Of a stretch of DNA of 51,309 nt, positions 1 to 51,309 are shown piece by piece (the stretch's first letter is position 1; the number at the start of each line of letters is the position of its first letter). The notes below the pieces were generated by a model, which was not told the origin of the DNA, did not search any database, and saw only the letters and a list, made by a program, of their open reading frames with translations. The stretch spans positions 1 through 51,309 of IMG/VR virus record IMGVR_UViG_3300009082_000024. One strand, given 5' to 3'. Both the position numbers and the translations under genes were made by a program. The DNA comes from a virus (taxonomy: Duplodnaviria > Caudoviricetes).

Positions 1-40
1 CACCCGTGATAGATATTTCCCCCGATTTTGCTTTTAACTC

Positions 41-69
41 TTGACACCGCGGCAGATTAGTGCTATATG
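41..69 (+). promoter_or_regulatory. sigma70-like promoter upstream of terS
   Basis: TTGACA (41-46), 17-nt spacer, TATATG (64-69) preceded by TG at 61-62 (extended -10). Confidence 0.55.
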
Positions 70-125
70 TAAGTCAAGCGAATTAAACTTGGTTAATTTT
101 TTATTTTTGGCCATTTTATTCGCTT

Positions 126-734
126 ATGAGACAAAAGTTAGAAGTTCTCCCAGAGAAATATCGTAAAGCTTTACAGCTTATAGAGGCGGGTAACCATTCG
201 TATAGAGAAGTGGCCCGCCTTTGTGGTATAGGGGAAGCTTCTTTTTACGATCTCGTTGAGGGAAAAGCCAAGAATAACGATAGAGTACAAGAGCTTTTCT
301 CGAAAGAACTCACCGAAATATCCCGCCGCCTCGATAAAGAAATCCGCGATCTAGTCAAAAACAACAAAAAATCCACGCAATATCTCATCAACAACTGGCT
401 TGCTGACCAGAAGCATAAGAAAAAAGTTGACACAAAGATGATGTCAACGCTAGTCAGCGTTGCCAACGCTCTGTCTAAATCAACGCCCAACGTAGAAATA
501 GGCAGCTTTACGTATCAAAAAGGCTTGAGTCCAGAGGATATTTATGCAGAATTTAAACGACTTAGCGGACTTGCATCTCAGCGAAAGCCAGTTTCAGGCT
601 CTGCCCCGCGAAGAACAAGAGAAATACTTATGGCTTCTCGACCAGGAATTGCAGCTGAGGAAGAGCCAAAAGATTCTCTTTTACGAGCCGAACCCGAAAC
701 TGAAGAGCTTTCACCTGAGCGCGAGCCAGATTAG
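126..734 (+). CDS. terS: terminase small subunit (N-terminal HTH)
   Basis: HTH-like SYREVARLCGIGEASFYDLV; directly upstream of and overlapping terL. Confidence 0.65.
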   Translation: MRQKLEVLPEKYRKALQLIEAGNHSYREVARLCGIGEASFYDLVEGKAKNNDRVQELFSKELTEISRRLDKEIRDLVKNNKKSTQYLINNWLADQKHKKKVDTKMMSTLVSVANALSKSTPNVEIGSFTYQKGLSPEDIYAEFKRLSGLASQRKPVSGSAPRRTREILMASRPGIAAEEEPKDSLLRAEPETEELSPEREPD

Positions 735-2067
735 GGCTATTTTCGGCGGTAACAGGTCTGGGAAGACTACTGCTGGCGGCATGGAGTTCCTGTTTCATAT
801 CACAGGAGCCTACCCAGATTGGTATCCCAAGGAGGCCCGCTACGCATATCCGATTAAAGGCAGGATAGTGGCTACTGACTACGGCAAGGGCGTAGGCGAG
901 GTTATCATCCCCTTTCTCGAAGAATGGCTCGATAATAGCCTTATACAGCGAAAACAGCGTAATGCGCTGGGTATCCCGATAAAGTGGTATATGAAGAACG
1001 GTTCAGTTTTCGATATTTTGACGTATGAGCAGGCAGTTGAATCATTCGAGGGCTGGAAAGGTCATGTGGCGTGGTTTGATGAACCGCCTCCGAGAGACAG
1101 ATATATTGCCACGTTACGTGGATTAGTAGACTATAAGGGGAGAGCATGGCTTACACTCACGCCGCTGACCCAGCCCTGGATATATGACGAAATATATACC
1201 TCATCCGACAACAAGAGAATAAGCGTTGTCACTACAGATATCAGAGATAATCCCCATCTTACTGAAGAAGCTATCAGAGATTTTGAAGTAAACCTCACCG
1301 AAGAAGAGAAAGAAGCACGCTTACACGGCCGTTTCCTTCACCTCACTGGGCTTGTTTATAAAGAGTTTGATCCGAACATACACATTTGCGAGGCTGTTAC
1401 TATCAAGCCATCATGGAGCCGTTACATGGCTATAGACCCTCATGAAAGGATGCCCACTGCCGTATTATGGCTGGCCGTTGATAACCACGATAATCATTGG
1501 ATCTATGATGAACTTTGGCTCAAGGATATGGATATCGAGCCGATCGCGCATGCCATCAATGTACAAGAGGGTGACCTGAAGGCAAACATCAGACTTATCG
1601 ACCCCCACAACGACAAAGACCCAGGCACTTTTGCTTCCATGAACATCAGAAAAGAACTGATGAAATATGGAATATATTGCGAAAGAGCTAACAGCGACCC
1701 GCAATTGGGGAAGTCTCGGATACGTTCAGCCTTAAAGCCACGGTATTCCCCTCTTGTAAAGACAGAGATCCCTCAGTTGCGGGTTTCCCGCCACTGTACG
1801 CAGACTATTTATGAGTTCCAGCATTACATCTGGGATAATTACAGGCGTAATAAAGATGAGTACGGCCTTAAAGAACAGGTCAAAAAGAAGAACGATCATT
1901 TTATGGATTGTCTGCGTTATATCTATAATCACGCTCCGCGGTATGTCGTGAGGGAAGAAGATGAAGGTGGAGATGTCCAATATGCTGGAGAATATACGAA
2001 GTATCCAGTGAGCAAACCATCGGCAGGTTCTTATTATACGCTTACTGAAAGAGCAGGTAATTTTTGA
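544..2067 (+). CDS. terL: terminase large subunit
   Basis: Walker A GGNRSGKT, Walker B WFDEPP, motif III LTLTP, nuclease AIDPH and C-terminal NDHFMDCLRY; RBS GAGGA upstream. Confidence 0.95.
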   Translation: MQNLNDLADLHLSESQFQALPREEQEKYLWLLDQELQLRKSQKILFYEPNPKLKSFHLSASQIRAIFGGNRSGKTTAGGMEFLFHITGAYPDWYPKEARYAYPIKGRIVATDYGKGVGEVIIPFLEEWLDNSLIQRKQRNALGIPIKWYMKNGSVFDILTYEQAVESFEGWKGHVAWFDEPPPRDRYIATLRGLVDYKGRAWLTLTPLTQPWIYDEIYTSSDNKRISVVTTDIRDNPHLTEEAIRDFEVNLTEEEKEARLHGRFLHLTGLVYKEFDPNIHICEAVTIKPSWSRYMAIDPHERMPTAVLWLAVDNHDNHWIYDELWLKDMDIEPIAHAINVQEGDLKANIRLIDPHNDKDPGTFASMNIRKELMKYGIYCERANSDPQLGKSRIRSALKPRYSPLVKTEIPQLRVSRHCTQTIYEFQHYIWDNYRRNKDEYGLKEQVKKKNDHFMDCLRYIYNHAPRYVVREEDEGGDVQYAGEYTKYPVSKPSAGSYYTLTERAGNF

Positions 2068-2330
2068 AAGATATTTTATTTGTAATAATAATGTTAGCTC
2101 CTATGGTAGCGGCAGGAGCGTTTAAGATATGGCCTTTATTTTGGGTTCTTTTAATTTTTAATTGTATTTTTGGCGTGATTGAAGTTGTAAGCAAAAAGAT
2201 GACGGGTAAAACTGTCAGCCAATATTTTTGGGAATTTTCTAAACAGCATAAAATTAAAGCTATTATAATGTTGGTGTCAATGGGATTAATGTGGACAGCG
2301 TTATTGATACATCTAGGGGGTAAATTTTGA
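2064..2330 (+). CDS. small multi-pass membrane protein
   Basis: Three hydrophobic stretches; TTG start overlapping terL stop. Confidence 0.6.
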   Translation: MKDILFVIIMLAPMVAAGAFKIWPLFWVLLIFNCIFGVIEVVSKKMTGKTVSQYFWEFSKQHKIKAIIMLVSMGLMWTALLIHLGGKF

Positions 2331-2350
2331 TAAGTTCTCTTGTTGTAGAT

Positions 2351-2488
2351 ATGTTTACTGGATTGGTTACTTTCTTAAAAGCAGTTATAGAGCTTATTGT
2401 TCTTGTAGCTTTAATGATATTATTTTTTTTTGGTATGACGATCGTATATTCATTTTGTTTTTTTAAGAGGAGTGCGACAATCGGTTAA
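2351..2488 (+). CDS. 45-aa hydrophobic peptide (not in ORF track)
   Basis: Read manually: MFTGLVTFLKAVIELIVLVALMILFFFGMTIVYSFCFFKRSATIG; fills the gap to the next ATG at 2490. Confidence 0.45.
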   Translation: MFTGLVTFLKAVIELIVLVALMILFFFGMTIVYSFCFFKRSATIG

Positions 2489-2489
2489 A

Positions 2490-2663
2490 ATGACAGTACA
2501 AGAGATCTATGCACAGTTGATTTCAGAAGGCAAACCGCCGAAAGAAGCGGCTAAGATAGCGCAGGAAAAGACTGGTATGTCAGTGGTCACTGGCAGGCCC
2601 ATCAATAGAGATTTGCCTTATAAGGTCAGATACACTGGCCAGTATGGGGATAGCAATGGATAA
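2490..2663 (+). CDS. hypothetical protein
   Basis: Track ORF 2472-2663; ATG at 2490 preferred. Confidence 0.55.
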   Translation: MTVQEIYAQLISEGKPPKEAAKIAQEKTGMSVVTGRPINRDLPYKVRYTGQYGDSNG

Positions 2664-4422
2664 AAATAAAAAGTGTGTTGATTTCATCACAGAAGAATTC
2701 TTAAGATATGAAAAGGGCTGCAAGGATCGCTTTGATCAATGTAAAGAGATCTATGATTACTGGTGCAATAAACCTTTTAAGCGCGATTGGGATTGGCAAA
2801 ATGCTGTCCATGTCCCTGTGACTTTGGAAGGTGAGCAGACAGTAACTCCTAAACTTCATTCAGCGTTGTTCCCTAATGACGCTCCGTTTGAAGTTCTCAC
2901 ATTTGACCCAGCTACTCCTGACCAGGGTATTTCCATCAAGGGATTGATAGAACAGAAGTTCAGGCAGGCTAATGTCACTGTCGAATCGTTGCGGGCTTTG
3001 ACGCAATGTACTTTATTCGGCACTGGATATGTTGATGCTTCGTGGCTAGTAGAAAGAGGTTGGCAGATAGATCCTACTACTGGTGAGCGTTATGAGGCAA
3101 TTACTGCTAATAGGCCAGATTGCAAGACTGTAAGTTTTTTTGAAATATATCCTCACCCAGCAAAGATACACATGAGTGACGGCCTGCCTTTAATACGCAG
3201 GCAGTTTTGTGATGCTGATTATCTCAAGAGGCTCTCTCTTAACCCGCGCTATAATTTTACTAATCTTCAGGAGGCTCTTGATTCTAAGCCGATAGTTTCT
3301 AATACGAGTATTATTCTCGATTCTAACGGCAAGGCGATGGATCTTAAAGATAAAGAAAAATATGAGCTGCTTGCTTACTGGGGGAATTATGAATACGAGA
3401 GTGATAAGCCTAACGCGAAATCTAAAATAATCCCTCATTGGATAATAGTCGTGAATAGGAGTGTGCTTGCAAGAAAGATGCCTAATCCTTACAACCATCA
3501 GCTTCCTCCGCTTTGCAAGTTGACTTTGTTTGATGATCCAAATCCTTCTTGGTTTGGTATAGGCATAGGGACGATAGGAAAACCGACCCAAGAAAGAATA
3601 AACAAAATAGTCAACCAAAGATTGGATAACGTTGATCTTGTTTTGAACAAACAGGGATTTTATAATGGCGGCGATCTTCTTATCAATACAAAAAAACTTC
3701 AGATAAGCAAGCCTGGGCAGTGGCATAAAGTCTCTGATACGAGCACTTCGATACGCTGGATGGATATTCCAGATGTCACCACATCTTCTTACAAAGAAGA
3801 AGAAATAGCGAAGCAGGATTTTAGAGAATCTACTGGTGCCGTGGTGCAGTTGATGCCTACTGAAGAAGGTCAGCATCGCACTGCGATGGGAATAAATCTT
3901 TTGCAGAGCGCAGCAGGAGTAAGATTCAAACCAGTGCTCAAGAAGCTTGAGACTGATTTTATATCCCATATGGCTTACTTGTATCTCTCTATGTTGCAAC
4001 AGTTTATGATAATTCCAGAATGGATCATGATCACGGGAGCTAACGGGACACAACAGCCAGTGCAAGTACGTCCAGAAATAATCCAGGCGAGAGTACAATT
4101 TATTCCTACTGGTGTTTCTGAGACAGTGAATAAAGAATTGCAGATAGGACAATTGTTAAGATATAAAGAGCTGACTGTTAATGATCCGACAGTGAACAGA
4201 GTAGAGATAAACAGAAGGATCGGGGAACTTATGGGCTTTAAGGATATACATAAATTGTTAAGTCCTCCGCAGCCTACTATCGTAAAACCAGGAGGGCTTG
4301 ATCCTATGCAGCAGGACAAGATCAGGCAGCGTTTAGCTGAAGGAGCTACGCCAGACCAGATCAAGTTAGAAATGCTTGGGCCGCCGCCTGCTGAAGAAGC
4401 TATGGCAGGAGGTCAAGGATGA
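2644..4422 (+). CDS. portal protein
   Basis: 592 aa after terL; podovirus portal-like motifs (TLFGTGY, WFGIGIG, QERINKIVNQRLDN, FRESTG, TAMGI). Confidence 0.9.
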   Translation: MGIAMDKNKKCVDFITEEFLRYEKGCKDRFDQCKEIYDYWCNKPFKRDWDWQNAVHVPVTLEGEQTVTPKLHSALFPNDAPFEVLTFDPATPDQGISIKGLIEQKFRQANVTVESLRALTQCTLFGTGYVDASWLVERGWQIDPTTGERYEAITANRPDCKTVSFFEIYPHPAKIHMSDGLPLIRRQFCDADYLKRLSLNPRYNFTNLQEALDSKPIVSNTSIILDSNGKAMDLKDKEKYELLAYWGNYEYESDKPNAKSKIIPHWIIVVNRSVLARKMPNPYNHQLPPLCKLTLFDDPNPSWFGIGIGTIGKPTQERINKIVNQRLDNVDLVLNKQGFYNGGDLLINTKKLQISKPGQWHKVSDTSTSIRWMDIPDVTTSSYKEEEIAKQDFRESTGAVVQLMPTEEGQHRTAMGINLLQSAAGVRFKPVLKKLETDFISHMAYLYLSMLQQFMIIPEWIMITGANGTQQPVQVRPEIIQARVQFIPTGVSETVNKELQIGQLLRYKELTVNDPTVNRVEINRRIGELMGFKDIHKLLSPPQPTIVKPGGLDPMQQDKIRQRLAEGATPDQIKLEMLGPPPAEEAMAGGQG

Positions 4423-4622
4423 TGAATGTTGAACAGGCAAAAGAGATACATTCTTCCGTGTTGTGGGAACGTATATGCGCGGAAGTTGATAATCGAATAA
4501 AGGGACTGGAGCTGCGCTTGAGAAGTTGTGCTGTGAGTGATCTTGAAAAGATACAACTTGAAATACAGCTCTGGGAAAAAGTAAAGAGACTTCCTCTCGA
4601 TGTTATCGAACGGGAGGAATAA
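4419..4622 (+). CDS. small helical protein between portal and scaffold
   Basis: ATGA-coupled to portal; a position typical of podovirus head modules. Confidence 0.7.
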   Translation: MMNVEQAKEIHSSVLWERICAEVDNRIKGLELRLRSCAVSDLEKIQLEIQLWEKVKRLPLDVIEREE

Positions 4623-4692
4623 GGTTCCAGGGAACCTTTAAAAATCCCTGCTCGGTTTCGGGAATGACCGTATCATTCCTGTTAGGAGAAAT

Positions 4693-5484
4693 ATGCCAGA
4701 TCCAAAAACTCCAGCGGAGAATCAACAGCAGGCACCCGCTCCTGCATCGGCGAAAGATCCACAGGCGGCGTCTAAGCCGAACGTTCCAGCCCCTGCGTCG
4801 CAGACACCAGCTGCGCAAACTCCTGGTGCATCGCCAGCCCCAGCGCAAGAGGGGACACAAGTACCCATTTCAGCGTTACATGAGGAGAGGGAAAAACGTC
4901 AGCAGATGCAAGCGCAGTTAGAGGCTTTGAAAAAAGTCATGGCTAACAACATGCTTTTTGATGCTGAAGGAAATCCCGTGATGCAGCAACCAGCTGCTCC
5001 TGCTCCTCAAAACAACTATCAGCAAGAGTTAGAAAAACTCTGGGAAACAGATCCTCGTCGTGCCGTACAGACTGAAATATATGCTGCTATGTCATGGAGA
5101 GATAGGCTTGACGCTAATGTTGAGAGGCAGGCAAATGATGCTTCTGCCAAGTATCCTGATTTTAATTCTATACGTTCTGATGTGATGAACTATATACGAA
5201 CTATGCCTTTAGAACAAAGAGACAAACCTGGAATGGTTGATGCTGCATATTACTTTGTCCGCGGGCAGAGAGTAGATAATATCATCGCTCAGAAACAAAA
5301 AGAATTAGAAGCTGAATATTTAAGAAAATTTCAGGCAGGAGAACTTGCTTCGAATCTTCCAGCAGGGTCTATGTCTACTCCTCCTGCTCCTCAAGGGGCG
5401 ATAGTGCTCACTGAGGATCAGAAAAAAGCAGCGGCAGCTATGAGGGTCACTGAGGCTGAGTACGCTAAATGGATAAAGGTGTAA
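4693..5484 (+). CDS. capsid scaffolding protein
   Basis: Pro/Ala/Gln-rich N-terminus, VPISALHEEREKRQ coiled coil, C-terminal LTEDQKKAAAAMRVTEAEYAKW; RBS AGGAG. Confidence 0.8.
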   Translation: MPDPKTPAENQQQAPAPASAKDPQAASKPNVPAPASQTPAAQTPGASPAPAQEGTQVPISALHEEREKRQQMQAQLEALKKVMANNMLFDAEGNPVMQQPAAPAPQNNYQQELEKLWETDPRRAVQTEIYAAMSWRDRLDANVERQANDASAKYPDFNSIRSDVMNYIRTMPLEQRDKPGMVDAAYYFVRGQRVDNIIAQKQKELEAEYLRKFQAGELASNLPAGSMSTPPAPQGAIVLTEDQKKAAAAMRVTEAEYAKWIKV

Positions 5485-5485
5485 C

Positions 5486-5731
5486 ATGGGAATATTTAAT
5501 AAAAATAATAATCCAGGTGCGTATAGGGGTACTCTAAAGTGCCCTGTTTGCGAGAGTCAGGCAATACGTTATGTTGAAAACGTTACTGCCCATAGACTGC
5601 GGTACCGCTGCCGTAAGTGTGGACTGACTTTTCAGTATGACATATCTGGCACTCTCAATCATCCGTATGCAGCCTTCAAAAAAGCGAAATGGCAGCAGAT
5701 CGTAGAGTCTTCTGCTTATAGGGAGAAATAA
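5486..5731 (+). CDS. Zn-ribbon protein
   Basis: CPVC...CRKC. Confidence 0.65.
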   Translation: MGIFNKNNNPGAYRGTLKCPVCESQAIRYVENVTAHRLRYRCRKCGLTFQYDISGTLNHPYAAFKKAKWQQIVESSAYREK

Positions 5732-5743
5732 AAAAGGAGAATT

Positions 5744-6547
5744 ATGAAGTGGAGTTATGACATTGCAGAATCTGAAATTATCGTGCGCGATGTTCCTGCG
5801 TATGATGCGGCAACAATCGTTCAAGGTGAACTTTTAATGAAAGGTACTACAGACCCCGATTCAGCTAATGATGAAGCTATTAGCTTTGTTACGGCTTATG
5901 ACGCTGTAGCAGCTAATCAGGCTATCGATGCGTTGGGGATTTCTTTAGAGACAGCTACTACGAGCTCATCTCCCAGTATTGCAAGCGCTTATTCAACGAC
6001 CACAGGCCCTTGCTACGTGAAAGCTATTATCAACCCTTCAGCTGTGTACATGGTTGAACAAGCTCTTGATGCCGCTAATGACGTGGCTATTACATCGACA
6101 GCAGGCACGACTCTTACAGTAGCAGCATTGCAAGATGACATCGATGGTTGCTTTGTTTACTTTCCGTTAAGTGCGACTGGGGTTAAAGGTTCATTTAGGC
6201 TGCTTACCGCTTCTGCGGCAGGCTCAGCTACAATGGATTCAGCTTTAACTGTTAATGGTACGGCTGCGGATACAGTAGTATTGATTTCTGCTCCTAACAA
6301 GTACAGCTTGCCTCTTACCGCTGATTCTTTAAAAGTAAGTTCTGGAGACTGCCAAGCGACCTACAATGCAGCAACTAATATTCGTATATTAGAAGCTATG
6401 ATTGACAGGGACGGCGGGATTGAGAATCTTATGCCTAAAGCTCACAACGGTTTGAACAACCTGCATTTGGTAAAGGGTGGGAATGGGCCAAAAATATTCT
6501 ATAAGATCATTCTTAAGGATCATATTTTTGGAACACAAGAGAGTTAA
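5744..6547 (+). CDS. capsid decoration/cement-like structural protein
   Basis: Ala/Thr-rich, immediately before MCP, strong RBS AAGGAG. Confidence 0.6.
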   Translation: MKWSYDIAESEIIVRDVPAYDAATIVQGELLMKGTTDPDSANDEAISFVTAYDAVAANQAIDALGISLETATTSSSPSIASAYSTTTGPCYVKAIINPSAVYMVEQALDAANDVAITSTAGTTLTVAALQDDIDGCFVYFPLSATGVKGSFRLLTASAAGSATMDSALTVNGTAADTVVLISAPNKYSLPLTADSLKVSSGDCQATYNAATNIRILEAMIDRDGGIENLMPKAHNGLNNLHLVKGGNGPKIFYKIILKDHIFGTQES

Positions 6548-6566
6548 TAATTAAAGGAGAACAGCT

Positions 6567-7463
6567 ATGGGTATAGTAACAAGCGAGGGCTTTGGATATT
6601 TACTCGATCCAGGCCTAAGAAAAATTTTTATGGATGAGTATGCATTGCCAGAGGGTCAGGTAGACAATTTGTTCGGCGTTGAAGCGTCAACAAAAGCTAC
6701 TGAGTATGACCTTTCTATCGGTGGTATTGGTGACTTGGAAGAATTCACAGGAACTATTCCTTATGATGATTTCAAGCAGCAATACAGGATCTCTTATACC
6801 CATAAAGAATGGGTGAAGGGTATGAAAGTCGAGAGGAAGCTTGTGGATGATGACCAATATTCAGTTATCAACAAGAGGCCTGCTCAACTTGCTCTAGTGG
6901 CCAAGAGGACTAAAGAGAAACATGGAGCAACAGTGTTCAATAATGCGTTTAACACCACTATTTTTGCTGGTGGAGATGGCTTAGCGCTTTGTGCTGCTGC
7001 CCATACTCGCGTGGGTACTGCTACGGTAGTAGGTAATGCTGGTTCAACCGCGCTTTCTCAAACGGCAGTAGAGGCGACTCGTTTGCTTATGAGACAGTTT
7101 ACGGATGAGACAGACAACCTTCTCACCGCGAAAGGAGACACTCTTATAGTTCCTCCAGCTTTGGAAGAGACAGCGTATGAGATCGTGAACACTATTCAGA
7201 AACTTGATTCAGCAGAGAACAACGTAAACTTCAGCAAAGGAAAATACAGAATAGTCGTTTGGGATTATCTGTCAGACAGCAACAACTGGTTCTTGATGGA
7301 TAGCCGTATGGCTAAGATGTATCTGAAGTGGTTCAATAGGATCCCTACTGAGTTTAACAAAGACAAAGACTTCGAGACATATGTTGCGAAGTGGAGCGTC
7401 TATACTCGGTACTCTTACGGTTTCTCTGACTGGACTTGGATCTACGGTCACAATGTAGCGTAA
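6567..7463 (+). CDS. major capsid protein (Mu gpT-like HK97 fold)
   Basis: LLDPGLRKIF, GGDGLALCAAAH, LIVPPALEETA, YLSDSNNWFL, RYSYGFSDW motifs. Confidence 0.9.
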   Translation: MGIVTSEGFGYLLDPGLRKIFMDEYALPEGQVDNLFGVEASTKATEYDLSIGGIGDLEEFTGTIPYDDFKQQYRISYTHKEWVKGMKVERKLVDDDQYSVINKRPAQLALVAKRTKEKHGATVFNNAFNTTIFAGGDGLALCAAAHTRVGTATVVGNAGSTALSQTAVEATRLLMRQFTDETDNLLTAKGDTLIVPPALEETAYEIVNTIQKLDSAENNVNFSKGKYRIVVWDYLSDSNNWFLMDSRMAKMYLKWFNRIPTEFNKDKDFETYVAKWSVYTRYSYGFSDWTWIYGHNVA

Positions 7464-7472
7464 AAGATTAGT

Positions 7473-7500
7473 GGGGGGGATCCGCGTAGCGGTTCCTCCC
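7473..7500 (+). other. GC-rich hairpin after MCP
   Basis: GGGGGGATCCGC-GTA-GCGGTTCCTCCC; no U-tract, so may stabilise RNA rather than terminate. Confidence 0.45.
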
Positions 7501-7522
7501 TGCTCTCTTAAGGAGGGTGCTA

Positions 7523-7981
7523 ATGGGTTACACAAGATTTTCAAAGGTAGTAGGTCAACAGGGAGTTTATGTTGGAGCAAAGGGTTCAGAGACTTTACTG
7601 GCTGATGCTAGCGGAAATATTTCTGTCGGCGGAACTTCCATAACAGCTGATGCCGCTGAATTAAATTACTTGGATGTTTCTGCTAATACAGAGACTATTG
7701 CTGCTGCGGGTGCTCTTTCGGGCACTGTTGGTTTGTCTCGGTTAGCTCTTGTCGGAGCTGGAGCTGTGACTTTAGCTGCTCCTGCTGCCACTATGACTGG
7801 TAAAATAAAGGTTATTGAAATGACTACCGACAATGGCGATGTTACTTTGTCTCTTGCCAATTGTGCTGGTGGAAGTGCGGTTACAACTTGCACATGGTCT
7901 GCCGTTGGTCAAGCATTAGTCCTTGTGGCTGGCCTGACAAAATGGAACGTGGTCAGTGAGGGTGGAGTCGCTTTAACATAA
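7523..7981 (+). CDS. virion structural protein (head fibre/decoration-like)
   Basis: ITADAAELNYLD motif, Ala/Gly/Thr-rich; RBS AAGGAGG favours ATG 7523. Confidence 0.6.
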   Translation: MGYTRFSKVVGQQGVYVGAKGSETLLADASGNISVGGTSITADAAELNYLDVSANTETIAAAGALSGTVGLSRLALVGAGAVTLAAPAATMTGKIKVIEMTTDNGDVTLSLANCAGGSAVTTCTWSAVGQALVLVAGLTKWNVVSEGGVALT

Positions 7982-8026
7982 GAGCGGGAAAAGGGTGGCT
8001 AAACCTTTCACCCCTTACCGCTTTTT
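7981..8026 (+). terminator. probable intrinsic terminator
   Basis: AGAGCGG..AAGGGTG / CACCCCTT..CCGCTTT followed by T run. Confidence 0.5.
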
Positions 8027-8041
8027 AAAAAGGAGGAAGGT

Positions 8042-8488
8042 ATGGTTCGAGGAAGTGGAAAGATGAAAGAGTTGCTAAGCGCGTCTGAGAAAGAAAATCT
8101 TTTAGACCAGAAGAAGGAGTTACAGGATACCTTGAAGGAAGCTGTCATTTACGGAAAAGGTACTGCTGCCGAGCAGATCAACCAAGCCACGGTGCAAAGG
8201 CAGATAGACAGTATAGACAAGGCTATCGCTGACAGGGAGCCTCCTAAGGTCAAAGGATCTCAGAAGGATGCTTTGGCCTCTGAAGTGGAAGCATTGGAGT
8301 CTGCAATACGCGAAGGTATGCCCACTCGTGATGAGATGAGATACCCTGCTAGGAATCCTGGAGCAGTTCGCAAGCATATGAATTGGTGCACGAAAAATGC
8401 CCAGAACATAGAACGGTATCGTTATCTTCAACGGGTGTTAAATCCTGAAGATCCTCGTTCCATTGAGAACTTAAGAAGGGAGAAGTAA
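8042..8488 (+). CDS. hypothetical helical protein
   Basis: RBS AAGGAGG; coiled-coil character. Confidence 0.7.
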   Translation: MVRGSGKMKELLSASEKENLLDQKKELQDTLKEAVIYGKGTAAEQINQATVQRQIDSIDKAIADREPPKVKGSQKDALASEVEALESAIREGMPTRDEMRYPARNPGAVRKHMNWCTKNAQNIERYRYLQRVLNPEDPRSIENLRREK

Positions 8489-8489
8489 T

Positions 8490-8780
8490 ATGGCTTTAGC
8501 CACAGTAACAAGCAATTCGTTTGGTTTGAGGGCTACTGGCGGAACTGATGCTACAACTATAACTACATTCAGGACAAGAACGTGTGCGTTTATTTTCATT
8601 GCTGGGGCAGCAGCTGACACCTGTGCTATCACTGATGCGAGAGGGAATGCGATTATGACACTCACAAGCCCTGGAGCTGCTGGTGATATACTGGAAGTAG
8701 ATTTACATGGTGTCCCTATAGAAGGCATTGGTATTACGCTTAGTAATGCTGCTGGTGTGCTTATAGTACTGGTTGATTAA
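8490..8780 (+). CDS. small beta-rich virion protein
   Basis: Ala/Thr/Gly-rich, tightly packed in late operon. Confidence 0.6.
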   Translation: MALATVTSNSFGLRATGGTDATTITTFRTRTCAFIFIAGAAADTCAITDARGNAIMTLTSPGAAGDILEVDLHGVPIEGIGITLSNAAGVLIVLVD

Positions 8781-9129
8781 TATGCCAAGTAGAAATATAG
8801 CCGCTGGGAGAACTTGCCCTGATCAGATTTACAAGACACCGACACCTGTCGCGGGTACATGGTCTTATACTCTTTCTTCTGAGTATTCACTATGTCCTCG
8901 TGACAGGTTTCTTAATCAGATACTTGTGAGGTCCACTACGGCCACAACTACCTTTGACGTATTTATTACAGATATGAACGGTGTTTTAGTCAGGCAATTC
9001 CTTGGAGCTACAGGTGTTTCTAACGATATGACACCTACTCGCATTACAAAAGACTGGACTATTACTATTGGGAGTGCGTCTGTTGACGAACCATTTAATG
9101 TGCTGGTAAAAATGTCTGATGAGGGATAA
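8773..9129 (+). CDS. small beta-rich virion protein
   Basis: Thr-rich, overlapping neighbours. Confidence 0.6.
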   Translation: MINMPSRNIAAGRTCPDQIYKTPTPVAGTWSYTLSSEYSLCPRDRFLNQILVRSTTATTTFDVFITDMNGVLVRQFLGATGVSNDMTPTRITKDWTITIGSASVDEPFNVLVKMSDEG

Positions 9130-9530
9130 TGCCATTACCGAATTATATCGAAGGGAGAGTTGCTTCGCTTGCAGATGTTACAGGAAGTGTTTCTATCGAG
9201 CAGGTATTAAGCAATAATGCTGTTCTTTATAGTGGTGAGCAGACATCTGTTTCTGTTGACACTTTGACTACGATAGTTACTGTTCCAGCTAACGGAGTTA
9301 AATATATCACTAAAATAATATGTACTGGAGAAGAAAATGCTCGATGGGATGTTTATATAAATTCTGTTAGAAAGATGACTAAGAGAACAACTGATAGAAA
9401 TGTTGATTTTGATTTTCCAGTTCCTTTGAAGGTCGAAGCTGCGACTGTGATAGATGTAAAAGCTACGCATCATGGGCCTGATGCGTCATCTGATTTCCAA
9501 GCTTGTGTTTTAGGATACCAGGAGGTTTGA
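9129..9530 (+). CDS. small beta-rich virion protein
   Basis: TAATG coupling; ends like neighbouring paralogues (FPVPLKV...ACVLGYQ). Confidence 0.6.
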   Translation: MPLPNYIEGRVASLADVTGSVSIEQVLSNNAVLYSGEQTSVSVDTLTTIVTVPANGVKYITKIICTGEENARWDVYINSVRKMTKRTTDRNVDFDFPVPLKVEAATVIDVKATHHGPDASSDFQACVLGYQEV

Positions 9531-9760
9531 TGAGTGATGTAAATGTACCAGGGACTTGGCTAGTCTCTCCTACTAAGGAGATAGAAGATAAGTGGGTGGA
9601 AGTCCAGATACAAGAAAGAGTTTCCAGGATAGCACGATACAAACAGGATATTGAGGATCTTAAGAAGGGTAAAATATTGGAGTTAGAAGCTAAAATAATG
9701 CTTCTTGAATTAGAGTTACAGGAGATTAAGGCTCGAAGAATTACAGCGGGCGAGCTTTAA
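9530..9760 (+). CDS. coiled-coil hypothetical protein
   Basis: TGATG coupling; start 9530 preferred over track start 9503. Confidence 0.6.
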   Translation: MSDVNVPGTWLVSPTKEIEDKWVEVQIQERVSRIARYKQDIEDLKKGKILELEAKIMLLELELQEIKARRITAGEL

Positions 9761-9777
9761 CTTTATAAGGAGGTCTT

Positions 9778-10746
9778 ATGGCTGATGGTTCGTTTCCTAC
9801 ACTAATCTCGAAAGACCGCGATGTCAATGCTGTGGCTAATCCGATTTACGTTAATTTATCTGACGGAACGGACGTTATTGCCATTGATTCGAGCGGTTAT
9901 TTAACTGTTAATGTTAACGGTACAGTAACTGTGTCATCTACTAATTTAGATATCCGTGATTTAGCAGCTACGCAAGATAATGTGCGTATTTGGGCCAACA
10001 CAGCTAAGGATGGCACGGGTACTAATTACATTCCTATTGTTGACGCTGATGGACAACTTCAAGTTGACGTGTTGTCTTTACCAGCTATTAGCGTTGCTAA
10101 CGTGTACACTGATGACACTGCGTACACTCCTGCTACTGATAAAGTAGGAGCTATTGGCGCAATGGCTGATGAGACATCGCCTGACTCTGTGGATGAAGGT
10201 GACATTGGTATCCCGCGCATGACGCTTGACAGAAAGCTTCTCGCCAGAGTGGTAGGAGCTTCTGACGCGAATAGGTTGGACATTGACGCTTCTGGTCATG
10301 CTCAAATTGACTTAGCGGCAGTGAGTGTCACCGCAGTGCCAGTATCTGCTACGACAGCTGCAAACAGCTCTGGAAACCCTATTTACGTATCTGTGGTTAG
10401 TGCAGGAGTGAGCACTACTGAGGTACAGGATTACGGCACTGGTACAGCTTCTTCTGACGCTTCAGTGAACAATGATTACACTGTAACAGCGACAACTTTC
10501 TTGCTGAGAAGTGTGATCTTTGCTGCATCTGGCGGCATGAAAGCTGAGATCCAGGTAGGCCCTGTAGCTTCATTGGTGACAAAGGCAGTTGGTTTTATCC
10601 CCCGTCAAGGTGGTACAGAACAGCTTTTCTTTGATCCACCGATAGAAGTTCCTGTTGCCAGCACGGGTACAGTGCGCGTGGTAATGACTAATAGGCAAGG
10701 TGCTAGCATGGATGTGTATAGCACGATCATAGGTGATGACGTATAG
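9778..10746 (+). CDS. virion structural protein (fibre/whisker-like)
   Basis: Repeated GxLxVD and ANPIYV motifs; RBS AAGGAGG. Confidence 0.65.
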   Translation: MADGSFPTLISKDRDVNAVANPIYVNLSDGTDVIAIDSSGYLTVNVNGTVTVSSTNLDIRDLAATQDNVRIWANTAKDGTGTNYIPIVDADGQLQVDVLSLPAISVANVYTDDTAYTPATDKVGAIGAMADETSPDSVDEGDIGIPRMTLDRKLLARVVGASDANRLDIDASGHAQIDLAAVSVTAVPVSATTAANSSGNPIYVSVVSAGVSTTEVQDYGTGTASSDASVNNDYTVTATTFLLRSVIFAASGGMKAEIQVGPVASLVTKAVGFIPRQGGTEQLFFDPPIEVPVASTGTVRVVMTNRQGASMDVYSTIIGDDV

Positions 10747-10759
10747 TTAAATTCATTCA

Positions 10760-10790
10760 TTCCCCCAGGGGACACCTCCTCTGGGGGGTG
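10760..10790 (+). other. GC-rich hairpin
   Basis: CCCCCAGGGG-ACAC-CTCCTCTGGGGGG in the intergenic gap. Confidence 0.4.
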
Positions 10791-10811
10791 GATGTCTAAA
10801 GAGGAGGAGTA

Positions 10812-10994
10812 ATGGCAAAAGAGGTTAACCAAACAGTAGGCGCGACTATTCCTGGGAACGTTGATCAACCAGCTCCAGTGGATAACAGCAGAGTTAAGGT
10901 AGATCCAGGGAACATCGATGTTTTGACCATTCAGTTGTTAGCTCAGATAAACAGGAATCTTGTTGAGCTCATTAACGTGATCAAAGAAAAATAG
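10812..10994 (+). CDS. hypothetical protein
   Basis: RBS GAGGAG. Confidence 0.65.
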   Translation: MAKEVNQTVGATIPGNVDQPAPVDNSRVKVDPGNIDVLTIQLLAQINRNLVELINVIKEK

Positions 10995-11003
10995 GAGGTT
11001 ATC

Positions 11004-11480
11004 ATCGCTGACGCACCTATCGGTACACAAGATGTGAGTATTTGGAATAAGGACGAAAACAAAGCCGTCACTATTACTACCACTGGATCAACAGAGCGTC
11101 TTGATGTTGATGCAAATATACGTCTTGCTCCAGAGCCTTATGGTATAGGGACTCCTGTTCATCAGTATCAATATGATTCTGATTCTGATGTGGGAGATTA
11201 TATTTCTTCTTATACAGTTACTGCTGGAAAGAATCTGTATATTTATCAGTGGGCTGTGAGTGATAACAGCTATGGTACATATGTGTTGCAAATAAACGGT
11301 GTTGATAAAGATGCCATGATAAATACGTCTACCTCTGGGGGAGCGCGGGGGATGAATCAAGTTACTTATGTAGTTCCTTTAAAGGCTACAGCAGGACAGG
11401 TTGTAAGGATTTATAAATTAGCTGGCCTTAGTAATAAGATCACTGCTTCCATCATCATTGGTTTGGAGGTTACAGCATGA
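11004..11480 (+). CDS. virion structural protein, probable non-canonical ATC start
   Basis: AGGAGG at 10993-10998, then in-frame ATC GCT GAC at 11004; track start is GTG 11034. Confidence 0.55.
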   Translation: MADAPIGTQDVSIWNKDENKAVTITTTGSTERLDVDANIRLAPEPYGIGTPVHQYQYDSDSDVGDYISSYTVTAGKNLYIYQWAVSDNSYGTYVLQINGVDKDAMINTSTSGGARGMNQVTYVVPLKATAGQVVRIYKLAGLSNKITASIIIGLEVTA

Positions 11481-11806
11481 GTGTAGTTAAAGAAGATAGG
11501 GTGTTTGATGCTTTGGAAATCAGGGATATCAGTGCTCATACAAGCGAGATTATAGAAAACATTGGGTTTTCAATAAAAACGCTTATCATTGAGAATGGGT
11601 TAGGTAAAACGGTAACTTTCACTTGTGAAGGATCAGCTCGTAGTGATTTTTCTCAAGCTTTTACTATAGCTACTTTTGATATGCCTGCTGGAAATAATTA
11701 TGCTACTTGTGAAAGTTATATCCCTTATTGGAGGTTAAAAGCTCAGTGCGCGGAAGCTCCGTCTTCTGGGTCTTTGACCGTATTTTTAGAAAAGGTGACA
11801 ACATGA
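11477..11806 (+). CDS. small beta-rich virion protein
   Basis: ATGA coupling, RBS GGAGG. Confidence 0.6.
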   Translation: MSVVKEDRVFDALEIRDISAHTSEIIENIGFSIKTLIIENGLGKTVTFTCEGSARSDFSQAFTIATFDMPAGNNYATCESYIPYWRLKAQCAEAPSSGSLTVFLEKVTT

Positions 11807-12177
11807 TGGGTTCGATGGATCTTCTTCCAAAAGTCGGTGTACTTACTAAGACTGCGGTATATACTTCTACTACGGCTGGCAATCAGGCCATTGCGGTAAT
11901 TGCGGGGCAGACAGGGAAGAAGATACGGATATATGCGATAGCGGCAACGACTAATATCGGGGGAACTAATTTCTACTTACGGAATGGAACAGCTGGAGCA
12001 GCGGTCACTGAAACGTTCTATCGTGCTATATCTGGTAGCCCTTCCGCTGCGTACTACAGTCGGGTAGGCTATCAGGGGATTTGGCTTTATGAAACAGTTG
12101 TTGGAGAGAATTTAGTTCTTAATTGCACGACTGCTAGTGCCCAGGTAAGTATTAGTTTGACATACTCGTACGTATAG
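11803..12177 (+). CDS. small beta-rich virion protein
   Basis: ATGA coupling; GKKIRIYAI resembles GKNLYIYQW and GKSCYMWNV in neighbours. Confidence 0.6.
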   Translation: MMGSMDLLPKVGVLTKTAVYTSTTAGNQAIAVIAGQTGKKIRIYAIAATTNIGGTNFYLRNGTAGAAVTETFYRAISGSPSAAYYSRVGYQGIWLYETVVGENLVLNCTTASAQVSISLTYSYV

Positions 12178-12186
12178 GAGGTCATT

Positions 12187-12414
12187 ATGAACATATTGGC
12201 ATTGCTACCGTTAATCAACATCAAGACGATAGCTACAGTATTCAACTTGGTACAGTTGACTGTAAAGGCTATCAAGGAAATACTGACTGTGATCATTAAC
12301 TCCGCTCTTCCTTTTGTACCGAACGAGAAAATACAGAAGATAAGAGATTGGTTTAATATGATCGATGGTTGGTTTGAGTCTATTAAGAACGCTATCTTTA
12401 AGGTAGTGAAGTAG
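12187..12414 (+). CDS. amphipathic/membrane protein (holin candidate)
   Basis: Hydrophobic N-terminal half; near spanin-like genes. Confidence 0.4.
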   Translation: MNILALLPLINIKTIATVFNLVQLTVKAIKEILTVIINSALPFVPNEKIQKIRDWFNMIDGWFESIKNAIFKVVK

Positions 12415-12425
12415 GAGGTAGTTCG

Positions 12426-13058
12426 ATGAAGTTTTTCATTCCAGTTGTTTTCACTATGCTTTTGGTATTTGGTTGTTATGCCGCTTTTGATTCTAATGTC
12501 AATCAGCAGGATCAGGGTCAGCAACAGGGACAAGGACAATTGCAAGGACAAGGCCAGCAGCAAGGCCAGGGACAATTGCAGGGCCAGGATCAAGCTCAGG
12601 GACAATTACAGGGACAAGCCCAAGCAGCTATAGCAGCGCAGGGACAAGGTCAAGGCCAGGTAGCTGTAGGCAAAGTAGATGTGCAGGACAATTCGACAAT
12701 AAAAAGTGTAGCCATAGCATTTCCTTCTACAGGAGCAACTGAAGGAGTGGCCTCTGCTAATGCGTCTTATATGTTTGGCAACTTAGGGTTATCAGATACT
12801 GAGATGTATAAGAAGGGCAGTCATCTTATACAGACTGTTTTAGCTATTCCTGATGATATTTTGTCTAAGGCTGAAAAGTCAGAAATAGTAAAAGAGATCT
12901 TAGCTAAAATGACTAAGTCTATTCGTCCTAGGAGGCTATTCGGTATAGGGCCAGAACAACATTCTAAGAACTTGATTAACTTGTTCGGTCTTTTCTCTTT
13001 CGATTCAGTTTGGGCTGATGGGCAAAGGCCGTTTCAAAGAAAGGCGGACATGAAATGA
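12426..13058 (+). CDS. exported protein with Gln-Gly repeats
   Basis: Signal-peptide-like N-terminus, then (QGQ/QGQLQG)n. Confidence 0.65.
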   Translation: MKFFIPVVFTMLLVFGCYAAFDSNVNQQDQGQQQGQGQLQGQGQQQGQGQLQGQDQAQGQLQGQAQAAIAAQGQGQGQVAVGKVDVQDNSTIKSVAIAFPSTGATEGVASANASYMFGNLGLSDTEMYKKGSHLIQTVLAIPDDILSKAEKSEIVKEILAKMTKSIRPRRLFGIGPEQHSKNLINLFGLFSFDSVWADGQRPFQRKADMK

Positions 13059-13080
13059 GAGAAAAAAAGAAAAAACCAAG

Positions 13081-13317
13081 ATGTTAACAACCATCATTGC
13101 TGGGGTCGTAGGGATAATCTCTACGATCTTGGCATGGGTTTTAAACCCAAAAAGAAAACTATATGCTGAACTCGATGATATTTATAGACAGCTTGATAGT
13201 CTCTACGAGAAACGCGACAAGGCTCTTGCGGATAATGATTCTGACACCCTTACTGTTATCAACTTTGCTATTCTCAAGTTGCGTGACCGTAAAGCCAGTC
13301 TATTACAACGACAGTGA
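13081..13317 (+). CDS. inner-membrane spanin (Rz-like)
   Basis: N-terminal TM helix then coiled coil; overlaps a lipoprotein gene. Confidence 0.6.
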   Translation: MLTTIIAGVVGIISTILAWVLNPKRKLYAELDDIYRQLDSLYEKRDKALADNDSDTLTVINFAILKLRDRKASLLQRQ

Positions 13318-13420
13318 TAAGGTGTATCTGGGTAATGCTAATGAGCAGCCTCCGACACCTTCTTTTGAATGGGTTCTAATGAGTAAAGGCCTATATAGAA
13401 AAATAACAACTATCCCATGA
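13235..13420 (+). CDS. outer-membrane lipoprotein spanin (Rz1-like)
   Basis: MILTPLLLSTLLFSS-C lipobox-like signal, Pro-containing mature part, overlapped in another frame. Confidence 0.6.
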   Translation: MILTPLLLSTLLFSSCVTVKPVYYNDSDKVYLGNANEQPPTPSFEWVLMSKGLYRKITTIP

Positions 13421-13707
13421 GATCAACAGCTATACATACTGGAAGAAATGCTGATAGAGGAGCGTACCGTGACGAAAGAAATGTTAGATGCGCTCGATGT
13501 GGCTTTATAAATAATTTAGATAGAGAATCCCGTCTTCCGCCTAATTCTAGGGCTGGCTGGGGGTTCACCTATGGCAGTGAAATCACTATGGATGATACTG
13601 TGATAACCTTTGATAGTTTGACTGTCCACATGGACGGATATTATATTGATAGAGAAACTTATGTCGGAGGTTGCAGATTTTGTGGGACATTTCTCTATAA
13701 CAAGTAG
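13417..13707 (+). CDS. Zn-binding hypothetical protein
   Basis: CARC...GCRFCG. Confidence 0.6.
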   Translation: MRSTAIHTGRNADRGAYRDERNVRCARCGFINNLDRESRLPPNSRAGWGFTYGSEITMDDTVITFDSLTVHMDGYYIDRETYVGGCRFCGTFLYNK

Positions 13708-13715
13708 GAGGATTT

Positions 13716-15707
13716 ATGGCTATCTATCCAGGCGCAATATACACATATATTAATCGTACTGGCACTCAAACTCTTGCCGCTGGTACTCATTCTACTGCTC
13801 ATAACGAAGCTGCGGCTGAAGTGATTGCCATAGAGACTGAATTAGGCGTTAATCCTAAAGGCATTTATGTTGATGTGGGTACACGTTTAGACGCCTTGGC
13901 TGCTGCTATAGGCGCGCAACATACTCAGAATACTGACATTGGGACATCAAGTGACACGTTTTATCTTGATGGCGCGAGTGGCGCGTTGATAAAAGAGGTC
14001 GGCGGTGCTTTTGCTGTAAGGAACAATCTTGATAATGCTTATGTTGATTTTGCTTGTGCTGAATTAACCTGTGAGGATCTTAATGGCATTACAGCTTTAG
14101 AGTTAGCGGGGATGTATACTGATTGGCATAGCCATGCTAATAAATTGTTACTTGATTCTTACACACAATTGGAAATAGATCTTGCTGACGCTGTTCTTAA
14201 AAAACATACTCAACATACTGATACAGGAACTATCTATGAGACATTTCAGTTAAACAGCGTTAACCCTCTTTCCGCGCGTTATAAGGTTGATGACGAGAAT
14301 CCCACCCGTTGTGAGATAGTTAACGCTGCTGATGATGCGTACGCGCCTATTCGCGCATTAGAGTTCCAGGGCGATCTGACTGCTCGCAATGCGGACATCA
14401 ATCTCCCGAGGATAAGATACAACGATATTACCGATCGTTGGCAGATGTCTAATGATGGGTTGACCTTCGTAGATATCTCTCAAGGTATTTCTATGGCTGG
14501 CGGGCCAGGGACTGTCCAGTTTAATGATACGACCAATTTGGGAGCGGATGCTCTCTTCTGGTATGACAATGCTTTAGATACTCTTTATGTGCCGAATCTT
14601 AACGTGTCAGGTGTTATTATTGGTGCGGTAGGTACTAATATCACTGGCACTACGGCTGATACTTTTGAGATCAATACTGATGGTAACGGTCTGTTGATAA
14701 GTACCATAGGATTGCTCAATGATAGGACAGTATTGGCTGAAGATGTTTATCAAGCAGCACAGAACTGGCATGTTGCTGCTACTGTGTTAGATACCGCTTC
14801 TATAGACTTTTCAATCGTTGGTCAACAGATTAGTGGAGCTGTTCTTCCTGCTGGGGTTGATCATGATGCGTTATTAAATTTTGTAGCGAATGAGCACATT
14901 AACCATACTGCTGTGACGATTACTGCTGGTACAGGTTTAACAGGCGGTGGAGACATTTCAGCTAATAGGACTATATCTTTGTCTCATCTTGGCTTACAAA
15001 CTCTTGCTGACCCCAACGCTGATAGAGTTATGTTTTGGGACGATAGTGCTGGGAATCTTGAATGGCTGACTATTGGTGCTGGGCTTACCATAACTGGCAC
15101 TACTCTTGATTGTACTGTTACAGCTAATACTGTGGCAGATACTGCTAGTATCGATCTTACTCTTTTGGCTGGGCAGATCTCAGGTGTAGTCTTGCCTGCT
15201 GGAGTTGACCATGACTCTTTAAATAATTTCGTTGCTAATGAACATGTTGACCATTCTACTATAGATATCACCGCAGGCACTGGGTTAACTGGAGGCGGCG
15301 ATCTTACTGCTGATAGGACGATCTCTCTTTCTCATCTTGGGATACAGTCTCTTGTCGATCCTAATGCTAATAGATTGATGGCGTGGGACGACACTGATGG
15401 TTCAGTCCAGTGGGTGACTATTGGTTCTAATTTGACTTATACTCAAGCTACTCATACGTTGAGTGCCACTGGCGGGGCTACTCTTACTCGCGCTACTTTT
15501 GTCAATGGTGATTTGGCTGCGGGGGTTTTGACGATCACTCATAGTGCTGGGTTAGCTGCACCGTATTCAGTAATGGTGGTTATTTTTGATAATAATAACA
15601 GACAGATCATACCTGATGAAGTGACTGGGGCTACCAATTCTGTGGCCGTAGATCTGACTTCTTACGGGACATTGACTGGTACCTGGGGCTACGGATATAT
15701 AGCATAA
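13716..15707 (+). CDS. tail fibre protein with internal duplication
   Basis: AIETELG N-terminal motif; ITAGTGLTGGGD repeats; two 116-aa units. Confidence 0.75.
   Translation: MAIYPGAIYTYINRTGTQTLAAGTHSTAHNEAAAEVIAIETELGVNPKGIYVDVGTRLDALAAAIGAQHTQNTDIGTSSDTFYLDGASGALIKEVGGAFAVRNNLDNAYVDFACAELTCEDLNGITALELAGMYTDWHSHANKLLLDSYTQLEIDLADAVLKKHTQHTDTGTIYETFQLNSVNPLSARYKVDDENPTRCEIVNAADDAYAPIRALEFQGDLTARNADINLPRIRYNDITDRWQMSNDGLTFVDISQGISMAGGPGTVQFNDTTNLGADALFWYDNALDTLYVPNLNVSGVIIGAVGTNITGTTADTFEINTDGNGLLISTIGLLNDRTVLAEDVYQAAQNWHVAATVLDTASIDFSIVGQQISGAVLPAGVDHDALLNFVANEHINHTAVTITAGTGLTGGGDISANRTISLSHLGLQTLADPNADRVMFWDDSAGNLEWLTIGAGLTITGTTLDCTVTANTVADTASIDLTLLAGQISGVVLPAGVDHDSLNNFVANEHVDHSTIDITAGTGLTGGGDLTADRTISLSHLGIQSLVDPNANRLMAWDDTDGSVQWVTIGSNLTYTQATHTLSATGGATLTRATFVNGDLAAGVLTITHSAGLAAPYSVMVVIFDNNNRQIIPDEVTGATNSVAVDLTSYGTLTGTWGYGYIA
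14784..15470 (+). repeat. two diverged 348-nt (116-aa) tandem units in the fibre gene
   Basis: VLDTASIDF...NFVANEH...GLTGGGD...SLSHLG...WDD begins at 14784 and again at 15132. Confidence 0.85.
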
Positions 15708-15715
15708 GGAGGATT

Positions 15716-15994
15716 ATGGGACAATTAACTTCTATTCATCAGGAATATAGCTCTTCTCAAAGTAACGCTACTCTTTTTACTCCAGCTTCGGGAAAGTCGT
15801 GTTATATGTGGAACGTTATAGTTACTTCTTCTGGTGACTATAAAATAGAGTTTTCAGATTCAGGAGTAGTTATAGAGGGTTCTGGCGGGACAACAGGTTC
15901 GTACTTAGTAAATAAGAAGGGCAATGCGAACGAGTTATTAAAGGTGACGTGCGCTGCGGACACTATCATAGATGCTTTGGTAGATGAAATATGA
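15716..15994 (+). CDS. small beta-rich virion protein
   Basis: RBS AAGGAGG. Confidence 0.6.
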   Translation: MGQLTSIHQEYSSSQSNATLFTPASGKSCYMWNVIVTSSGDYKIEFSDSGVVIEGSGGTTGSYLVNKKGNANELLKVTCAADTIIDALVDEI

Positions 15995-16533
15995 GACGCG
16001 GTAAAAGCTTACTGAACTCCACTATAAATAATTATTGGCATAGGGTGACTGAGACTATCCTTTCAGCAGCGGCTACTTCTACGACGATCAGTAGTTTGAC
16101 TGGGGATACAGCTAAAGAATATAGGATTTTGTTTCGGGCCGTGAATGGTTATGCTGGGGCGAACGTTTATTCTTTACGCCCTAATAATGATTCAGGGAGT
16201 AACTATGGGCATCAGAATATTACGGGTAACGGTAGTACGATCGCTTGTTCTCGCAATACTTCTGCTACTGGGTTTGTCATTGGCGAAGGTGCCGCTTCTG
16301 GAGATCTTTGCATCAGTGAAATATTATTTCATGTTGCTAGTGGGTATAGAAGGTTATTAATTCTTAAACATGCGATGTCTATTTCTGGGACTACAGTAAC
16401 GCAACAGAATGAATACACTTCTGTTTGGAATAATACTGCCAATGAGATAACTTCATTAGTTTTTTTAAGTAATCAGACGAACGGTTTAGGCGTAGGGACA
16501 CAGATCATTATTTACAGAAGAGTTTCATCATGA
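15991..16533 (+). CDS. putative receptor-binding domain protein (1 copy)
   Basis: LSAAATS...NNDSGSNYG...VWNNTANEITSL...GVGT domain. Confidence 0.6.
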   Translation: MRRGKSLLNSTINNYWHRVTETILSAAATSTTISSLTGDTAKEYRILFRAVNGYAGANVYSLRPNNDSGSNYGHQNITGNGSTIACSRNTSATGFVIGEGAASGDLCISEILFHVASGYRRLLILKHAMSISGTTVTQQNEYTSVWNNTANEITSLVFLSNQTNGLGVGTQIIIYRRVSS

Positions 16534-17621
16534 GATATGGAAATATTGGTACTCCTAATTTAATCGATCCTTTATTTAGCGTTGTTTATGACAGCGGAGA
16601 ACTTTCTTCTGCTGCTACGACTATCACAGTCACTGTTGATGGGAACGTTGATGAAGAGTACATTGTGATCGCTCGGCATATCAACGGATATTCTGGCACT
16701 GCTGGTTTGTATTTGAGACTTAATAATGACAGCGGCAGTAATTATGGAACACAGTTGATGAAAGGACAAAGCTCTACTGCTTCTGCATCAAGAAGCACTT
16801 CTGATACTTCGATCATGCTTGGTTATGGTACAGCAAGCAACAGGATTTCTTTTGGTGAGTTCCATATCCATGCTGAGTCAGGTTTTGTCCGTACGATCAC
16901 TGGTCAATTGATGTTTGATACCACAGGGACTACTATTGATACAAGTCAGTCGAGCGGATGCGTTTGGAACAACACAGCTAATAACTTAACAAGTCTTGTC
17001 TTTTTTTCTGATCAAGCTAACGGAATAGGGGTTGGCTCACGCATCATAGTATTGAAGAAGAATGATTCTGCTGGTATGAGATTAGGGACGACTAATGTGC
17101 TTGGTAAAGCTTATGGATGCTGGCAGAAGATCTATGACAATACACTTTCGAGTGCGGCCACAACCATTTCTATTAGCAGTCTTGATGGGAACACTGATGT
17201 TTTATGGATGTTTCTTGGTTATTTTGTTAGTAATTATAGTGGTACAGGCGGAGCAAATTGTGCTCTTAATTCTGATACTGGTACTAATTATGGAAGGCAG
17301 TATTTTCAAGGCGTAAGTTCTACTCTCACTGCTGGAAGGCAGACTGCTTCTACGGCTCATCCTTGGGGAGGTAATGGGTCAGCTCTCGGTGAGGGTTCTT
17401 GGGAAAGAAGTTTACTTTATGTGAAGTCAGGATATGTGAGGGTTGCTTTGTATAAGTTTGGCAACCAGATAGGGGGGACTACAGTAACAAGATGTGGTGT
17501 ATATGGAACTTGCTGGAATAACACTGCTGATAATATTACTAGCCTGACAATTAATGGTGCTCAAACTAATATCATAGGAATAGGTAGTCATTATGAAATC
17601 TGGAGGCTTAACCTCGCGTAA
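16530..17621 (+). CDS. putative receptor-binding domain protein (2 copies)
   Basis: Two further copies of the same domain. Confidence 0.6.
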   Translation: MRYGNIGTPNLIDPLFSVVYDSGELSSAATTITVTVDGNVDEEYIVIARHINGYSGTAGLYLRLNNDSGSNYGTQLMKGQSSTASASRSTSDTSIMLGYGTASNRISFGEFHIHAESGFVRTITGQLMFDTTGTTIDTSQSSGCVWNNTANNLTSLVFFSDQANGIGVGSRIIVLKKNDSAGMRLGTTNVLGKAYGCWQKIYDNTLSSAATTISISSLDGNTDVLWMFLGYFVSNYSGTGGANCALNSDTGTNYGRQYFQGVSSTLTAGRQTASTAHPWGGNGSALGEGSWERSLLYVKSGYVRVALYKFGNQIGGTTVTRCGVYGTCWNNTADNITSLTINGAQTNIIGIGSHYEIWRLNLA

Positions 17622-17877
17622 AAGTCGAATAGACGAAGTGGGTGCAATGTTTAGGTTTATTACTCCTGCGCTTATCTCACTGGTTCTTTTTATCTTGGGT
17701 CTTATAATCAACAATCAGGCAAAACTGGATGAGAAGATACTTTGCATCCAGAAAGAGCAATATGCTTATTTTAATAACCATTTATCTAATTATAAAGATT
17801 TCGGTATTATGGTTGAACATAGGTTGACTAAGATAGAAGCTATCTTGGGAACAATAAAAAAAAGAAATGAACATTGA
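17593..17877 (+). CDS. single-TM coiled-coil protein (holin-like candidate); true start probably downstream
   Basis: FITPALISLVLFILGLII TM then coiled coil ending RLTKIE. Confidence 0.45.
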   Translation: MKSGGLTSRKSRIDEVGAMFRFITPALISLVLFILGLIINNQAKLDEKILCIQKEQYAYFNNHLSNYKDFGIMVEHRLTKIEAILGTIKKRNEH

Positions 17878-18073
17878 CAAGGAACATCAAGCAGTATTTT
17901 GTCACGGGTGCGCAAAGAATTATTATATTCTACAGGCTTACATTAAGCGTGATGCTATCATCGATGTTTATAAGGTCGGCGATGCGATCATGTGTAAGCG
18001 CTGCCATTGCCTTTTAGGTTACGAAAAAGACGCTCCAGAGATATTCGCTAATGTTCCTGAAGGAGAAGAATGA
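17867..18073 (+). CDS. Zn-ribbon protein
   Basis: CHGC...CKRC. Confidence 0.55.
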   Translation: MNIDKEHQAVFCHGCAKNYYILQAYIKRDAIIDVYKVGDAIMCKRCHCLLGYEKDAPEIFANVPEGEE

Positions 18074-18732
18074 CTCGCTTAGAGATTAGAAACCAGATCA
18101 GAAGAAGATTGGGAGAGACCACTGCTGCGTTTTGGGAAGACGCTGAACTTAATTCATGGATCAATGACGCATGCACAGACTTAGCGTTTAGAGCTAAATG
18201 TCTTCCTGGCAATTCTAAATTCTCTACATTGGCTGGTACCTCTGAATATGTCATTTCTGCTTTAATAGCAACGGCCATCATCAGCTTGACTGAGGTCTAT
18301 TACTTACAAGACGGGACTACCTGGAAGAAGATAGATCCTATCAACAGGACTGAATTAGACACTGAGTACCCTAATTGGAAATCTGATGATGCAGGTACTC
18401 CTTTATTTTATTATTTCGACAGAGAAGAGGCTATCTTCGGATTGTACCCTAAGCCTAATACTGTTAATGCTGGTACTGATTACGGTGAGATGTATTTTCA
18501 AAAGGCTCACGTTGATTTGAACGCAGATGGTGAATCACCACAGCTTTCAGAGTATTTGCAGCCAGCAATCGTTGACTATGTTGTTGCTACAGGGCATGAT
18601 CAGCGTGGATGGGGCGATAAGGCCAATGACGCTTGGACAAAGTATTATACCAAGATACGTGATTATCGTATGGAACGTCATCGTGAGAAAGAAGACGAAG
18701 AGATAATCATGAAGAATTATAGGAACATATGA
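18070..18732 (+). CDS. head-tail adaptor protein
   Basis: MTRLEIRNQIRRRLGE...WEDAELNSWINDA...GTP..Y...LYPKP pattern typical of podovirus adaptors. Confidence 0.75.
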   Translation: MTRLEIRNQIRRRLGETTAAFWEDAELNSWINDACTDLAFRAKCLPGNSKFSTLAGTSEYVISALIATAIISLTEVYYLQDGTTWKKIDPINRTELDTEYPNWKSDDAGTPLFYYFDREEAIFGLYPKPNTVNAGTDYGEMYFQKAHVDLNADGESPQLSEYLQPAIVDYVVATGHDQRGWGDKANDAWTKYYTKIRDYRMERHREKEDEEIIMKNYRNI

Positions 18733-21700
18733 GTTTATCAAATACTCCAGTTGCTTTTTACATGAAGTCTTTGCCTGGTATGAATAATAAGGTTGAGACT
18801 GAAGAGCTCCAGGAAAAGTACGCTGAGAAAGCTCAGAATTGCAGGTTTGAACCTACTCCAGGAGCAGTGTCTAAACGTGAACCGATCTCTTATTTTAATC
18901 CTGTCGCCATCGATGCGAACCCGATGATGTCAGTATATCGTTACTACACTTCTGGAGGCATCACTAAGTTTATAGCTACGAGCGGTACTGGAGTCTACGT
19001 TGGCGATGATGCTACAGGGACATTCACTTTGATCAGGACATTAACCACCACAGGAAAGAGATGTTCGTTTGTTACTTATCAAGACATTCTCATCGGTTCT
19101 ACAGGCTACGATAATATCTTTTGCTATGACGGTTCTTCAGACAATATCACCTGGGAACTTGGTTCTTGCAGGGCTGAGGTTGGTGCTGGAGTCGGTATAA
19201 CTCGTACTGACATTTCTTATAAGATAACCTGGGATGACGACTGGTATGTGCCTGGTGCTGTCTCTAATACGATAGCAGCTGTAGTTAACCAAAACATTTC
19301 TTTGACTAACATTCCTTTAGGGCCAGTGGGTACGACGAATCGTAAGATATATCGTAAGTCTAGCGAGACTGGTGGTGGATATAGGTTGATAGCAACTATA
19401 GCAAATAACACTGCTACTACATATACAGATTCTACGGCTGATGCTTCTGCTGGCGCTTTGATGCCAGCAGTTACTGATTCCATGCCGCGTGGTGCTGAGC
19501 TGCAAATATACCGTGAAAGATTATTCGTGACGAGGGATCCAACTAGCCCGAGCAAGATATACTTTTCTGACCCTTATACTCCGCATTATATCCAGAAAGA
19601 TACACAGTTAACTTTTCTTGATATCTCTCCAGAGGACAATGATGAAATCATGGGAATACCTGTAGTCATGGGCAATATAGTCTGTATCAAGAAGAACACT
19701 ATCAGGAAGATATTTATTTTGGGGCCTGTCGGCAATTGGTATGCTGAAGATCCTTTCTCTTTCTCTGGGACTCCTGCCGCATGGTCGATATGTCAGACTC
19801 CTCATGGCATCATGTATCTTGGCTGGGATCATTGGTATCTTTATGATGGTTCTAATGCGCAGCCTGTTATAGATGAGTTTGATACGAATAAAATACTTCC
19901 TGCTAATTACTATGATGTTGTTTCTTTCTGGGATAATACAGAGTTTATAGCGGCATATACTGATTTAGATTACGGCTCTCAAGTCCACGATAGGGTGATG
20001 AGGTATAACTTTAAGCGTAAGACCTTGTCTTATGACACGATAAAGGTCAATTGTTTTGCCTCAAAGAGAGGAGACCAGGAGACAGGAGAACTTTATTATG
20101 GATCTTCTGAGATCGGATATGTCTATAAAGCTGTGAATGAGGATATCGTTTATAAACTTACTAATAAGACTGAAGCCCTTAACGGTACTTCTAGTGATGT
20201 CTTCATAGGTGGGACTGAGAGCAATCCCTATATCGAGATCGGGACTGTTGAGCCAGCGTTGGCAATACCTACTAATATCTGTATTCTTTGGGACGCTGAA
20301 GATAGCACTCCAGGAACTGGGTGGACAGAAATAACTACATGGAGCGATAAGTTTGTCAGGATCTCTATTACCGCAGGTACGTTGACTGTGGATACTGGCC
20401 ATACGCACGGGATAACTGGTAAGTTAAACGCGATCAGTGCTGGGGCTTCTAAGTCTGGTGAGTATCAGAATGATGTTACCAGAGAGCATGGTGAACATGC
20501 TGTAAACATCACCTCAGCTTCTTCCAATACTTATCCTCGATGTGTTAAGTTCAGATTGTTTTATAAAAATGCCACGACTACAGAGTATGAATTCCCTGTA
20601 GGTTCTATCATTATGTGGGATCAGGCTGCTGTACCTGAAGGGTATGTAAGCATGTACAATGCTGGTTATTATTTGCGTCTTGGGACTTCTAGTCTAGGGG
20701 AGACGGTAAGTAGTTCTCATAGTCATAGCTTCAATGGACAGTCTGCTCCAGATAACAATCATCGTCAGGGTGATGCTGGTGGTAACTGTGCCAACTGGAC
20801 ACATCATCATATGGTCACAGGAGATACTTCTACGGACGTACAAGATAGTTGGGAACTTGATTATGTAGCTGTTCATTTTATAAAACGTATTGGAGAGACT
20901 TCTACCTGGGATGGCTCTGTAAAATACGCATATGCTTTTTATTGGACTGTTGGAGCACCAGGCAATGGCTGGTCAGAAGTAAGCGCAACTTATGAAGGAA
21001 GATATATTAAGCTAGGTGAAGGAGATCTGGTTACGGGGGCTGCGGCCAACGCTGCGCACACTCATACTATTGGCCCAGGGACTTCTGGTTCTGACGTTGG
21101 TCACGCAGGTAATGGCGGGAATCCTGCTGACGGTGACTCTCATCATACTCACCCTTGGACTTCGTTGACGGTAGCAAGTGGGAATTCTGCTGCTCCTGGT
21201 GCAGTTACTTTACGTTTGTTTCGTAAAGTTCTCGGCAAGATGAAAGATTATAATTCTGCGTGGGAGACTCCTGGATTAGTGGCGGGGACATGGATATCTC
21301 CTGCTGCTCAATTATCTCCTGATACATTAAAGACTTTGTGGTGGAATGAATCCTTAGTGGGCACCGATGACATGCTGTTTCACATGAGGACTGGAGCGAC
21401 GCAGGCTCTTTGTTTAGCTGCTGCTTGGCAGCCAGTGGCAGGTTATACCAACCCTAATGCCCAACAGTTAAATGCGATCACAGTCAATATCTGGGTGCAA
21501 GTGAGAGTCTCTTTCTCCTGTACAGATACTACTGTAAGCAACCCGAAGCTTTATTCTGCCAATGGTTATTTGTTTAAGTTCTCTTATTCTAAGGGCGCGG
21601 TTGTCGCAGAGTCAGCAGTAGAATTTATTTATGATATAGGCGTGAGGCATTTTGATCTTCCTGATGTTGATAAGATATTTCAGAAGTTGGTCACTCGTCA

Positions 21701-21920
21701 TGATGGTACTGAAGGTTCGCTTACTATTTATTGGGACACAGAAAATGCGTCTGGTTCATTCGTCATTAATCTTGTAAGTAAGCCAAAGAGGTGGGACAGT
21801 TTCTTCCCGCCTAATGCTATGGGTAAAGAGATCAAGATAAAGGTGTATAAGAATGATCTTTATTCTTTTAAACTTAAAGAAATCCAAGGGGCATATGCTC
21901 CTCAGCCAATACAATTATGA
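18729..21920 (+). CDS. tail nozzle/stabilisation protein with inserted His-motif fibre-like domains
   Basis: GMNN...AQNCRF start; beta-propeller-like RERLFV, IYFSD segments; follows adaptor. Confidence 0.7.
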   Translation: MSLSNTPVAFYMKSLPGMNNKVETEELQEKYAEKAQNCRFEPTPGAVSKREPISYFNPVAIDANPMMSVYRYYTSGGITKFIATSGTGVYVGDDATGTFTLIRTLTTTGKRCSFVTYQDILIGSTGYDNIFCYDGSSDNITWELGSCRAEVGAGVGITRTDISYKITWDDDWYVPGAVSNTIAAVVNQNISLTNIPLGPVGTTNRKIYRKSSETGGGYRLIATIANNTATTYTDSTADASAGALMPAVTDSMPRGAELQIYRERLFVTRDPTSPSKIYFSDPYTPHYIQKDTQLTFLDISPEDNDEIMGIPVVMGNIVCIKKNTIRKIFILGPVGNWYAEDPFSFSGTPAAWSICQTPHGIMYLGWDHWYLYDGSNAQPVIDEFDTNKILPANYYDVVSFWDNTEFIAAYTDLDYGSQVHDRVMRYNFKRKTLSYDTIKVNCFASKRGDQETGELYYGSSEIGYVYKAVNEDIVYKLTNKTEALNGTSSDVFIGGTESNPYIEIGTVEPALAIPTNICILWDAEDSTPGTGWTEITTWSDKFVRISITAGTLTVDTGHTHGITGKLNAISAGASKSGEYQNDVTREHGEHAVNITSASSNTYPRCVKFRLFYKNATTTEYEFPVGSIIMWDQAAVPEGYVSMYNAGYYLRLGTSSLGETVSSSHSHSFNGQSAPDNNHRQGDAGGNCANWTHHHMVTGDTSTDVQDSWELDYVAVHFIKRIGETSTWDGSVKYAYAFYWTVGAPGNGWSEVSATYEGRYIKLGEGDLVTGAAANAAHTHTIGPGTSGSDVGHAGNGGNPADGDSHHTHPWTSLTVASGNSAAPGAVTLRLFRKVLGKMKDYNSAWETPGLVAGTWISPAAQLSPDTLKTLWWNESLVGTDDMLFHMRTGATQALCLAAAWQPVAGYTNPNAQQLNAITVNIWVQVRVSFSCTDTTVSNPKLYSANGYLFKFSYSKGAVVAESAVEFIYDIGVRHFDLPDVDKIFQKLVTRHDGTEGSLTIYWDTENASGSFVINLVSKPKRWDSFFPPNAMGKEIKIKVYKNDLYSFKLKEIQGAYAPQPIQL

Positions 21921-22150
21921 TAGATCATATTACTAAGTTGCCCTCGATGGAAAGCAAAGATTTAAATACGATGCAGCGTATTCTTGACAACATTCATAAT
22001 AACGCTGTAGGAATAATCTATACTGATGATGCTTCGAAAGCTTCAAGTCTTGCTGATGTCGGCAAGATTGTCGTTCTCGATGATGATTGCACAAGAAGAT
22101 TATATTTTAAGACGGCAAGAGGATTTGTAGGCTATATTACATTATTATGA
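21917..22150 (+). CDS. hypothetical protein
   Basis: ATGA coupling at both ends. Confidence 0.6.
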   Translation: MIDHITKLPSMESKDLNTMQRILDNIHNNAVGIIYTDDASKASSLADVGKIVVLDDDCTRRLYFKTARGFVGYITLL

Positions 22151-22629
22151 ATGATTTAATAGTTAAAAATTCACTTTCTAAGGAAACGGTAAGAAGTAAG
22201 ATACTCGAATTTGAGGAAAGGCTTGGTCAGGTTGACGGGATCATGCGCGGTGATTGCTTTCCTCTTAAACATACTTTTGTTGATGGTGCATATGTAAGAG
22301 AGATAACTATGCCTAAAGGAGCAATACTCACGAGTAAGATACATAAGGTGTGTCATCCTTATTTTATATTGAAGGGAGAAGTATCTGTACTTACAGAGAA
22401 TGGTGTTGAGAGGATAAAGGCCCCGCATTCAGGTGTAACCCCAGCTGGTACAAAACGTATTTTATACATACATGAAGAGACTGTTTGGACGACTGTTCAT
22501 GTGACGAAAGAAAAAGATTTAGACAAGATAGAAGAAGAAGTCATTGCTAATTCTTTTGAAGAAGTAGGATTAGCTGTAGATGAAAATGATATGTTAATTA
22601 ATAAGGATAAACCTAAGTTGGAGGTATAG
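22147..22629 (+). CDS. cupin-fold phage protein
   Basis: HTFVDGAYVREITMPKG...KIHK..H....KG...GTKR...HEETVWTTVH. Confidence 0.7.
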   Translation: MNDLIVKNSLSKETVRSKILEFEERLGQVDGIMRGDCFPLKHTFVDGAYVREITMPKGAILTSKIHKVCHPYFILKGEVSVLTENGVERIKAPHSGVTPAGTKRILYIHEETVWTTVHVTKEKDLDKIEEEVIANSFEEVGLAVDENDMLINKDKPKLEV

Positions 22630-22630
22630 T

Positions 22631-23389
22631 ATGAGTTGGGTTGCATTGGCAGGGACAGCAATCAGCGTTGGAACAAGCATGTATGCTAATAAGAAGAATA
22701 AGGGTACTCCAGGACAAATGGGGTATGATATTATTACTCCTCCTTCCATAGGGGAACAGTCTGGCACTGGCAAGTATATGGCTGACTATTGGACTAAAGC
22801 CATGCAGGGCCTTGCTACTGGAGAGCCGTGGAGAGGCTATGGTGATTATGAGCAGTTGATGAAGCGTAAGTTGCAAAGAGGGCAGCAAGAAGCTTTTTAC
22901 GGAAGTTCTGGTAATCGATACGGTGCATATTCAACTGGATTAGAGACAGGTGCTCTTACAGGTTTAGGCGGAGGAAGGACACAGGCAAGCCTTAAGCCGT
23001 TACAGAATCAGTGGCTAACAGGAAGTCAAGCAATAGAAGAATTTTTGGCTTCGGAAGGAGCCAAGGCTATGCAGCAAAGAGAACAGACTGGAAGCCAGGC
23101 CATGCTAGGATTGTCGCAGCCTTATTCACAACAAGTTATGCCTGTCAATATTCCTGGGGTTGAAGCACAAGCTTCTCCTTGGGCTTCTGCTTTGGGGACT
23201 ATAGCAGGTGGTATAGATTGGGGAAAGTTATTCGCTCCTAAACCAGGCTCTGCTGGAACAGCAAGCACATCGAGCTTTTCACCGATGAGCAATCCTTATG
23301 CTAATGTTCTTGGGAAGGTTCCTACAGGGACGTATTCAAATCTTCTTTCGCAATCATATTTCCCTACTTCCAATTGGGGACAATATTAA
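22631..23389 (+). CDS. internal virion/ejection protein
   Basis: MSWVALAGTAISVG start, Gly/Gln-rich; position after tail genes. Confidence 0.65.
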   Translation: MSWVALAGTAISVGTSMYANKKNKGTPGQMGYDIITPPSIGEQSGTGKYMADYWTKAMQGLATGEPWRGYGDYEQLMKRKLQRGQQEAFYGSSGNRYGAYSTGLETGALTGLGGGRTQASLKPLQNQWLTGSQAIEEFLASEGAKAMQQREQTGSQAMLGLSQPYSQQVMPVNIPGVEAQASPWASALGTIAGGIDWGKLFAPKPGSAGTASTSSFSPMSNPYANVLGKVPTGTYSNLLSQSYFPTSNWGQY

Positions 23390-23399
23390 AGGAGGAAAC

Positions 23400-24059
23400 A
23401 TGGCTGATATTCAATCAGTAAGATATAACGTACCGCAGCAGGCAGCTCCAGGATTCATGGACTATGCTGCTCAGTTCTTGACTAACTTTATGGGTAGGAA
23501 GCAAGCTGAGGCTGAGAAGAAAAGGGCTTATGAACAGGAGCTTTTCAAGTCTATGGCTTCTGCGCTTGCTGCGCAAAAGCAAATAGAATATGCCCCTGGT
23601 GAAGGACAAGGCATGAAGATCGGTGACCAGGTAGTCCCTTGGAGGGTTGTACCTGCTGCTCGTGAAGATGCAGGATACCCTGTTCAATTGCCTTTACCAG
23701 GAGCTGACCGAGGATTATATCAATTTAATGTTAAAGACCTCAGTGATCTGCAAAAAGTTCACAATGTATTGTTCCCTAATACTCAAATCATGAACGCAGT
23801 AAAAGAGATGGATGAGTTAAGAGCAATGGAGCGTAAGCCTCCGATGACAATAGAAGAAAAAAGACAAGCTTACGATGAACTACAAGCGCAGTTCCTTTTC
23901 AATAGGCAGCCAGGATCTTTTGCTCCTGTTACTCCGACTTTGCAGCCACAGCCTCGTAAAAAGTTCAAGTTCAGTGCAACTAATGATAGGGGAGAGATTA
24001 TTTATTCTAATGATAATAATAACTGGTTTGATAAAGACAATAAACCATATAAATACTAA
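23400..24059 (+). CDS. internal virion/ejection protein
   Basis: RBS AAGGAGG gives ATG 23400; Gln/Ala-rich helices. Confidence 0.6.
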   Translation: MADIQSVRYNVPQQAAPGFMDYAAQFLTNFMGRKQAEAEKKRAYEQELFKSMASALAAQKQIEYAPGEGQGMKIGDQVVPWRVVPAAREDAGYPVQLPLPGADRGLYQFNVKDLSDLQKVHNVLFPNTQIMNAVKEMDELRAMERKPPMTIEEKRQAYDELQAQFLFNRQPGSFAPVTPTLQPQPRKKFKFSATNDRGEIIYSNDNNNWFDKDNKPYKY

Positions 24060-27000
24060 TGCCTTTACCTCCAGGATTTAAGCTAACAGAAGAAACCCAG
24101 GGCAAGGGTCTACCGCCTGGGTTTACGTTGATAGAGGATACGCCTCAGGGTAAACCAAGCTCATACGATACTGTGTGGACTCGTATGGGCGAGACAGCCA
24201 AGCGTCCTGTTGAACTTGCACCTTTCGCGGGAACAGCTGCTGATATATATGATATTGCCAAGATAAAGATGGCAGCTGATAGGCTTCAAAAGGATGAGGC
24301 AACTCAGGAGGATATCGATTTAGTACAGTCTTACCTTGATAAAGAATCCCGCCCTAAAACATTTGGCTATAAAGTTGCTGATGTTGTTGCCCAGATACCT
24401 GCGTTCGCTGGTGAGATGTATTTTACAGGCGGTTTGGCCGCAGCAGGTAAAGCCGCAGCTTTTCAAACTGCAAAGGCTGCCAGCAAAAAGATATTAAGCA
24501 CGGCTACAAGAGAAGCTCTTACAAAATCGTTGGCCAAAACAGCAACTCGAAAACTCCTTACTGGTACAGCAAAAAAGATAGCTGGAGGATTGGTTGCAGG
24601 TAGCGTGCAATCATTGCCTGCTGGTGCGTTAAGGACTATCAAAGGGACTTTAGAGCGCACAGGCCCTCAGATAAATCTTGATGGGAGTATTAGTGGTGGA
24701 CAAGACTTGCTTCCTGCTGCCAAAGATGCTGCTGTTTCACAATGGATAGAGACTGTTTCTGAAAGAAGCGGAGGTTTGTTAGGAGAGGCCGCTAAATACA
24801 TTCCAGAAAAATATATAAATAGTGCCATTGTTAGAGCTTTAAAGAAGGCGAATCCTCTTGCTAATAATGAGCGTTTAAAGAAGGTCGTTGAAGCTACTCA
24901 ATGGCATGGAGTGTGGGGGGAGTTTTTTGAAGAAAGAGTAGCTGATGTCGGTCGCGCCATGACTGGTCTTGATGAATGGAAATTACCTTCCGCAGAACAA
25001 ATAGCTGTCGAGTTAACCTCATTCTCTGTTCCAGGTGTAGGCGCTGCTCTTGCAAAGAAAGCATTAGACTATTCAAAGTCAAAGGGAGAGGTAGCAAAGG
25101 AAGGAGCAAAAGAAGAGGGGATAACGAAAGGAGCAGAAGGTGATATTAAAGTCCCTGTATTCCCTAAGACAGTAAAGTTTACTACTATGGCGGAGATGAC
25201 GGGGAACAAGATATTTTCTACTAGCGTTGAAAAAGATGCTAAAGGCCGCACTGTTATCCAGTCTGCACCGAAACAAAACATCAGGGAGAATTTTACTGCT
25301 GATGAAAATACTCGGATGGACACCATGGCTTCTTCTATCCTCCAGGATGCAAAGATCATAAGTCATTACCCTAAAGCTCATATCGTCCATTTCAATGAGA
25401 TGGAGCCAACCATAAAGGATAACATTGTCAACATATTGTTTGAGAACAAGGATCAGCCGCAAGAGAAACAAACGACTGATGTTATTAACTATGTACAAGA
25501 ACTCCGTAATTCTCCACAGTTATTTTTGTCTGGTGTTGATAAAAAATCTGAGATAGTTAAAAGGCAAGGCAAGCAGATATTTACCGCCATTAATCCTGCT
25601 ACTGAGATCTATTTTTCACCATTCATGGCTAAAGTTCCTTTGACAAGGATAGCCCAATATCTTGTAGGAGAAGGTATCCCTGTTGAGAAGGCCAGTGTCC
25701 ATCAGCTTGTAGGCGCGGACCAGGTAGAAATAGCCAAGCAGGTGCATAAGACATTAGAGATAGAGTTTAACAGACAAGCAAAGCTCCAGCGAAATGCTCG
25801 AGAGGCAGCTGCTGTCGTTGACAACGTTAGGGCATATGACGAATCGAAAGAGCCGTCTCCGATTAAAGCTGAGATACAGCCCAAGGTTGACACCGCAGCG
25901 CTCTCTAAGTTCTTCAAGGGTAAAAAAGTTGATACTGCTCTCCCTTCGCCAACGCAACAGCAAGCATCTGCAATTACTCCTGAAATTGTTACTGAAGCTC
26001 CTAGGAATAAAGAAGTTGTTATAAGAGATATAATCGAAGGGCAGTTGGGTAGCACAGTTTTATCTAATGAAGAAGCAATTGAGTATACTGATACAAAAAA
26101 TGTTTTGACTACTGCTGAAAAAGCAAAATTGCTCAAAGTGCTTGATTTATTATCAACACGCGAAGATGAGTATACTTTACAAACTATGACTCCTCAAGAG
26201 CGTCAGGAGTTTTATCGCCAACGTTCTTTTGTGGCTGATAAAGCTATAGAAGCTATTCTTGGCAAACCAAAAGGTAAAGAAGCAAAAGCTGTGAGTGAAT
26301 CTGCTGTTGAGCCTACTGCCGCTACGGAGAATACAATTACTATTGTGCCTCAAGGTAAAGGAGAAATAAATGGGATGCGAGGCCCCTTGGGAGAACACAT
26401 GAACACAGTTGGGATGAAGCCTGGTAAACCTGGATGGCTTGGTAACCCAATTAAGTGGGCAGGGAATGGTGGTAAAGGCACTCTACAAGATGCTATTGCT
26501 GGATTTAAACAATTGTTTCTAAAAAAAGTAGAAAGCAATCCTGAATTTAGACAAGCTGTTCTTGATCTCCGCGGTAAACGTATAGGATATTATCGTCCTA
26601 ACGATCCTAATCACCTTCAGGTAATACAGGAATGGCTTGAGGGGATAGCAGAAGCAGATGCAGAACGTTCTGCTTATAACGAAGAGTCCTCTCAGGCAGA
26701 TACAGCTCGTCTTAATGCAGATGTAATTCTAACAGGTAAAAGCCCTTATCTTGCTAAAGACCAATTGAAAGCAGATAAGGCTAATAAGTTTATAGGGAGA
26801 GGATCATTCGCTAGCTCTACAGCTCAGTATGCTAAAAACTTTGGTGACAAGGCTAATATGGGGACGTATGCTCCATCTGATGTTGTTTTCATTTCAGCAG
26901 AAGGCAATAGAACAGGGAGAGTCAAGCCTGATTTTGGTGAGATACAAAAAGCTATTGATGCGGGAGCAACGCTTATAACAGATAACCAGGAGAATAGGAA

Positions 27001-30000
27001 GCGTCCTTATAATATTGGCGAACGCGAGGTTGCTGATTTTCTTATTAAAGGTGGATATATCGAACAGGATGGGACATGGAAAAGAAGCCAACCTGTTGCT
27101 GCTGCGGAAGCCCAGGATAAGTTATCAAGAGCAAGAGAAGAAACGTTGAGGAGGGCTATTGATGACAGCAGACTTCCTCAGATAGTAAAAGATGCTATAA
27201 GCAAGTATGTAGTCTTTGTCGATAGAATCCCTCCAGAAAGTGTTAATGATCCCAAGCTGGATATAGTATCCGCATATGACCCAGCCAAGGATAAAATAAT
27301 AATATCACTTGACCATATGACCGAAGGTGATGTGGCAAAAAAGGTCGCCCATGAATTTTTACATCGCGGGTTTGTAAAAACTGCTGAGGTTCTTGGCGGG
27401 CTTAATGAATTATACGATATCTTTTCAAAGGCTAAAGACCAGCTTATGGAAGTTCTTCCTGATCTGTTGAAATCAACAGGGCATACTTCGTTAGAGGAAT
27501 TAGTCGCTGATTATAAGATAGACCTTAATACCCAAGCTGGACAATTGCAATTGTGGCAGGAGTTGGCAGGCAGGTGGGCAGAAAATTTAGCACCACAACC
27601 AGTGAGACAAGAAGCTTGGTACGATGAGCTGCTCGATAATCTTGCAGCATGGATAAAAAGTTTTGTCGGCATAGAATCAAGCAGGAAAGAAGTAAACCGT
27701 TTAGTCAGCGGATTAGTGGTAAGAGGATCGTTAGACGCTATCCCAGAGCAGATGCAGGAAGGAAGTCTTTATCGTGAACCTGAGTTGAAAGTTGATGAGG
27801 GCGGGGATATTATTAAGCATCCTCTTGTTTCTGATGCTCTTAAGAATTATTCATTGACGCTTCAAGACAAAGAGAACGCGATGAAGCAAGGTTCTCTTGA
27901 GGATACGATAATAGGTCAGATATATGATATCAATAAAACACTTCATGGGGAAGCTAAAGGAAAACTCGGTAAGCTTTCTCGTTATCAAGCTGTGCTGGAC
28001 GAAATAGCAAGGCTTCGTAAAAAGCGCGGTGTATTACTTTACTTTTTAAATGTCAAATTAAATAGAGACCGCACCAAGATGGCGCAGGCTCTTCAAAATC
28101 TTCCTGATCTTATACCAGAAGAAATACGCGTTATGTTGGAGAGTACTCCTCAGAGATTAACCAGCGAGATAGGGATAATAGACAAGGAAGTTTCCAGAAT
28201 GACATGGCCGATGAATGTCAACAGTCCTTCTCGTTTGAAAAAAGAAATAGATGTTGCGCAAAAAGAAATTGCTCGCTTGAGCAATATACTCAAGACAGCA
28301 AATAAGCAGCAAGCTCCTTTATTGTCTAAAATAAATACAGCGTACAAAAATGAACTCAATGCTTACCTGGAACAGATGACTCCTTATGAGAAAGCCTTGG
28401 TAAGCGGGAAGACAGCTGCCCAGATCTCAAGAATAATACAAGACATAGAGAACAAAGGCCTTAATAAAGAAGTTAAATTAGTCGATGATCTTATCGGAGA
28501 ACGCAGGGCAAAATATGCTCAATATTTTGAAGAAGAGCTAGAGCCTGGTCTAGTTGTTGATAAAGGTGATGAGAAAGTCAATTTAGATGCTCAAGATGTT
28601 GCTGCGGTTGAAGAATATAAAAGCTTAGCTAAGGAAGCTAAAGACGCTATTGATGAGTCAGAGCAGAAGGAGATCACTCGACAGGCTTACGATAAGAGAC
28701 TTACTGAGATGTATAACAACTTGAGCGATGACGCCCGCTATGCTGTTGATATGGGCAATTCTTCAGAGCTTTATCGCGAGAGCATTGATGATGGAACACT
28801 AGAGTTAGGCGGTGGTTACGCTTCTGTGACAGCTACAAGGCCTTATATCCTTAAAGGCACAGTCCAGGGTAAGCCTGTGACCAAGACGTTGGAAGGTACT
28901 TATAGGATACAGTCTGTGATGGAAGACGGTAAAGTATTGTCTGGAGTTGTGAGCACTGCTGAGAGTTTTCGCATAGATGAAGTCGATCTGACAAGAGACC
29001 AGTTTGAAGAGATGCTTCGTGAGAACCAACGGCTTGCCGAAGAGACTGACGAGGCGCCTTTGAAGATAGATTATTGGGGCTTGCAGATGGCTGCCAAGAG
29101 AGGTAAAAGTCCAGTAGGGCAGAACAGCCAGAAACCTGATAATCCCTTTAAGATGGAACGCACTATGTCTGCCCGACTTGTTCTTGATCTTTTGAGATTT
29201 GCTCCTCAAGGATTAAAAGGCTGGGCTAAAGAGAAGTTACCTGATGAGGTAGTGAGGGCAACGCAGCGATTCTTTGCTCCCAAGCAGGTGGTGGAAAATC
29301 CCCAGAAGATAGTCGAAGTCCTTTATGATGAGAAGAATAGAAGCTCGTATTTTGACGCTCTAGCCTATTCTATGCTGCATGGCATAGATAGGAAGATCGC
29401 TGATACTGTGAGAAGGGATCATAAGAACTCTCAGATGACGATCAAGCAGAGTACTCCCCGCGTTATTGAGTCAGTGAAGAAATTATTATCTTCTGCTGCT
29501 TCTGAGATATTCGTGAAAGAAGGTGATGCAGGCCGCATTGCTGTCACTGATGTAGGCAAGCAGCATCAGCATGGACCAGGGACTTATCTCGGTGACCTGA
29601 AAGCTGAGGCGCAAGGTTTTATTGAACGGGCTACCTGGATGATAGATTTCTTTAAGATAGATGAGCAGTGGTTGAGAAAGACTTATTCTATACCTGCTAA
29701 CCAGACTGTGATCAAATATCTTTCTAAGACTCGTCCAGAGTTATTTTTCTATAAGATGTTAGCGCATCCTAATGTGTCTAGCGATAATATGCTTCAGAGG
29801 ATACTTGCTTACGGGCAATCTATCCAGACAACTATCTTAAGAAGGATGATGCAAGTCGGCTTGTTAAGCAGGGCTGACATGGCAAGAAATATTCGTGATG
29901 GTTATTTTAATAGGGTGTTTGACTTTCTCGATACGCAAAAGAAAAGAAGAAGAGCTACAAGTGGTGGTAATGCTGCTACAGAAAGTCAGGTTATACAGGC

Positions 30001-31972
30001 TCGCAAGTATCGTACCAACGAAGAATATCTCCTTGCTGCTGGAGATTGGAGGCTTCCCAGTAGAGATCCTTTAGGGCTTCCCCCTGAGTTTACAGCCACT
30101 GGCAGAGGCTTATTCCCTGTTGATGATTATGTCGCACAACTCCAAGAATATGTTAAAGACAGCCTTAAGAAAATAGACCAGGCTCAGTCTATTGAAATGC
30201 TTAGAGATGTTGAGATAGCACCGAATAGAAAAGCTGTTTATTATAGGCATGATGTAGAACCGTTGGCCAAGAAGGCAGGAGTGAGCGTTGAGAACTGGCT
30301 TCAAGCTAATCATTATGTAGAAGCTAAAGGAGCTCCAGGCTTGGTACAATGGTATCGTGGAGCTTTCCAGGAGCCTTGGGTACATGATTCAGTAGCTGAC
30401 ATTGTTACTAATATGTACGGTCAAGAAGGAAAGAGTCCGACCATGTGGTTCTTGAATTTCTTAAGGCGCGTGCAGACATGGAACCCTTTTGATACTACCG
30501 CTATTTACCTGGGCAGGATGCTAGTAAGTTTTAAACCGCACGTCTATAAGACATTTATCCGTAATCTTGGACGTGCTTTTCCGAAGGTTATTTCTGCTCC
30601 GATCACTACAGCCAGGCGCATGATCAGAGGTGAGTATGACGAAGATCCTATACAAAACTTTGATCTATTGCCTCTCATGATGGAGGCTGGTTTTTCGGGG
30701 TATAGATTTGAATCAGCATTACGTGCGAGTTTTAGTAATATGGATCTCGGTAAGTTTGCCAGCGCGCGCGGAGTAGTGACTAATCTTTATGATTATTTGA
30801 TAACTGCTGGTGGTATCAGTCCGACCATTTTCAACGAGATAATTTCAAGGACTTTATATGATGTGACTAAAGTGGAATATGAAGCTATTAAGAAAAGAAA
30901 ACCTCACTTGTCTGATAAGGCAGCGATGAAACGTGCGGTTAGCTTCGTCAACGATGCTTCAATGATCCCTACCAGTGCTGTCTATGCCAAGGCTGGTAAG
31001 ATCTATAATTTCATTTTTTATTCAAGGAATTTGATCACAGCACCTGTTCGCATGGCTACTGGTGCTGCTTATGGATTAAGTAAGCTTCCAGGCATAAAGG
31101 GTACTAAGGCGGAGAAAACGATACAGAGTTTTTATAAGTTCAAAACTGGCCCTCTTTCGCACTACTTTACTCCTTTGACGCACGGAGAAAAAACACCTGA
31201 GGAATTGGATGACCTTTGGCAGAGGTATGCTGTACAGCTTGCTTCAGTATTCGCAGTTAAATTAGCGGTCAATACGTTCGTTCAATACATGATGCAGAGT
31301 CTGCGTGGCGGCCCAGATGATGACAAGTGGATGTTTAATAACCCGAAGGGCTATAAGTTTTCTATCTGGGGAGGAGCAAGGGACGAAAGCAATAGGACGC
31401 ATCTTATTGAACCTCAGTACATGAGAGAGGTGCAATTTCTTTATGATATGCTAGGGCCTACTTCTATAGATTATAAAGTTAAGAGAGCAAAAAATAAATT
31501 AAACGTAGGCCTTAGCCAGCTGCTCACTTTCTTCGAATATTGGGCTAAGAACAGTGACGTTCCTCTTCTGACCGAAGGCGGTAAGGCAGGTTGGTTAGTC
31601 GATGCCGCTCAGGAAATGAGCGAAGCTTTTACGGCTATGGGTTTTGAAAGACAACCAGAATATAAAGGTGAGGATCAATGGTTAAAGGCAGCACAGTTGT
31701 TCGGTGTAACCGTGCGGCAAGGCCCTGCGCTTGGCCCAGGGGAATCGATGTCTATGGTTGATAGGATAAAAGCTCCAGGCAAGATGAGAGATTATATCTT
31801 GGATACAGCACGCAGGCGTATTGTTGATGAGGGGCAAGATCCTATGCAGGTTCGTCGTGAATTAGGGCTCACTTTCGATCAGATAAAAAACATAGTTCTT
31901 AGCACCCGTACTCCGTTACTAGATCTTTTTAAGAGAAATAGAAAAGCAACCATACAATTCCAGAAAAAATAA
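24059..31972 (+). CDS. giant internal virion polyvalent protein (2637 aa)
   Basis: Duplicated LPPGF N-terminus, membrane-like Gly/Ala segments, DUF4326-like segment, HEFLH zincin motif. Confidence 0.75.
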   Translation: MPLPPGFKLTEETQGKGLPPGFTLIEDTPQGKPSSYDTVWTRMGETAKRPVELAPFAGTAADIYDIAKIKMAADRLQKDEATQEDIDLVQSYLDKESRPKTFGYKVADVVAQIPAFAGEMYFTGGLAAAGKAAAFQTAKAASKKILSTATREALTKSLAKTATRKLLTGTAKKIAGGLVAGSVQSLPAGALRTIKGTLERTGPQINLDGSISGGQDLLPAAKDAAVSQWIETVSERSGGLLGEAAKYIPEKYINSAIVRALKKANPLANNERLKKVVEATQWHGVWGEFFEERVADVGRAMTGLDEWKLPSAEQIAVELTSFSVPGVGAALAKKALDYSKSKGEVAKEGAKEEGITKGAEGDIKVPVFPKTVKFTTMAEMTGNKIFSTSVEKDAKGRTVIQSAPKQNIRENFTADENTRMDTMASSILQDAKIISHYPKAHIVHFNEMEPTIKDNIVNILFENKDQPQEKQTTDVINYVQELRNSPQLFLSGVDKKSEIVKRQGKQIFTAINPATEIYFSPFMAKVPLTRIAQYLVGEGIPVEKASVHQLVGADQVEIAKQVHKTLEIEFNRQAKLQRNAREAAAVVDNVRAYDESKEPSPIKAEIQPKVDTAALSKFFKGKKVDTALPSPTQQQASAITPEIVTEAPRNKEVVIRDIIEGQLGSTVLSNEEAIEYTDTKNVLTTAEKAKLLKVLDLLSTREDEYTLQTMTPQERQEFYRQRSFVADKAIEAILGKPKGKEAKAVSESAVEPTAATENTITIVPQGKGEINGMRGPLGEHMNTVGMKPGKPGWLGNPIKWAGNGGKGTLQDAIAGFKQLFLKKVESNPEFRQAVLDLRGKRIGYYRPNDPNHLQVIQEWLEGIAEADAERSAYNEESSQADTARLNADVILTGKSPYLAKDQLKADKANKFIGRGSFASSTAQYAKNFGDKANMGTYAPSDVVFISAEGNRTGRVKPDFGEIQKAIDAGATLITDNQENRKRPYNIGEREVADFLIKGGYIEQDGTWKRSQPVAAAEAQDKLSRAREETLRRAIDDSRLPQIVKDAISKYVVFVDRIPPESVNDPKLDIVSAYDPAKDKIIISLDHMTEGDVAKKVAHEFLHRGFVKTAEVLGGLNELYDIFSKAKDQLMEVLPDLLKSTGHTSLEELVADYKIDLNTQAGQLQLWQELAGRWAENLAPQPVRQEAWYDELLDNLAAWIKSFVGIESSRKEVNRLVSGLVVRGSLDAIPEQMQEGSLYREPELKVDEGGDIIKHPLVSDALKNYSLTLQDKENAMKQGSLEDTIIGQIYDINKTLHGEAKGKLGKLSRYQAVLDEIARLRKKRGVLLYFLNVKLNRDRTKMAQALQNLPDLIPEEIRVMLESTPQRLTSEIGIIDKEVSRMTWPMNVNSPSRLKKEIDVAQKEIARLSNILKTANKQQAPLLSKINTAYKNELNAYLEQMTPYEKALVSGKTAAQISRIIQDIENKGLNKEVKLVDDLIGERRAKYAQYFEEELEPGLVVDKGDEKVNLDAQDVAAVEEYKSLAKEAKDAIDESEQKEITRQAYDKRLTEMYNNLSDDARYAVDMGNSSELYRESIDDGTLELGGGYASVTATRPYILKGTVQGKPVTKTLEGTYRIQSVMEDGKVLSGVVSTAESFRIDEVDLTRDQFEEMLRENQRLAEETDEAPLKIDYWGLQMAAKRGKSPVGQNSQKPDNPFKMERTMSARLVLDLLRFAPQGLKGWAKEKLPDEVVRATQRFFAPKQVVENPQKIVEVLYDEKNRSSYFDALAYSMLHGIDRKIADTVRRDHKNSQMTIKQSTPRVIESVKKLLSSAASEIFVKEGDAGRIAVTDVGKQHQHGPGTYLGDLKAEAQGFIERATWMIDFFKIDEQWLRKTYSIPANQTVIKYLSKTRPELFFYKMLAHPNVSSDNMLQRILAYGQSIQTTILRRMMQVGLLSRADMARNIRDGYFNRVFDFLDTQKKRRRATSGGNAATESQVIQARKYRTNEEYLLAAGDWRLPSRDPLGLPPEFTATGRGLFPVDDYVAQLQEYVKDSLKKIDQAQSIEMLRDVEIAPNRKAVYYRHDVEPLAKKAGVSVENWLQANHYVEAKGAPGLVQWYRGAFQEPWVHDSVADIVTNMYGQEGKSPTMWFLNFLRRVQTWNPFDTTAIYLGRMLVSFKPHVYKTFIRNLGRAFPKVISAPITTARRMIRGEYDEDPIQNFDLLPLMMEAGFSGYRFESALRASFSNMDLGKFASARGVVTNLYDYLITAGGISPTIFNEIISRTLYDVTKVEYEAIKKRKPHLSDKAAMKRAVSFVNDASMIPTSAVYAKAGKIYNFIFYSRNLITAPVRMATGAAYGLSKLPGIKGTKAEKTIQSFYKFKTGPLSHYFTPLTHGEKTPEELDDLWQRYAVQLASVFAVKLAVNTFVQYMMQSLRGGPDDDKWMFNNPKGYKFSIWGGARDESNRTHLIEPQYMREVQFLYDMLGPTSIDYKVKRAKNKLNVGLSQLLTFFEYWAKNSDVPLLTEGGKAGWLVDAAQEMSEAFTAMGFERQPEYKGEDQWLKAAQLFGVTVRQGPALGPGESMSMVDRIKAPGKMRDYILDTARRRIVDEGQDPMQVRRELGLTFDQIKNIVLSTRTPLLDLFKRNRKATIQFQKK

Positions 31973-31973
31973 C

Positions 31974-32002
31974 TTGACAGTTTTTTTGTCGGGTAGTATA
32001 TT
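31974..32002 (+). promoter_or_regulatory. sigma70 promoter for the replication operon
   Basis: TTGACA (31974-31979), 17 nt, TATATT (31997-32002). Confidence 0.8.
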
Positions 32003-32061
32003 GCTCTCATGAATTATATCGACAGTGCTTGGTCGGTTACCGTTGAGAGAGTAAGAAGGTC

Positions 32062-32096
32062 AAAGAGCAACTTTAAGAGGTTGCTCTTTTTCTTTT
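32062..32096 (+). terminator. intrinsic terminator/attenuator
   Basis: AAAGAGCAAC / GTTGCTCTTT stem followed by TTCTTTT. Confidence 0.75.
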
Positions 32097-32098
32097 AT

Positions 32099-32170
32099 AA
32101 AGGCCCCGTTTGGCAGGAGGGAAGCTTCGGCTTTCCGCAGGCACCTTGCCATCGGGGTCTTTTATTTTTT
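32099..32170 (+). ncRNA. structured leader element with cUUCGg loop and U tract
   Basis: AAAGGCCCCG/CGGGGTCTTT, TGGCAGG/CCTTGCCA, GGGAAGC-TTCG-GCTTTCC nested stems. Confidence 0.55.
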
Positions 32171-32183
32171 CGAGGAGGTGTTT

Positions 32184-32915
32184 ATGTACAAGATAGGTTC
32201 TGCGATCAATGTCAAGCCTGAGAGCTTAAAGTTTCTCGAAGGGAATAGGCTCGTCAATAAAAAGCATTTGAATAAGCTTAAGATGGCGATGTCAGAAGAA
32301 AATCTTTTAGACGAGGCTCCTATCATCGTGAATGAAAATGGTGAGATACTTGATGGACAACACAGAGTGACTGCTGCCTTGGAATTAGGTTACAAATCTG
32401 TTCCGTGTTTAGTGCGCTCTGGTAACCTGGAGCTTGCGCAAAAGCTTAACAAGCATACTCGCAATTGGAGCATCATGGACTTTGCTTTCTCTTATGCAGC
32501 ACAAGGTAAAAAAGATTATCAGATATTCCTTGATTATAAAAACACGTGGGGTTTTGGTATCAACGAATGTTTGATAATACTTTCTGGCAGACATCACCAG
32601 ACCTTTCCTATTTTTAGAGCTGGCAATTTTCAAGTACGCGCGAGCATAGCAGAGGCAAAGGCTGTTGCTGAAGCGATACAAGAATACAAAAACATTGTGC
32701 CTAACAATGGCTATATTTCGAGGGGTTTCGTTTTAGCCTTCCTTAAGGTCTATCGCACGAAAGGTTTCTCACAGAAAAGGATGCTGCATAAGCTTGGTAT
32801 GTATCCTCTACAAAGATGCCCAGATTCTCATATGTATTTGGATGCACTTGAGCGCATTTACAATTACAGGTCTCCAAAAGAAGAAAGGATCTATTTTAAG
32901 GAGGAAGCTGAATGA
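32184..32915 (+). CDS. ParB/Srx N-terminal domain protein
   Basis: NR..N..H, PIIVNE, ILDGQHRVTAA; RBS GAGGAGG favours ATG 32184. Confidence 0.8.
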   Translation: MYKIGSAINVKPESLKFLEGNRLVNKKHLNKLKMAMSEENLLDEAPIIVNENGEILDGQHRVTAALELGYKSVPCLVRSGNLELAQKLNKHTRNWSIMDFAFSYAAQGKKDYQIFLDYKNTWGFGINECLIILSGRHHQTFPIFRAGNFQVRASIAEAKAVAEAIQEYKNIVPNNGYISRGFVLAFLKVYRTKGFSQKRMLHKLGMYPLQRCPDSHMYLDALERIYNYRSPKEERIYFKEEAE

Positions 32916-33136
32916 AGTTTGCAGTAGCTAAATACAATGTCCTTGAGAAAAAATTTCAAGGCTTTAGCTTTCTGCACGACACATTGGAGTCAGCTAAGAC
33001 AGAAGCTAAGAGGCTTACCGACAAGCAGCCAGAAGATCTATTCTATGTGATTAAAATAATCGGGCATTATCACATACATAAGTCTCCTGCTATCTGGAAA
33101 GGGGGTATAGATGAAGGTAGAAAAAATAGTCTGTGA
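32912..33136 (+). CDS. hypothetical protein
   Basis: ATGA coupling; HDTLESAKTEAKRL. Confidence 0.65.
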   Translation: MKFAVAKYNVLEKKFQGFSFLHDTLESAKTEAKRLTDKQPEDLFYVIKIIGHYHIHKSPAIWKGGIDEGRKNSL

Positions 33137-33314
33137 GCATTGCGGTCAATCTTTTCGTCCGCATAACACAATATGGTACAGCCAGCAAATATCTCAATTG
33201 CTTAAGCTCAAGCCCGAAGGTAAAGCTTTGGATGGCAGCCCTTACTATAATTCATGGAGGAAGGCTTGGCTCATTGAAGTTTACAAAGCAGTAAGAGACT
33301 TGGTGGAAAAATGA
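33111..33314 (+). CDS. hypothetical protein
   Basis: RBS GGGGG; CEHC. Confidence 0.55.
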   Translation: MKVEKIVCEHCGQSFRPHNTIWYSQQISQLLKLKPEGKALDGSPYYNSWRKAWLIEVYKAVRDLVEK

Positions 33315-33508
33315 ATTGGCTCTTTAAGAAACGCAAAATGTTAATAGGTTTCAGGCTGACGGAAGTCTCTCAGGGGAAAGAAAAAATAGTCTTGGAAGGT
33401 TACTGGGACGGCAAGAGGGGTAAGAAATTCTTTCCCAAAAAAGAGAATGACTATATTGTAGAAGCTCTTTACGAAGAAGTCAGAGTACCCTTCTGGGAGT
33501 TGGAATGA
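33311..33508 (+). CDS. hypothetical protein
   Basis: ATGA coupling. Confidence 0.55.
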   Translation: MNWLFKKRKMLIGFRLTEVSQGKEKIVLEGYWDGKRGKKFFPKKENDYIVEALYEEVRVPFWELE

Positions 33509-33696
33509 GAAAACAAGACGTATCGATACTCCTCGCTGAAATAAGAAAGCTAAACTATAAGCCTAACAACTGGGAACATTCTTTCTTAAACGGTATTTCA
33601 CAGCGCGTTGAACTTACAGAAGCGCAATCAAAGAAACTACAAGACATCTACGCCAAGGCCTCTGGCGGTGGGATTTATATCAAAAGGGAGGTATAA
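33505..33696 (+). CDS. hypothetical protein
   Basis: WEHSFL..I....LT..Q...L..IY pattern common in small phage proteins. Confidence 0.65.
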   Translation: MRKQDVSILLAEIRKLNYKPNNWEHSFLNGISQRVELTEAQSKKLQDIYAKASGGGIYIKREV

Positions 33697-34592
33697 TGAG
33701 AATATCCTATAACAATGGGAGTACGTTCAGAGGTTGTAAGAAGAAGTATTATTGGAGATATATCGAGCGTCTTGAACCTATAGTAAGGCTTCCTTCTCTT
33801 ATCACTGGAGCTATCTTACACGAAGGATTCGATTTGTTTTTCAAGGGCACATCTGACATTAAGGTGTTGGAACACATCACGGGTAAGTTTAATGAAGCGA
33901 TATCGCAGCAGGAAGCTTCTGACCAGGAAGATCTCATAATAGCTAAGTACATCGCCACGGGCATGTGGCTTCATTATCCTTACAAGAGTGAAAAATTTGA
34001 GATGATCGCTTCTGAGGAAGAGTTCACGATACCGATGGACAATTTTGAATTTGTAGGTCGGGTTGATGGAAGAGCGTTCGTCAATAGCCACTGGTGGGTG
34101 CGTGAATTAAAGACCACTGGTTTAAGCCAACGGCAATTCGAAGGTAGATGTGAAACGTCAGCACAAGGTACAGGCTATGTGTACGGCATGCAGAAACTTG
34201 GCTTTGACGTCAAAGGATTACTTTATGACTACATCAAAAAACCTTTACTGCGTAAGGGAATTACTGAATCTGTAGATGACTTTGGCAGGAGGATAGTCAA
34301 CGATTATAAAATGCGTCAGAAGCTCTACTACAACCGCTACTATTCTTACCGTTCTCCTATAGACCTTAAAAACTTTGAAGATGATATTACGGCGCTCGCT
34401 GACGATATCATAGAAACTACCGCTACAAAAAAGTTCTACCGCAACACAGACCAATGTTGGAATTTTGGTTCATGCTGCCCATATGCAAGCATCTGTTTCG
34501 CAGAAAAACCAGACCCGCTTACATTAAAACTTTATTTCAATAAAAAAAAGGAGGTAGAAGATGTCGGAGGAGAAAAAGGAAAAATTGACTGA
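33696..34592 (+). CDS. PD-(D/E)XK exonuclease (RecB/Cas4-like)
   Basis: N-terminal C, GAILH, GRVDG...ELKT, Q..GY, C-terminal Cys cluster. Confidence 0.85.
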   Translation: MRISYNNGSTFRGCKKKYYWRYIERLEPIVRLPSLITGAILHEGFDLFFKGTSDIKVLEHITGKFNEAISQQEASDQEDLIIAKYIATGMWLHYPYKSEKFEMIASEEEFTIPMDNFEFVGRVDGRAFVNSHWWVRELKTTGLSQRQFEGRCETSAQGTGYVYGMQKLGFDVKGLLYDYIKKPLLRKGITESVDDFGRRIVNDYKMRQKLYYNRYYSYRSPIDLKNFEDDITALADDIIETTATKKFYRNTDQCWNFGSCCPYASICFAEKPDPLTLKLYFNKKKEVEDVGGEKGKID

Positions 34593-34698
34593 CACTGATG
34601 TTCTTAAAGAGCTCACTAAAGCCGTTACTGAGCTGGCTGATGAGGTCAAGAAGTTATCTAAAGAATGGGAAAAGTGGAGAAAAGCAGGGAAGTTTTAG
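34561..34698 (+). CDS. 45-aa helical peptide (not in ORF track)
   Basis: RBS AAGGAGG; MSEEKKEKLTDTDVLKELTKAVTELADEVKKLSKEWEKWRKAGKF. Confidence 0.6.
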   Translation: MSEEKKEKLTDTDVLKELTKAVTELADEVKKLSKEWEKWRKAGKF

Positions 34699-34712
34699 AA
34701 TGAGGAGGTTAA

Positions 34713-35516
34713 ATGGATAAAGTCACAAGGATAGCAGACAAAGTAGCAAACAGTATATCGACATCATTGAACATAGAAACTGTCACCAGCAAACTTGACC
34801 GCGGGGTTGCCATGATCATCTATAGCAATCCAGGCGTCGGGAAGACAACGCTGGCCTCAACGCTTCCCGTTGGCGAAACGATCTTCATCAACGTTGAAGG
34901 CGGAGTAGGGCCGCTGATGGGAACTGGCCATGTGTTGTTTAATCTCCCTAATGCTGTCAAAGATTACGAGATAGAAGAAGCTGTTGACAATCTGTATAAG
35001 TATCTTCGCACTGAAAAGCACGGGTTCAAGTATGTTGTCGTTGATAACATGAGTGAGCTTGAGCAGCAGCTGTTGCTGAACTTGACCATGCGCAGAAAGA
35101 AGGATACTCCAGAGTTGAGGGAGTACGGAGACGTTGGCTTCAAGATGAAAGAGTGGGTAAGGTTGTTCAGGGATTTAGTCTATCAAGGCATCACTGTGGT
35201 TTTCAACGCATGGGAAATACCGCTTGAGATCAAGAATGTTGATGGTGCTGTGATCACTCAGACATTTCCCATGATAGGCAAGAAGCTTGCACCTCAAGCT
35301 TGCGGCATAGTCGACATCGTTGGCCATCTTGAAGTGTACGAGAAGACTGGAAAACGCTGGGTGAGATTCGGGCCGTCAGACCAATACATCACAAAATCGC
35401 AATTTCAAGGACTTGAGAGCGGAGAACCTGCTGACATGAAGTTTATCTTAGATAAGCTTTATAGCTATGATTACAGTCAAAGACAAAAAAAGGAGGGTGC
35501 TAATGAAAGTAAGTGA
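34713..35516 (+). CDS. Sak4-like (AAA_24) ssDNA-annealing ATPase
   Basis: YSNPGVGKTT, INVEGG, VVVDN, DIVGHL; flanked by exonuclease and SSB. Confidence 0.85.
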   Translation: MDKVTRIADKVANSISTSLNIETVTSKLDRGVAMIIYSNPGVGKTTLASTLPVGETIFINVEGGVGPLMGTGHVLFNLPNAVKDYEIEEAVDNLYKYLRTEKHGFKYVVVDNMSELEQQLLLNLTMRRKKDTPELREYGDVGFKMKEWVRLFRDLVYQGITVVFNAWEIPLEIKNVDGAVITQTFPMIGKKLAPQACGIVDIVGHLEVYEKTGKRWVRFGPSDQYITKSQFQGLESGEPADMKFILDKLYSYDYSQRQKKEGANESK

Positions 35517-35661
35517 GTTATCTCAGCTTATCGCTGCCATCGAGGGCAAGAAGAAAGAAGTCAACATCGCCCAGATCAAGGAAATACTTTCGTGCGCGCA
35601 GAAGGTTACCAAAGAAAGAGGTTATGATTTTTACGCATGGTTAAGGAAGGTGGGAGAATGA
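35503..35661 (+). CDS. hypothetical protein
   Basis: RBS AAGGAGG gives ATG 35503. Confidence 0.6.
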   Translation: MKVSELSQLIAAIEGKKKEVNIAQIKEILSCAQKVTKERGYDFYAWLRKVGE

Positions 35662-35933
35662 TTACGTTTAAACCGCTTAGTGACTACATTGTTATCGAAC
35701 GCGTTATGGCTAAGACTTCAATAGCCTTGCCAGAGAACAGCGAAGCATGCAGCGATGACATCTTTGAAGTCGTTGCCGTAGGGTCTGGGGATGATGAACA
35801 CCCTATCACTGTTAATATCGGTGACAAGGTGTGCTTGACTGGATATATTAACACTTACGCTTATAAGGGCGTAAAGGTCATCCTAGGGCGTTCAAGAGAC
35901 GTCATAGCGATAGTCCAGGACACCCCGTTTTGA
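35658..35933 (+). CDS. groES: GroES-like co-chaperonin
   Basis: FKPLSDYIVI...EVVAVGSG...VNIGDKV...DVIAIV. Confidence 0.85.
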   Translation: MITFKPLSDYIVIERVMAKTSIALPENSEACSDDIFEVVAVGSGDDEHPITVNIGDKVCLTGYINTYAYKGVKVILGRSRDVIAIVQDTPF

Positions 35934-36052
35934 TGGGTTTTAGGGGGGTATTTAAAGCGTTTAAGGATTGGGGAAGGGTTAGACATGGGTCTACCCTTTC
36001 TGATTGTCCAGACAGCGTGTACGAACGCTCTGGAGCGAATAGAGGAGGTGTT

Positions 36053-36316
36053 ATGAACCCAAGGTACAAGGTAGGAGATTGGCTTCAATTGGAAGGTGCT
36101 GGTGAATGTCTAAAACTCAAAGTTTTAGGGGTTCTCACCGACACCTGTTCTGGTGGCACACAGATACATTACCTTTGTAGGCCATATGTTAAAGAGCAAT
36201 ATGGTTCTAAAGGTTGGTATCCCGCGCGTACTACTGCTACAGAACCTAACGCTTTGCAGCGTTTTAATGAGATAGAGGTTATACCTTTCGAAGAAAAGGA
36301 GGATAAATGCGTATAG
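36053..36316 (+). CDS. hypothetical protein
   Basis: RBS GAGGAGG gives ATG 36053; YKVGD start. Confidence 0.6.
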   Translation: MNPRYKVGDWLQLEGAGECLKLKVLGVLTDTCSGGTQIHYLCRPYVKEQYGSKGWYPARTTATEPNALQRFNEIEVIPFEEKEDKCV

Positions 36317-36756
36317 ACTGGGAAAAAGAAGGTGACGTTGAGTATCGTGTTTACCCAGAGGGTACTTATAGGATCAAGATTACTGGGTATGAAGAGACCA
36401 CGGCCAGCACAGGCACTAAGCAAATACGCTGGAGAGGTGTAGTGATCGCTCCGCAAGATCATGTCAACGGGCCTGTAACTACACATACGGCTCTTACCGA
36501 GAAGAGTTTATGGAGATTGGCGCGCTTAGTAAAGGCTTGCGGTATATCATTGAAAGAAGCAGGGTCTATGGAAGTTGGTTCTCCTGCGTTCTTTAGGGTA
36601 TTAGACGCATGCAAAGGCAGGACTACCTATTGGCAAATGAGCAAAGGCGTTGACAACAAGGGCAGAGAACGTAATGAAATAGATGACTTTGTCGTTGACG
36701 ACGAGTGTGAGGGAACCATCAGCAACGATGATGATGCTCCATCGTTTGTAAAGTAA
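36307..36756 (+). CDS. DUF669-type single-stranded DNA-binding protein
   Basis: PEGTY...E...STG..I...WRL..L.KACG; acidic tail ending PSFVK. Confidence 0.75.
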   Translation: MRIDWEKEGDVEYRVYPEGTYRIKITGYEETTASTGTKQIRWRGVVIAPQDHVNGPVTTHTALTEKSLWRLARLVKACGISLKEAGSMEVGSPAFFRVLDACKGRTTYWQMSKGVDNKGRERNEIDDFVVDDECEGTISNDDDAPSFVK

Positions 36757-36907
36757 TTGTGTCTCACCGAGAGTGGCGTGGTAGCCTGACTGGATGTATC
36801 TGGTTTAACTTATATGTAAGGTTGCAGACCAACTGCCTCTCGGTGGGCCCACATATATCACATGTGTATCACATACGTATCAATGATATACAAAATAAAG
36901 GCTGAGT

Positions 36908-37582
36908 ATGGATTGGATTAAAGTAAAAATAAAGCACATCGAATATCAATTCTCTTCCGCTCCTGCTGAAGTTTTTAAAACATGGATATTAGTCATGTCC
37001 TATGTTGCTGCTACAGAGTGTAAGCCATTACGTAATGCATTACGTAAACGTTACGGTAATGAAAACGTAAACAATCTTGATAAGTGGTGTGCTGAATGTG
37101 GTGTAAAACTCGATCTGATTATCGACAAAGTGTTGGAAGATGTTGAGTATCTTAACAGACGTAAGTCACACTACCGCAAGTACATGAGTAATTACAGGCG
37201 TAATGCCTTACGTAAGCCTTACGTAAGGTCTAACGTAAAGGGTAAGATAAGAGAAGATAAGATAAGAAATAATAATATATATATAAGCCATAAAAATGAC
37301 GTAAATGCAGCATCATCTGCACAAAAAGATGAGAACATTACTCAAGTAGCAACTCTCTCCTTAAAAAACTCTTTCCTAGACAGCAAAAAGAAAATCTACC
37401 CCATGCTCGATGTTGAGGGTGAAATACGCAAGTGTGTCGACTGGCACACCAATAAGGGACGTAAGATCAAAGATTGGGAGAGGGCAATCACGAACTGGCT
37501 TAGCATAGCTTACGACAGGAAAGGAGTGGTAGGTGCGAAGGAAGTTGATGATACCCCTGGTTATTTAAAGAGGGTGCTATGA
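36908..37582 (+). CDS. replication initiator (lambda O/DnaD-like organisation)
   Basis: MDWIK start, central low-complexity linker with iterons, C-terminal IKDWERAITNW. Confidence 0.7.
   Translation: MDWIKVKIKHIEYQFSSAPAEVFKTWILVMSYVAATECKPLRNALRKRYGNENVNNLDKWCAECGVKLDLIIDKVLEDVEYLNRRKSHYRKYMSNYRRNALRKPYVRSNVKGKIREDKIRNNNIYISHKNDVNAASSAQKDENITQVATLSLKNSFLDSKKKIYPMLDVEGEIRKCVDWHTNKGRKIKDWERAITNWLSIAYDRKGVVGAKEVDDTPGYLKRVL
37026..37287. repeat. iterons and AT-rich tract, putative replication origin
   Basis: TTACGTAA at 37028, 37040, 37208, 37219; TAACGTAA at 37231; GATAA repeats and AT tract to ~37287. Confidence 0.7.
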
Positions 37583-37779
37583 GAACAAGAAGATGTAAGT
37601 TTTGCGGTAGTATACTTTCACAACATAATAAAACCTCATATTGTTTTATTCACGCTTACAAGGAGGAAGAGGAAGATGACAAAGTTAGAAATACTAACCG
37701 TCATAATATTTATAGCGGTAATCGGAAAATCGATATGGTTATTGACTCGGGATTACCAGAAACAACGCAGGGTTTATAA
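37579..37779 (+). CDS. small Zn-finger protein
   Basis: CKFC...CFIH; ATGA coupling. Confidence 0.5.
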   Translation: MRTRRCKFCGSILSQHNKTSYCFIHAYKEEEEDDKVRNTNRHNIYSGNRKIDMVIDSGLPETTQGL

Positions 37780-38053
37780 AGCATCTTGGTATTATAAGGC
37801 AGGCACATGCGCTGACGGGTCTAAGTTCACCAATGATTTTACTTGTGCCACATGGTTATTTCCTCTGGGTACACATCTTATGATTACTAACATCGGTAAT
37901 AAGAAAGTTGTTTTTGTTAAAGTCACTGACAGGACAGCTCGTAAGTATTCGACAAGGATAGACCTTTCTAAGAAAGCTTTTAGTAGGATAGGGTCTCTCA
38001 AGAAGGGAGTGATATTTGTTAATGCAAAAGTTTATAAGTTTGGAAATCTATGA
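37676..38053 (+). CDS. RlpA-like double-psi beta-barrel (lytic transglycosylase-like) with N-terminal TM
   Basis: ASWY...TCA...PLGT.L.ITN...VFVKVTDR...IDLSKKAF..IG. Confidence 0.85.
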   Translation: MTKLEILTVIIFIAVIGKSIWLLTRDYQKQRRVYKASWYYKAGTCADGSKFTNDFTCATWLFPLGTHLMITNIGNKKVVFVKVTDRTARKYSTRIDLSKKAFSRIGSLKKGVIFVNAKVYKFGNL

Positions 38054-38063
38054 GGAGGTAGAG

Positions 38064-38300
38064 ATGGATGATGTAGAAGCAGTTTTTAAAGACGATTTAG
38101 GAAACGAGGTAGCTAGGAAGCTAGATCTTTCTTTAGTGGGGAGGCTGTTTTGTAATTTGGAAACAGCTAGGGAGTTATTAGGGCATAAGACTATAAAATC
38201 AGCTTTAAGATATGTTCATGGAGAAATAACCCAGCTGCCAGAATACAAGTTCATAGAGGGGATAGTAATGAGGGAGGGCGGACAGTGGAAAAAGACATAA
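38064..38300 (+). CDS. hypothetical protein
   Basis: RBS GAGGAGG gives ATG 38064. Confidence 0.55.
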   Translation: MDDVEAVFKDDLGNEVARKLDLSLVGRLFCNLETARELLGHKTIKSALRYVHGEITQLPEYKFIEGIVMREGGQWKKT

Positions 38301-38587
38301 AAGAAGATTGGATTAAAGAGTTAGACGAATGCCTTAAAGACTTCTCTGATTACGTTGATAAAGAATTGCGCGCGGCCATGCGTCAGGAAGAATTAAGAGA
38401 CCTCGAAGATGAGTTGCGTTGTCTTGAGAATGACATTGAACACTTTGAACAGTCGCGTGTACAGAATCTCTTTACTGACTTAAACGATACTTATACTATG
38501 CTTCTCAAACAACTAAGAAAGGAAACACATGAAATCAGAAAGACTCTCGCGAGTGAGGAAGTTAAGCGACTGGGCAAAGAATCTTGA
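38285..38587 (+). CDS. coiled-coil hypothetical protein
   Basis: GTG start with GGAGG. Confidence 0.55.
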   Translation: MEKDIKEDWIKELDECLKDFSDYVDKELRAAMRQEELRDLEDELRCLENDIEHFEQSRVQNLFTDLNDTYTMLLKQLRKETHEIRKTLASEEVKRLGKES

Positions 38588-39506
38588 AGATGAGTTCTGG
38601 AAAAGAGGGGAGGCTCCAGAGCTTGGGTTCATCTCGCTGCCAGCGTTGACGAAGAAGCTGTGGGGACTGCGCAAGAAAGCGTTGACCATTGTAGGTGCGA
38701 GGACTTCTCAGGGTAAGAGTACTTTTGCATTGCAGTTGGCATATGACATAGCTTCTCAGGGTAAGTTCGTGTGGTTCTTATCGTTGGAGATGGATGTAGA
38801 GAGCCTTTTAGAGAGATTGTTTTGTCATGTGGAACGCATAGATAACTTTACTGTGTTGTCTGGGCAGTTCAGCAAAGACGAGAAAATAAGGAATTCGTGG
38901 AGGGTGTTTAAAGATAAGATAGCTTCGTTGAAAATGCTGATAACTTGTGATATAGGCAAGACATGGGGGGAGACCAGCAAGATGCTTGAGATCGTTGGTG
39001 AAAAGAAGCCCGATGTGGTTGTCGTTGATTATATCCAGAATATATCGACACGGCCTGGGGATACCAGAGAATCTATTAACGAATATTTGCGCCAGTTCAG
39101 GAATCTTGCCATCGCCAACGATTTTGCTGGTATCCTGTGTTCACAGATCAACAGAGGCGCTGATAATACCAAAGGCCCTACGCTATCACAGCTGAAGGAG
39201 TCTGGGTTTCTCGAGGAGAGTGCTGATGTAGTCTTGCTGCTGCATTGGGAGGGTCAGACCACCGAGGATAAAGACATTGTCGACAGTAAATACACTGTGA
39301 TAATGGCTAAGAACCGTAACGGAAGGACAGGTATACACCCACTGTTATATACGCCGAAGTTCTATCGCTTCGAGGAGATCCCAGCTAACCGCGGGTTCGT
39401 TCTTCCGACTCCGAGCGTTGGCGATGACGGGTTTATCCAGCAAGTTGTTGAGATGTTCGGGGGTGAAGTTGTAGACCCAGATAGAGATTTACCGAGAGGA
39501 GGCTGA
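38529..39506 (+). CDS. dnaB: DnaB-like replicative helicase (C-terminal domain only)
   Basis: GARTSQGKS, FLSLEM, VVDYIQ, SQINR, LKESGFLEESAD, AKNRNG. Confidence 0.92.
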   Translation: MKSERLSRVRKLSDWAKNLEDEFWKRGEAPELGFISLPALTKKLWGLRKKALTIVGARTSQGKSTFALQLAYDIASQGKFVWFLSLEMDVESLLERLFCHVERIDNFTVLSGQFSKDEKIRNSWRVFKDKIASLKMLITCDIGKTWGETSKMLEIVGEKKPDVVVVDYIQNISTRPGDTRESINEYLRQFRNLAIANDFAGILCSQINRGADNTKGPTLSQLKESGFLEESADVVLLLHWEGQTTEDKDIVDSKYTVIMAKNRNGRTGIHPLLYTPKFYRFEEIPANRGFVLPTPSVGDDGFIQQVVEMFGGEVVDPDRDLPRGG

Positions 39507-39508
39507 AA

Positions 39509-39715
39509 ATGCCAAAGTTTACTTGTAGCGGTTGTGGAAAAGAGATTAGTGAGGGTTGTGGAAAAAGGATTAGAGGTCTTATACGATTTTGTAATGAGTG
39601 TTTGTTTGGAAAGCACAAAAGTGAGCCTGTTGAGGATGCTCAAGAGCAAGTTAATAAATTACGTGATGAGTGGGATAATCCATCTGCCAAAAGGCAAGAA
39701 GAAAGAGGAGGTTGA
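39509..39715 (+). CDS. small Zn-finger protein
   Basis: CSGC...CNEC; RBS GGAGG. Confidence 0.55.
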   Translation: MPKFTCSGCGKEISEGCGKRIRGLIRFCNECLFGKHKSEPVEDAQEQVNKLRDEWDNPSAKRQEERGG

Positions 39716-40455
39716 GATTGAGTGATGATGAGAATTATGGTAATCAGTGGACATGGACTTCTACTGCTTCTACTGCGAATGTGGGTTATGCAGTGACTTG
39801 GAACACGGCTAATGTTGAAAGTGAGATGAAAGTGCAAAAGGATTCGAAAGGTGCAATACATCCAGTTCTTTACTTCAAGTATCTTAAGAAGAATTTCACA
39901 TTGATGCAGAATAAGTTTTTGGAAGATAGGCTTAAGAGGTTAGAAAAGATGTCAGAAGAATTTTATAGGACAGGGCAAACTGCGATGGGCGATGAAGCCG
40001 TCCGTAATTTTATTACCTTGTCTAAGGAAGCAGAGATGATGGCCTATGGTATCAAGTATTATGTAACGAAAGAACATGCAGAAAAATATCAATACAGGAT
40101 TAAGAATTCATCGTTGAAGATCACTCCTCTTAAAAACTTTTCAAGGATTATCCCTGACAAAGTTGCGAAGATAGCAAAAGAAATAATAGCGAAACATGTA
40201 TTCGATGGGTTCGTGGTGTTCCATGTAGATGATAGAGGTACATCAGTCAAAGAGACCGAGCATGAAAGACAAGAGAGGAAAAAAGACCCTATTCTTTTTG
40301 GGACTCTTGAGTATTCAGACAAGTATTACTTTATCGCCGACTGGGAAGATGAAGTTGATGACTTGACCTTGGATAAGATGTTAAAGGGTTTATGTATGAA
40401 ACGAAAGGATGTGGATTTGGCTAAGGCGTTTAAAAAAGAAACAAAAGTAGTATAA
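39712..40455 (+). CDS. conserved-looking phage hypothetical protein
   Basis: KKDPILFG...YYFIADWEDE..DLTL. Confidence 0.7.
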   Translation: MRLSDDENYGNQWTWTSTASTANVGYAVTWNTANVESEMKVQKDSKGAIHPVLYFKYLKKNFTLMQNKFLEDRLKRLEKMSEEFYRTGQTAMGDEAVRNFITLSKEAEMMAYGIKYYVTKEHAEKYQYRIKNSSLKITPLKNFSRIIPDKVAKIAKEIIAKHVFDGFVVFHVDDRGTSVKETEHERQERKKDPILFGTLEYSDKYYFIADWEDEVDDLTLDKMLKGLCMKRKDVDLAKAFKKETKVV

Positions 40456-40466
40456 TAGGGTGAGCA

Positions 40467-40790
40467 ATGAAGAAACTACCCTATACCCCTAATAGTAAGA
40501 TTCGTTCTGCGCTACGCAGGTTATTTCTGCGTTCAAGGGAACGCAGCACTGCTCTCAAGCGTGACAAGTACACCTGTCGTTGCTGCGGGGCTAAACAAAG
40601 CAGAGCTAAAGGCAAGGAGGTTTATGTAGAGATACACCATAAAGAGGGCGTCCTTAATTGGGATAAACTTTTTAAGGCGATAAGAGAATATCTTTTATGC
40701 GACCCTTTGTTCTTAGAAACCTTATGTGACAAGTGCCATAAGGAAGGAGGTTCTGATGTGGAAAAAGAAAAAAGCTCCCGAGATTACTGA
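40467..40790 (+). CDS. HNH endonuclease
   Basis: ALKRDKYTCRCCG...EIHH...LETLCDKCH. Confidence 0.85.
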   Translation: MKKLPYTPNSKIRSALRRLFLRSRERSTALKRDKYTCRCCGAKQSRAKGKEVYVEIHHKEGVLNWDKLFKAIREYLLCDPLFLETLCDKCHKEGGSDVEKEKSSRDY

Positions 40791-41361
40791 CAAACGTGCT
40801 CTCGAAGATTTTCTGGGTCTTGCTGGTAGTGCTGGTTCTTATGTGGCGAACACAGCTACTTATGTAAACGGCACAGATGTCGAAAAGCTTTGGGAACAAG
40901 ACCCTCGCACTGCTGTTAAGCAAGAGATTATCAACGCTATGCAACAACAGAAGCAAAAGTTGGCGAACCAGTACCAAGATCAACTACAGCAATTGGCGAA
41001 TCCAATATATCAATGGGGTTCACCACTCCCGCCGCCACCGCCACAAATAGCTACTCCAGACCCTAATAAATGGTTACAATATGATCCTAATTCTGTAGCA
41101 GTAACTTCATGGGATGATGCAGTATCTACAGTATCTACAGTGAATGCGAAAGATGAACAATCAAGAAAGATAGGCTTGTTGAATCTGATCTTGAACGTTG
41201 GCGTTGATTCGGCCATCAGGATCTGCAAGAAATTTAAAATAGCTGTTGATGTAGCGTTGATGAAGCAGATGGATGAGGAACTCCACCGTAAAGAACCTGA
41301 GCCAACTCAAGAGGATTTGAATAAAGTGATAGCTGAGGTAGCTAAGGAGGTTAAGATTTAG
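40756..41361 (+). CDS. hypothetical protein sharing a 20-aa motif with the scaffold
   Basis: RBS AAGGAGG gives ATG 40756; EKLWEQDPRTAVKQEIINAM; poly-Pro linker. Confidence 0.65.
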   Translation: MWKKKKAPEITDKRALEDFLGLAGSAGSYVANTATYVNGTDVEKLWEQDPRTAVKQEIINAMQQQKQKLANQYQDQLQQLANPIYQWGSPLPPPPPQIATPDPNKWLQYDPNSVAVTSWDDAVSTVSTVNAKDEQSRKIGLLNLILNVGVDSAIRICKKFKIAVDVALMKQMDEELHRKEPEPTQEDLNKVIAEVAKEVKI

Positions 41362-41631
41362 ATGTTTGTTAAGGTGAAAAAGTTATTCAACGGTTATGCA
41401 AGCATCAGAAGCCCTATCATTGAAAAGTGTTTGGCCAACGGTGAGCCTCTTAACATCTCGTATGCTGGGCAGCTGATGACAGTGAAACTTTCACGTGACA
41501 AGCTGTTCTCGATTAATCCTCAAAGTTTTAAAAGCAGGTATGACGGTTCTGAATACAAGTTGTACGATTTTAAATTCGTTGCTAACCCAAAGTCAGAACA
41601 ATTGGTGTTTGATTTTAAAAAAGGAGCATAG
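41362..41631 (+). CDS. hypothetical protein
   Basis: Abuts previous stop. Confidence 0.65.
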   Translation: MFVKVKKLFNGYASIRSPIIEKCLANGEPLNISYAGQLMTVKLSRDKLFSINPQSFKSRYDGSEYKLYDFKFVANPKSEQLVFDFKKGA

Positions 41632-41633
41632 GT

Positions 41634-42125
41634 ATGATGGTTATTGTCTGGACGATTTTGTTTACGTTGCTCAATGCTTTCCTGTATCGTATTGGCGGTC
41701 TTTCCAAAGAAGATGCAAAGAAGAAATTCCCGTGGTATCCTCAAGCATTAGTCAACACAAAGGCCCGCGACATAGGCATAGCGTTGACAACGATAGCTTG
41801 GTTGCTGTTGTGCCATCCCGTGATGCCGTGGTTTATATATCTAATAACTTTCGGGGTTACATTCGCAGCGTTGACAACGTACTGGGATTCTCTCTTCGGC
41901 GAGGACAACTTCTTTTTTCATGGTCTTGTCATCGGTTTGGCTAAACTTGGTTGCGTGATAATAACTGGTCATTGGATAGGTTTTATTGTCCACACTTTGG
42001 TTTTAGCGGTGGGCATGTGGCTTGTTTCAGTGATGATTGTGGACTGGGCTGAAGATGCTGACTTTGAGGAGTGTGGCAGAGGAGCTATGACGGCGTTAGC
42101 AATGCCTCTCATGCTGATTGGATAG
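41634..42125 (+). CDS. integral membrane protein
   Basis: 4-5 hydrophobic segments; LYRIGG, LTTYWD, EECGRG. Confidence 0.7.
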   Translation: MMVIVWTILFTLLNAFLYRIGGLSKEDAKKKFPWYPQALVNTKARDIGIALTTIAWLLLCHPVMPWFIYLITFGVTFAALTTYWDSLFGEDNFFFHGLVIGLAKLGCVIITGHWIGFIVHTLVLAVGMWLVSVMIVDWAEDADFEECGRGAMTALAMPLMLIG

Positions 42126-42393
42126 ACTTTACTACTTCTTCTATGACGGTGACTATATCATCTTTTTTGCTCTTGAGGAAATCAGTAAGATGCCAGCAAG
42201 TTTTTCTTCTTTTCCATTGCCAGCAATCACAATAATAAGTACCGTCTTTAGCTTGGATTATGTGATACTCAGCTTCATGAGTTTTGCTTTTATAAGTTCT
42301 GATGATGATACTTGCTTCGAATGTTTCAGACCAGTACCTTAGAGTATCTTCCCAGAACTTATCTTTTCGCAAGTTCTTTTTTCTTGTCCTCAT
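42109..42393 (-). CDS. SWIM zinc-finger protein
   Basis: YYCDC...KTCWHL (CxC-n-CxH). Confidence 0.75.
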   Translation of the reverse strand: MRTRKKNLRKDKFWEDTLRYWSETFEASIIIRTYKSKTHEAEYHIIQAKDGTYYCDCWQWKRRKTCWHLTDFLKSKKDDIVTVIEEVVKSIQSA

Positions 42394-42396
42394 TGT

Positions 42397-42609
42397 TCAT
42401 CCTCTTTTTTCCTCGAGCGGAACTTCGCTCGCTTGCTCAGCCTTCTTCTTTACCCAATGATAGATACAAATAACTTCCCACCTGTTTAAGTTTTCTATGT
42501 ACTTAGGCGGGACATCAGGGTACCCTACCATCTTTAAGATTTCTCTATACATAGATGATTTGGATATGTGGGGATCAGAATTACATAGCGGGCACGGGTT
42601 AGGTTTCAT
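42397..42609 (-). CDS. hypothetical protein
   Basis: PCPLC; ATGA coupling. Confidence 0.55.
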   Translation of the reverse strand: MKPNPCPLCNSDPHISKSSMYREILKMVGYPDVPPKYIENLNRWEVICIYHWVKKKAEQASEVPLEEKRG

Positions 42610-42875
42610 AAGTCCTCCCTCATTGCGTCAAACTTGCTTATTGTGAACCTTTTTATGTCTTGGGTGATTTGAGTAAGAGTCACTATGAATTTTTCTCTGT
42701 CAACATTACTGGACGCAAAGGTGGCGGCTAAGGCTTGGGTTAATTCTGATGTCAACACACTTAACAATCCAGCGATTGAGTCTTTTGAGTTTTCATGTAC
42801 CGCATCGCACGCTTGTGCGTAAACATTTACTGCTGCATGGATTACAATCTTTAACTTTTTTTCTCGATCATTCAT
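42606..42875 (-). CDS. hypothetical helical protein
   Basis: RBS AAGGAGG. Confidence 0.65.
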   Translation of the reverse strand: MNDREKKLKIVIHAAVNVYAQACDAVHENSKDSIAGLLSVLTSELTQALAATFASSNVDREKFIVTLTQITQDIKRFTISKFDAMREDL

Positions 42876-42883
42876 AATCCTCC

Positions 42884-43540
42884 TTAGATCATCTTGATCT
42901 TTTTTCTTTCTGTTGCTACTGGAGCAGCTACTTTTTCAGGTACTGACTCATTAAGATGTTCAAATACTTTTTGCTCTTTGAACACACCTATTTCCAAGCC
43001 CCACTTATTCTCAAATGATACCGCTCTTATGTAACCGTCACTGGCAACAAAACCTCTGCTGCTTGTGCAGAACTCACCACGTGCTACTAATTTATTCTCG
43101 TTAAGATATTCCCAAAGCTTGCGCATCTGGAAAAGATTATTCCTTTTAGCCTGATCCCTGTCGAAGTCTTTCTTCATCCCATTGTCATCAGGGAATATCT
43201 CATAATAAGATGCTATCACATAGTTGTCCGTGTAATTAGAAAGCTGTTGATACCCTGTAAGCTGCATCACTTTTGTCTGTGAGTTCTCGTTGACTTGCTC
43301 ATTGTTGTACCAGAACGTGAGTTCTGATTTACCATAGATGGTTCCGTCATCATCGACCCATTGTCTTGTGAGCTGTCCTTGCTGTAACACTACACCATTG
43401 ACAACGCTTTTCTCTTTAGCTATCTTCCCCGTGGGAGTCTTTGCGACTATCTCTGGCCGCTCCATCCTTGAAAGATTTTCATACCGCACATTCATGCTGA
43501 CACCGAGATTAGTGTCGGCGATCTGTAATTTGTAAGCCAT
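42884..43540 (-). CDS. divergent Ku-like DNA end-binding protein
   Basis: Colinear by-eye match to bacterial Ku core: LGVSMNVRY; TKVMQLTGYQQLSNYTDNYVIASYYEIFPDDNG; KLWEYLNENKLVARGEF. Confidence 0.65.
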   Translation of the reverse strand: MAYKLQIADTNLGVSMNVRYENLSRMERPEIVAKTPTGKIAKEKSVVNGVVLQQGQLTRQWVDDDGTIYGKSELTFWYNNEQVNENSQTKVMQLTGYQQLSNYTDNYVIASYYEIFPDDNGMKKDFDRDQAKRNNLFQMRKLWEYLNENKLVARGEFCTSSRGFVASDGYIRAVSFENKWGLEIGVFKEQKVFEHLNESVPEKVAAPVATERKKIKMI

Positions 43541-43559
43541 GATCCCTCCTTTTTTCCTT

Positions 43560-43665
43560 CTGCACCCAAGCCATACGCTTGCACTCTTCTTTTTCGTTCA
43601 GCCCTGCGGGCTGCTTTTTCATTGTTCTTCTCTTTCTTATCTTTGTCGCTGCTGGCAGGGTGCAG
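43560..43665 (-). ncRNA. structured intergenic element between vWA and Ku-like genes
   Basis: CTGCACCC/GGGTGCAG and GCCA/TGGC closing stem; inner CAGCCC/GGGCTG hairpin. Confidence 0.4.
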
Positions 43666-43682
43666 TCTTTCGTTTCTGCCTT

Positions 43683-45218
43683 TCATTCTAACATTGTTTT
43701 GATAGTTTCCATGATCACCATGTCAGCGTGTTCATCGGCTATAATATTACTTTCTCCAGCTATAGTCTGGACAAAAGCTCCTGTTAATTCAGCACCGATG
43801 CCTACTACCATACATTTTACTTCAGCTCCGTGCTTGATGATCTGCACGCGCAGGTTGTCTATCTCATCTTTCCCCACATAACCGTCAGTCATCAGGACGA
43901 CAAGCTTGTTACCGTCTATCTCCTGATTGCTGAGTATGTCAGCCTGCACTTTCATAAACGCTTTGTAAAGGTCAGTTCCACCGCTATTAGCGGAGTATTC
44001 TTTCTCCCAATTATCACCATGCTTATAAGCATTTGTGTCGAAACTCCATACATCATAGCTTATGTTAAGCCCTTCCTGTTCCTGTATGTCTTTTAAGATC
44101 TCGATGATGCTTCTTACCGTACGCACTACCACCTTTTTCCTGTCACTTCCATCGATCATCCGTGATGACATCGAGCCTGATGCGTCCAAGCAGAAAGCTA
44201 TCTTACTTTTCTTTACCTTGACTATGTCATCTTCGTGGAATAATTCTTCTATGTCTCCAGTAAAGAATGAAGTGATAGCCTCTGTGTTAAGCTTGGCTCC
44301 TTCGAATACCATTCTCTTTTCTTTGACCGCTAATAGTTCCTTAAATGAGTTCTTAGTGAGCTCTTGAAACGCTGCGCTTCCAATAATTTCTTTGCTTGCT
44401 CCTTTGATACCGCTTCCTTTGTCCCAAGCAGAGCTAGGATTGAGGAAACGCTTAGTGTCGCCAATGTGTAGCACATCTTCATTGCCACCAAGTCCAGCTG
44501 GACTAGATCCGCTGCCTTCACTTCCTTTTTCTTGGCCGCCTTCACCTTGCCCTTGGCTTTGTCCTTCTTTTTTGTTTTCATCAGCCCCTCCTTGTTGAAT
44601 TGATATTTGCATCTCTTGTATTTGCGGGTCGTCTTCGTCTTTGATCTTGAACAGTTCCTTTACTTTCTTAATAGCTTTTTTTACTTCTTCCCAGTTGTTG
44701 CTTTCAATATCATTGATCGCTTGACGCATGAGCGAATATATATTGTTGTCTTCATTGAACTTTAATGCTTCCGTGTCATTCAACGTTTGAAATCCTTCGT
44801 TATAAAGTATGCCGTTGATAAGGCAACGTGTCATGAGATGTTCTTTCTTCATCTCCTCAAGTTTGGGATAAACATGTTGCTTTAATAATTCTCCATAAAA
44901 TTCTTTTATATTGTCAAGCATCCTGAAATTCTTCAGGTCTATTCTCAGGTCTTCAAAAGCGTTCAATATATTATGGCTTATTATTCTTCCGTCAGATACT
45001 TCTTTCGGTATGACACCGCTAAACTTAAGATGGGCTGCTTCGTGCATCAGCAAGGCTAATGCTCCCAATACATTATGTTCCTTGAGATCACACGGCATAT
45101 ATATTTCGTTCTTTGTCGGGTTAGAACTTGCTCCCTGTGCTTGTGCGTCAAATATAACCTTTGCGTTATGCTTAGAGGCGCACCATTTGGCAAGCAGTTC
45201 GAATGTCATTCTTTGCAT
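43683..45218 (-). CDS. CobT-like protein: HExxH N-domain, low-complexity linker, vWA (MIDAS) domain
   Basis: LMHEAAH...NAFEDLRI; GQ/GE-rich linker; LDASGSM, GGT, MTDG, VGIG. Confidence 0.88.
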   Translation of the reverse strand: MQRMTFELLAKWCASKHNAKVIFDAQAQGASSNPTKNEIYMPCDLKEHNVLGALALLMHEAAHLKFSGVIPKEVSDGRIISHNILNAFEDLRIDLKNFRMLDNIKEFYGELLKQHVYPKLEEMKKEHLMTRCLINGILYNEGFQTLNDTEALKFNEDNNIYSLMRQAINDIESNNWEEVKKAIKKVKELFKIKDEDDPQIQEMQISIQQGGADENKKEGQSQGQGEGGQEKGSEGSGSSPAGLGGNEDVLHIGDTKRFLNPSSAWDKGSGIKGASKEIIGSAAFQELTKNSFKELLAVKEKRMVFEGAKLNTEAITSFFTGDIEELFHEDDIVKVKKSKIAFCLDASGSMSSRMIDGSDRKKVVVRTVRSIIEILKDIQEQEGLNISYDVWSFDTNAYKHGDNWEKEYSANSGGTDLYKAFMKVQADILSNQEIDGNKLVVLMTDGYVGKDEIDNLRVQIIKHGAEVKCMVVGIGAELTGAFVQTIAGESNIIADEHADMVIMETIKTMLE

Positions 45219-45231
45219 ACATCGTCTCCTT

Positions 45232-45370
45232 TCAACGCTCTCGTCGCGCTACACGGGACAGAACGCTACGCAGCCGTGATCTTGCCTGCTTTCTTTTGCT
45301 GTCCTGCCTTCTCTCTGCAAGTATCACGGCACGCTCCGCTCTCTGTCCCGTGAGTGCTCCTCGGCGTTGA
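45232..45370 (-). ncRNA. long interrupted hairpin between AAA+ and vWA genes
   Basis: TCAACGC/GCGTTGA, CACGGGACAGA/TCTGTCCCGTG, GCCGTGAT/ATCACGGC, CTTGC/GCAAG nested. Confidence 0.6.
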
Positions 45371-45374
45371 CCAT

Positions 45375-46523
45375 TCATTCTCCTACTCTCTCCTTTTCGC
45401 TTTGTGGCATCAGTTCTTTCCATACTGCTTGGGCAAGCCTGAAGAAAGCTTCTTTCGCTTTAGGCTGACTGACTGCTTCCATGATGCTGGTGATACCATC
45501 TTCGATAGCGTGCTGCAACGGCATACCATGTATCCACAAGTCAATGCAGTTATTAAGCTGCCGTATGCTGATGTCAACGGGGATATTGGCTTGCTCAATA
45601 GTTTGCAAGCAGGCGAAATAGAACTTGGTAAACCTTTCGATGTCATCGCTGTGCAGTTGCGGGAACTTCTTTCTTATTGCAAGTTTTATTTCTTTTACGC
45701 TGAACTCTGGAAATGTCAGATAGGTACACCTGCCTAAGAAATTACTTGCCTTGATATTACCGCCGATATACTTTGCGCTCTTCGGGTTCTGGGCAAAAGC
45801 GAGTTTGCAATCATCATGCAGCCGATACACTTTGCCTTTTCCACCGTCAGCGTCTTTGATAAACAGTTCTCTGTTCCACATGAACGCATGGAAATCAAAT
45901 GTACCTGCATTTGAAAGGGCATTGATCTCATCAAAGCATATCAGGCACGGCCCTTGGACAGCCTTCACGAATGTACTTTCTTGGAACATCACACTGCCGT
46001 TTTGTATGGTCTTATCACCAAATAACTTTGGCAATTTAAAATCCTCATACATCGAGAAAAGTAAGAACGGAAGCTTTCTTACATGCGCATAGTACATGAT
46101 TGAATAGGTCTTGCCAGTCCCCTGCTTTCCTTGGCACAAGGGATACTTCCAATGTCCTGCCCTGCTTGCGTCAAGATGATGAGCGAGCCTTTTATCTATG
46201 TCCCGTATGACATAGTTTGAGAATTCTTCCTCGACTGGGATAAAACGCTTCATCTCATCGCTGACCTGATATTCTTTCACCGCGATTGTTTCTTTCTTAG
46301 TAGTCACTTCTTCTGTTTGTTTTGGTTCTCCTATTCCGCTGCTTAATGGCTGGCCCATCTCTATGAATCTGCCTCGTATTGTCGAGTCGTCCATCTCTAT
46401 GTTGTGCTGGGTTTTCAACGCGTCTTTGATCTGCCACGCGCGGACTTTTGCATTTGTCTTAGCGAGTTCATCTCTGATCGCTAATAATATCTTGTCATCT
46501 ACCCTGTCTACTGGCGGCATCAT
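45375..46523 (-). CDS. MoxR/CobS-family AAA+ ATPase with N-terminal HTH-like extension
   Basis: GKQGTGKT, CFDEIN, AQNP, SIRQL. Confidence 0.9.
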   Translation of the reverse strand: MMPPVDRVDDKILLAIRDELAKTNAKVRAWQIKDALKTQHNIEMDDSTIRGRFIEMGQPLSSGIGEPKQTEEVTTKKETIAVKEYQVSDEMKRFIPVEEEFSNYVIRDIDKRLAHHLDASRAGHWKYPLCQGKQGTGKTYSIMYYAHVRKLPFLLFSMYEDFKLPKLFGDKTIQNGSVMFQESTFVKAVQGPCLICFDEINALSNAGTFDFHAFMWNRELFIKDADGGKGKVYRLHDDCKLAFAQNPKSAKYIGGNIKASNFLGRCTYLTFPEFSVKEIKLAIRKKFPQLHSDDIERFTKFYFACLQTIEQANIPVDISIRQLNNCIDLWIHGMPLQHAIEDGITSIMEAVSQPKAKEAFFRLAQAVWKELMPQSEKERVGE

Positions 46524-47344
46524 TCCTCCTCTCCTTCTTTTTTAATGAAAATTGGGTTTCTTAATGAACCTGAATCCAATACTCCAAGATGCTGTATCAC
46601 CACTTTATCTCCTACCTTCAGGTTTTTCTTGTGTTTTGCCGATACCTTTACTCCGCATGATATGCCGAGAGTGTGACTGTTTGGTGATGGTAGTCCGCTT
46701 GTGTTTGGCAACGGCACTATTATCTCTATTCTTTCCTGTGTGCTTGAGATAGAGTGCACTTCGTAGACATTAGTGTCTCTGCATTTTATTTTTACCCAAG
46801 GACACGGCCCTACTTGGAATACTGAGTCCAATGATTTAACCACGACTCCTTCATATCCCTGTCCCATCACATACAATGCGTAAGTGTGTGCTTCAGTTGC
46901 GTTGGTCACTAACCTGCATTGCCCGAGATATTTCTTCCTGAACAATTCTGTGATCATTTCTTTTCTTTCTACGAGTGGTCTTGTGTCAACTACTCCGCGT
47001 ATTGCCATATCATAGATGATAAAATTAAGGTCATCGGAGTCTTTGTGTTTGAGAAGTTGATAGAGAGCTTGGTTCTTGCCTTCGCCATAGAACAATTCAC
47101 AATAGAGATAAGCATACTCAAGGTTGGTTGTCCGCATGATGTCCGCTATTTCTACAAGCTTATCCCATTTTGTTCTTATTGTCCCATGCTTATTAGCAGC
47201 AAATATCTCGGCGCCTCTTTGGTAGACGATCACCATTGCTTCACCGTCATATTTTATTTCGGCAAAACTCGGGTATCGCAGGCCAGCCAAGCTTCCTCTA
47301 TGCTCTGGGAATCTCGCTTTCGGGCCATTCTTCGATAGTAACAT
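46520..47344 (-). CDS. ATP-dependent DNA ligase
   Basis: EIKYDGE (I), FIIYD (IIIa), GYEGVVVK (IV), WVKIK (V), SLRNPIF (VI); RBS GAGGTG favours ATG 47344. Confidence 0.9.
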   Translation of the reverse strand: MLLSKNGPKARFPEHRGSLAGLRYPSFAEIKYDGEAMVIVYQRGAEIFAANKHGTIRTKWDKLVEIADIMRTTNLEYAYLYCELFYGEGKNQALYQLLKHKDSDDLNFIIYDMAIRGVVDTRPLVERKEMITELFRKKYLGQCRLVTNATEAHTYALYVMGQGYEGVVVKSLDSVFQVGPCPWVKIKCRDTNVYEVHSISSTQERIEIIVPLPNTSGLPSPNSHTLGISCGVKVSAKHKKNLKVGDKVVIQHLGVLDSGSLRNPIFIKKEGEEE

Positions 47345-47441
47345 CTTCCACCTCTTTACCGCAGTGCGGGCACCACTTGACCCATTCTTCATCGAACTTG
47401 TCAATACAAAGCTGGCGCCCGCAATAAGGACAATTACACAT
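47298..47441 (-). CDS. Zn-ribbon peptide
   Basis: MCNCPYCG...WCPHCG; RBS AAGGAG. Confidence 0.55.
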   Translation of the reverse strand: MCNCPYCGRQLCIDKFDEEWVKWCPHCGKEVEDVTIEEWPESEIPRA

Positions 47442-47595
47442 CTGACATCTCCTTTTGTTCCAGTAATGACTCTTCTTTAAAACACTGGTCACAAAGATAG
47501 TATCCGCCTGTGTAGTCGTCAAAGTTCTCTTCCTTGAATTTAGCTTTTTTGGGATTAAGCATTTTACCACACCCGAGACACTCGACAAGTTTCAT
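47434..47595 (-). CDS. Zn-ribbon peptide (not in ORF track)
   Basis: MKLVECLGCG...LCDQCF, 53 aa; ATGA-coupled to the PC4-like gene. Confidence 0.6.
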   Translation of the reverse strand: MKLVECLGCGKMLNPKKAKFKEENFDDYTGGYYLCDQCFKEESLLEQKEMSDV

Positions 47596-47819
47596 TTTTG
47601 TCCTGCCTTAGCGGCCTCTGTCTCCGCTATTTCAATGAGTGATATAAGTTCCGCTATCTTATTATATTCAAGAGCAATCCCCTTTTTCGTTGGTGTAAAA
47701 TCAACGCTGCCCTTTGGCTTGAAGAAATCCCTGATGTCGAGAAAGTTACGTCCTTTGAACTCAGTGAGCCTTATTTTTGTCACTACTGCGCTAGTCTTTT
47801 TAATCTCTCCTATCTCCAT
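47592..47819 (-). CDS. PC4/YdbC-like ssDNA-binding protein
   Basis: EFKGRNFLDIRDFF...PTKKGIAL. Confidence 0.9.
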   Translation of the reverse strand: MEIGEIKKTSAVVTKIRLTEFKGRNFLDIRDFFKPKGSVDFTPTKKGIALEYNKIAELISLIEIAETEAAKAGQK

Positions 47820-48066
47820 TGTTACCTCCTAGTTCTTTTACTGTCTTAGCAATTGCTTCGATCAATGTCTTTCCCATTTCACAACCCATTACCTTGAATT
47901 TTTCAACGTTGGCGATACAATTGTTTAATGCAAATGCAAATCCTTTACCGTGGTTTTCTCCTTTGCAGAAGCATTTACACTCTGTGCCTTTAGCGTTGTA
48001 GCATCGCGCATCGCAGGTATGTGCCCGCTTGTCACCTTCTTTCTTTAATCTGAAGAGCGTTGCCAT
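47800..48066 (-). CDS. Cys-rich metal-binding protein
   Basis: CDARCYNAKGTECKCFCKGENHG. Confidence 0.7.
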   Translation of the reverse strand: MATLFRLKKEGDKRAHTCDARCYNAKGTECKCFCKGENHGKGFAFALNNCIANVEKFKVMGCEMGKTLIEAIAKTVKELGGNNGDRRD

Positions 48067-48259
48067 TAGTCACCTCCTTCCAGCATTTTGGACAAAAAAG
48101 AATAGATTTATCTGTTGACCATTCCTTTCTGTCGTTGAGCCCTTTCGTAGCCCGCTGCATGCTTACTCTGATCTTTCTTTTTTTGAGAGGCCTTTGGCAT
48201 ATATCGCATGCAATAACATATGCTGTGCAAACCTTGGTTACTTTTTTCTTTATTACCAT
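48032..48259 (-). CDS. Zn-ribbon protein
   Basis: CDIC...CPKC. Confidence 0.6.
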   Translation of the reverse strand: MVIKKKVTKVCTAYVIACDICQRPLKKRKIRVSMQRATKGLNDRKEWSTDKSILFCPKCWKEVTNGNALQIKERR

Positions 48260-48696
48260 ATCTCAAACCCCCCGCTGTTGGCGCAGAACGTTGCGAACTC
48301 TGTCACATTCTCAACAGTAAACGGATAGCTTTTTGCCCACGCTTCCCTCTTTCCTGTACCGTTGCACGCTTTGCACGTGGCTGTTTCAAGTTTCTTTTCC
48401 ACGCAAAAACAATCTTCATCAGGAAGCGACTCAAGAAACTTTTCTCTGTCCTGTTTATATTGCAATGCTTCTCCGTTTTCCACCGCTTCTCTTAATCGTT
48501 TTGCAATAGCAATTGCTTTACTGCTAGTGATAAGCATGCCGTCATTGTAATGACCGCTCTTTACTTCTTCTGGAGTTATGATGTCCGAGCATGTCTTTTC
48601 CACAAACTCCCAAAGCGGACGCCAATACCAGCAGTTATTCCTGAAATACTCACCCACTTTTTGTTTCGGTTCTTTGCCTGTCAAATCAAATCCCAT
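48253..48696 (-). CDS. phage hypothetical protein
   Basis: MGFDL...YFRNNCWYWRPLW...CKACNGTG...FCANSGGFEIW. Confidence 0.75.
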   Translation of the reverse strand: MGFDLTGKEPKQKVGEYFRNNCWYWRPLWEFVEKTCSDIITPEEVKSGHYNDGMLITSSKAIAIAKRLREAVENGEALQYKQDREKFLESLPDEDCFCVEKKLETATCKACNGTGKREAWAKSYPFTVENVTEFATFCANSGGFEIW

Positions 48697-48841
48697 CCTT
48701 CCTCACCTCCTTTCCCTTATTTCTAAGTGTTCCACAATCAGTACACTTGTAGATCTTCTGTTGTGGCTTACCGTACTTTTTATACTTTAAACTTCCACAC
48801 CGAGGACATTTGAAATAAACTTTTGAATAGATATTACCCAT
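48686..48841 (-). CDS. Zn-ribbon peptide, InsA-like spacing (not in ORF track)
   Basis: MGNIYSKVYFKCPRCGSLKYKKYGKPQQKIYKCTDCG, 51 aa. Confidence 0.6.
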   Translation of the reverse strand: MGNIYSKVYFKCPRCGSLKYKKYGKPQQKIYKCTDCGTLRNKGKEVRKDGI

Positions 48842-49200
48842 CACTTATCTCCTCTTGGCAGTCTTAAGTAATTCCATGTTGTATCATCGATAAACGCTAC
48901 CCTTCTTTTTATTATTTCTTTAAGCTTATCCTTGTTGCTGTCATTCATCCATCTTTGTACTGCTTCTTCCTTGATGACGGCCCAATTTCCAGTGCGATAA
49001 GGGTTATCGCCTGACTCACCATCTCTTACAGATATCAGTATTATTCCTTGTTTCATAAACCCTTTGCACTTGTCGCAAGGTTCATGGTTATATACTGCTT
49101 GACGCGGAAGGCTGTTCTTTAATCTTCTATCAAGCAGTATTTCTTTTGGCTCGTTGCATAAGAAACATAAACTCATCCCTACATGGCTTAATTCTTCCAT
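48841..49200 (-). CDS. phage hypothetical protein
   Basis: CFLC...EPCDKC...NPYRTG. Confidence 0.7.
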   Translation of the reverse strand: MEELSHVGMSLCFLCNEPKEILLDRRLKNSLPRQAVYNHEPCDKCKGFMKQGIILISVRDGESGDNPYRTGNWAVIKEEAVQRWMNDSNKDKLKEIIKRRVAFIDDTTWNYLRLPRGDK

Positions 49201-49208
49201 AGGACTCC

Positions 49209-49391
49209 TTATCTTGATACCACTTTGCTTATTTTAAATTCTTTCCTGCAATTAAAGCAGCGTATGATATCGCCTTTGTGTGCTGCCTGTAATACGGTTG
49301 CCGCTGTGCACTGCTTATAGGGACAAGCGACAACGTATACCTTGTTTGCTTGTGTTGCTATTGCATTACGATATCTTTCTTTCGGTTTCAT
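49209..49391 (-). CDS. Zn-ribbon protein
   Basis: CPYKQC...CFNC. Confidence 0.6.
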   Translation of the reverse strand: MKPKERYRNAIATQANKVYVVACPYKQCTAATVLQAAHKGDIIRCFNCRKEFKISKVVSR

Positions 49392-49512
49392 TCTTCCTCC
49401 ACTTGCTTGTAAGCAGATTAAACATCACCTGCTGGCCGTCATTCTGGTCAGTATCTGAACACTTGTCGCAGATTATCTCCTGACTTGGTTGATTACAAAC
49501 TTCACATCTCAT
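49366..49512 (-). CDS. Zn-finger peptide (not in ORF track)
   Basis: MRCEVC...ICDKC, 48 aa. Confidence 0.5.
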   Translation of the reverse strand: MRCEVCNQPSQEIICDKCSDTDQNDGQQVMFNLLTSKWRKNETERKIS

Positions 49513-49596
49513 AGCCACCCCTTATTATCCGCATACATGCAGATAAGTATTATTACTATCATCCCTATTAAAACTGCCCAGTCTCCTCTATCCATG

Positions 49597-49791
49597 TCAT
49601 TCATCCTTGCCAAACACATCGTCTTGGCATTTTTTGCACATGCCTGATATGTTAAACTCTTTGAGCCCCAGCTCATCGAAGGCGCTTGTGTCCACCTTAT
49701 TCCCACATATCGGGCACATCCCCTGCTCCACAAGTTTCACTAAGTTACCGAAACCAGTCATCTCAAGTATCTTCTTTGTTCCTTCTTTCAT
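49597..49791 (-). CDS. Zn-finger protein
   Basis: CPICG...EFNISGMCKKCQDDVF. Confidence 0.7.
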   Translation of the reverse strand: MKEGTKKILEMTGFGNLVKLVEQGMCPICGNKVDTSAFDELGLKEFNISGMCKKCQDDVFGKDE

Positions 49792-49803
49792 CGCTCCCTC
49801 CTC

Positions 49804-50040
49804 TTAGAAATGTTCAGGCTGTTCGTCATAATTAACCTTCGCACACAATTCAGCCATGGCATCTTCCCAATTAGCAAGCACTTGCTGTGCGTCAGGCGAC
49901 AACTGGTCATATTCCAAATCGTCAGCAAAGTAATCATTCAGCTCGCCTCTCAAGTTCAGATACTCTTTCTCGTTCTCTCTTGTCTCTGGGTTGTAATGTG
50001 TATGATCCTGTATCATCACATCAATGTCACCGAATAACAT
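49804..50040 (-). CDS. acidic hypothetical protein
   Basis: RBS GAGGAGG; strongly acidic. Confidence 0.6.
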   Translation of the reverse strand: MLFGDIDVMIQDHTHYNPETRENEKEYLNLRGELNDYFADDLEYDQLSPDAQQVLANWEDAMAELCAKVNYDEQPEHF

Positions 50041-50139
50041 AAGCACCTCCTCTTTGTTGGCGATAGTTCCTCTTACAGGCGTTTTTGTATGGAGAGAACC
50101 CCTCTAAGGTCACTATTAACCGAATATTCATAACTCTCA

Positions 50140-50472
50140 TCATAAAATCCCATTGTTCATATCTTCCTGTATCCTTTCTACATATTCTTCAAGTGTCTCA
50201 TCAGCCTTTAACTTATATCCAGCTTGAAGAAACTTAAGTACTAATATCTGTAATCTGTCCTCTGCCCTGTCCTCTCTGTTTCTCAGTTCTCTATTCATCT
50301 CAGCATTACGCTCATCACTCTCAAACATCTCGGCCTTTGTTATCTTATGTCTCTGCATGCAGCCATATGAAGTAAGTTTGCTGATACCCGAGCTTTCATC
50401 GGTTGTAAACCGTTCAGCAAAACGTTCTCTGTTCTTTACCCTTTCGTAATTGTTGTTACCAAATTTATCCAT
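50140..50472 (-). CDS. hypothetical protein
   Basis: RBS AAGGGGG gives ATG 50472. Confidence 0.6.
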   Translation of the reverse strand: MDKFGNNNYERVKNRERFAERFTTDESSGISKLTSYGCMQRHKITKAEMFESDERNAEMNRELRNREDRAEDRLQILVLKFLQAGYKLKADETLEEYVERIQEDMNNGIL

Positions 50473-50517
50473 ATAATCCCCCTTTATGGCGCGAGCTTCG
50501 CGTAGCAAGAAGCGAGC

Positions 50518-50608
50518 AGAGAACAATCAATCGACTCTCCGCCTGCCAGCTTTGCAGTCTCTCATCGTTCGTCAACGACTACAGGAGAGCCGACTTGACT
50601 GTTACTCT
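50518..50608 (-). ncRNA. multibranch structured intergenic RNA
   Basis: Long outer stem with G-U pairs that form only on the minus strand; inner TGTAGTC/GACTGCA stem. Confidence 0.6.
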
Positions 50609-50616
50609 ACGGATTG

Positions 50617-50769
50617 TTAGGCTTTCTTGAAACTTCCAAGTCTTAGAACATTAGGCATCTTTAACTTATACCCACATGCACAAGTCAAGAGCGTAAAGCC
50701 TTTTCCTGTGTAAAGCCTTTTAGTAACAGCTCTTTTGGTGAGGCATTTTGGGCATAATACTTTTTTCAT
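50617..50769 (-). CDS. Zn-ribbon peptide
   Basis: CPKC...CACG; RBS AAGGGGG gives ATG 50769. Confidence 0.6.
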   Translation of the reverse strand: MKKVLCPKCLTKRAVTKRLYTGKGFTLLTCACGYKLKMPNVLRLGSFKKA

Positions 50770-50832
50770 GTTGTCCCCCTTGTTTATTACATTAATTATT
50801 AAGTTATTAACCCAGAGCAAGAAAAAAAACAG

Positions 50833-50860
50833 TGAGCAGTTTAACGTCTTGCTCAGGACG
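50833..50860 (-). promoter_or_regulatory. H-type pseudoknot followed by U tract
   Basis: CGTC-CTGAGCAA-GACG-TTAAAC-TGCTCA then T8. Confidence 0.55.
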
Positions 50861-50865
50861 GATTG

Positions 50866-51105
50866 TTAGGCTTTCTTCTCTTTGGGAGTCCACATACTGA
50901 ACTTATACCTATGGAACTCTTGGCCTGCGCTTTGGCTGTTCTCACCAGCTTTGAACCCTTCCGCTACGACGTTGATAGTAATCTTCGTCTTGCCGTTGGC
51001 TTTGGCTGATGCAAGCAACAACTCGAAGTCCTCGATGCTGCGTGTGAGGCTGAGTACCTCAACTCCCTGATTGTCTTGTCTAGCTCTCGCAACTCCTTCT
51101 AACAT
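50866..51105 (-). CDS. hypothetical protein
   Basis: GAGGTG upstream; first gene of leftward block. Confidence 0.6.
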   Translation of the reverse strand: MLEGVARARQDNQGVEVLSLTRSIEDFELLLASAKANGKTKITINVVAEGFKAGENSQSAGQEFHRYKFSMWTPKEKKA

Positions 51106-51202
51106 GGTACACCTCGCTCATTAGAGACAATGCGTATGTCTAACTGCATACGTTCAGTACAGAACTCTACTGCGAGCCCTGCGAAGAAGGGCAAGCAGTT
51201 AG

Positions 51203-51278
51203 CCAACGCTTTTATCAACGCCAACGGCATACCACCCCCAACGCTTTTATCAACGCCAACGGCATACCACCCCTAACG
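51203..51278. repeat. 35-bp tandem repeat, two exact copies plus a partial third
   Basis: CCAACGCTTTTATCAACGCCAACGGCATACCACCC at 51203 and 51238. Confidence 0.9.
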
Positions 51279-51309
51279 TGTTTTTTTTCTCGCCCGTGGG
51301 GCGGGTGAC

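Follow-up and report, generated by a model that had tools for sequence, protein, structure and literature searches.

A phage gene cluster encoding a predicted Ku-like protein and an ATP-dependent DNA ligase, with a possible role in genome-end joining

A tailed phage recovered in IMG/VR appears to encode both a very divergent Ku-like protein and its own ATP-dependent DNA ligase, and we consider it moderately probable that the two form a system that joins the ends of the phage genome. The window analysed is the whole 51,309-nucleotide record, representing a phage genome of ~51 kb that is 98% complete (CheckV). A first-pass annotation had proposed a self-contained module in which an AAA+/vWA pair loads or removes Ku rings while the ligase seals DNA ends, either for circularization or for repair after restriction or CRISPR cuts. 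That overall interpretation is partly supported by the analyses reported here.

Organization and conservation of the gene cluster

Positions 42109-47819 are occupied by nine ORFs, all on the minus strand and in the same direction (Table 1), in agreement with the co-oriented run described earlier. All six genes named at that time, encoding PC4, ligase, AAA_5 ATPase, HExxH plus vWA, Ku-fold and SWIM-motif proteins, were found on this strand. The run had also been called tightly packed, which is accurate for the ligase and AAA+ genes, whose stop and start overlap in the ATGA coupling that had been noted (ggaggaATGAtg), but not for the gaps of 156 nt between the AAA+ and vWA genes, 142 nt between the vWA and Ku genes, and ~90 nt between the 53-aa ORF and the ligase. 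Three small ORFs within the cluster were absent from the earlier gene list.

Table 1 Genes of the cluster and putative termini of the phage genome.
Feature	Position	Strand	Basis
PC4-like ssDNA-binding protein, 75 aa	47592..47819	-	Pfam PC4
53-aa CxxC...CxxC zinc-ribbon-like protein	47434..47595	-	ORF call
Minimal ATP-dependent DNA ligase, 274 aa from likely start M21	46520..47344	-	Pfam DNA_ligase_A_M
MoxR/CobS-type AAA+ ATPase, 382 aa	45375..46523	-	Pfam AAA_5, PHROG 249
CobT-like HExxH + vWA protein, 511 aa	43683..45218	-	Pfam VWA
Predicted divergent Ku-core homologue, 218 aa	42884..43540	-	Predicted fold, family link to Pfam Ku
89-aa protein, no family assigned	42606..42875	-	ORF call
70-aa CxxC protein, no family assigned	42397..42609	-	ORF call
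SWIM-type zinc-finger protein, 94 aa	42109..42393	-	CxCx(n)CxH motif alone
Putative left genome terminus, terminase side, 5'-CACCCG...	1..30	.	Conserved contig starts
Putative right genome terminus, early-gene side, ...GGGTGAC-3'	51280..51309	.	Common GTGAC ends and joined contigs

Synteny of the ligase, AAA+, vWA and Ku genes had been anticipated. Of 18 related contigs from a neighbourhood search, 12 have the four genes clustered; the remaining six, 1.3-9.3 kb long, are cut at the cluster. Because of this recurrence, the arrangement is not due to chance. The four genes are present in all six near-complete genomes, with Ku varying in position. Across loci the Ku gene occupies five different positions, always within ~3 kb of the ligase: it lies directly upstream of the ligase in L010 and L100, and between the AAA+ and vWA genes in L004 and L007. 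Of the 16 contigs holding both ligase and AAA+ genes, 15 have the ligase immediately upstream of the AAA+ gene, and the four-gene cluster is retained at 29% Ku identity in L018. Because the loci all come from a single phage lineage, the conserved linkage could partly reflect inheritance. A tblastn search of 50,697 GenBank phage records returned no relative of the Ku-like, vWA or ligase proteins. The AAA+ protein had partial matches only, at ~29% identity and covering 35-38% of the query, in 31 records from Gordonia and Tsukamurella phages.

A divergent Ku-like protein and a minimal ligase

The earlier reading hinged on a Ku fold at 42884-43540, and this fold was recovered by AF2 modelling, Foldseek and a family link to Pfam Ku. 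The model is of moderate confidence (pLDDT 71, pTM 0.56). Searched against the PDB, it gave 108 matches at E<=0.001; the 41 listed were without exception Ku70/80 or bacterial Ku, the best of those listed being Ku80 and Ku70 chains (1jey_B, E 3.6e-8), with TM-scores of 0.39-0.48 and rmsd of 9-16 A to PDB Ku. A BFVD search returned two matches only at E<=0.001, both phage Ku: one from Mycobacterium phage Dylan, the other a Ku homologue from an uncultured phage.

Direct comparison of the window protein with Pfam found no Ku match at E<=0.1, PDB Ku was found by sequence neither with the protein nor with its A1 profile, and an Atlas single-sequence model, of low quality (pLDDT 0.33), had no match resembling Ku. 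The sequence link runs through the family. The A1 profile found 60 representatives among 1.84 billion; Pfam Ku is matched by 5 of 37 scanned family members and is reached by P0178 (32.5 bits, cut-off 25), P0167 and P0177. Alignment of A1 with the distant group of the family, A4, scored 99.85% in hhalign, and the wider A2 profile matched M. tuberculosis Ku at an E of only 0.19. The protein has a variable tail with a conserved end peptide, K-K-L/I-K-M/V-V/I. Judged by predicted fold and this transitive sequence link, it is a very divergent Ku-like protein, which would presumably dimerize and bind DNA ends as Ku does.

The presence of an ATP-dependent ligase is confirmed: the enzyme is minimal but complete, has its motifs intact and is always encoded near the Ku-like gene. 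Its ORF (46520-47404) is open from a TTG at 47404, but translation likely starts at M21 (position 47344), because P0221 is exactly this 274-aa protein and homologues begin at the same position. Both Pfam DNA_ligase_A_M (E 3.4e-9, above cut-off) and PHROG 114 (E 2e-15) match the protein, and all 42 PDB matches of its family profile are ATP-dependent DNA ligases. It comprises nucleotidyltransferase and OB domains, keeps the KxDG motif in 9 of 9 sequences, and has K31, D33, G34, E83, E165, G166, K170, K185, K187 and R262 invariant across 28 sequences. The best NCBIfam match was the LigD ligase-domain model (E 1.2e-10), at 41 bits, far under the cut-off of 228. The enzyme could also be a plain replication ligase.

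Genome termini and a possible end-joining system

Independent support for a role in joining genome ends comes from conserved contig termini and joined-form contigs. Forty-two of 67 TerL-relative contigs end 400-935 nt upstream of TerL; 31 of these begin with exactly CACC (25) or CCCC (6), and the left end of the window also begins with CACC. A GTGAC right end is common to the window, G001 and G002, that is three of five near-complete linear genomes, the other two having a different right end. The joined form TGAC|C[A/C]CC was present at the homologous place in 7 of 13 run-through contigs, and three joined-form contigs match linear-ended contigs over 400 nt at 100% identity. No direct repeat of at least 30 nt was found between the two window ends. 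Different genomes supplied the right ends, the left ends and the junctions; together these suggest termini that are flush, non-redundant and become joined. Bluntness is read from assembly stop positions, which point to blunt ends in virions and could also reflect a 1-2 nt overhang or a library-preparation effect. Since flush ends seem to be present and are also found joined, the phage itself probably seals the ends of its DNA. The contig stops near the terminase gene, the conserved termini and the joined-form contigs are new to this analysis.

In the mechanism we propose, unit-length DNA would be packaged by cutting at a fixed site, GTGAC^CACC, leaving flush or nearly flush ends without terminal redundancy, so that they could neither anneal nor recombine together. 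After injection, the minus-strand early block would be expressed first. The Ku-like protein, presumably a ring-shaped homodimer, would then bind and bridge both genome ends, and the ligase would cooperate with it by sealing the bridged ends. The product would be the circular or head-to-tail form seen as joined contigs, serving as the substrate for replication and packaging, with the PC4-like and SWIM proteins as accessory DNA binders.

The Gam protein of phage Mu, a relative of Ku, protects DNA ends. Similarly, the Ku-like protein might cap the exposed double-strand ends of this genome against host exonucleases such as RecBCD or AddAB, the ligase serving ordinary replication or repair and the clustering reflecting early DNA-metabolism genes; a general-purpose ligase would fit the phage's own PD-(D/E)XK, AAA_24, DUF669 and DnaB_C recombination/replication genes. 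We regard this as unlikely. Although Gam is likewise a small phage-encoded member of the Ku superfamily and binds DNA ends, Pfam Mu Gam was not matched at E<=0.1, Gam was absent from the BFVD fold matches, and Gam is not known to be associated with a ligase. The proximity of Ku and ligase through five gene orders also argues against simple capping, as do the joined GTGAC|CACC forms: the two ends share no sequence for annealing or recombination, so something must join them. Resealing of restriction- or CRISPR-cut phage DNA as the main task, rather than of natural termini, is quite improbable. Ku and ligase would act on any double-strand end, but imprecise joining within genes would usually be lethal to a phage, and the conserved, joined termini offer a simpler constitutive substrate.

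End joining by Ku and the phage ligase has a partial precedent. Pitcher et al. are said to have described in 2006 the joining of the short cohesive ends of mycobacteriophages Corndog and Omega with host LigD. Those phages also encode a Ku-fold protein (the nearest viral structural match here is Ku of the Corndog relative Dylan) and have linear genomes with ends that provide little or no sequence for annealing. In contrast, the present Ku-like protein is unrecognised by Pfam Ku, the phage carries its own ligase, and these genes are linked to those of an AAA+/vWA pair. Corndog and Omega are counted among 11 viral Ku sequences in the available sections of PMC11936186. Bacterial NHEJ (Ku homodimer plus LigD) likewise encodes a Ku core and an ATP-dependent ligase together, but the 274-aa phage ligase lacks polymerase and phosphoesterase domains. 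The LigD polymerase domain has a role in Ku-LigD contact.

The AAA+/vWA pair and accessory genes

The AAA+ protein matches Pfam AAA_5 (E 3.6e-7) and, in the PDB, midasin AAA domains (E 3.7e-13), while its family profile also matches CbbQ/NirQ/NorQ (PDB); each of 9 sequences retains the Walker A motif (GKQGTGKT) and the DE pair of Walker B. Its partner matches Pfam VWA (E 7.4e-7); among 34 family members, all match VWA_2 and 33 match VWA. In this protein a helical N-terminal HExxH domain (residues 1-200, HExxH at 59-63) is joined by a disordered linker (203-244) to a C-terminal vWA domain that contains a MIDAS site. Residues H59, E60, H63, E89 and D90 and the MIDAS residues D345, S347, S349, T415 and D445 are invariant. 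Its AF2 model (pLDDT 81.4) matched best the VWA domain of NorD in NorQD complexes and the Rea1/MDN1 MIDAS domain; the Ku70/80 vWA domain was absent from the best 50 matches listed.

In eukaryotes, the AAA+ ATPase p97/VCP extracts Ku rings that stay trapped on DNA after repair. We tentatively suggest that the ligase-coupled AAA+/vWA pair would most likely remodel the phage complex, for example by clearing Ku rings that remain locked on the DNA once it is sealed; its link to Ku would follow from a linkage that survives rearrangement and from the ligase/AAA+ translational coupling. The likeness to p97/VCP is a functional analogy only, drawn with Ku80/Ku70 as the best PDB fold matches listed, and the phage system has no ubiquitin system. 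Eukaryotic Ku has its own vWA domain (PMC11936186, available sections), whereas the phage vWA is on a separate protein, has an intact MIDAS and resembles the NorD and Rea1 domains.

There is nearly an even chance that the pair is functionally independent of Ku and ligase, either hijacking host CobN (cobalt chelatase) or serving virion assembly as a chaperone of the MoxR-vWA-metallopeptidase type; this concerns only the unity of the module and is compatible with end joining by Ku and ligase. The pair resembles the widespread viral CobS/CobT-like pair, in which an AAA_5 ATPase adjoins a protein that carries HExxH in its N-terminal domain and also has a MIDAS vWA domain (PMC8651126, PMC7824862). 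The AAA+ protein matches PHROG 249 (CobS-type, 'porphyrin biosynthesis', E 1.3e-15), CobT_C is matched by 1 of 34 vWA family members, and an Atlas match to the CobT N domain gives a further lead. In their available sections, PMC8651126 describes cobST as widespread among tailed viruses, many of them without Ku, and proposes a CobN hijack, and PMC7824862 proposes a virion-assembly role for the MoxR and metallopeptidase-vWA pair of jumbo phages; these sections of the two papers contain no link of the pair to DNA end joining. The present pair differs in its coupling to a ligase gene and a homologue of Ku. Such a pair also lies on L021, where neither ligase nor Ku was detected on the 12.4-kb contig. 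Against independence, the ligase is almost always directly upstream of the AAA+ gene, with an ATGA overlap in the window, Ku lies between the AAA+ and vWA genes in two loci, and the pair is located in the early DNA-metabolism block, not among structural genes.

Among the small proteins, the 89-aa and 70-aa products matched no family of Pfam or PHROG at the thresholds applied; the former had no tblastn match in any locus searched, and the latter had one weak relative, between Ku and vWA in L007. The 53-aa CxxC protein, whose gene end overlaps the PC4 gene by 4 nt, gave weak Pfam matches, all under cut-off, and a single weak tblastn match (L001). The SWIM protein had no Pfam SWIM match at E<=0.1 and is called from its motif, which is kept in 11 of 11 aligned homologues. 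The PC4-like product matches Pfam PC4 (E 2.6e-10, 40.1 bits, cut-off 25) and has tblastn relatives in L001, L003, L004, L094 and L100.

A divergent Ku-like protein and its ligase

The first-pass annotation had read a minus-strand run of genes, from sequence alone, as a PC4-ligase-AAA+-vWA-Ku-SWIM end-joining module, and a Ku fold in the product of the Ku-like gene was named beforehand as the point on which this reading would stand or fall. By direct comparison, this 218-residue protein has no family match in Pfam (PF02735, E ≤ 0.1), NCBIfam or PHROG, and no Ku was found in sequence searches of the PDB, either by phmmer with the protein or by A1, the profile of its family. Its 228 relatives, from metagenomes and a 90%-identity protein database, are all unannotated. 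The fold was recovered from an AlphaFold2 model built on 41 relatives (pLDDT 71, pTM 0.56). Foldseek returned 108 PDB matches at E ≤ 0.001 with probability 1.00 (best 3.6e-8), and 41 of the 41 matches listed are Ku70/80 or bacterial Ku, including the B. subtilis and M. tuberculosis proteins. Among the BFVD viral models only two matches reached E ≤ 0.001, both of them phage Ku proteins. TM-scores against Ku are modest (0.39-0.48; 0.45/0.43 for the bacterial Ku 9vnq_A) and the rmsd is high, as expected for the monomer model of a ring protein, yet also a reason for caution. The Protein Atlas yielded no usable feature match, its own model having a pLDDT of 0.33 and all TM-scores below 0.5. A Gam-like identity was rejected, since Pfam Mu Gam (PF07352) gave no match at E ≤ 0.1 and no Gam appeared among the BFVD matches at E ≤ 0.001.

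A transitive link to Pfam Ku points the same way. Searched against 1.84 billion representatives, the A1 profile retrieved 60 proteins, none annotated, and it reaches the distant family members P0167 (E 1e-7) and P0178 (E 4.9e-4). P0178 matches Pfam Ku at E 9.8e-8, with 32.5 bits over the cut-off of 25, and weak matches were obtained for P0167 (8e-4) and for P0177, another distant member; altogether, Pfam Ku matched 5 of the 37 family members scanned. The window's family and the distant group were aligned by hhalign at 99.85% probability, and the top PDB matches of a wider profile, A2, are M. tuberculosis Ku, at E 0.19 only. From model and profiles together we conclude that the product is a real but very divergent homologue of the Ku core, lying outside the membership that Pfam can recognise. 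Profiles of the distant groups (A5, A6 and A7) found nothing in IMG/VR, and A5 recovered one 1.6-kb metagenome contig, L010. In GTDB genomes the A1 profile found nothing; the same was true of GenBank phages searched by blastn with the cluster region and by tblastn with Ku, the vWA protein, the ligase and P0178.

Counted from M21, its most likely start, the ligase has 274 residues; it is recognised by Pfam DNA ligase (PF01068) with 37.1 bits against a cut-off of 26.2 (E 3.4e-9); its PDB matches are DNA ligases in 42 of 42 cases. All nucleotidyltransferase motifs (I-V) and the OB-domain motif VI are present, the KxDG lysine motif is kept in 9 of 9 sequences, and K31/D33/G34, E83, E165/G166/K170, K185/K187 and R262 are invariant. 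Unlike LigD, which has AEP polymerase and phosphoesterase domains, the phage enzyme comprises ligase and OB domains only, and LigD models give it 38-41 bits against cut-offs of 228-373. A predicted complex of two Ku copies with the ligase scored 0.01 against a mark of 0.32, a value that bears neither way on binding. Most phage Ku known to date comes from a small number of actinobacteriophages, which rely on the ligase of their host; here, a Ku family invisible to Pfam travels with a ligase of its own.

Gene content and conservation of the cluster

The window is an entire IMG/VR viral record of 51,309 bp, linear by its IMG/VR class and 98% complete (CheckV). From the left end, the plus strand carries an HTH small-terminase-like gene, the large terminase gene (TerL), portal, major head protein and tail genes, a 2637-aa ORF, and then ParB_N-like, PD-(D/E)XK, AAA_24, DUF669 and DnaB_C genes. 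The long ORF lies amid structural genes and has no Pfam match at E ≤ 0.001. No DNA polymerase or primase family was matched among the 39 longer ORFs scanned. The minus-strand block reads inward from the right end and meets the plus-strand block at about 42.1 kb, the cluster being its inner 5.7 kb. Very small proteins with CxxC pairs, zinc-ribbon-like in look, abound in the early block, and their genes are poorly conserved among relatives.

The gene identities in the cluster were borne out, PC4 (PF02229; 40.1 bits vs a cut-off of 25, E 2.6e-10), ligase, AAA_5 and HExxH/vWA by Pfam or motif, and Ku by fold. The SWIM protein is a candidate by its CxCx(n)CxH signature, kept in 11 of 11 homologues, and has no Pfam SWIM (PF04434) match at E ≤ 0.1. 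The first-pass annotation makes no mention of three small ORFs, 53, 89 and 70 aa long, or of the three 90-156 nt gaps within the cluster. The stop codon of the ligase and the start codon of AAA+ share an ATGA, and a promoter/terminator scan gave no excess over shuffled sequence (16 vs 11.5, sd 3.4; 8 vs 5.4, sd 2.6).

Coordinates of the cluster genes and of other features discussed in the text
Feature	Record	Position	Strand
End-joining candidate cluster	window	42109-47819	-
SWIM-motif protein	window	42109-42393	-
Ku-like protein	window	42884-43540	-
HExxH/vWA protein	window	43683-45218	-
AAA+ protein	window	45375-46523	-
ATP-dependent ligase	window	46520-47344	-
PC4	window	47592-47819	-
2637-aa ORF	window	24059-31972	+
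Recombination/replication set: ParB_N-like, PD-(D/E)XK nuclease, AAA_24, DUF669, DPBB_1 (lytic transglycolase), DnaB_C helicase	window	32178-39506	
Early block	window	47800-51309	-
147-aa early ORF	window	48253-48696	
35-nt tandem repeat	window	51203-51272	
TerL homologue with in-frame TAG	G004 (L024)	663-2153	
SprT-like match beside AAA_5 + CobT_C/vWA pair	L021	8106-11645	

Besides the window, 18 related contigs were collected: nine from IMG/VR through Ku, L018 through AAA+, the metagenome contig L010 and seven contigs from GTDB MAGs. Ligase, AAA+, vWA and Ku lie on one strand in 12 of these 18, the other six being 1.3-9.3 kb long and cut at the cluster, and all four genes are present in 6 of 6 near-complete genomes (92-100% completeness). 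The synteny in other phages that the first-pass annotation had called for is upheld. In L018 the set is kept at identities of 29% for Ku, 32% for the ligase and 29% for vWA.

Within this set the position of Ku varies. It follows vWA in seven cases including the window, lies upstream of the ligase in four (directly adjacent in two) and between AAA+ and vWA in two, and is found once between ligase and AAA+ and once after AAA+ and SWIM. The arrangement that changes least places the ligase immediately upstream of AAA+, as in 15 of the 16 contigs with both. Inheritance explains part of the linkage, as all contigs belong to one phage lineage; the genes stay together through repeated rearrangement, which argues for selection. 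The ligase accompanies Ku in 14 of the 15 related contigs holding Ku, the exception, L002, being cut at the Ku 5' end, and we consider it unlikely that the Ku-like protein serves in Gam-like end protection with the ligase unrelated to it. Five further TerL-related records (57-78% complete) are without Ku and AAA+. At least four of the five begin at the terminase end, and the records seem to break off ahead of the early block, which makes them uninformative on co-loss.

Metagenomes of freshwater sediment and soil, from several studies, contain near-identical DNA. Five of the seven GTDB contigs (L094-L100) are in Candidatus Omnitrophota MAGs; of the other two, one is binned with the Microgenomates group and one belongs to an unclassified MAG. 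Canonical Ku was detected in 4 of 151 sampled Candidatus Omnitrophota genomes and in 0 of the 5 Omnitrophota MAGs holding the contigs, a weak hint, MAG binning being no proof of host, that the host may lack NHEJ. Phage-type Ku occurs in only the centre genome among the 151.

The AAA+/vWA pair

By sequence comparison the AAA+ protein is of the MoxR/midasin/NorQ/CobS kind. It matches Pfam AAA_5 with 30.7 bits against a cut-off of 22 (E 3.6e-7) and PHROG 249, a CobS-type family (E 1.3e-15), and it has midasin (E 3.7e-13) and CbbQ/NirQ/NorQ (6.3e-4) among its PDB matches; Walker A and B are kept in 9 of 9 sequences. In GenBank phages tblastn found only partial, 29%-identity matches, in Gordonia and Tsukamurella phages.

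The 511-residue vWA protein was modelled (pLDDT 81) as a helical N-domain, a disordered linker and a vWA domain. H59, E60, H63, E89 and D90 of the N-domain are invariant in 34 sequences, as are D345, S347, S349, T415 and D445 of an intact MIDAS (DxSxS...T...D) in the vWA domain. VWA_2 is matched by 34 of 34 family members and Pfam VWA by the window protein (E 7.4e-7), and the closest folds to the domain are the NorD VWA in NorQD complexes and the Rea1 MIDAS. Pfam CobT (PF06213) is not matched by the protein, CobT_C (PF11775) is matched by 1 of 34 members (E 0.0068), and Atlas neighbours of the N-domain fall in clusters with CobT in 20-79% of members, which serves as a lead only. MPTase-PolyVal is the only metallopeptidase family matched, by 2 of 34 members (E 0.017). 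In the related contigs L006, L008 and L009 the vWA linker contains CxxCxGxG motifs in pairs, as in the zinc finger of DnaJ, and the 147-aa early ORF of the window has one such motif, CKACNGTGK.

The AAA+/vWA pair resembles the viral 'cobST' pair. This pair is described as widespread in tailed viruses (Liu et al., PMC8651126) and as a MoxR plus metallopeptidase-vWA chaperone (Iyer et al., PMC7824862), and neither description ties it to end joining. A distant AAA_5 + CobT_C/vWA pair also occurs in an unrelated phage, L021, on a 12.4-kb contig where no ligase or Ku was found; a weak SprT-like metalloprotease match directly upstream of it (E 7.7e-5, below cut-off) hints that such pairs may have to do with how protein-DNA complexes are handled.

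The viral CobS/CobT-like pair is currently explained by guesses only, cobalt chelation or virion assembly, although the two genes are widespread in viruses; their constant coupling to Ku and ligase in this lineage points to a possible function that is concrete and can be tested. We give close to an even chance to the reading in which the pair works independently of Ku and ligase. A direct role in the same machine, for example in removing trapped Ku rings, is conceivable and somewhat doubtful.

Genome ends and the candidate end-joining machine

The ends of these genomes were surveyed at 67 IMG/VR loci that contain a TerL relative. At 42 of them the contig stops 400-935 nt upstream of TerL, at 10 it is cut inside TerL and at 15 it runs through; some of the 42 records duplicate each other (e.g. 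L054/L055 and L044/L089). The 42 stopping contigs start with exactly CACC in 25 cases and CCCC in six, then with a similar motif. The window begins with CACCCG at its left end and has GTGAC at its right end, as do G001 and G002, two of the near-complete related genomes, the right ends of G003 and G004 being different. Seven of 13 run-through contigs of the lineage read [G/A]TGAC^C[A/C]CC, with ^ marking the junction, 582-934 nt upstream of TerL, and over 400 nt three of these seven match, at 100% identity, contigs ending at that point. Linear as well as joined forms therefore exist; of the seven joined contigs, three, belonging to L003, L004 and L006, also carry the Ku cluster. Conserved contig ends with joined counterparts are a new observation.

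In the assemblies, the linear ends lie flush at the junction; bases are neither duplicated nor lost there, and end repeats of at least 30 nt are absent from the window. The simplest reading of these assemblies, compared across different genomes, is that the termini are site-specific, non-redundant and blunt or nearly blunt; library chemistry could hide an overhang of 1-2 nt. If true, this would be an unusual packaging strategy. Terminal repeats were rejected because a collapsed repeat would leave the junction normally covered, so that contigs would not break there as 42 of 67 do, and because IMG/VR classes the records as linear without end repeats. Hairpin or protein-primed ends were rejected as well, as no protelomerase or DNA polymerase was present among the 39 ORFs scanned and the junction is not a conserved palindrome.

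Flush, non-redundant ends can neither anneal nor recombine, so that joining them takes a protein for synapsis and a ligase that can seal such ends. Every complete genome of the lineage encodes just this combination, Ku and ligase. We lean towards the view that the two join the genome termini into circles or head-to-tail concatemers. That the module instead reseals restriction or CRISPR cuts, also put forward in the first-pass annotation, we regard as very unlikely next to the joined termini. In the proposed mechanism, the terminase would cut concatemers flush at GTGAC^CACC, the divergent Ku ring and the minimal ligase would rejoin the blunt ends after infection, and the CobS/CobT-like AAA+ with its vWA-HExxH partner would pull or cut topologically trapped Ku rings off the closed DNA. 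The initial interpretation is retained for the Ku fold, the ligase, the synteny and the joined ends; action of the AAA+/vWA pair on Ku is something we only infer. That a whole lineage of phages from sediment and soil relies on a four-part end-joining machine of its own, Ku removal by AAA+/vWA-HExxH included, is a bold and rather improbable proposal.

Ku removal by the AAA+/vWA pair would be the viral counterpart of p97-driven Ku extraction in eukaryotes, and the question bears on how prokaryotic Ku rings leave sealed DNA. Were this reading true, the enigmatic viral 'CobS/CobT' pair would gain its first function, and Ku would have a vWA partner on a separate protein, the sort of partner that eukaryotic Ku70/80 acquired by fusion. 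A literature search covering few subscription journals and no supplements, which is not proof of absence, found no published description of Ku and ligase together with a MoxR/CobS-vWA pair. As a compact end-joining kit of two to four genes, the system is directly testable in NHEJ-free E. coli and may serve as a tool.

Two smaller features were also observed. Near the right end of the window a 35-nt unit is repeated in tandem, in two perfect copies, up to 37 nt from the genome end; packaging, recognition by the terminase or an origin could be its role. Logan contigs from four runs were compared with positions 46310-51309; the pieces listed stop at 51232 or 51267, inside this repeat, and as none of them reaches the right end they are uninformative on the terminus or junction of the window strain. 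The TerL homologue of G004, a 100%-complete relative, has one in-frame TAG, for which sequencing error, a pseudogene and recoding are the candidate explanations.
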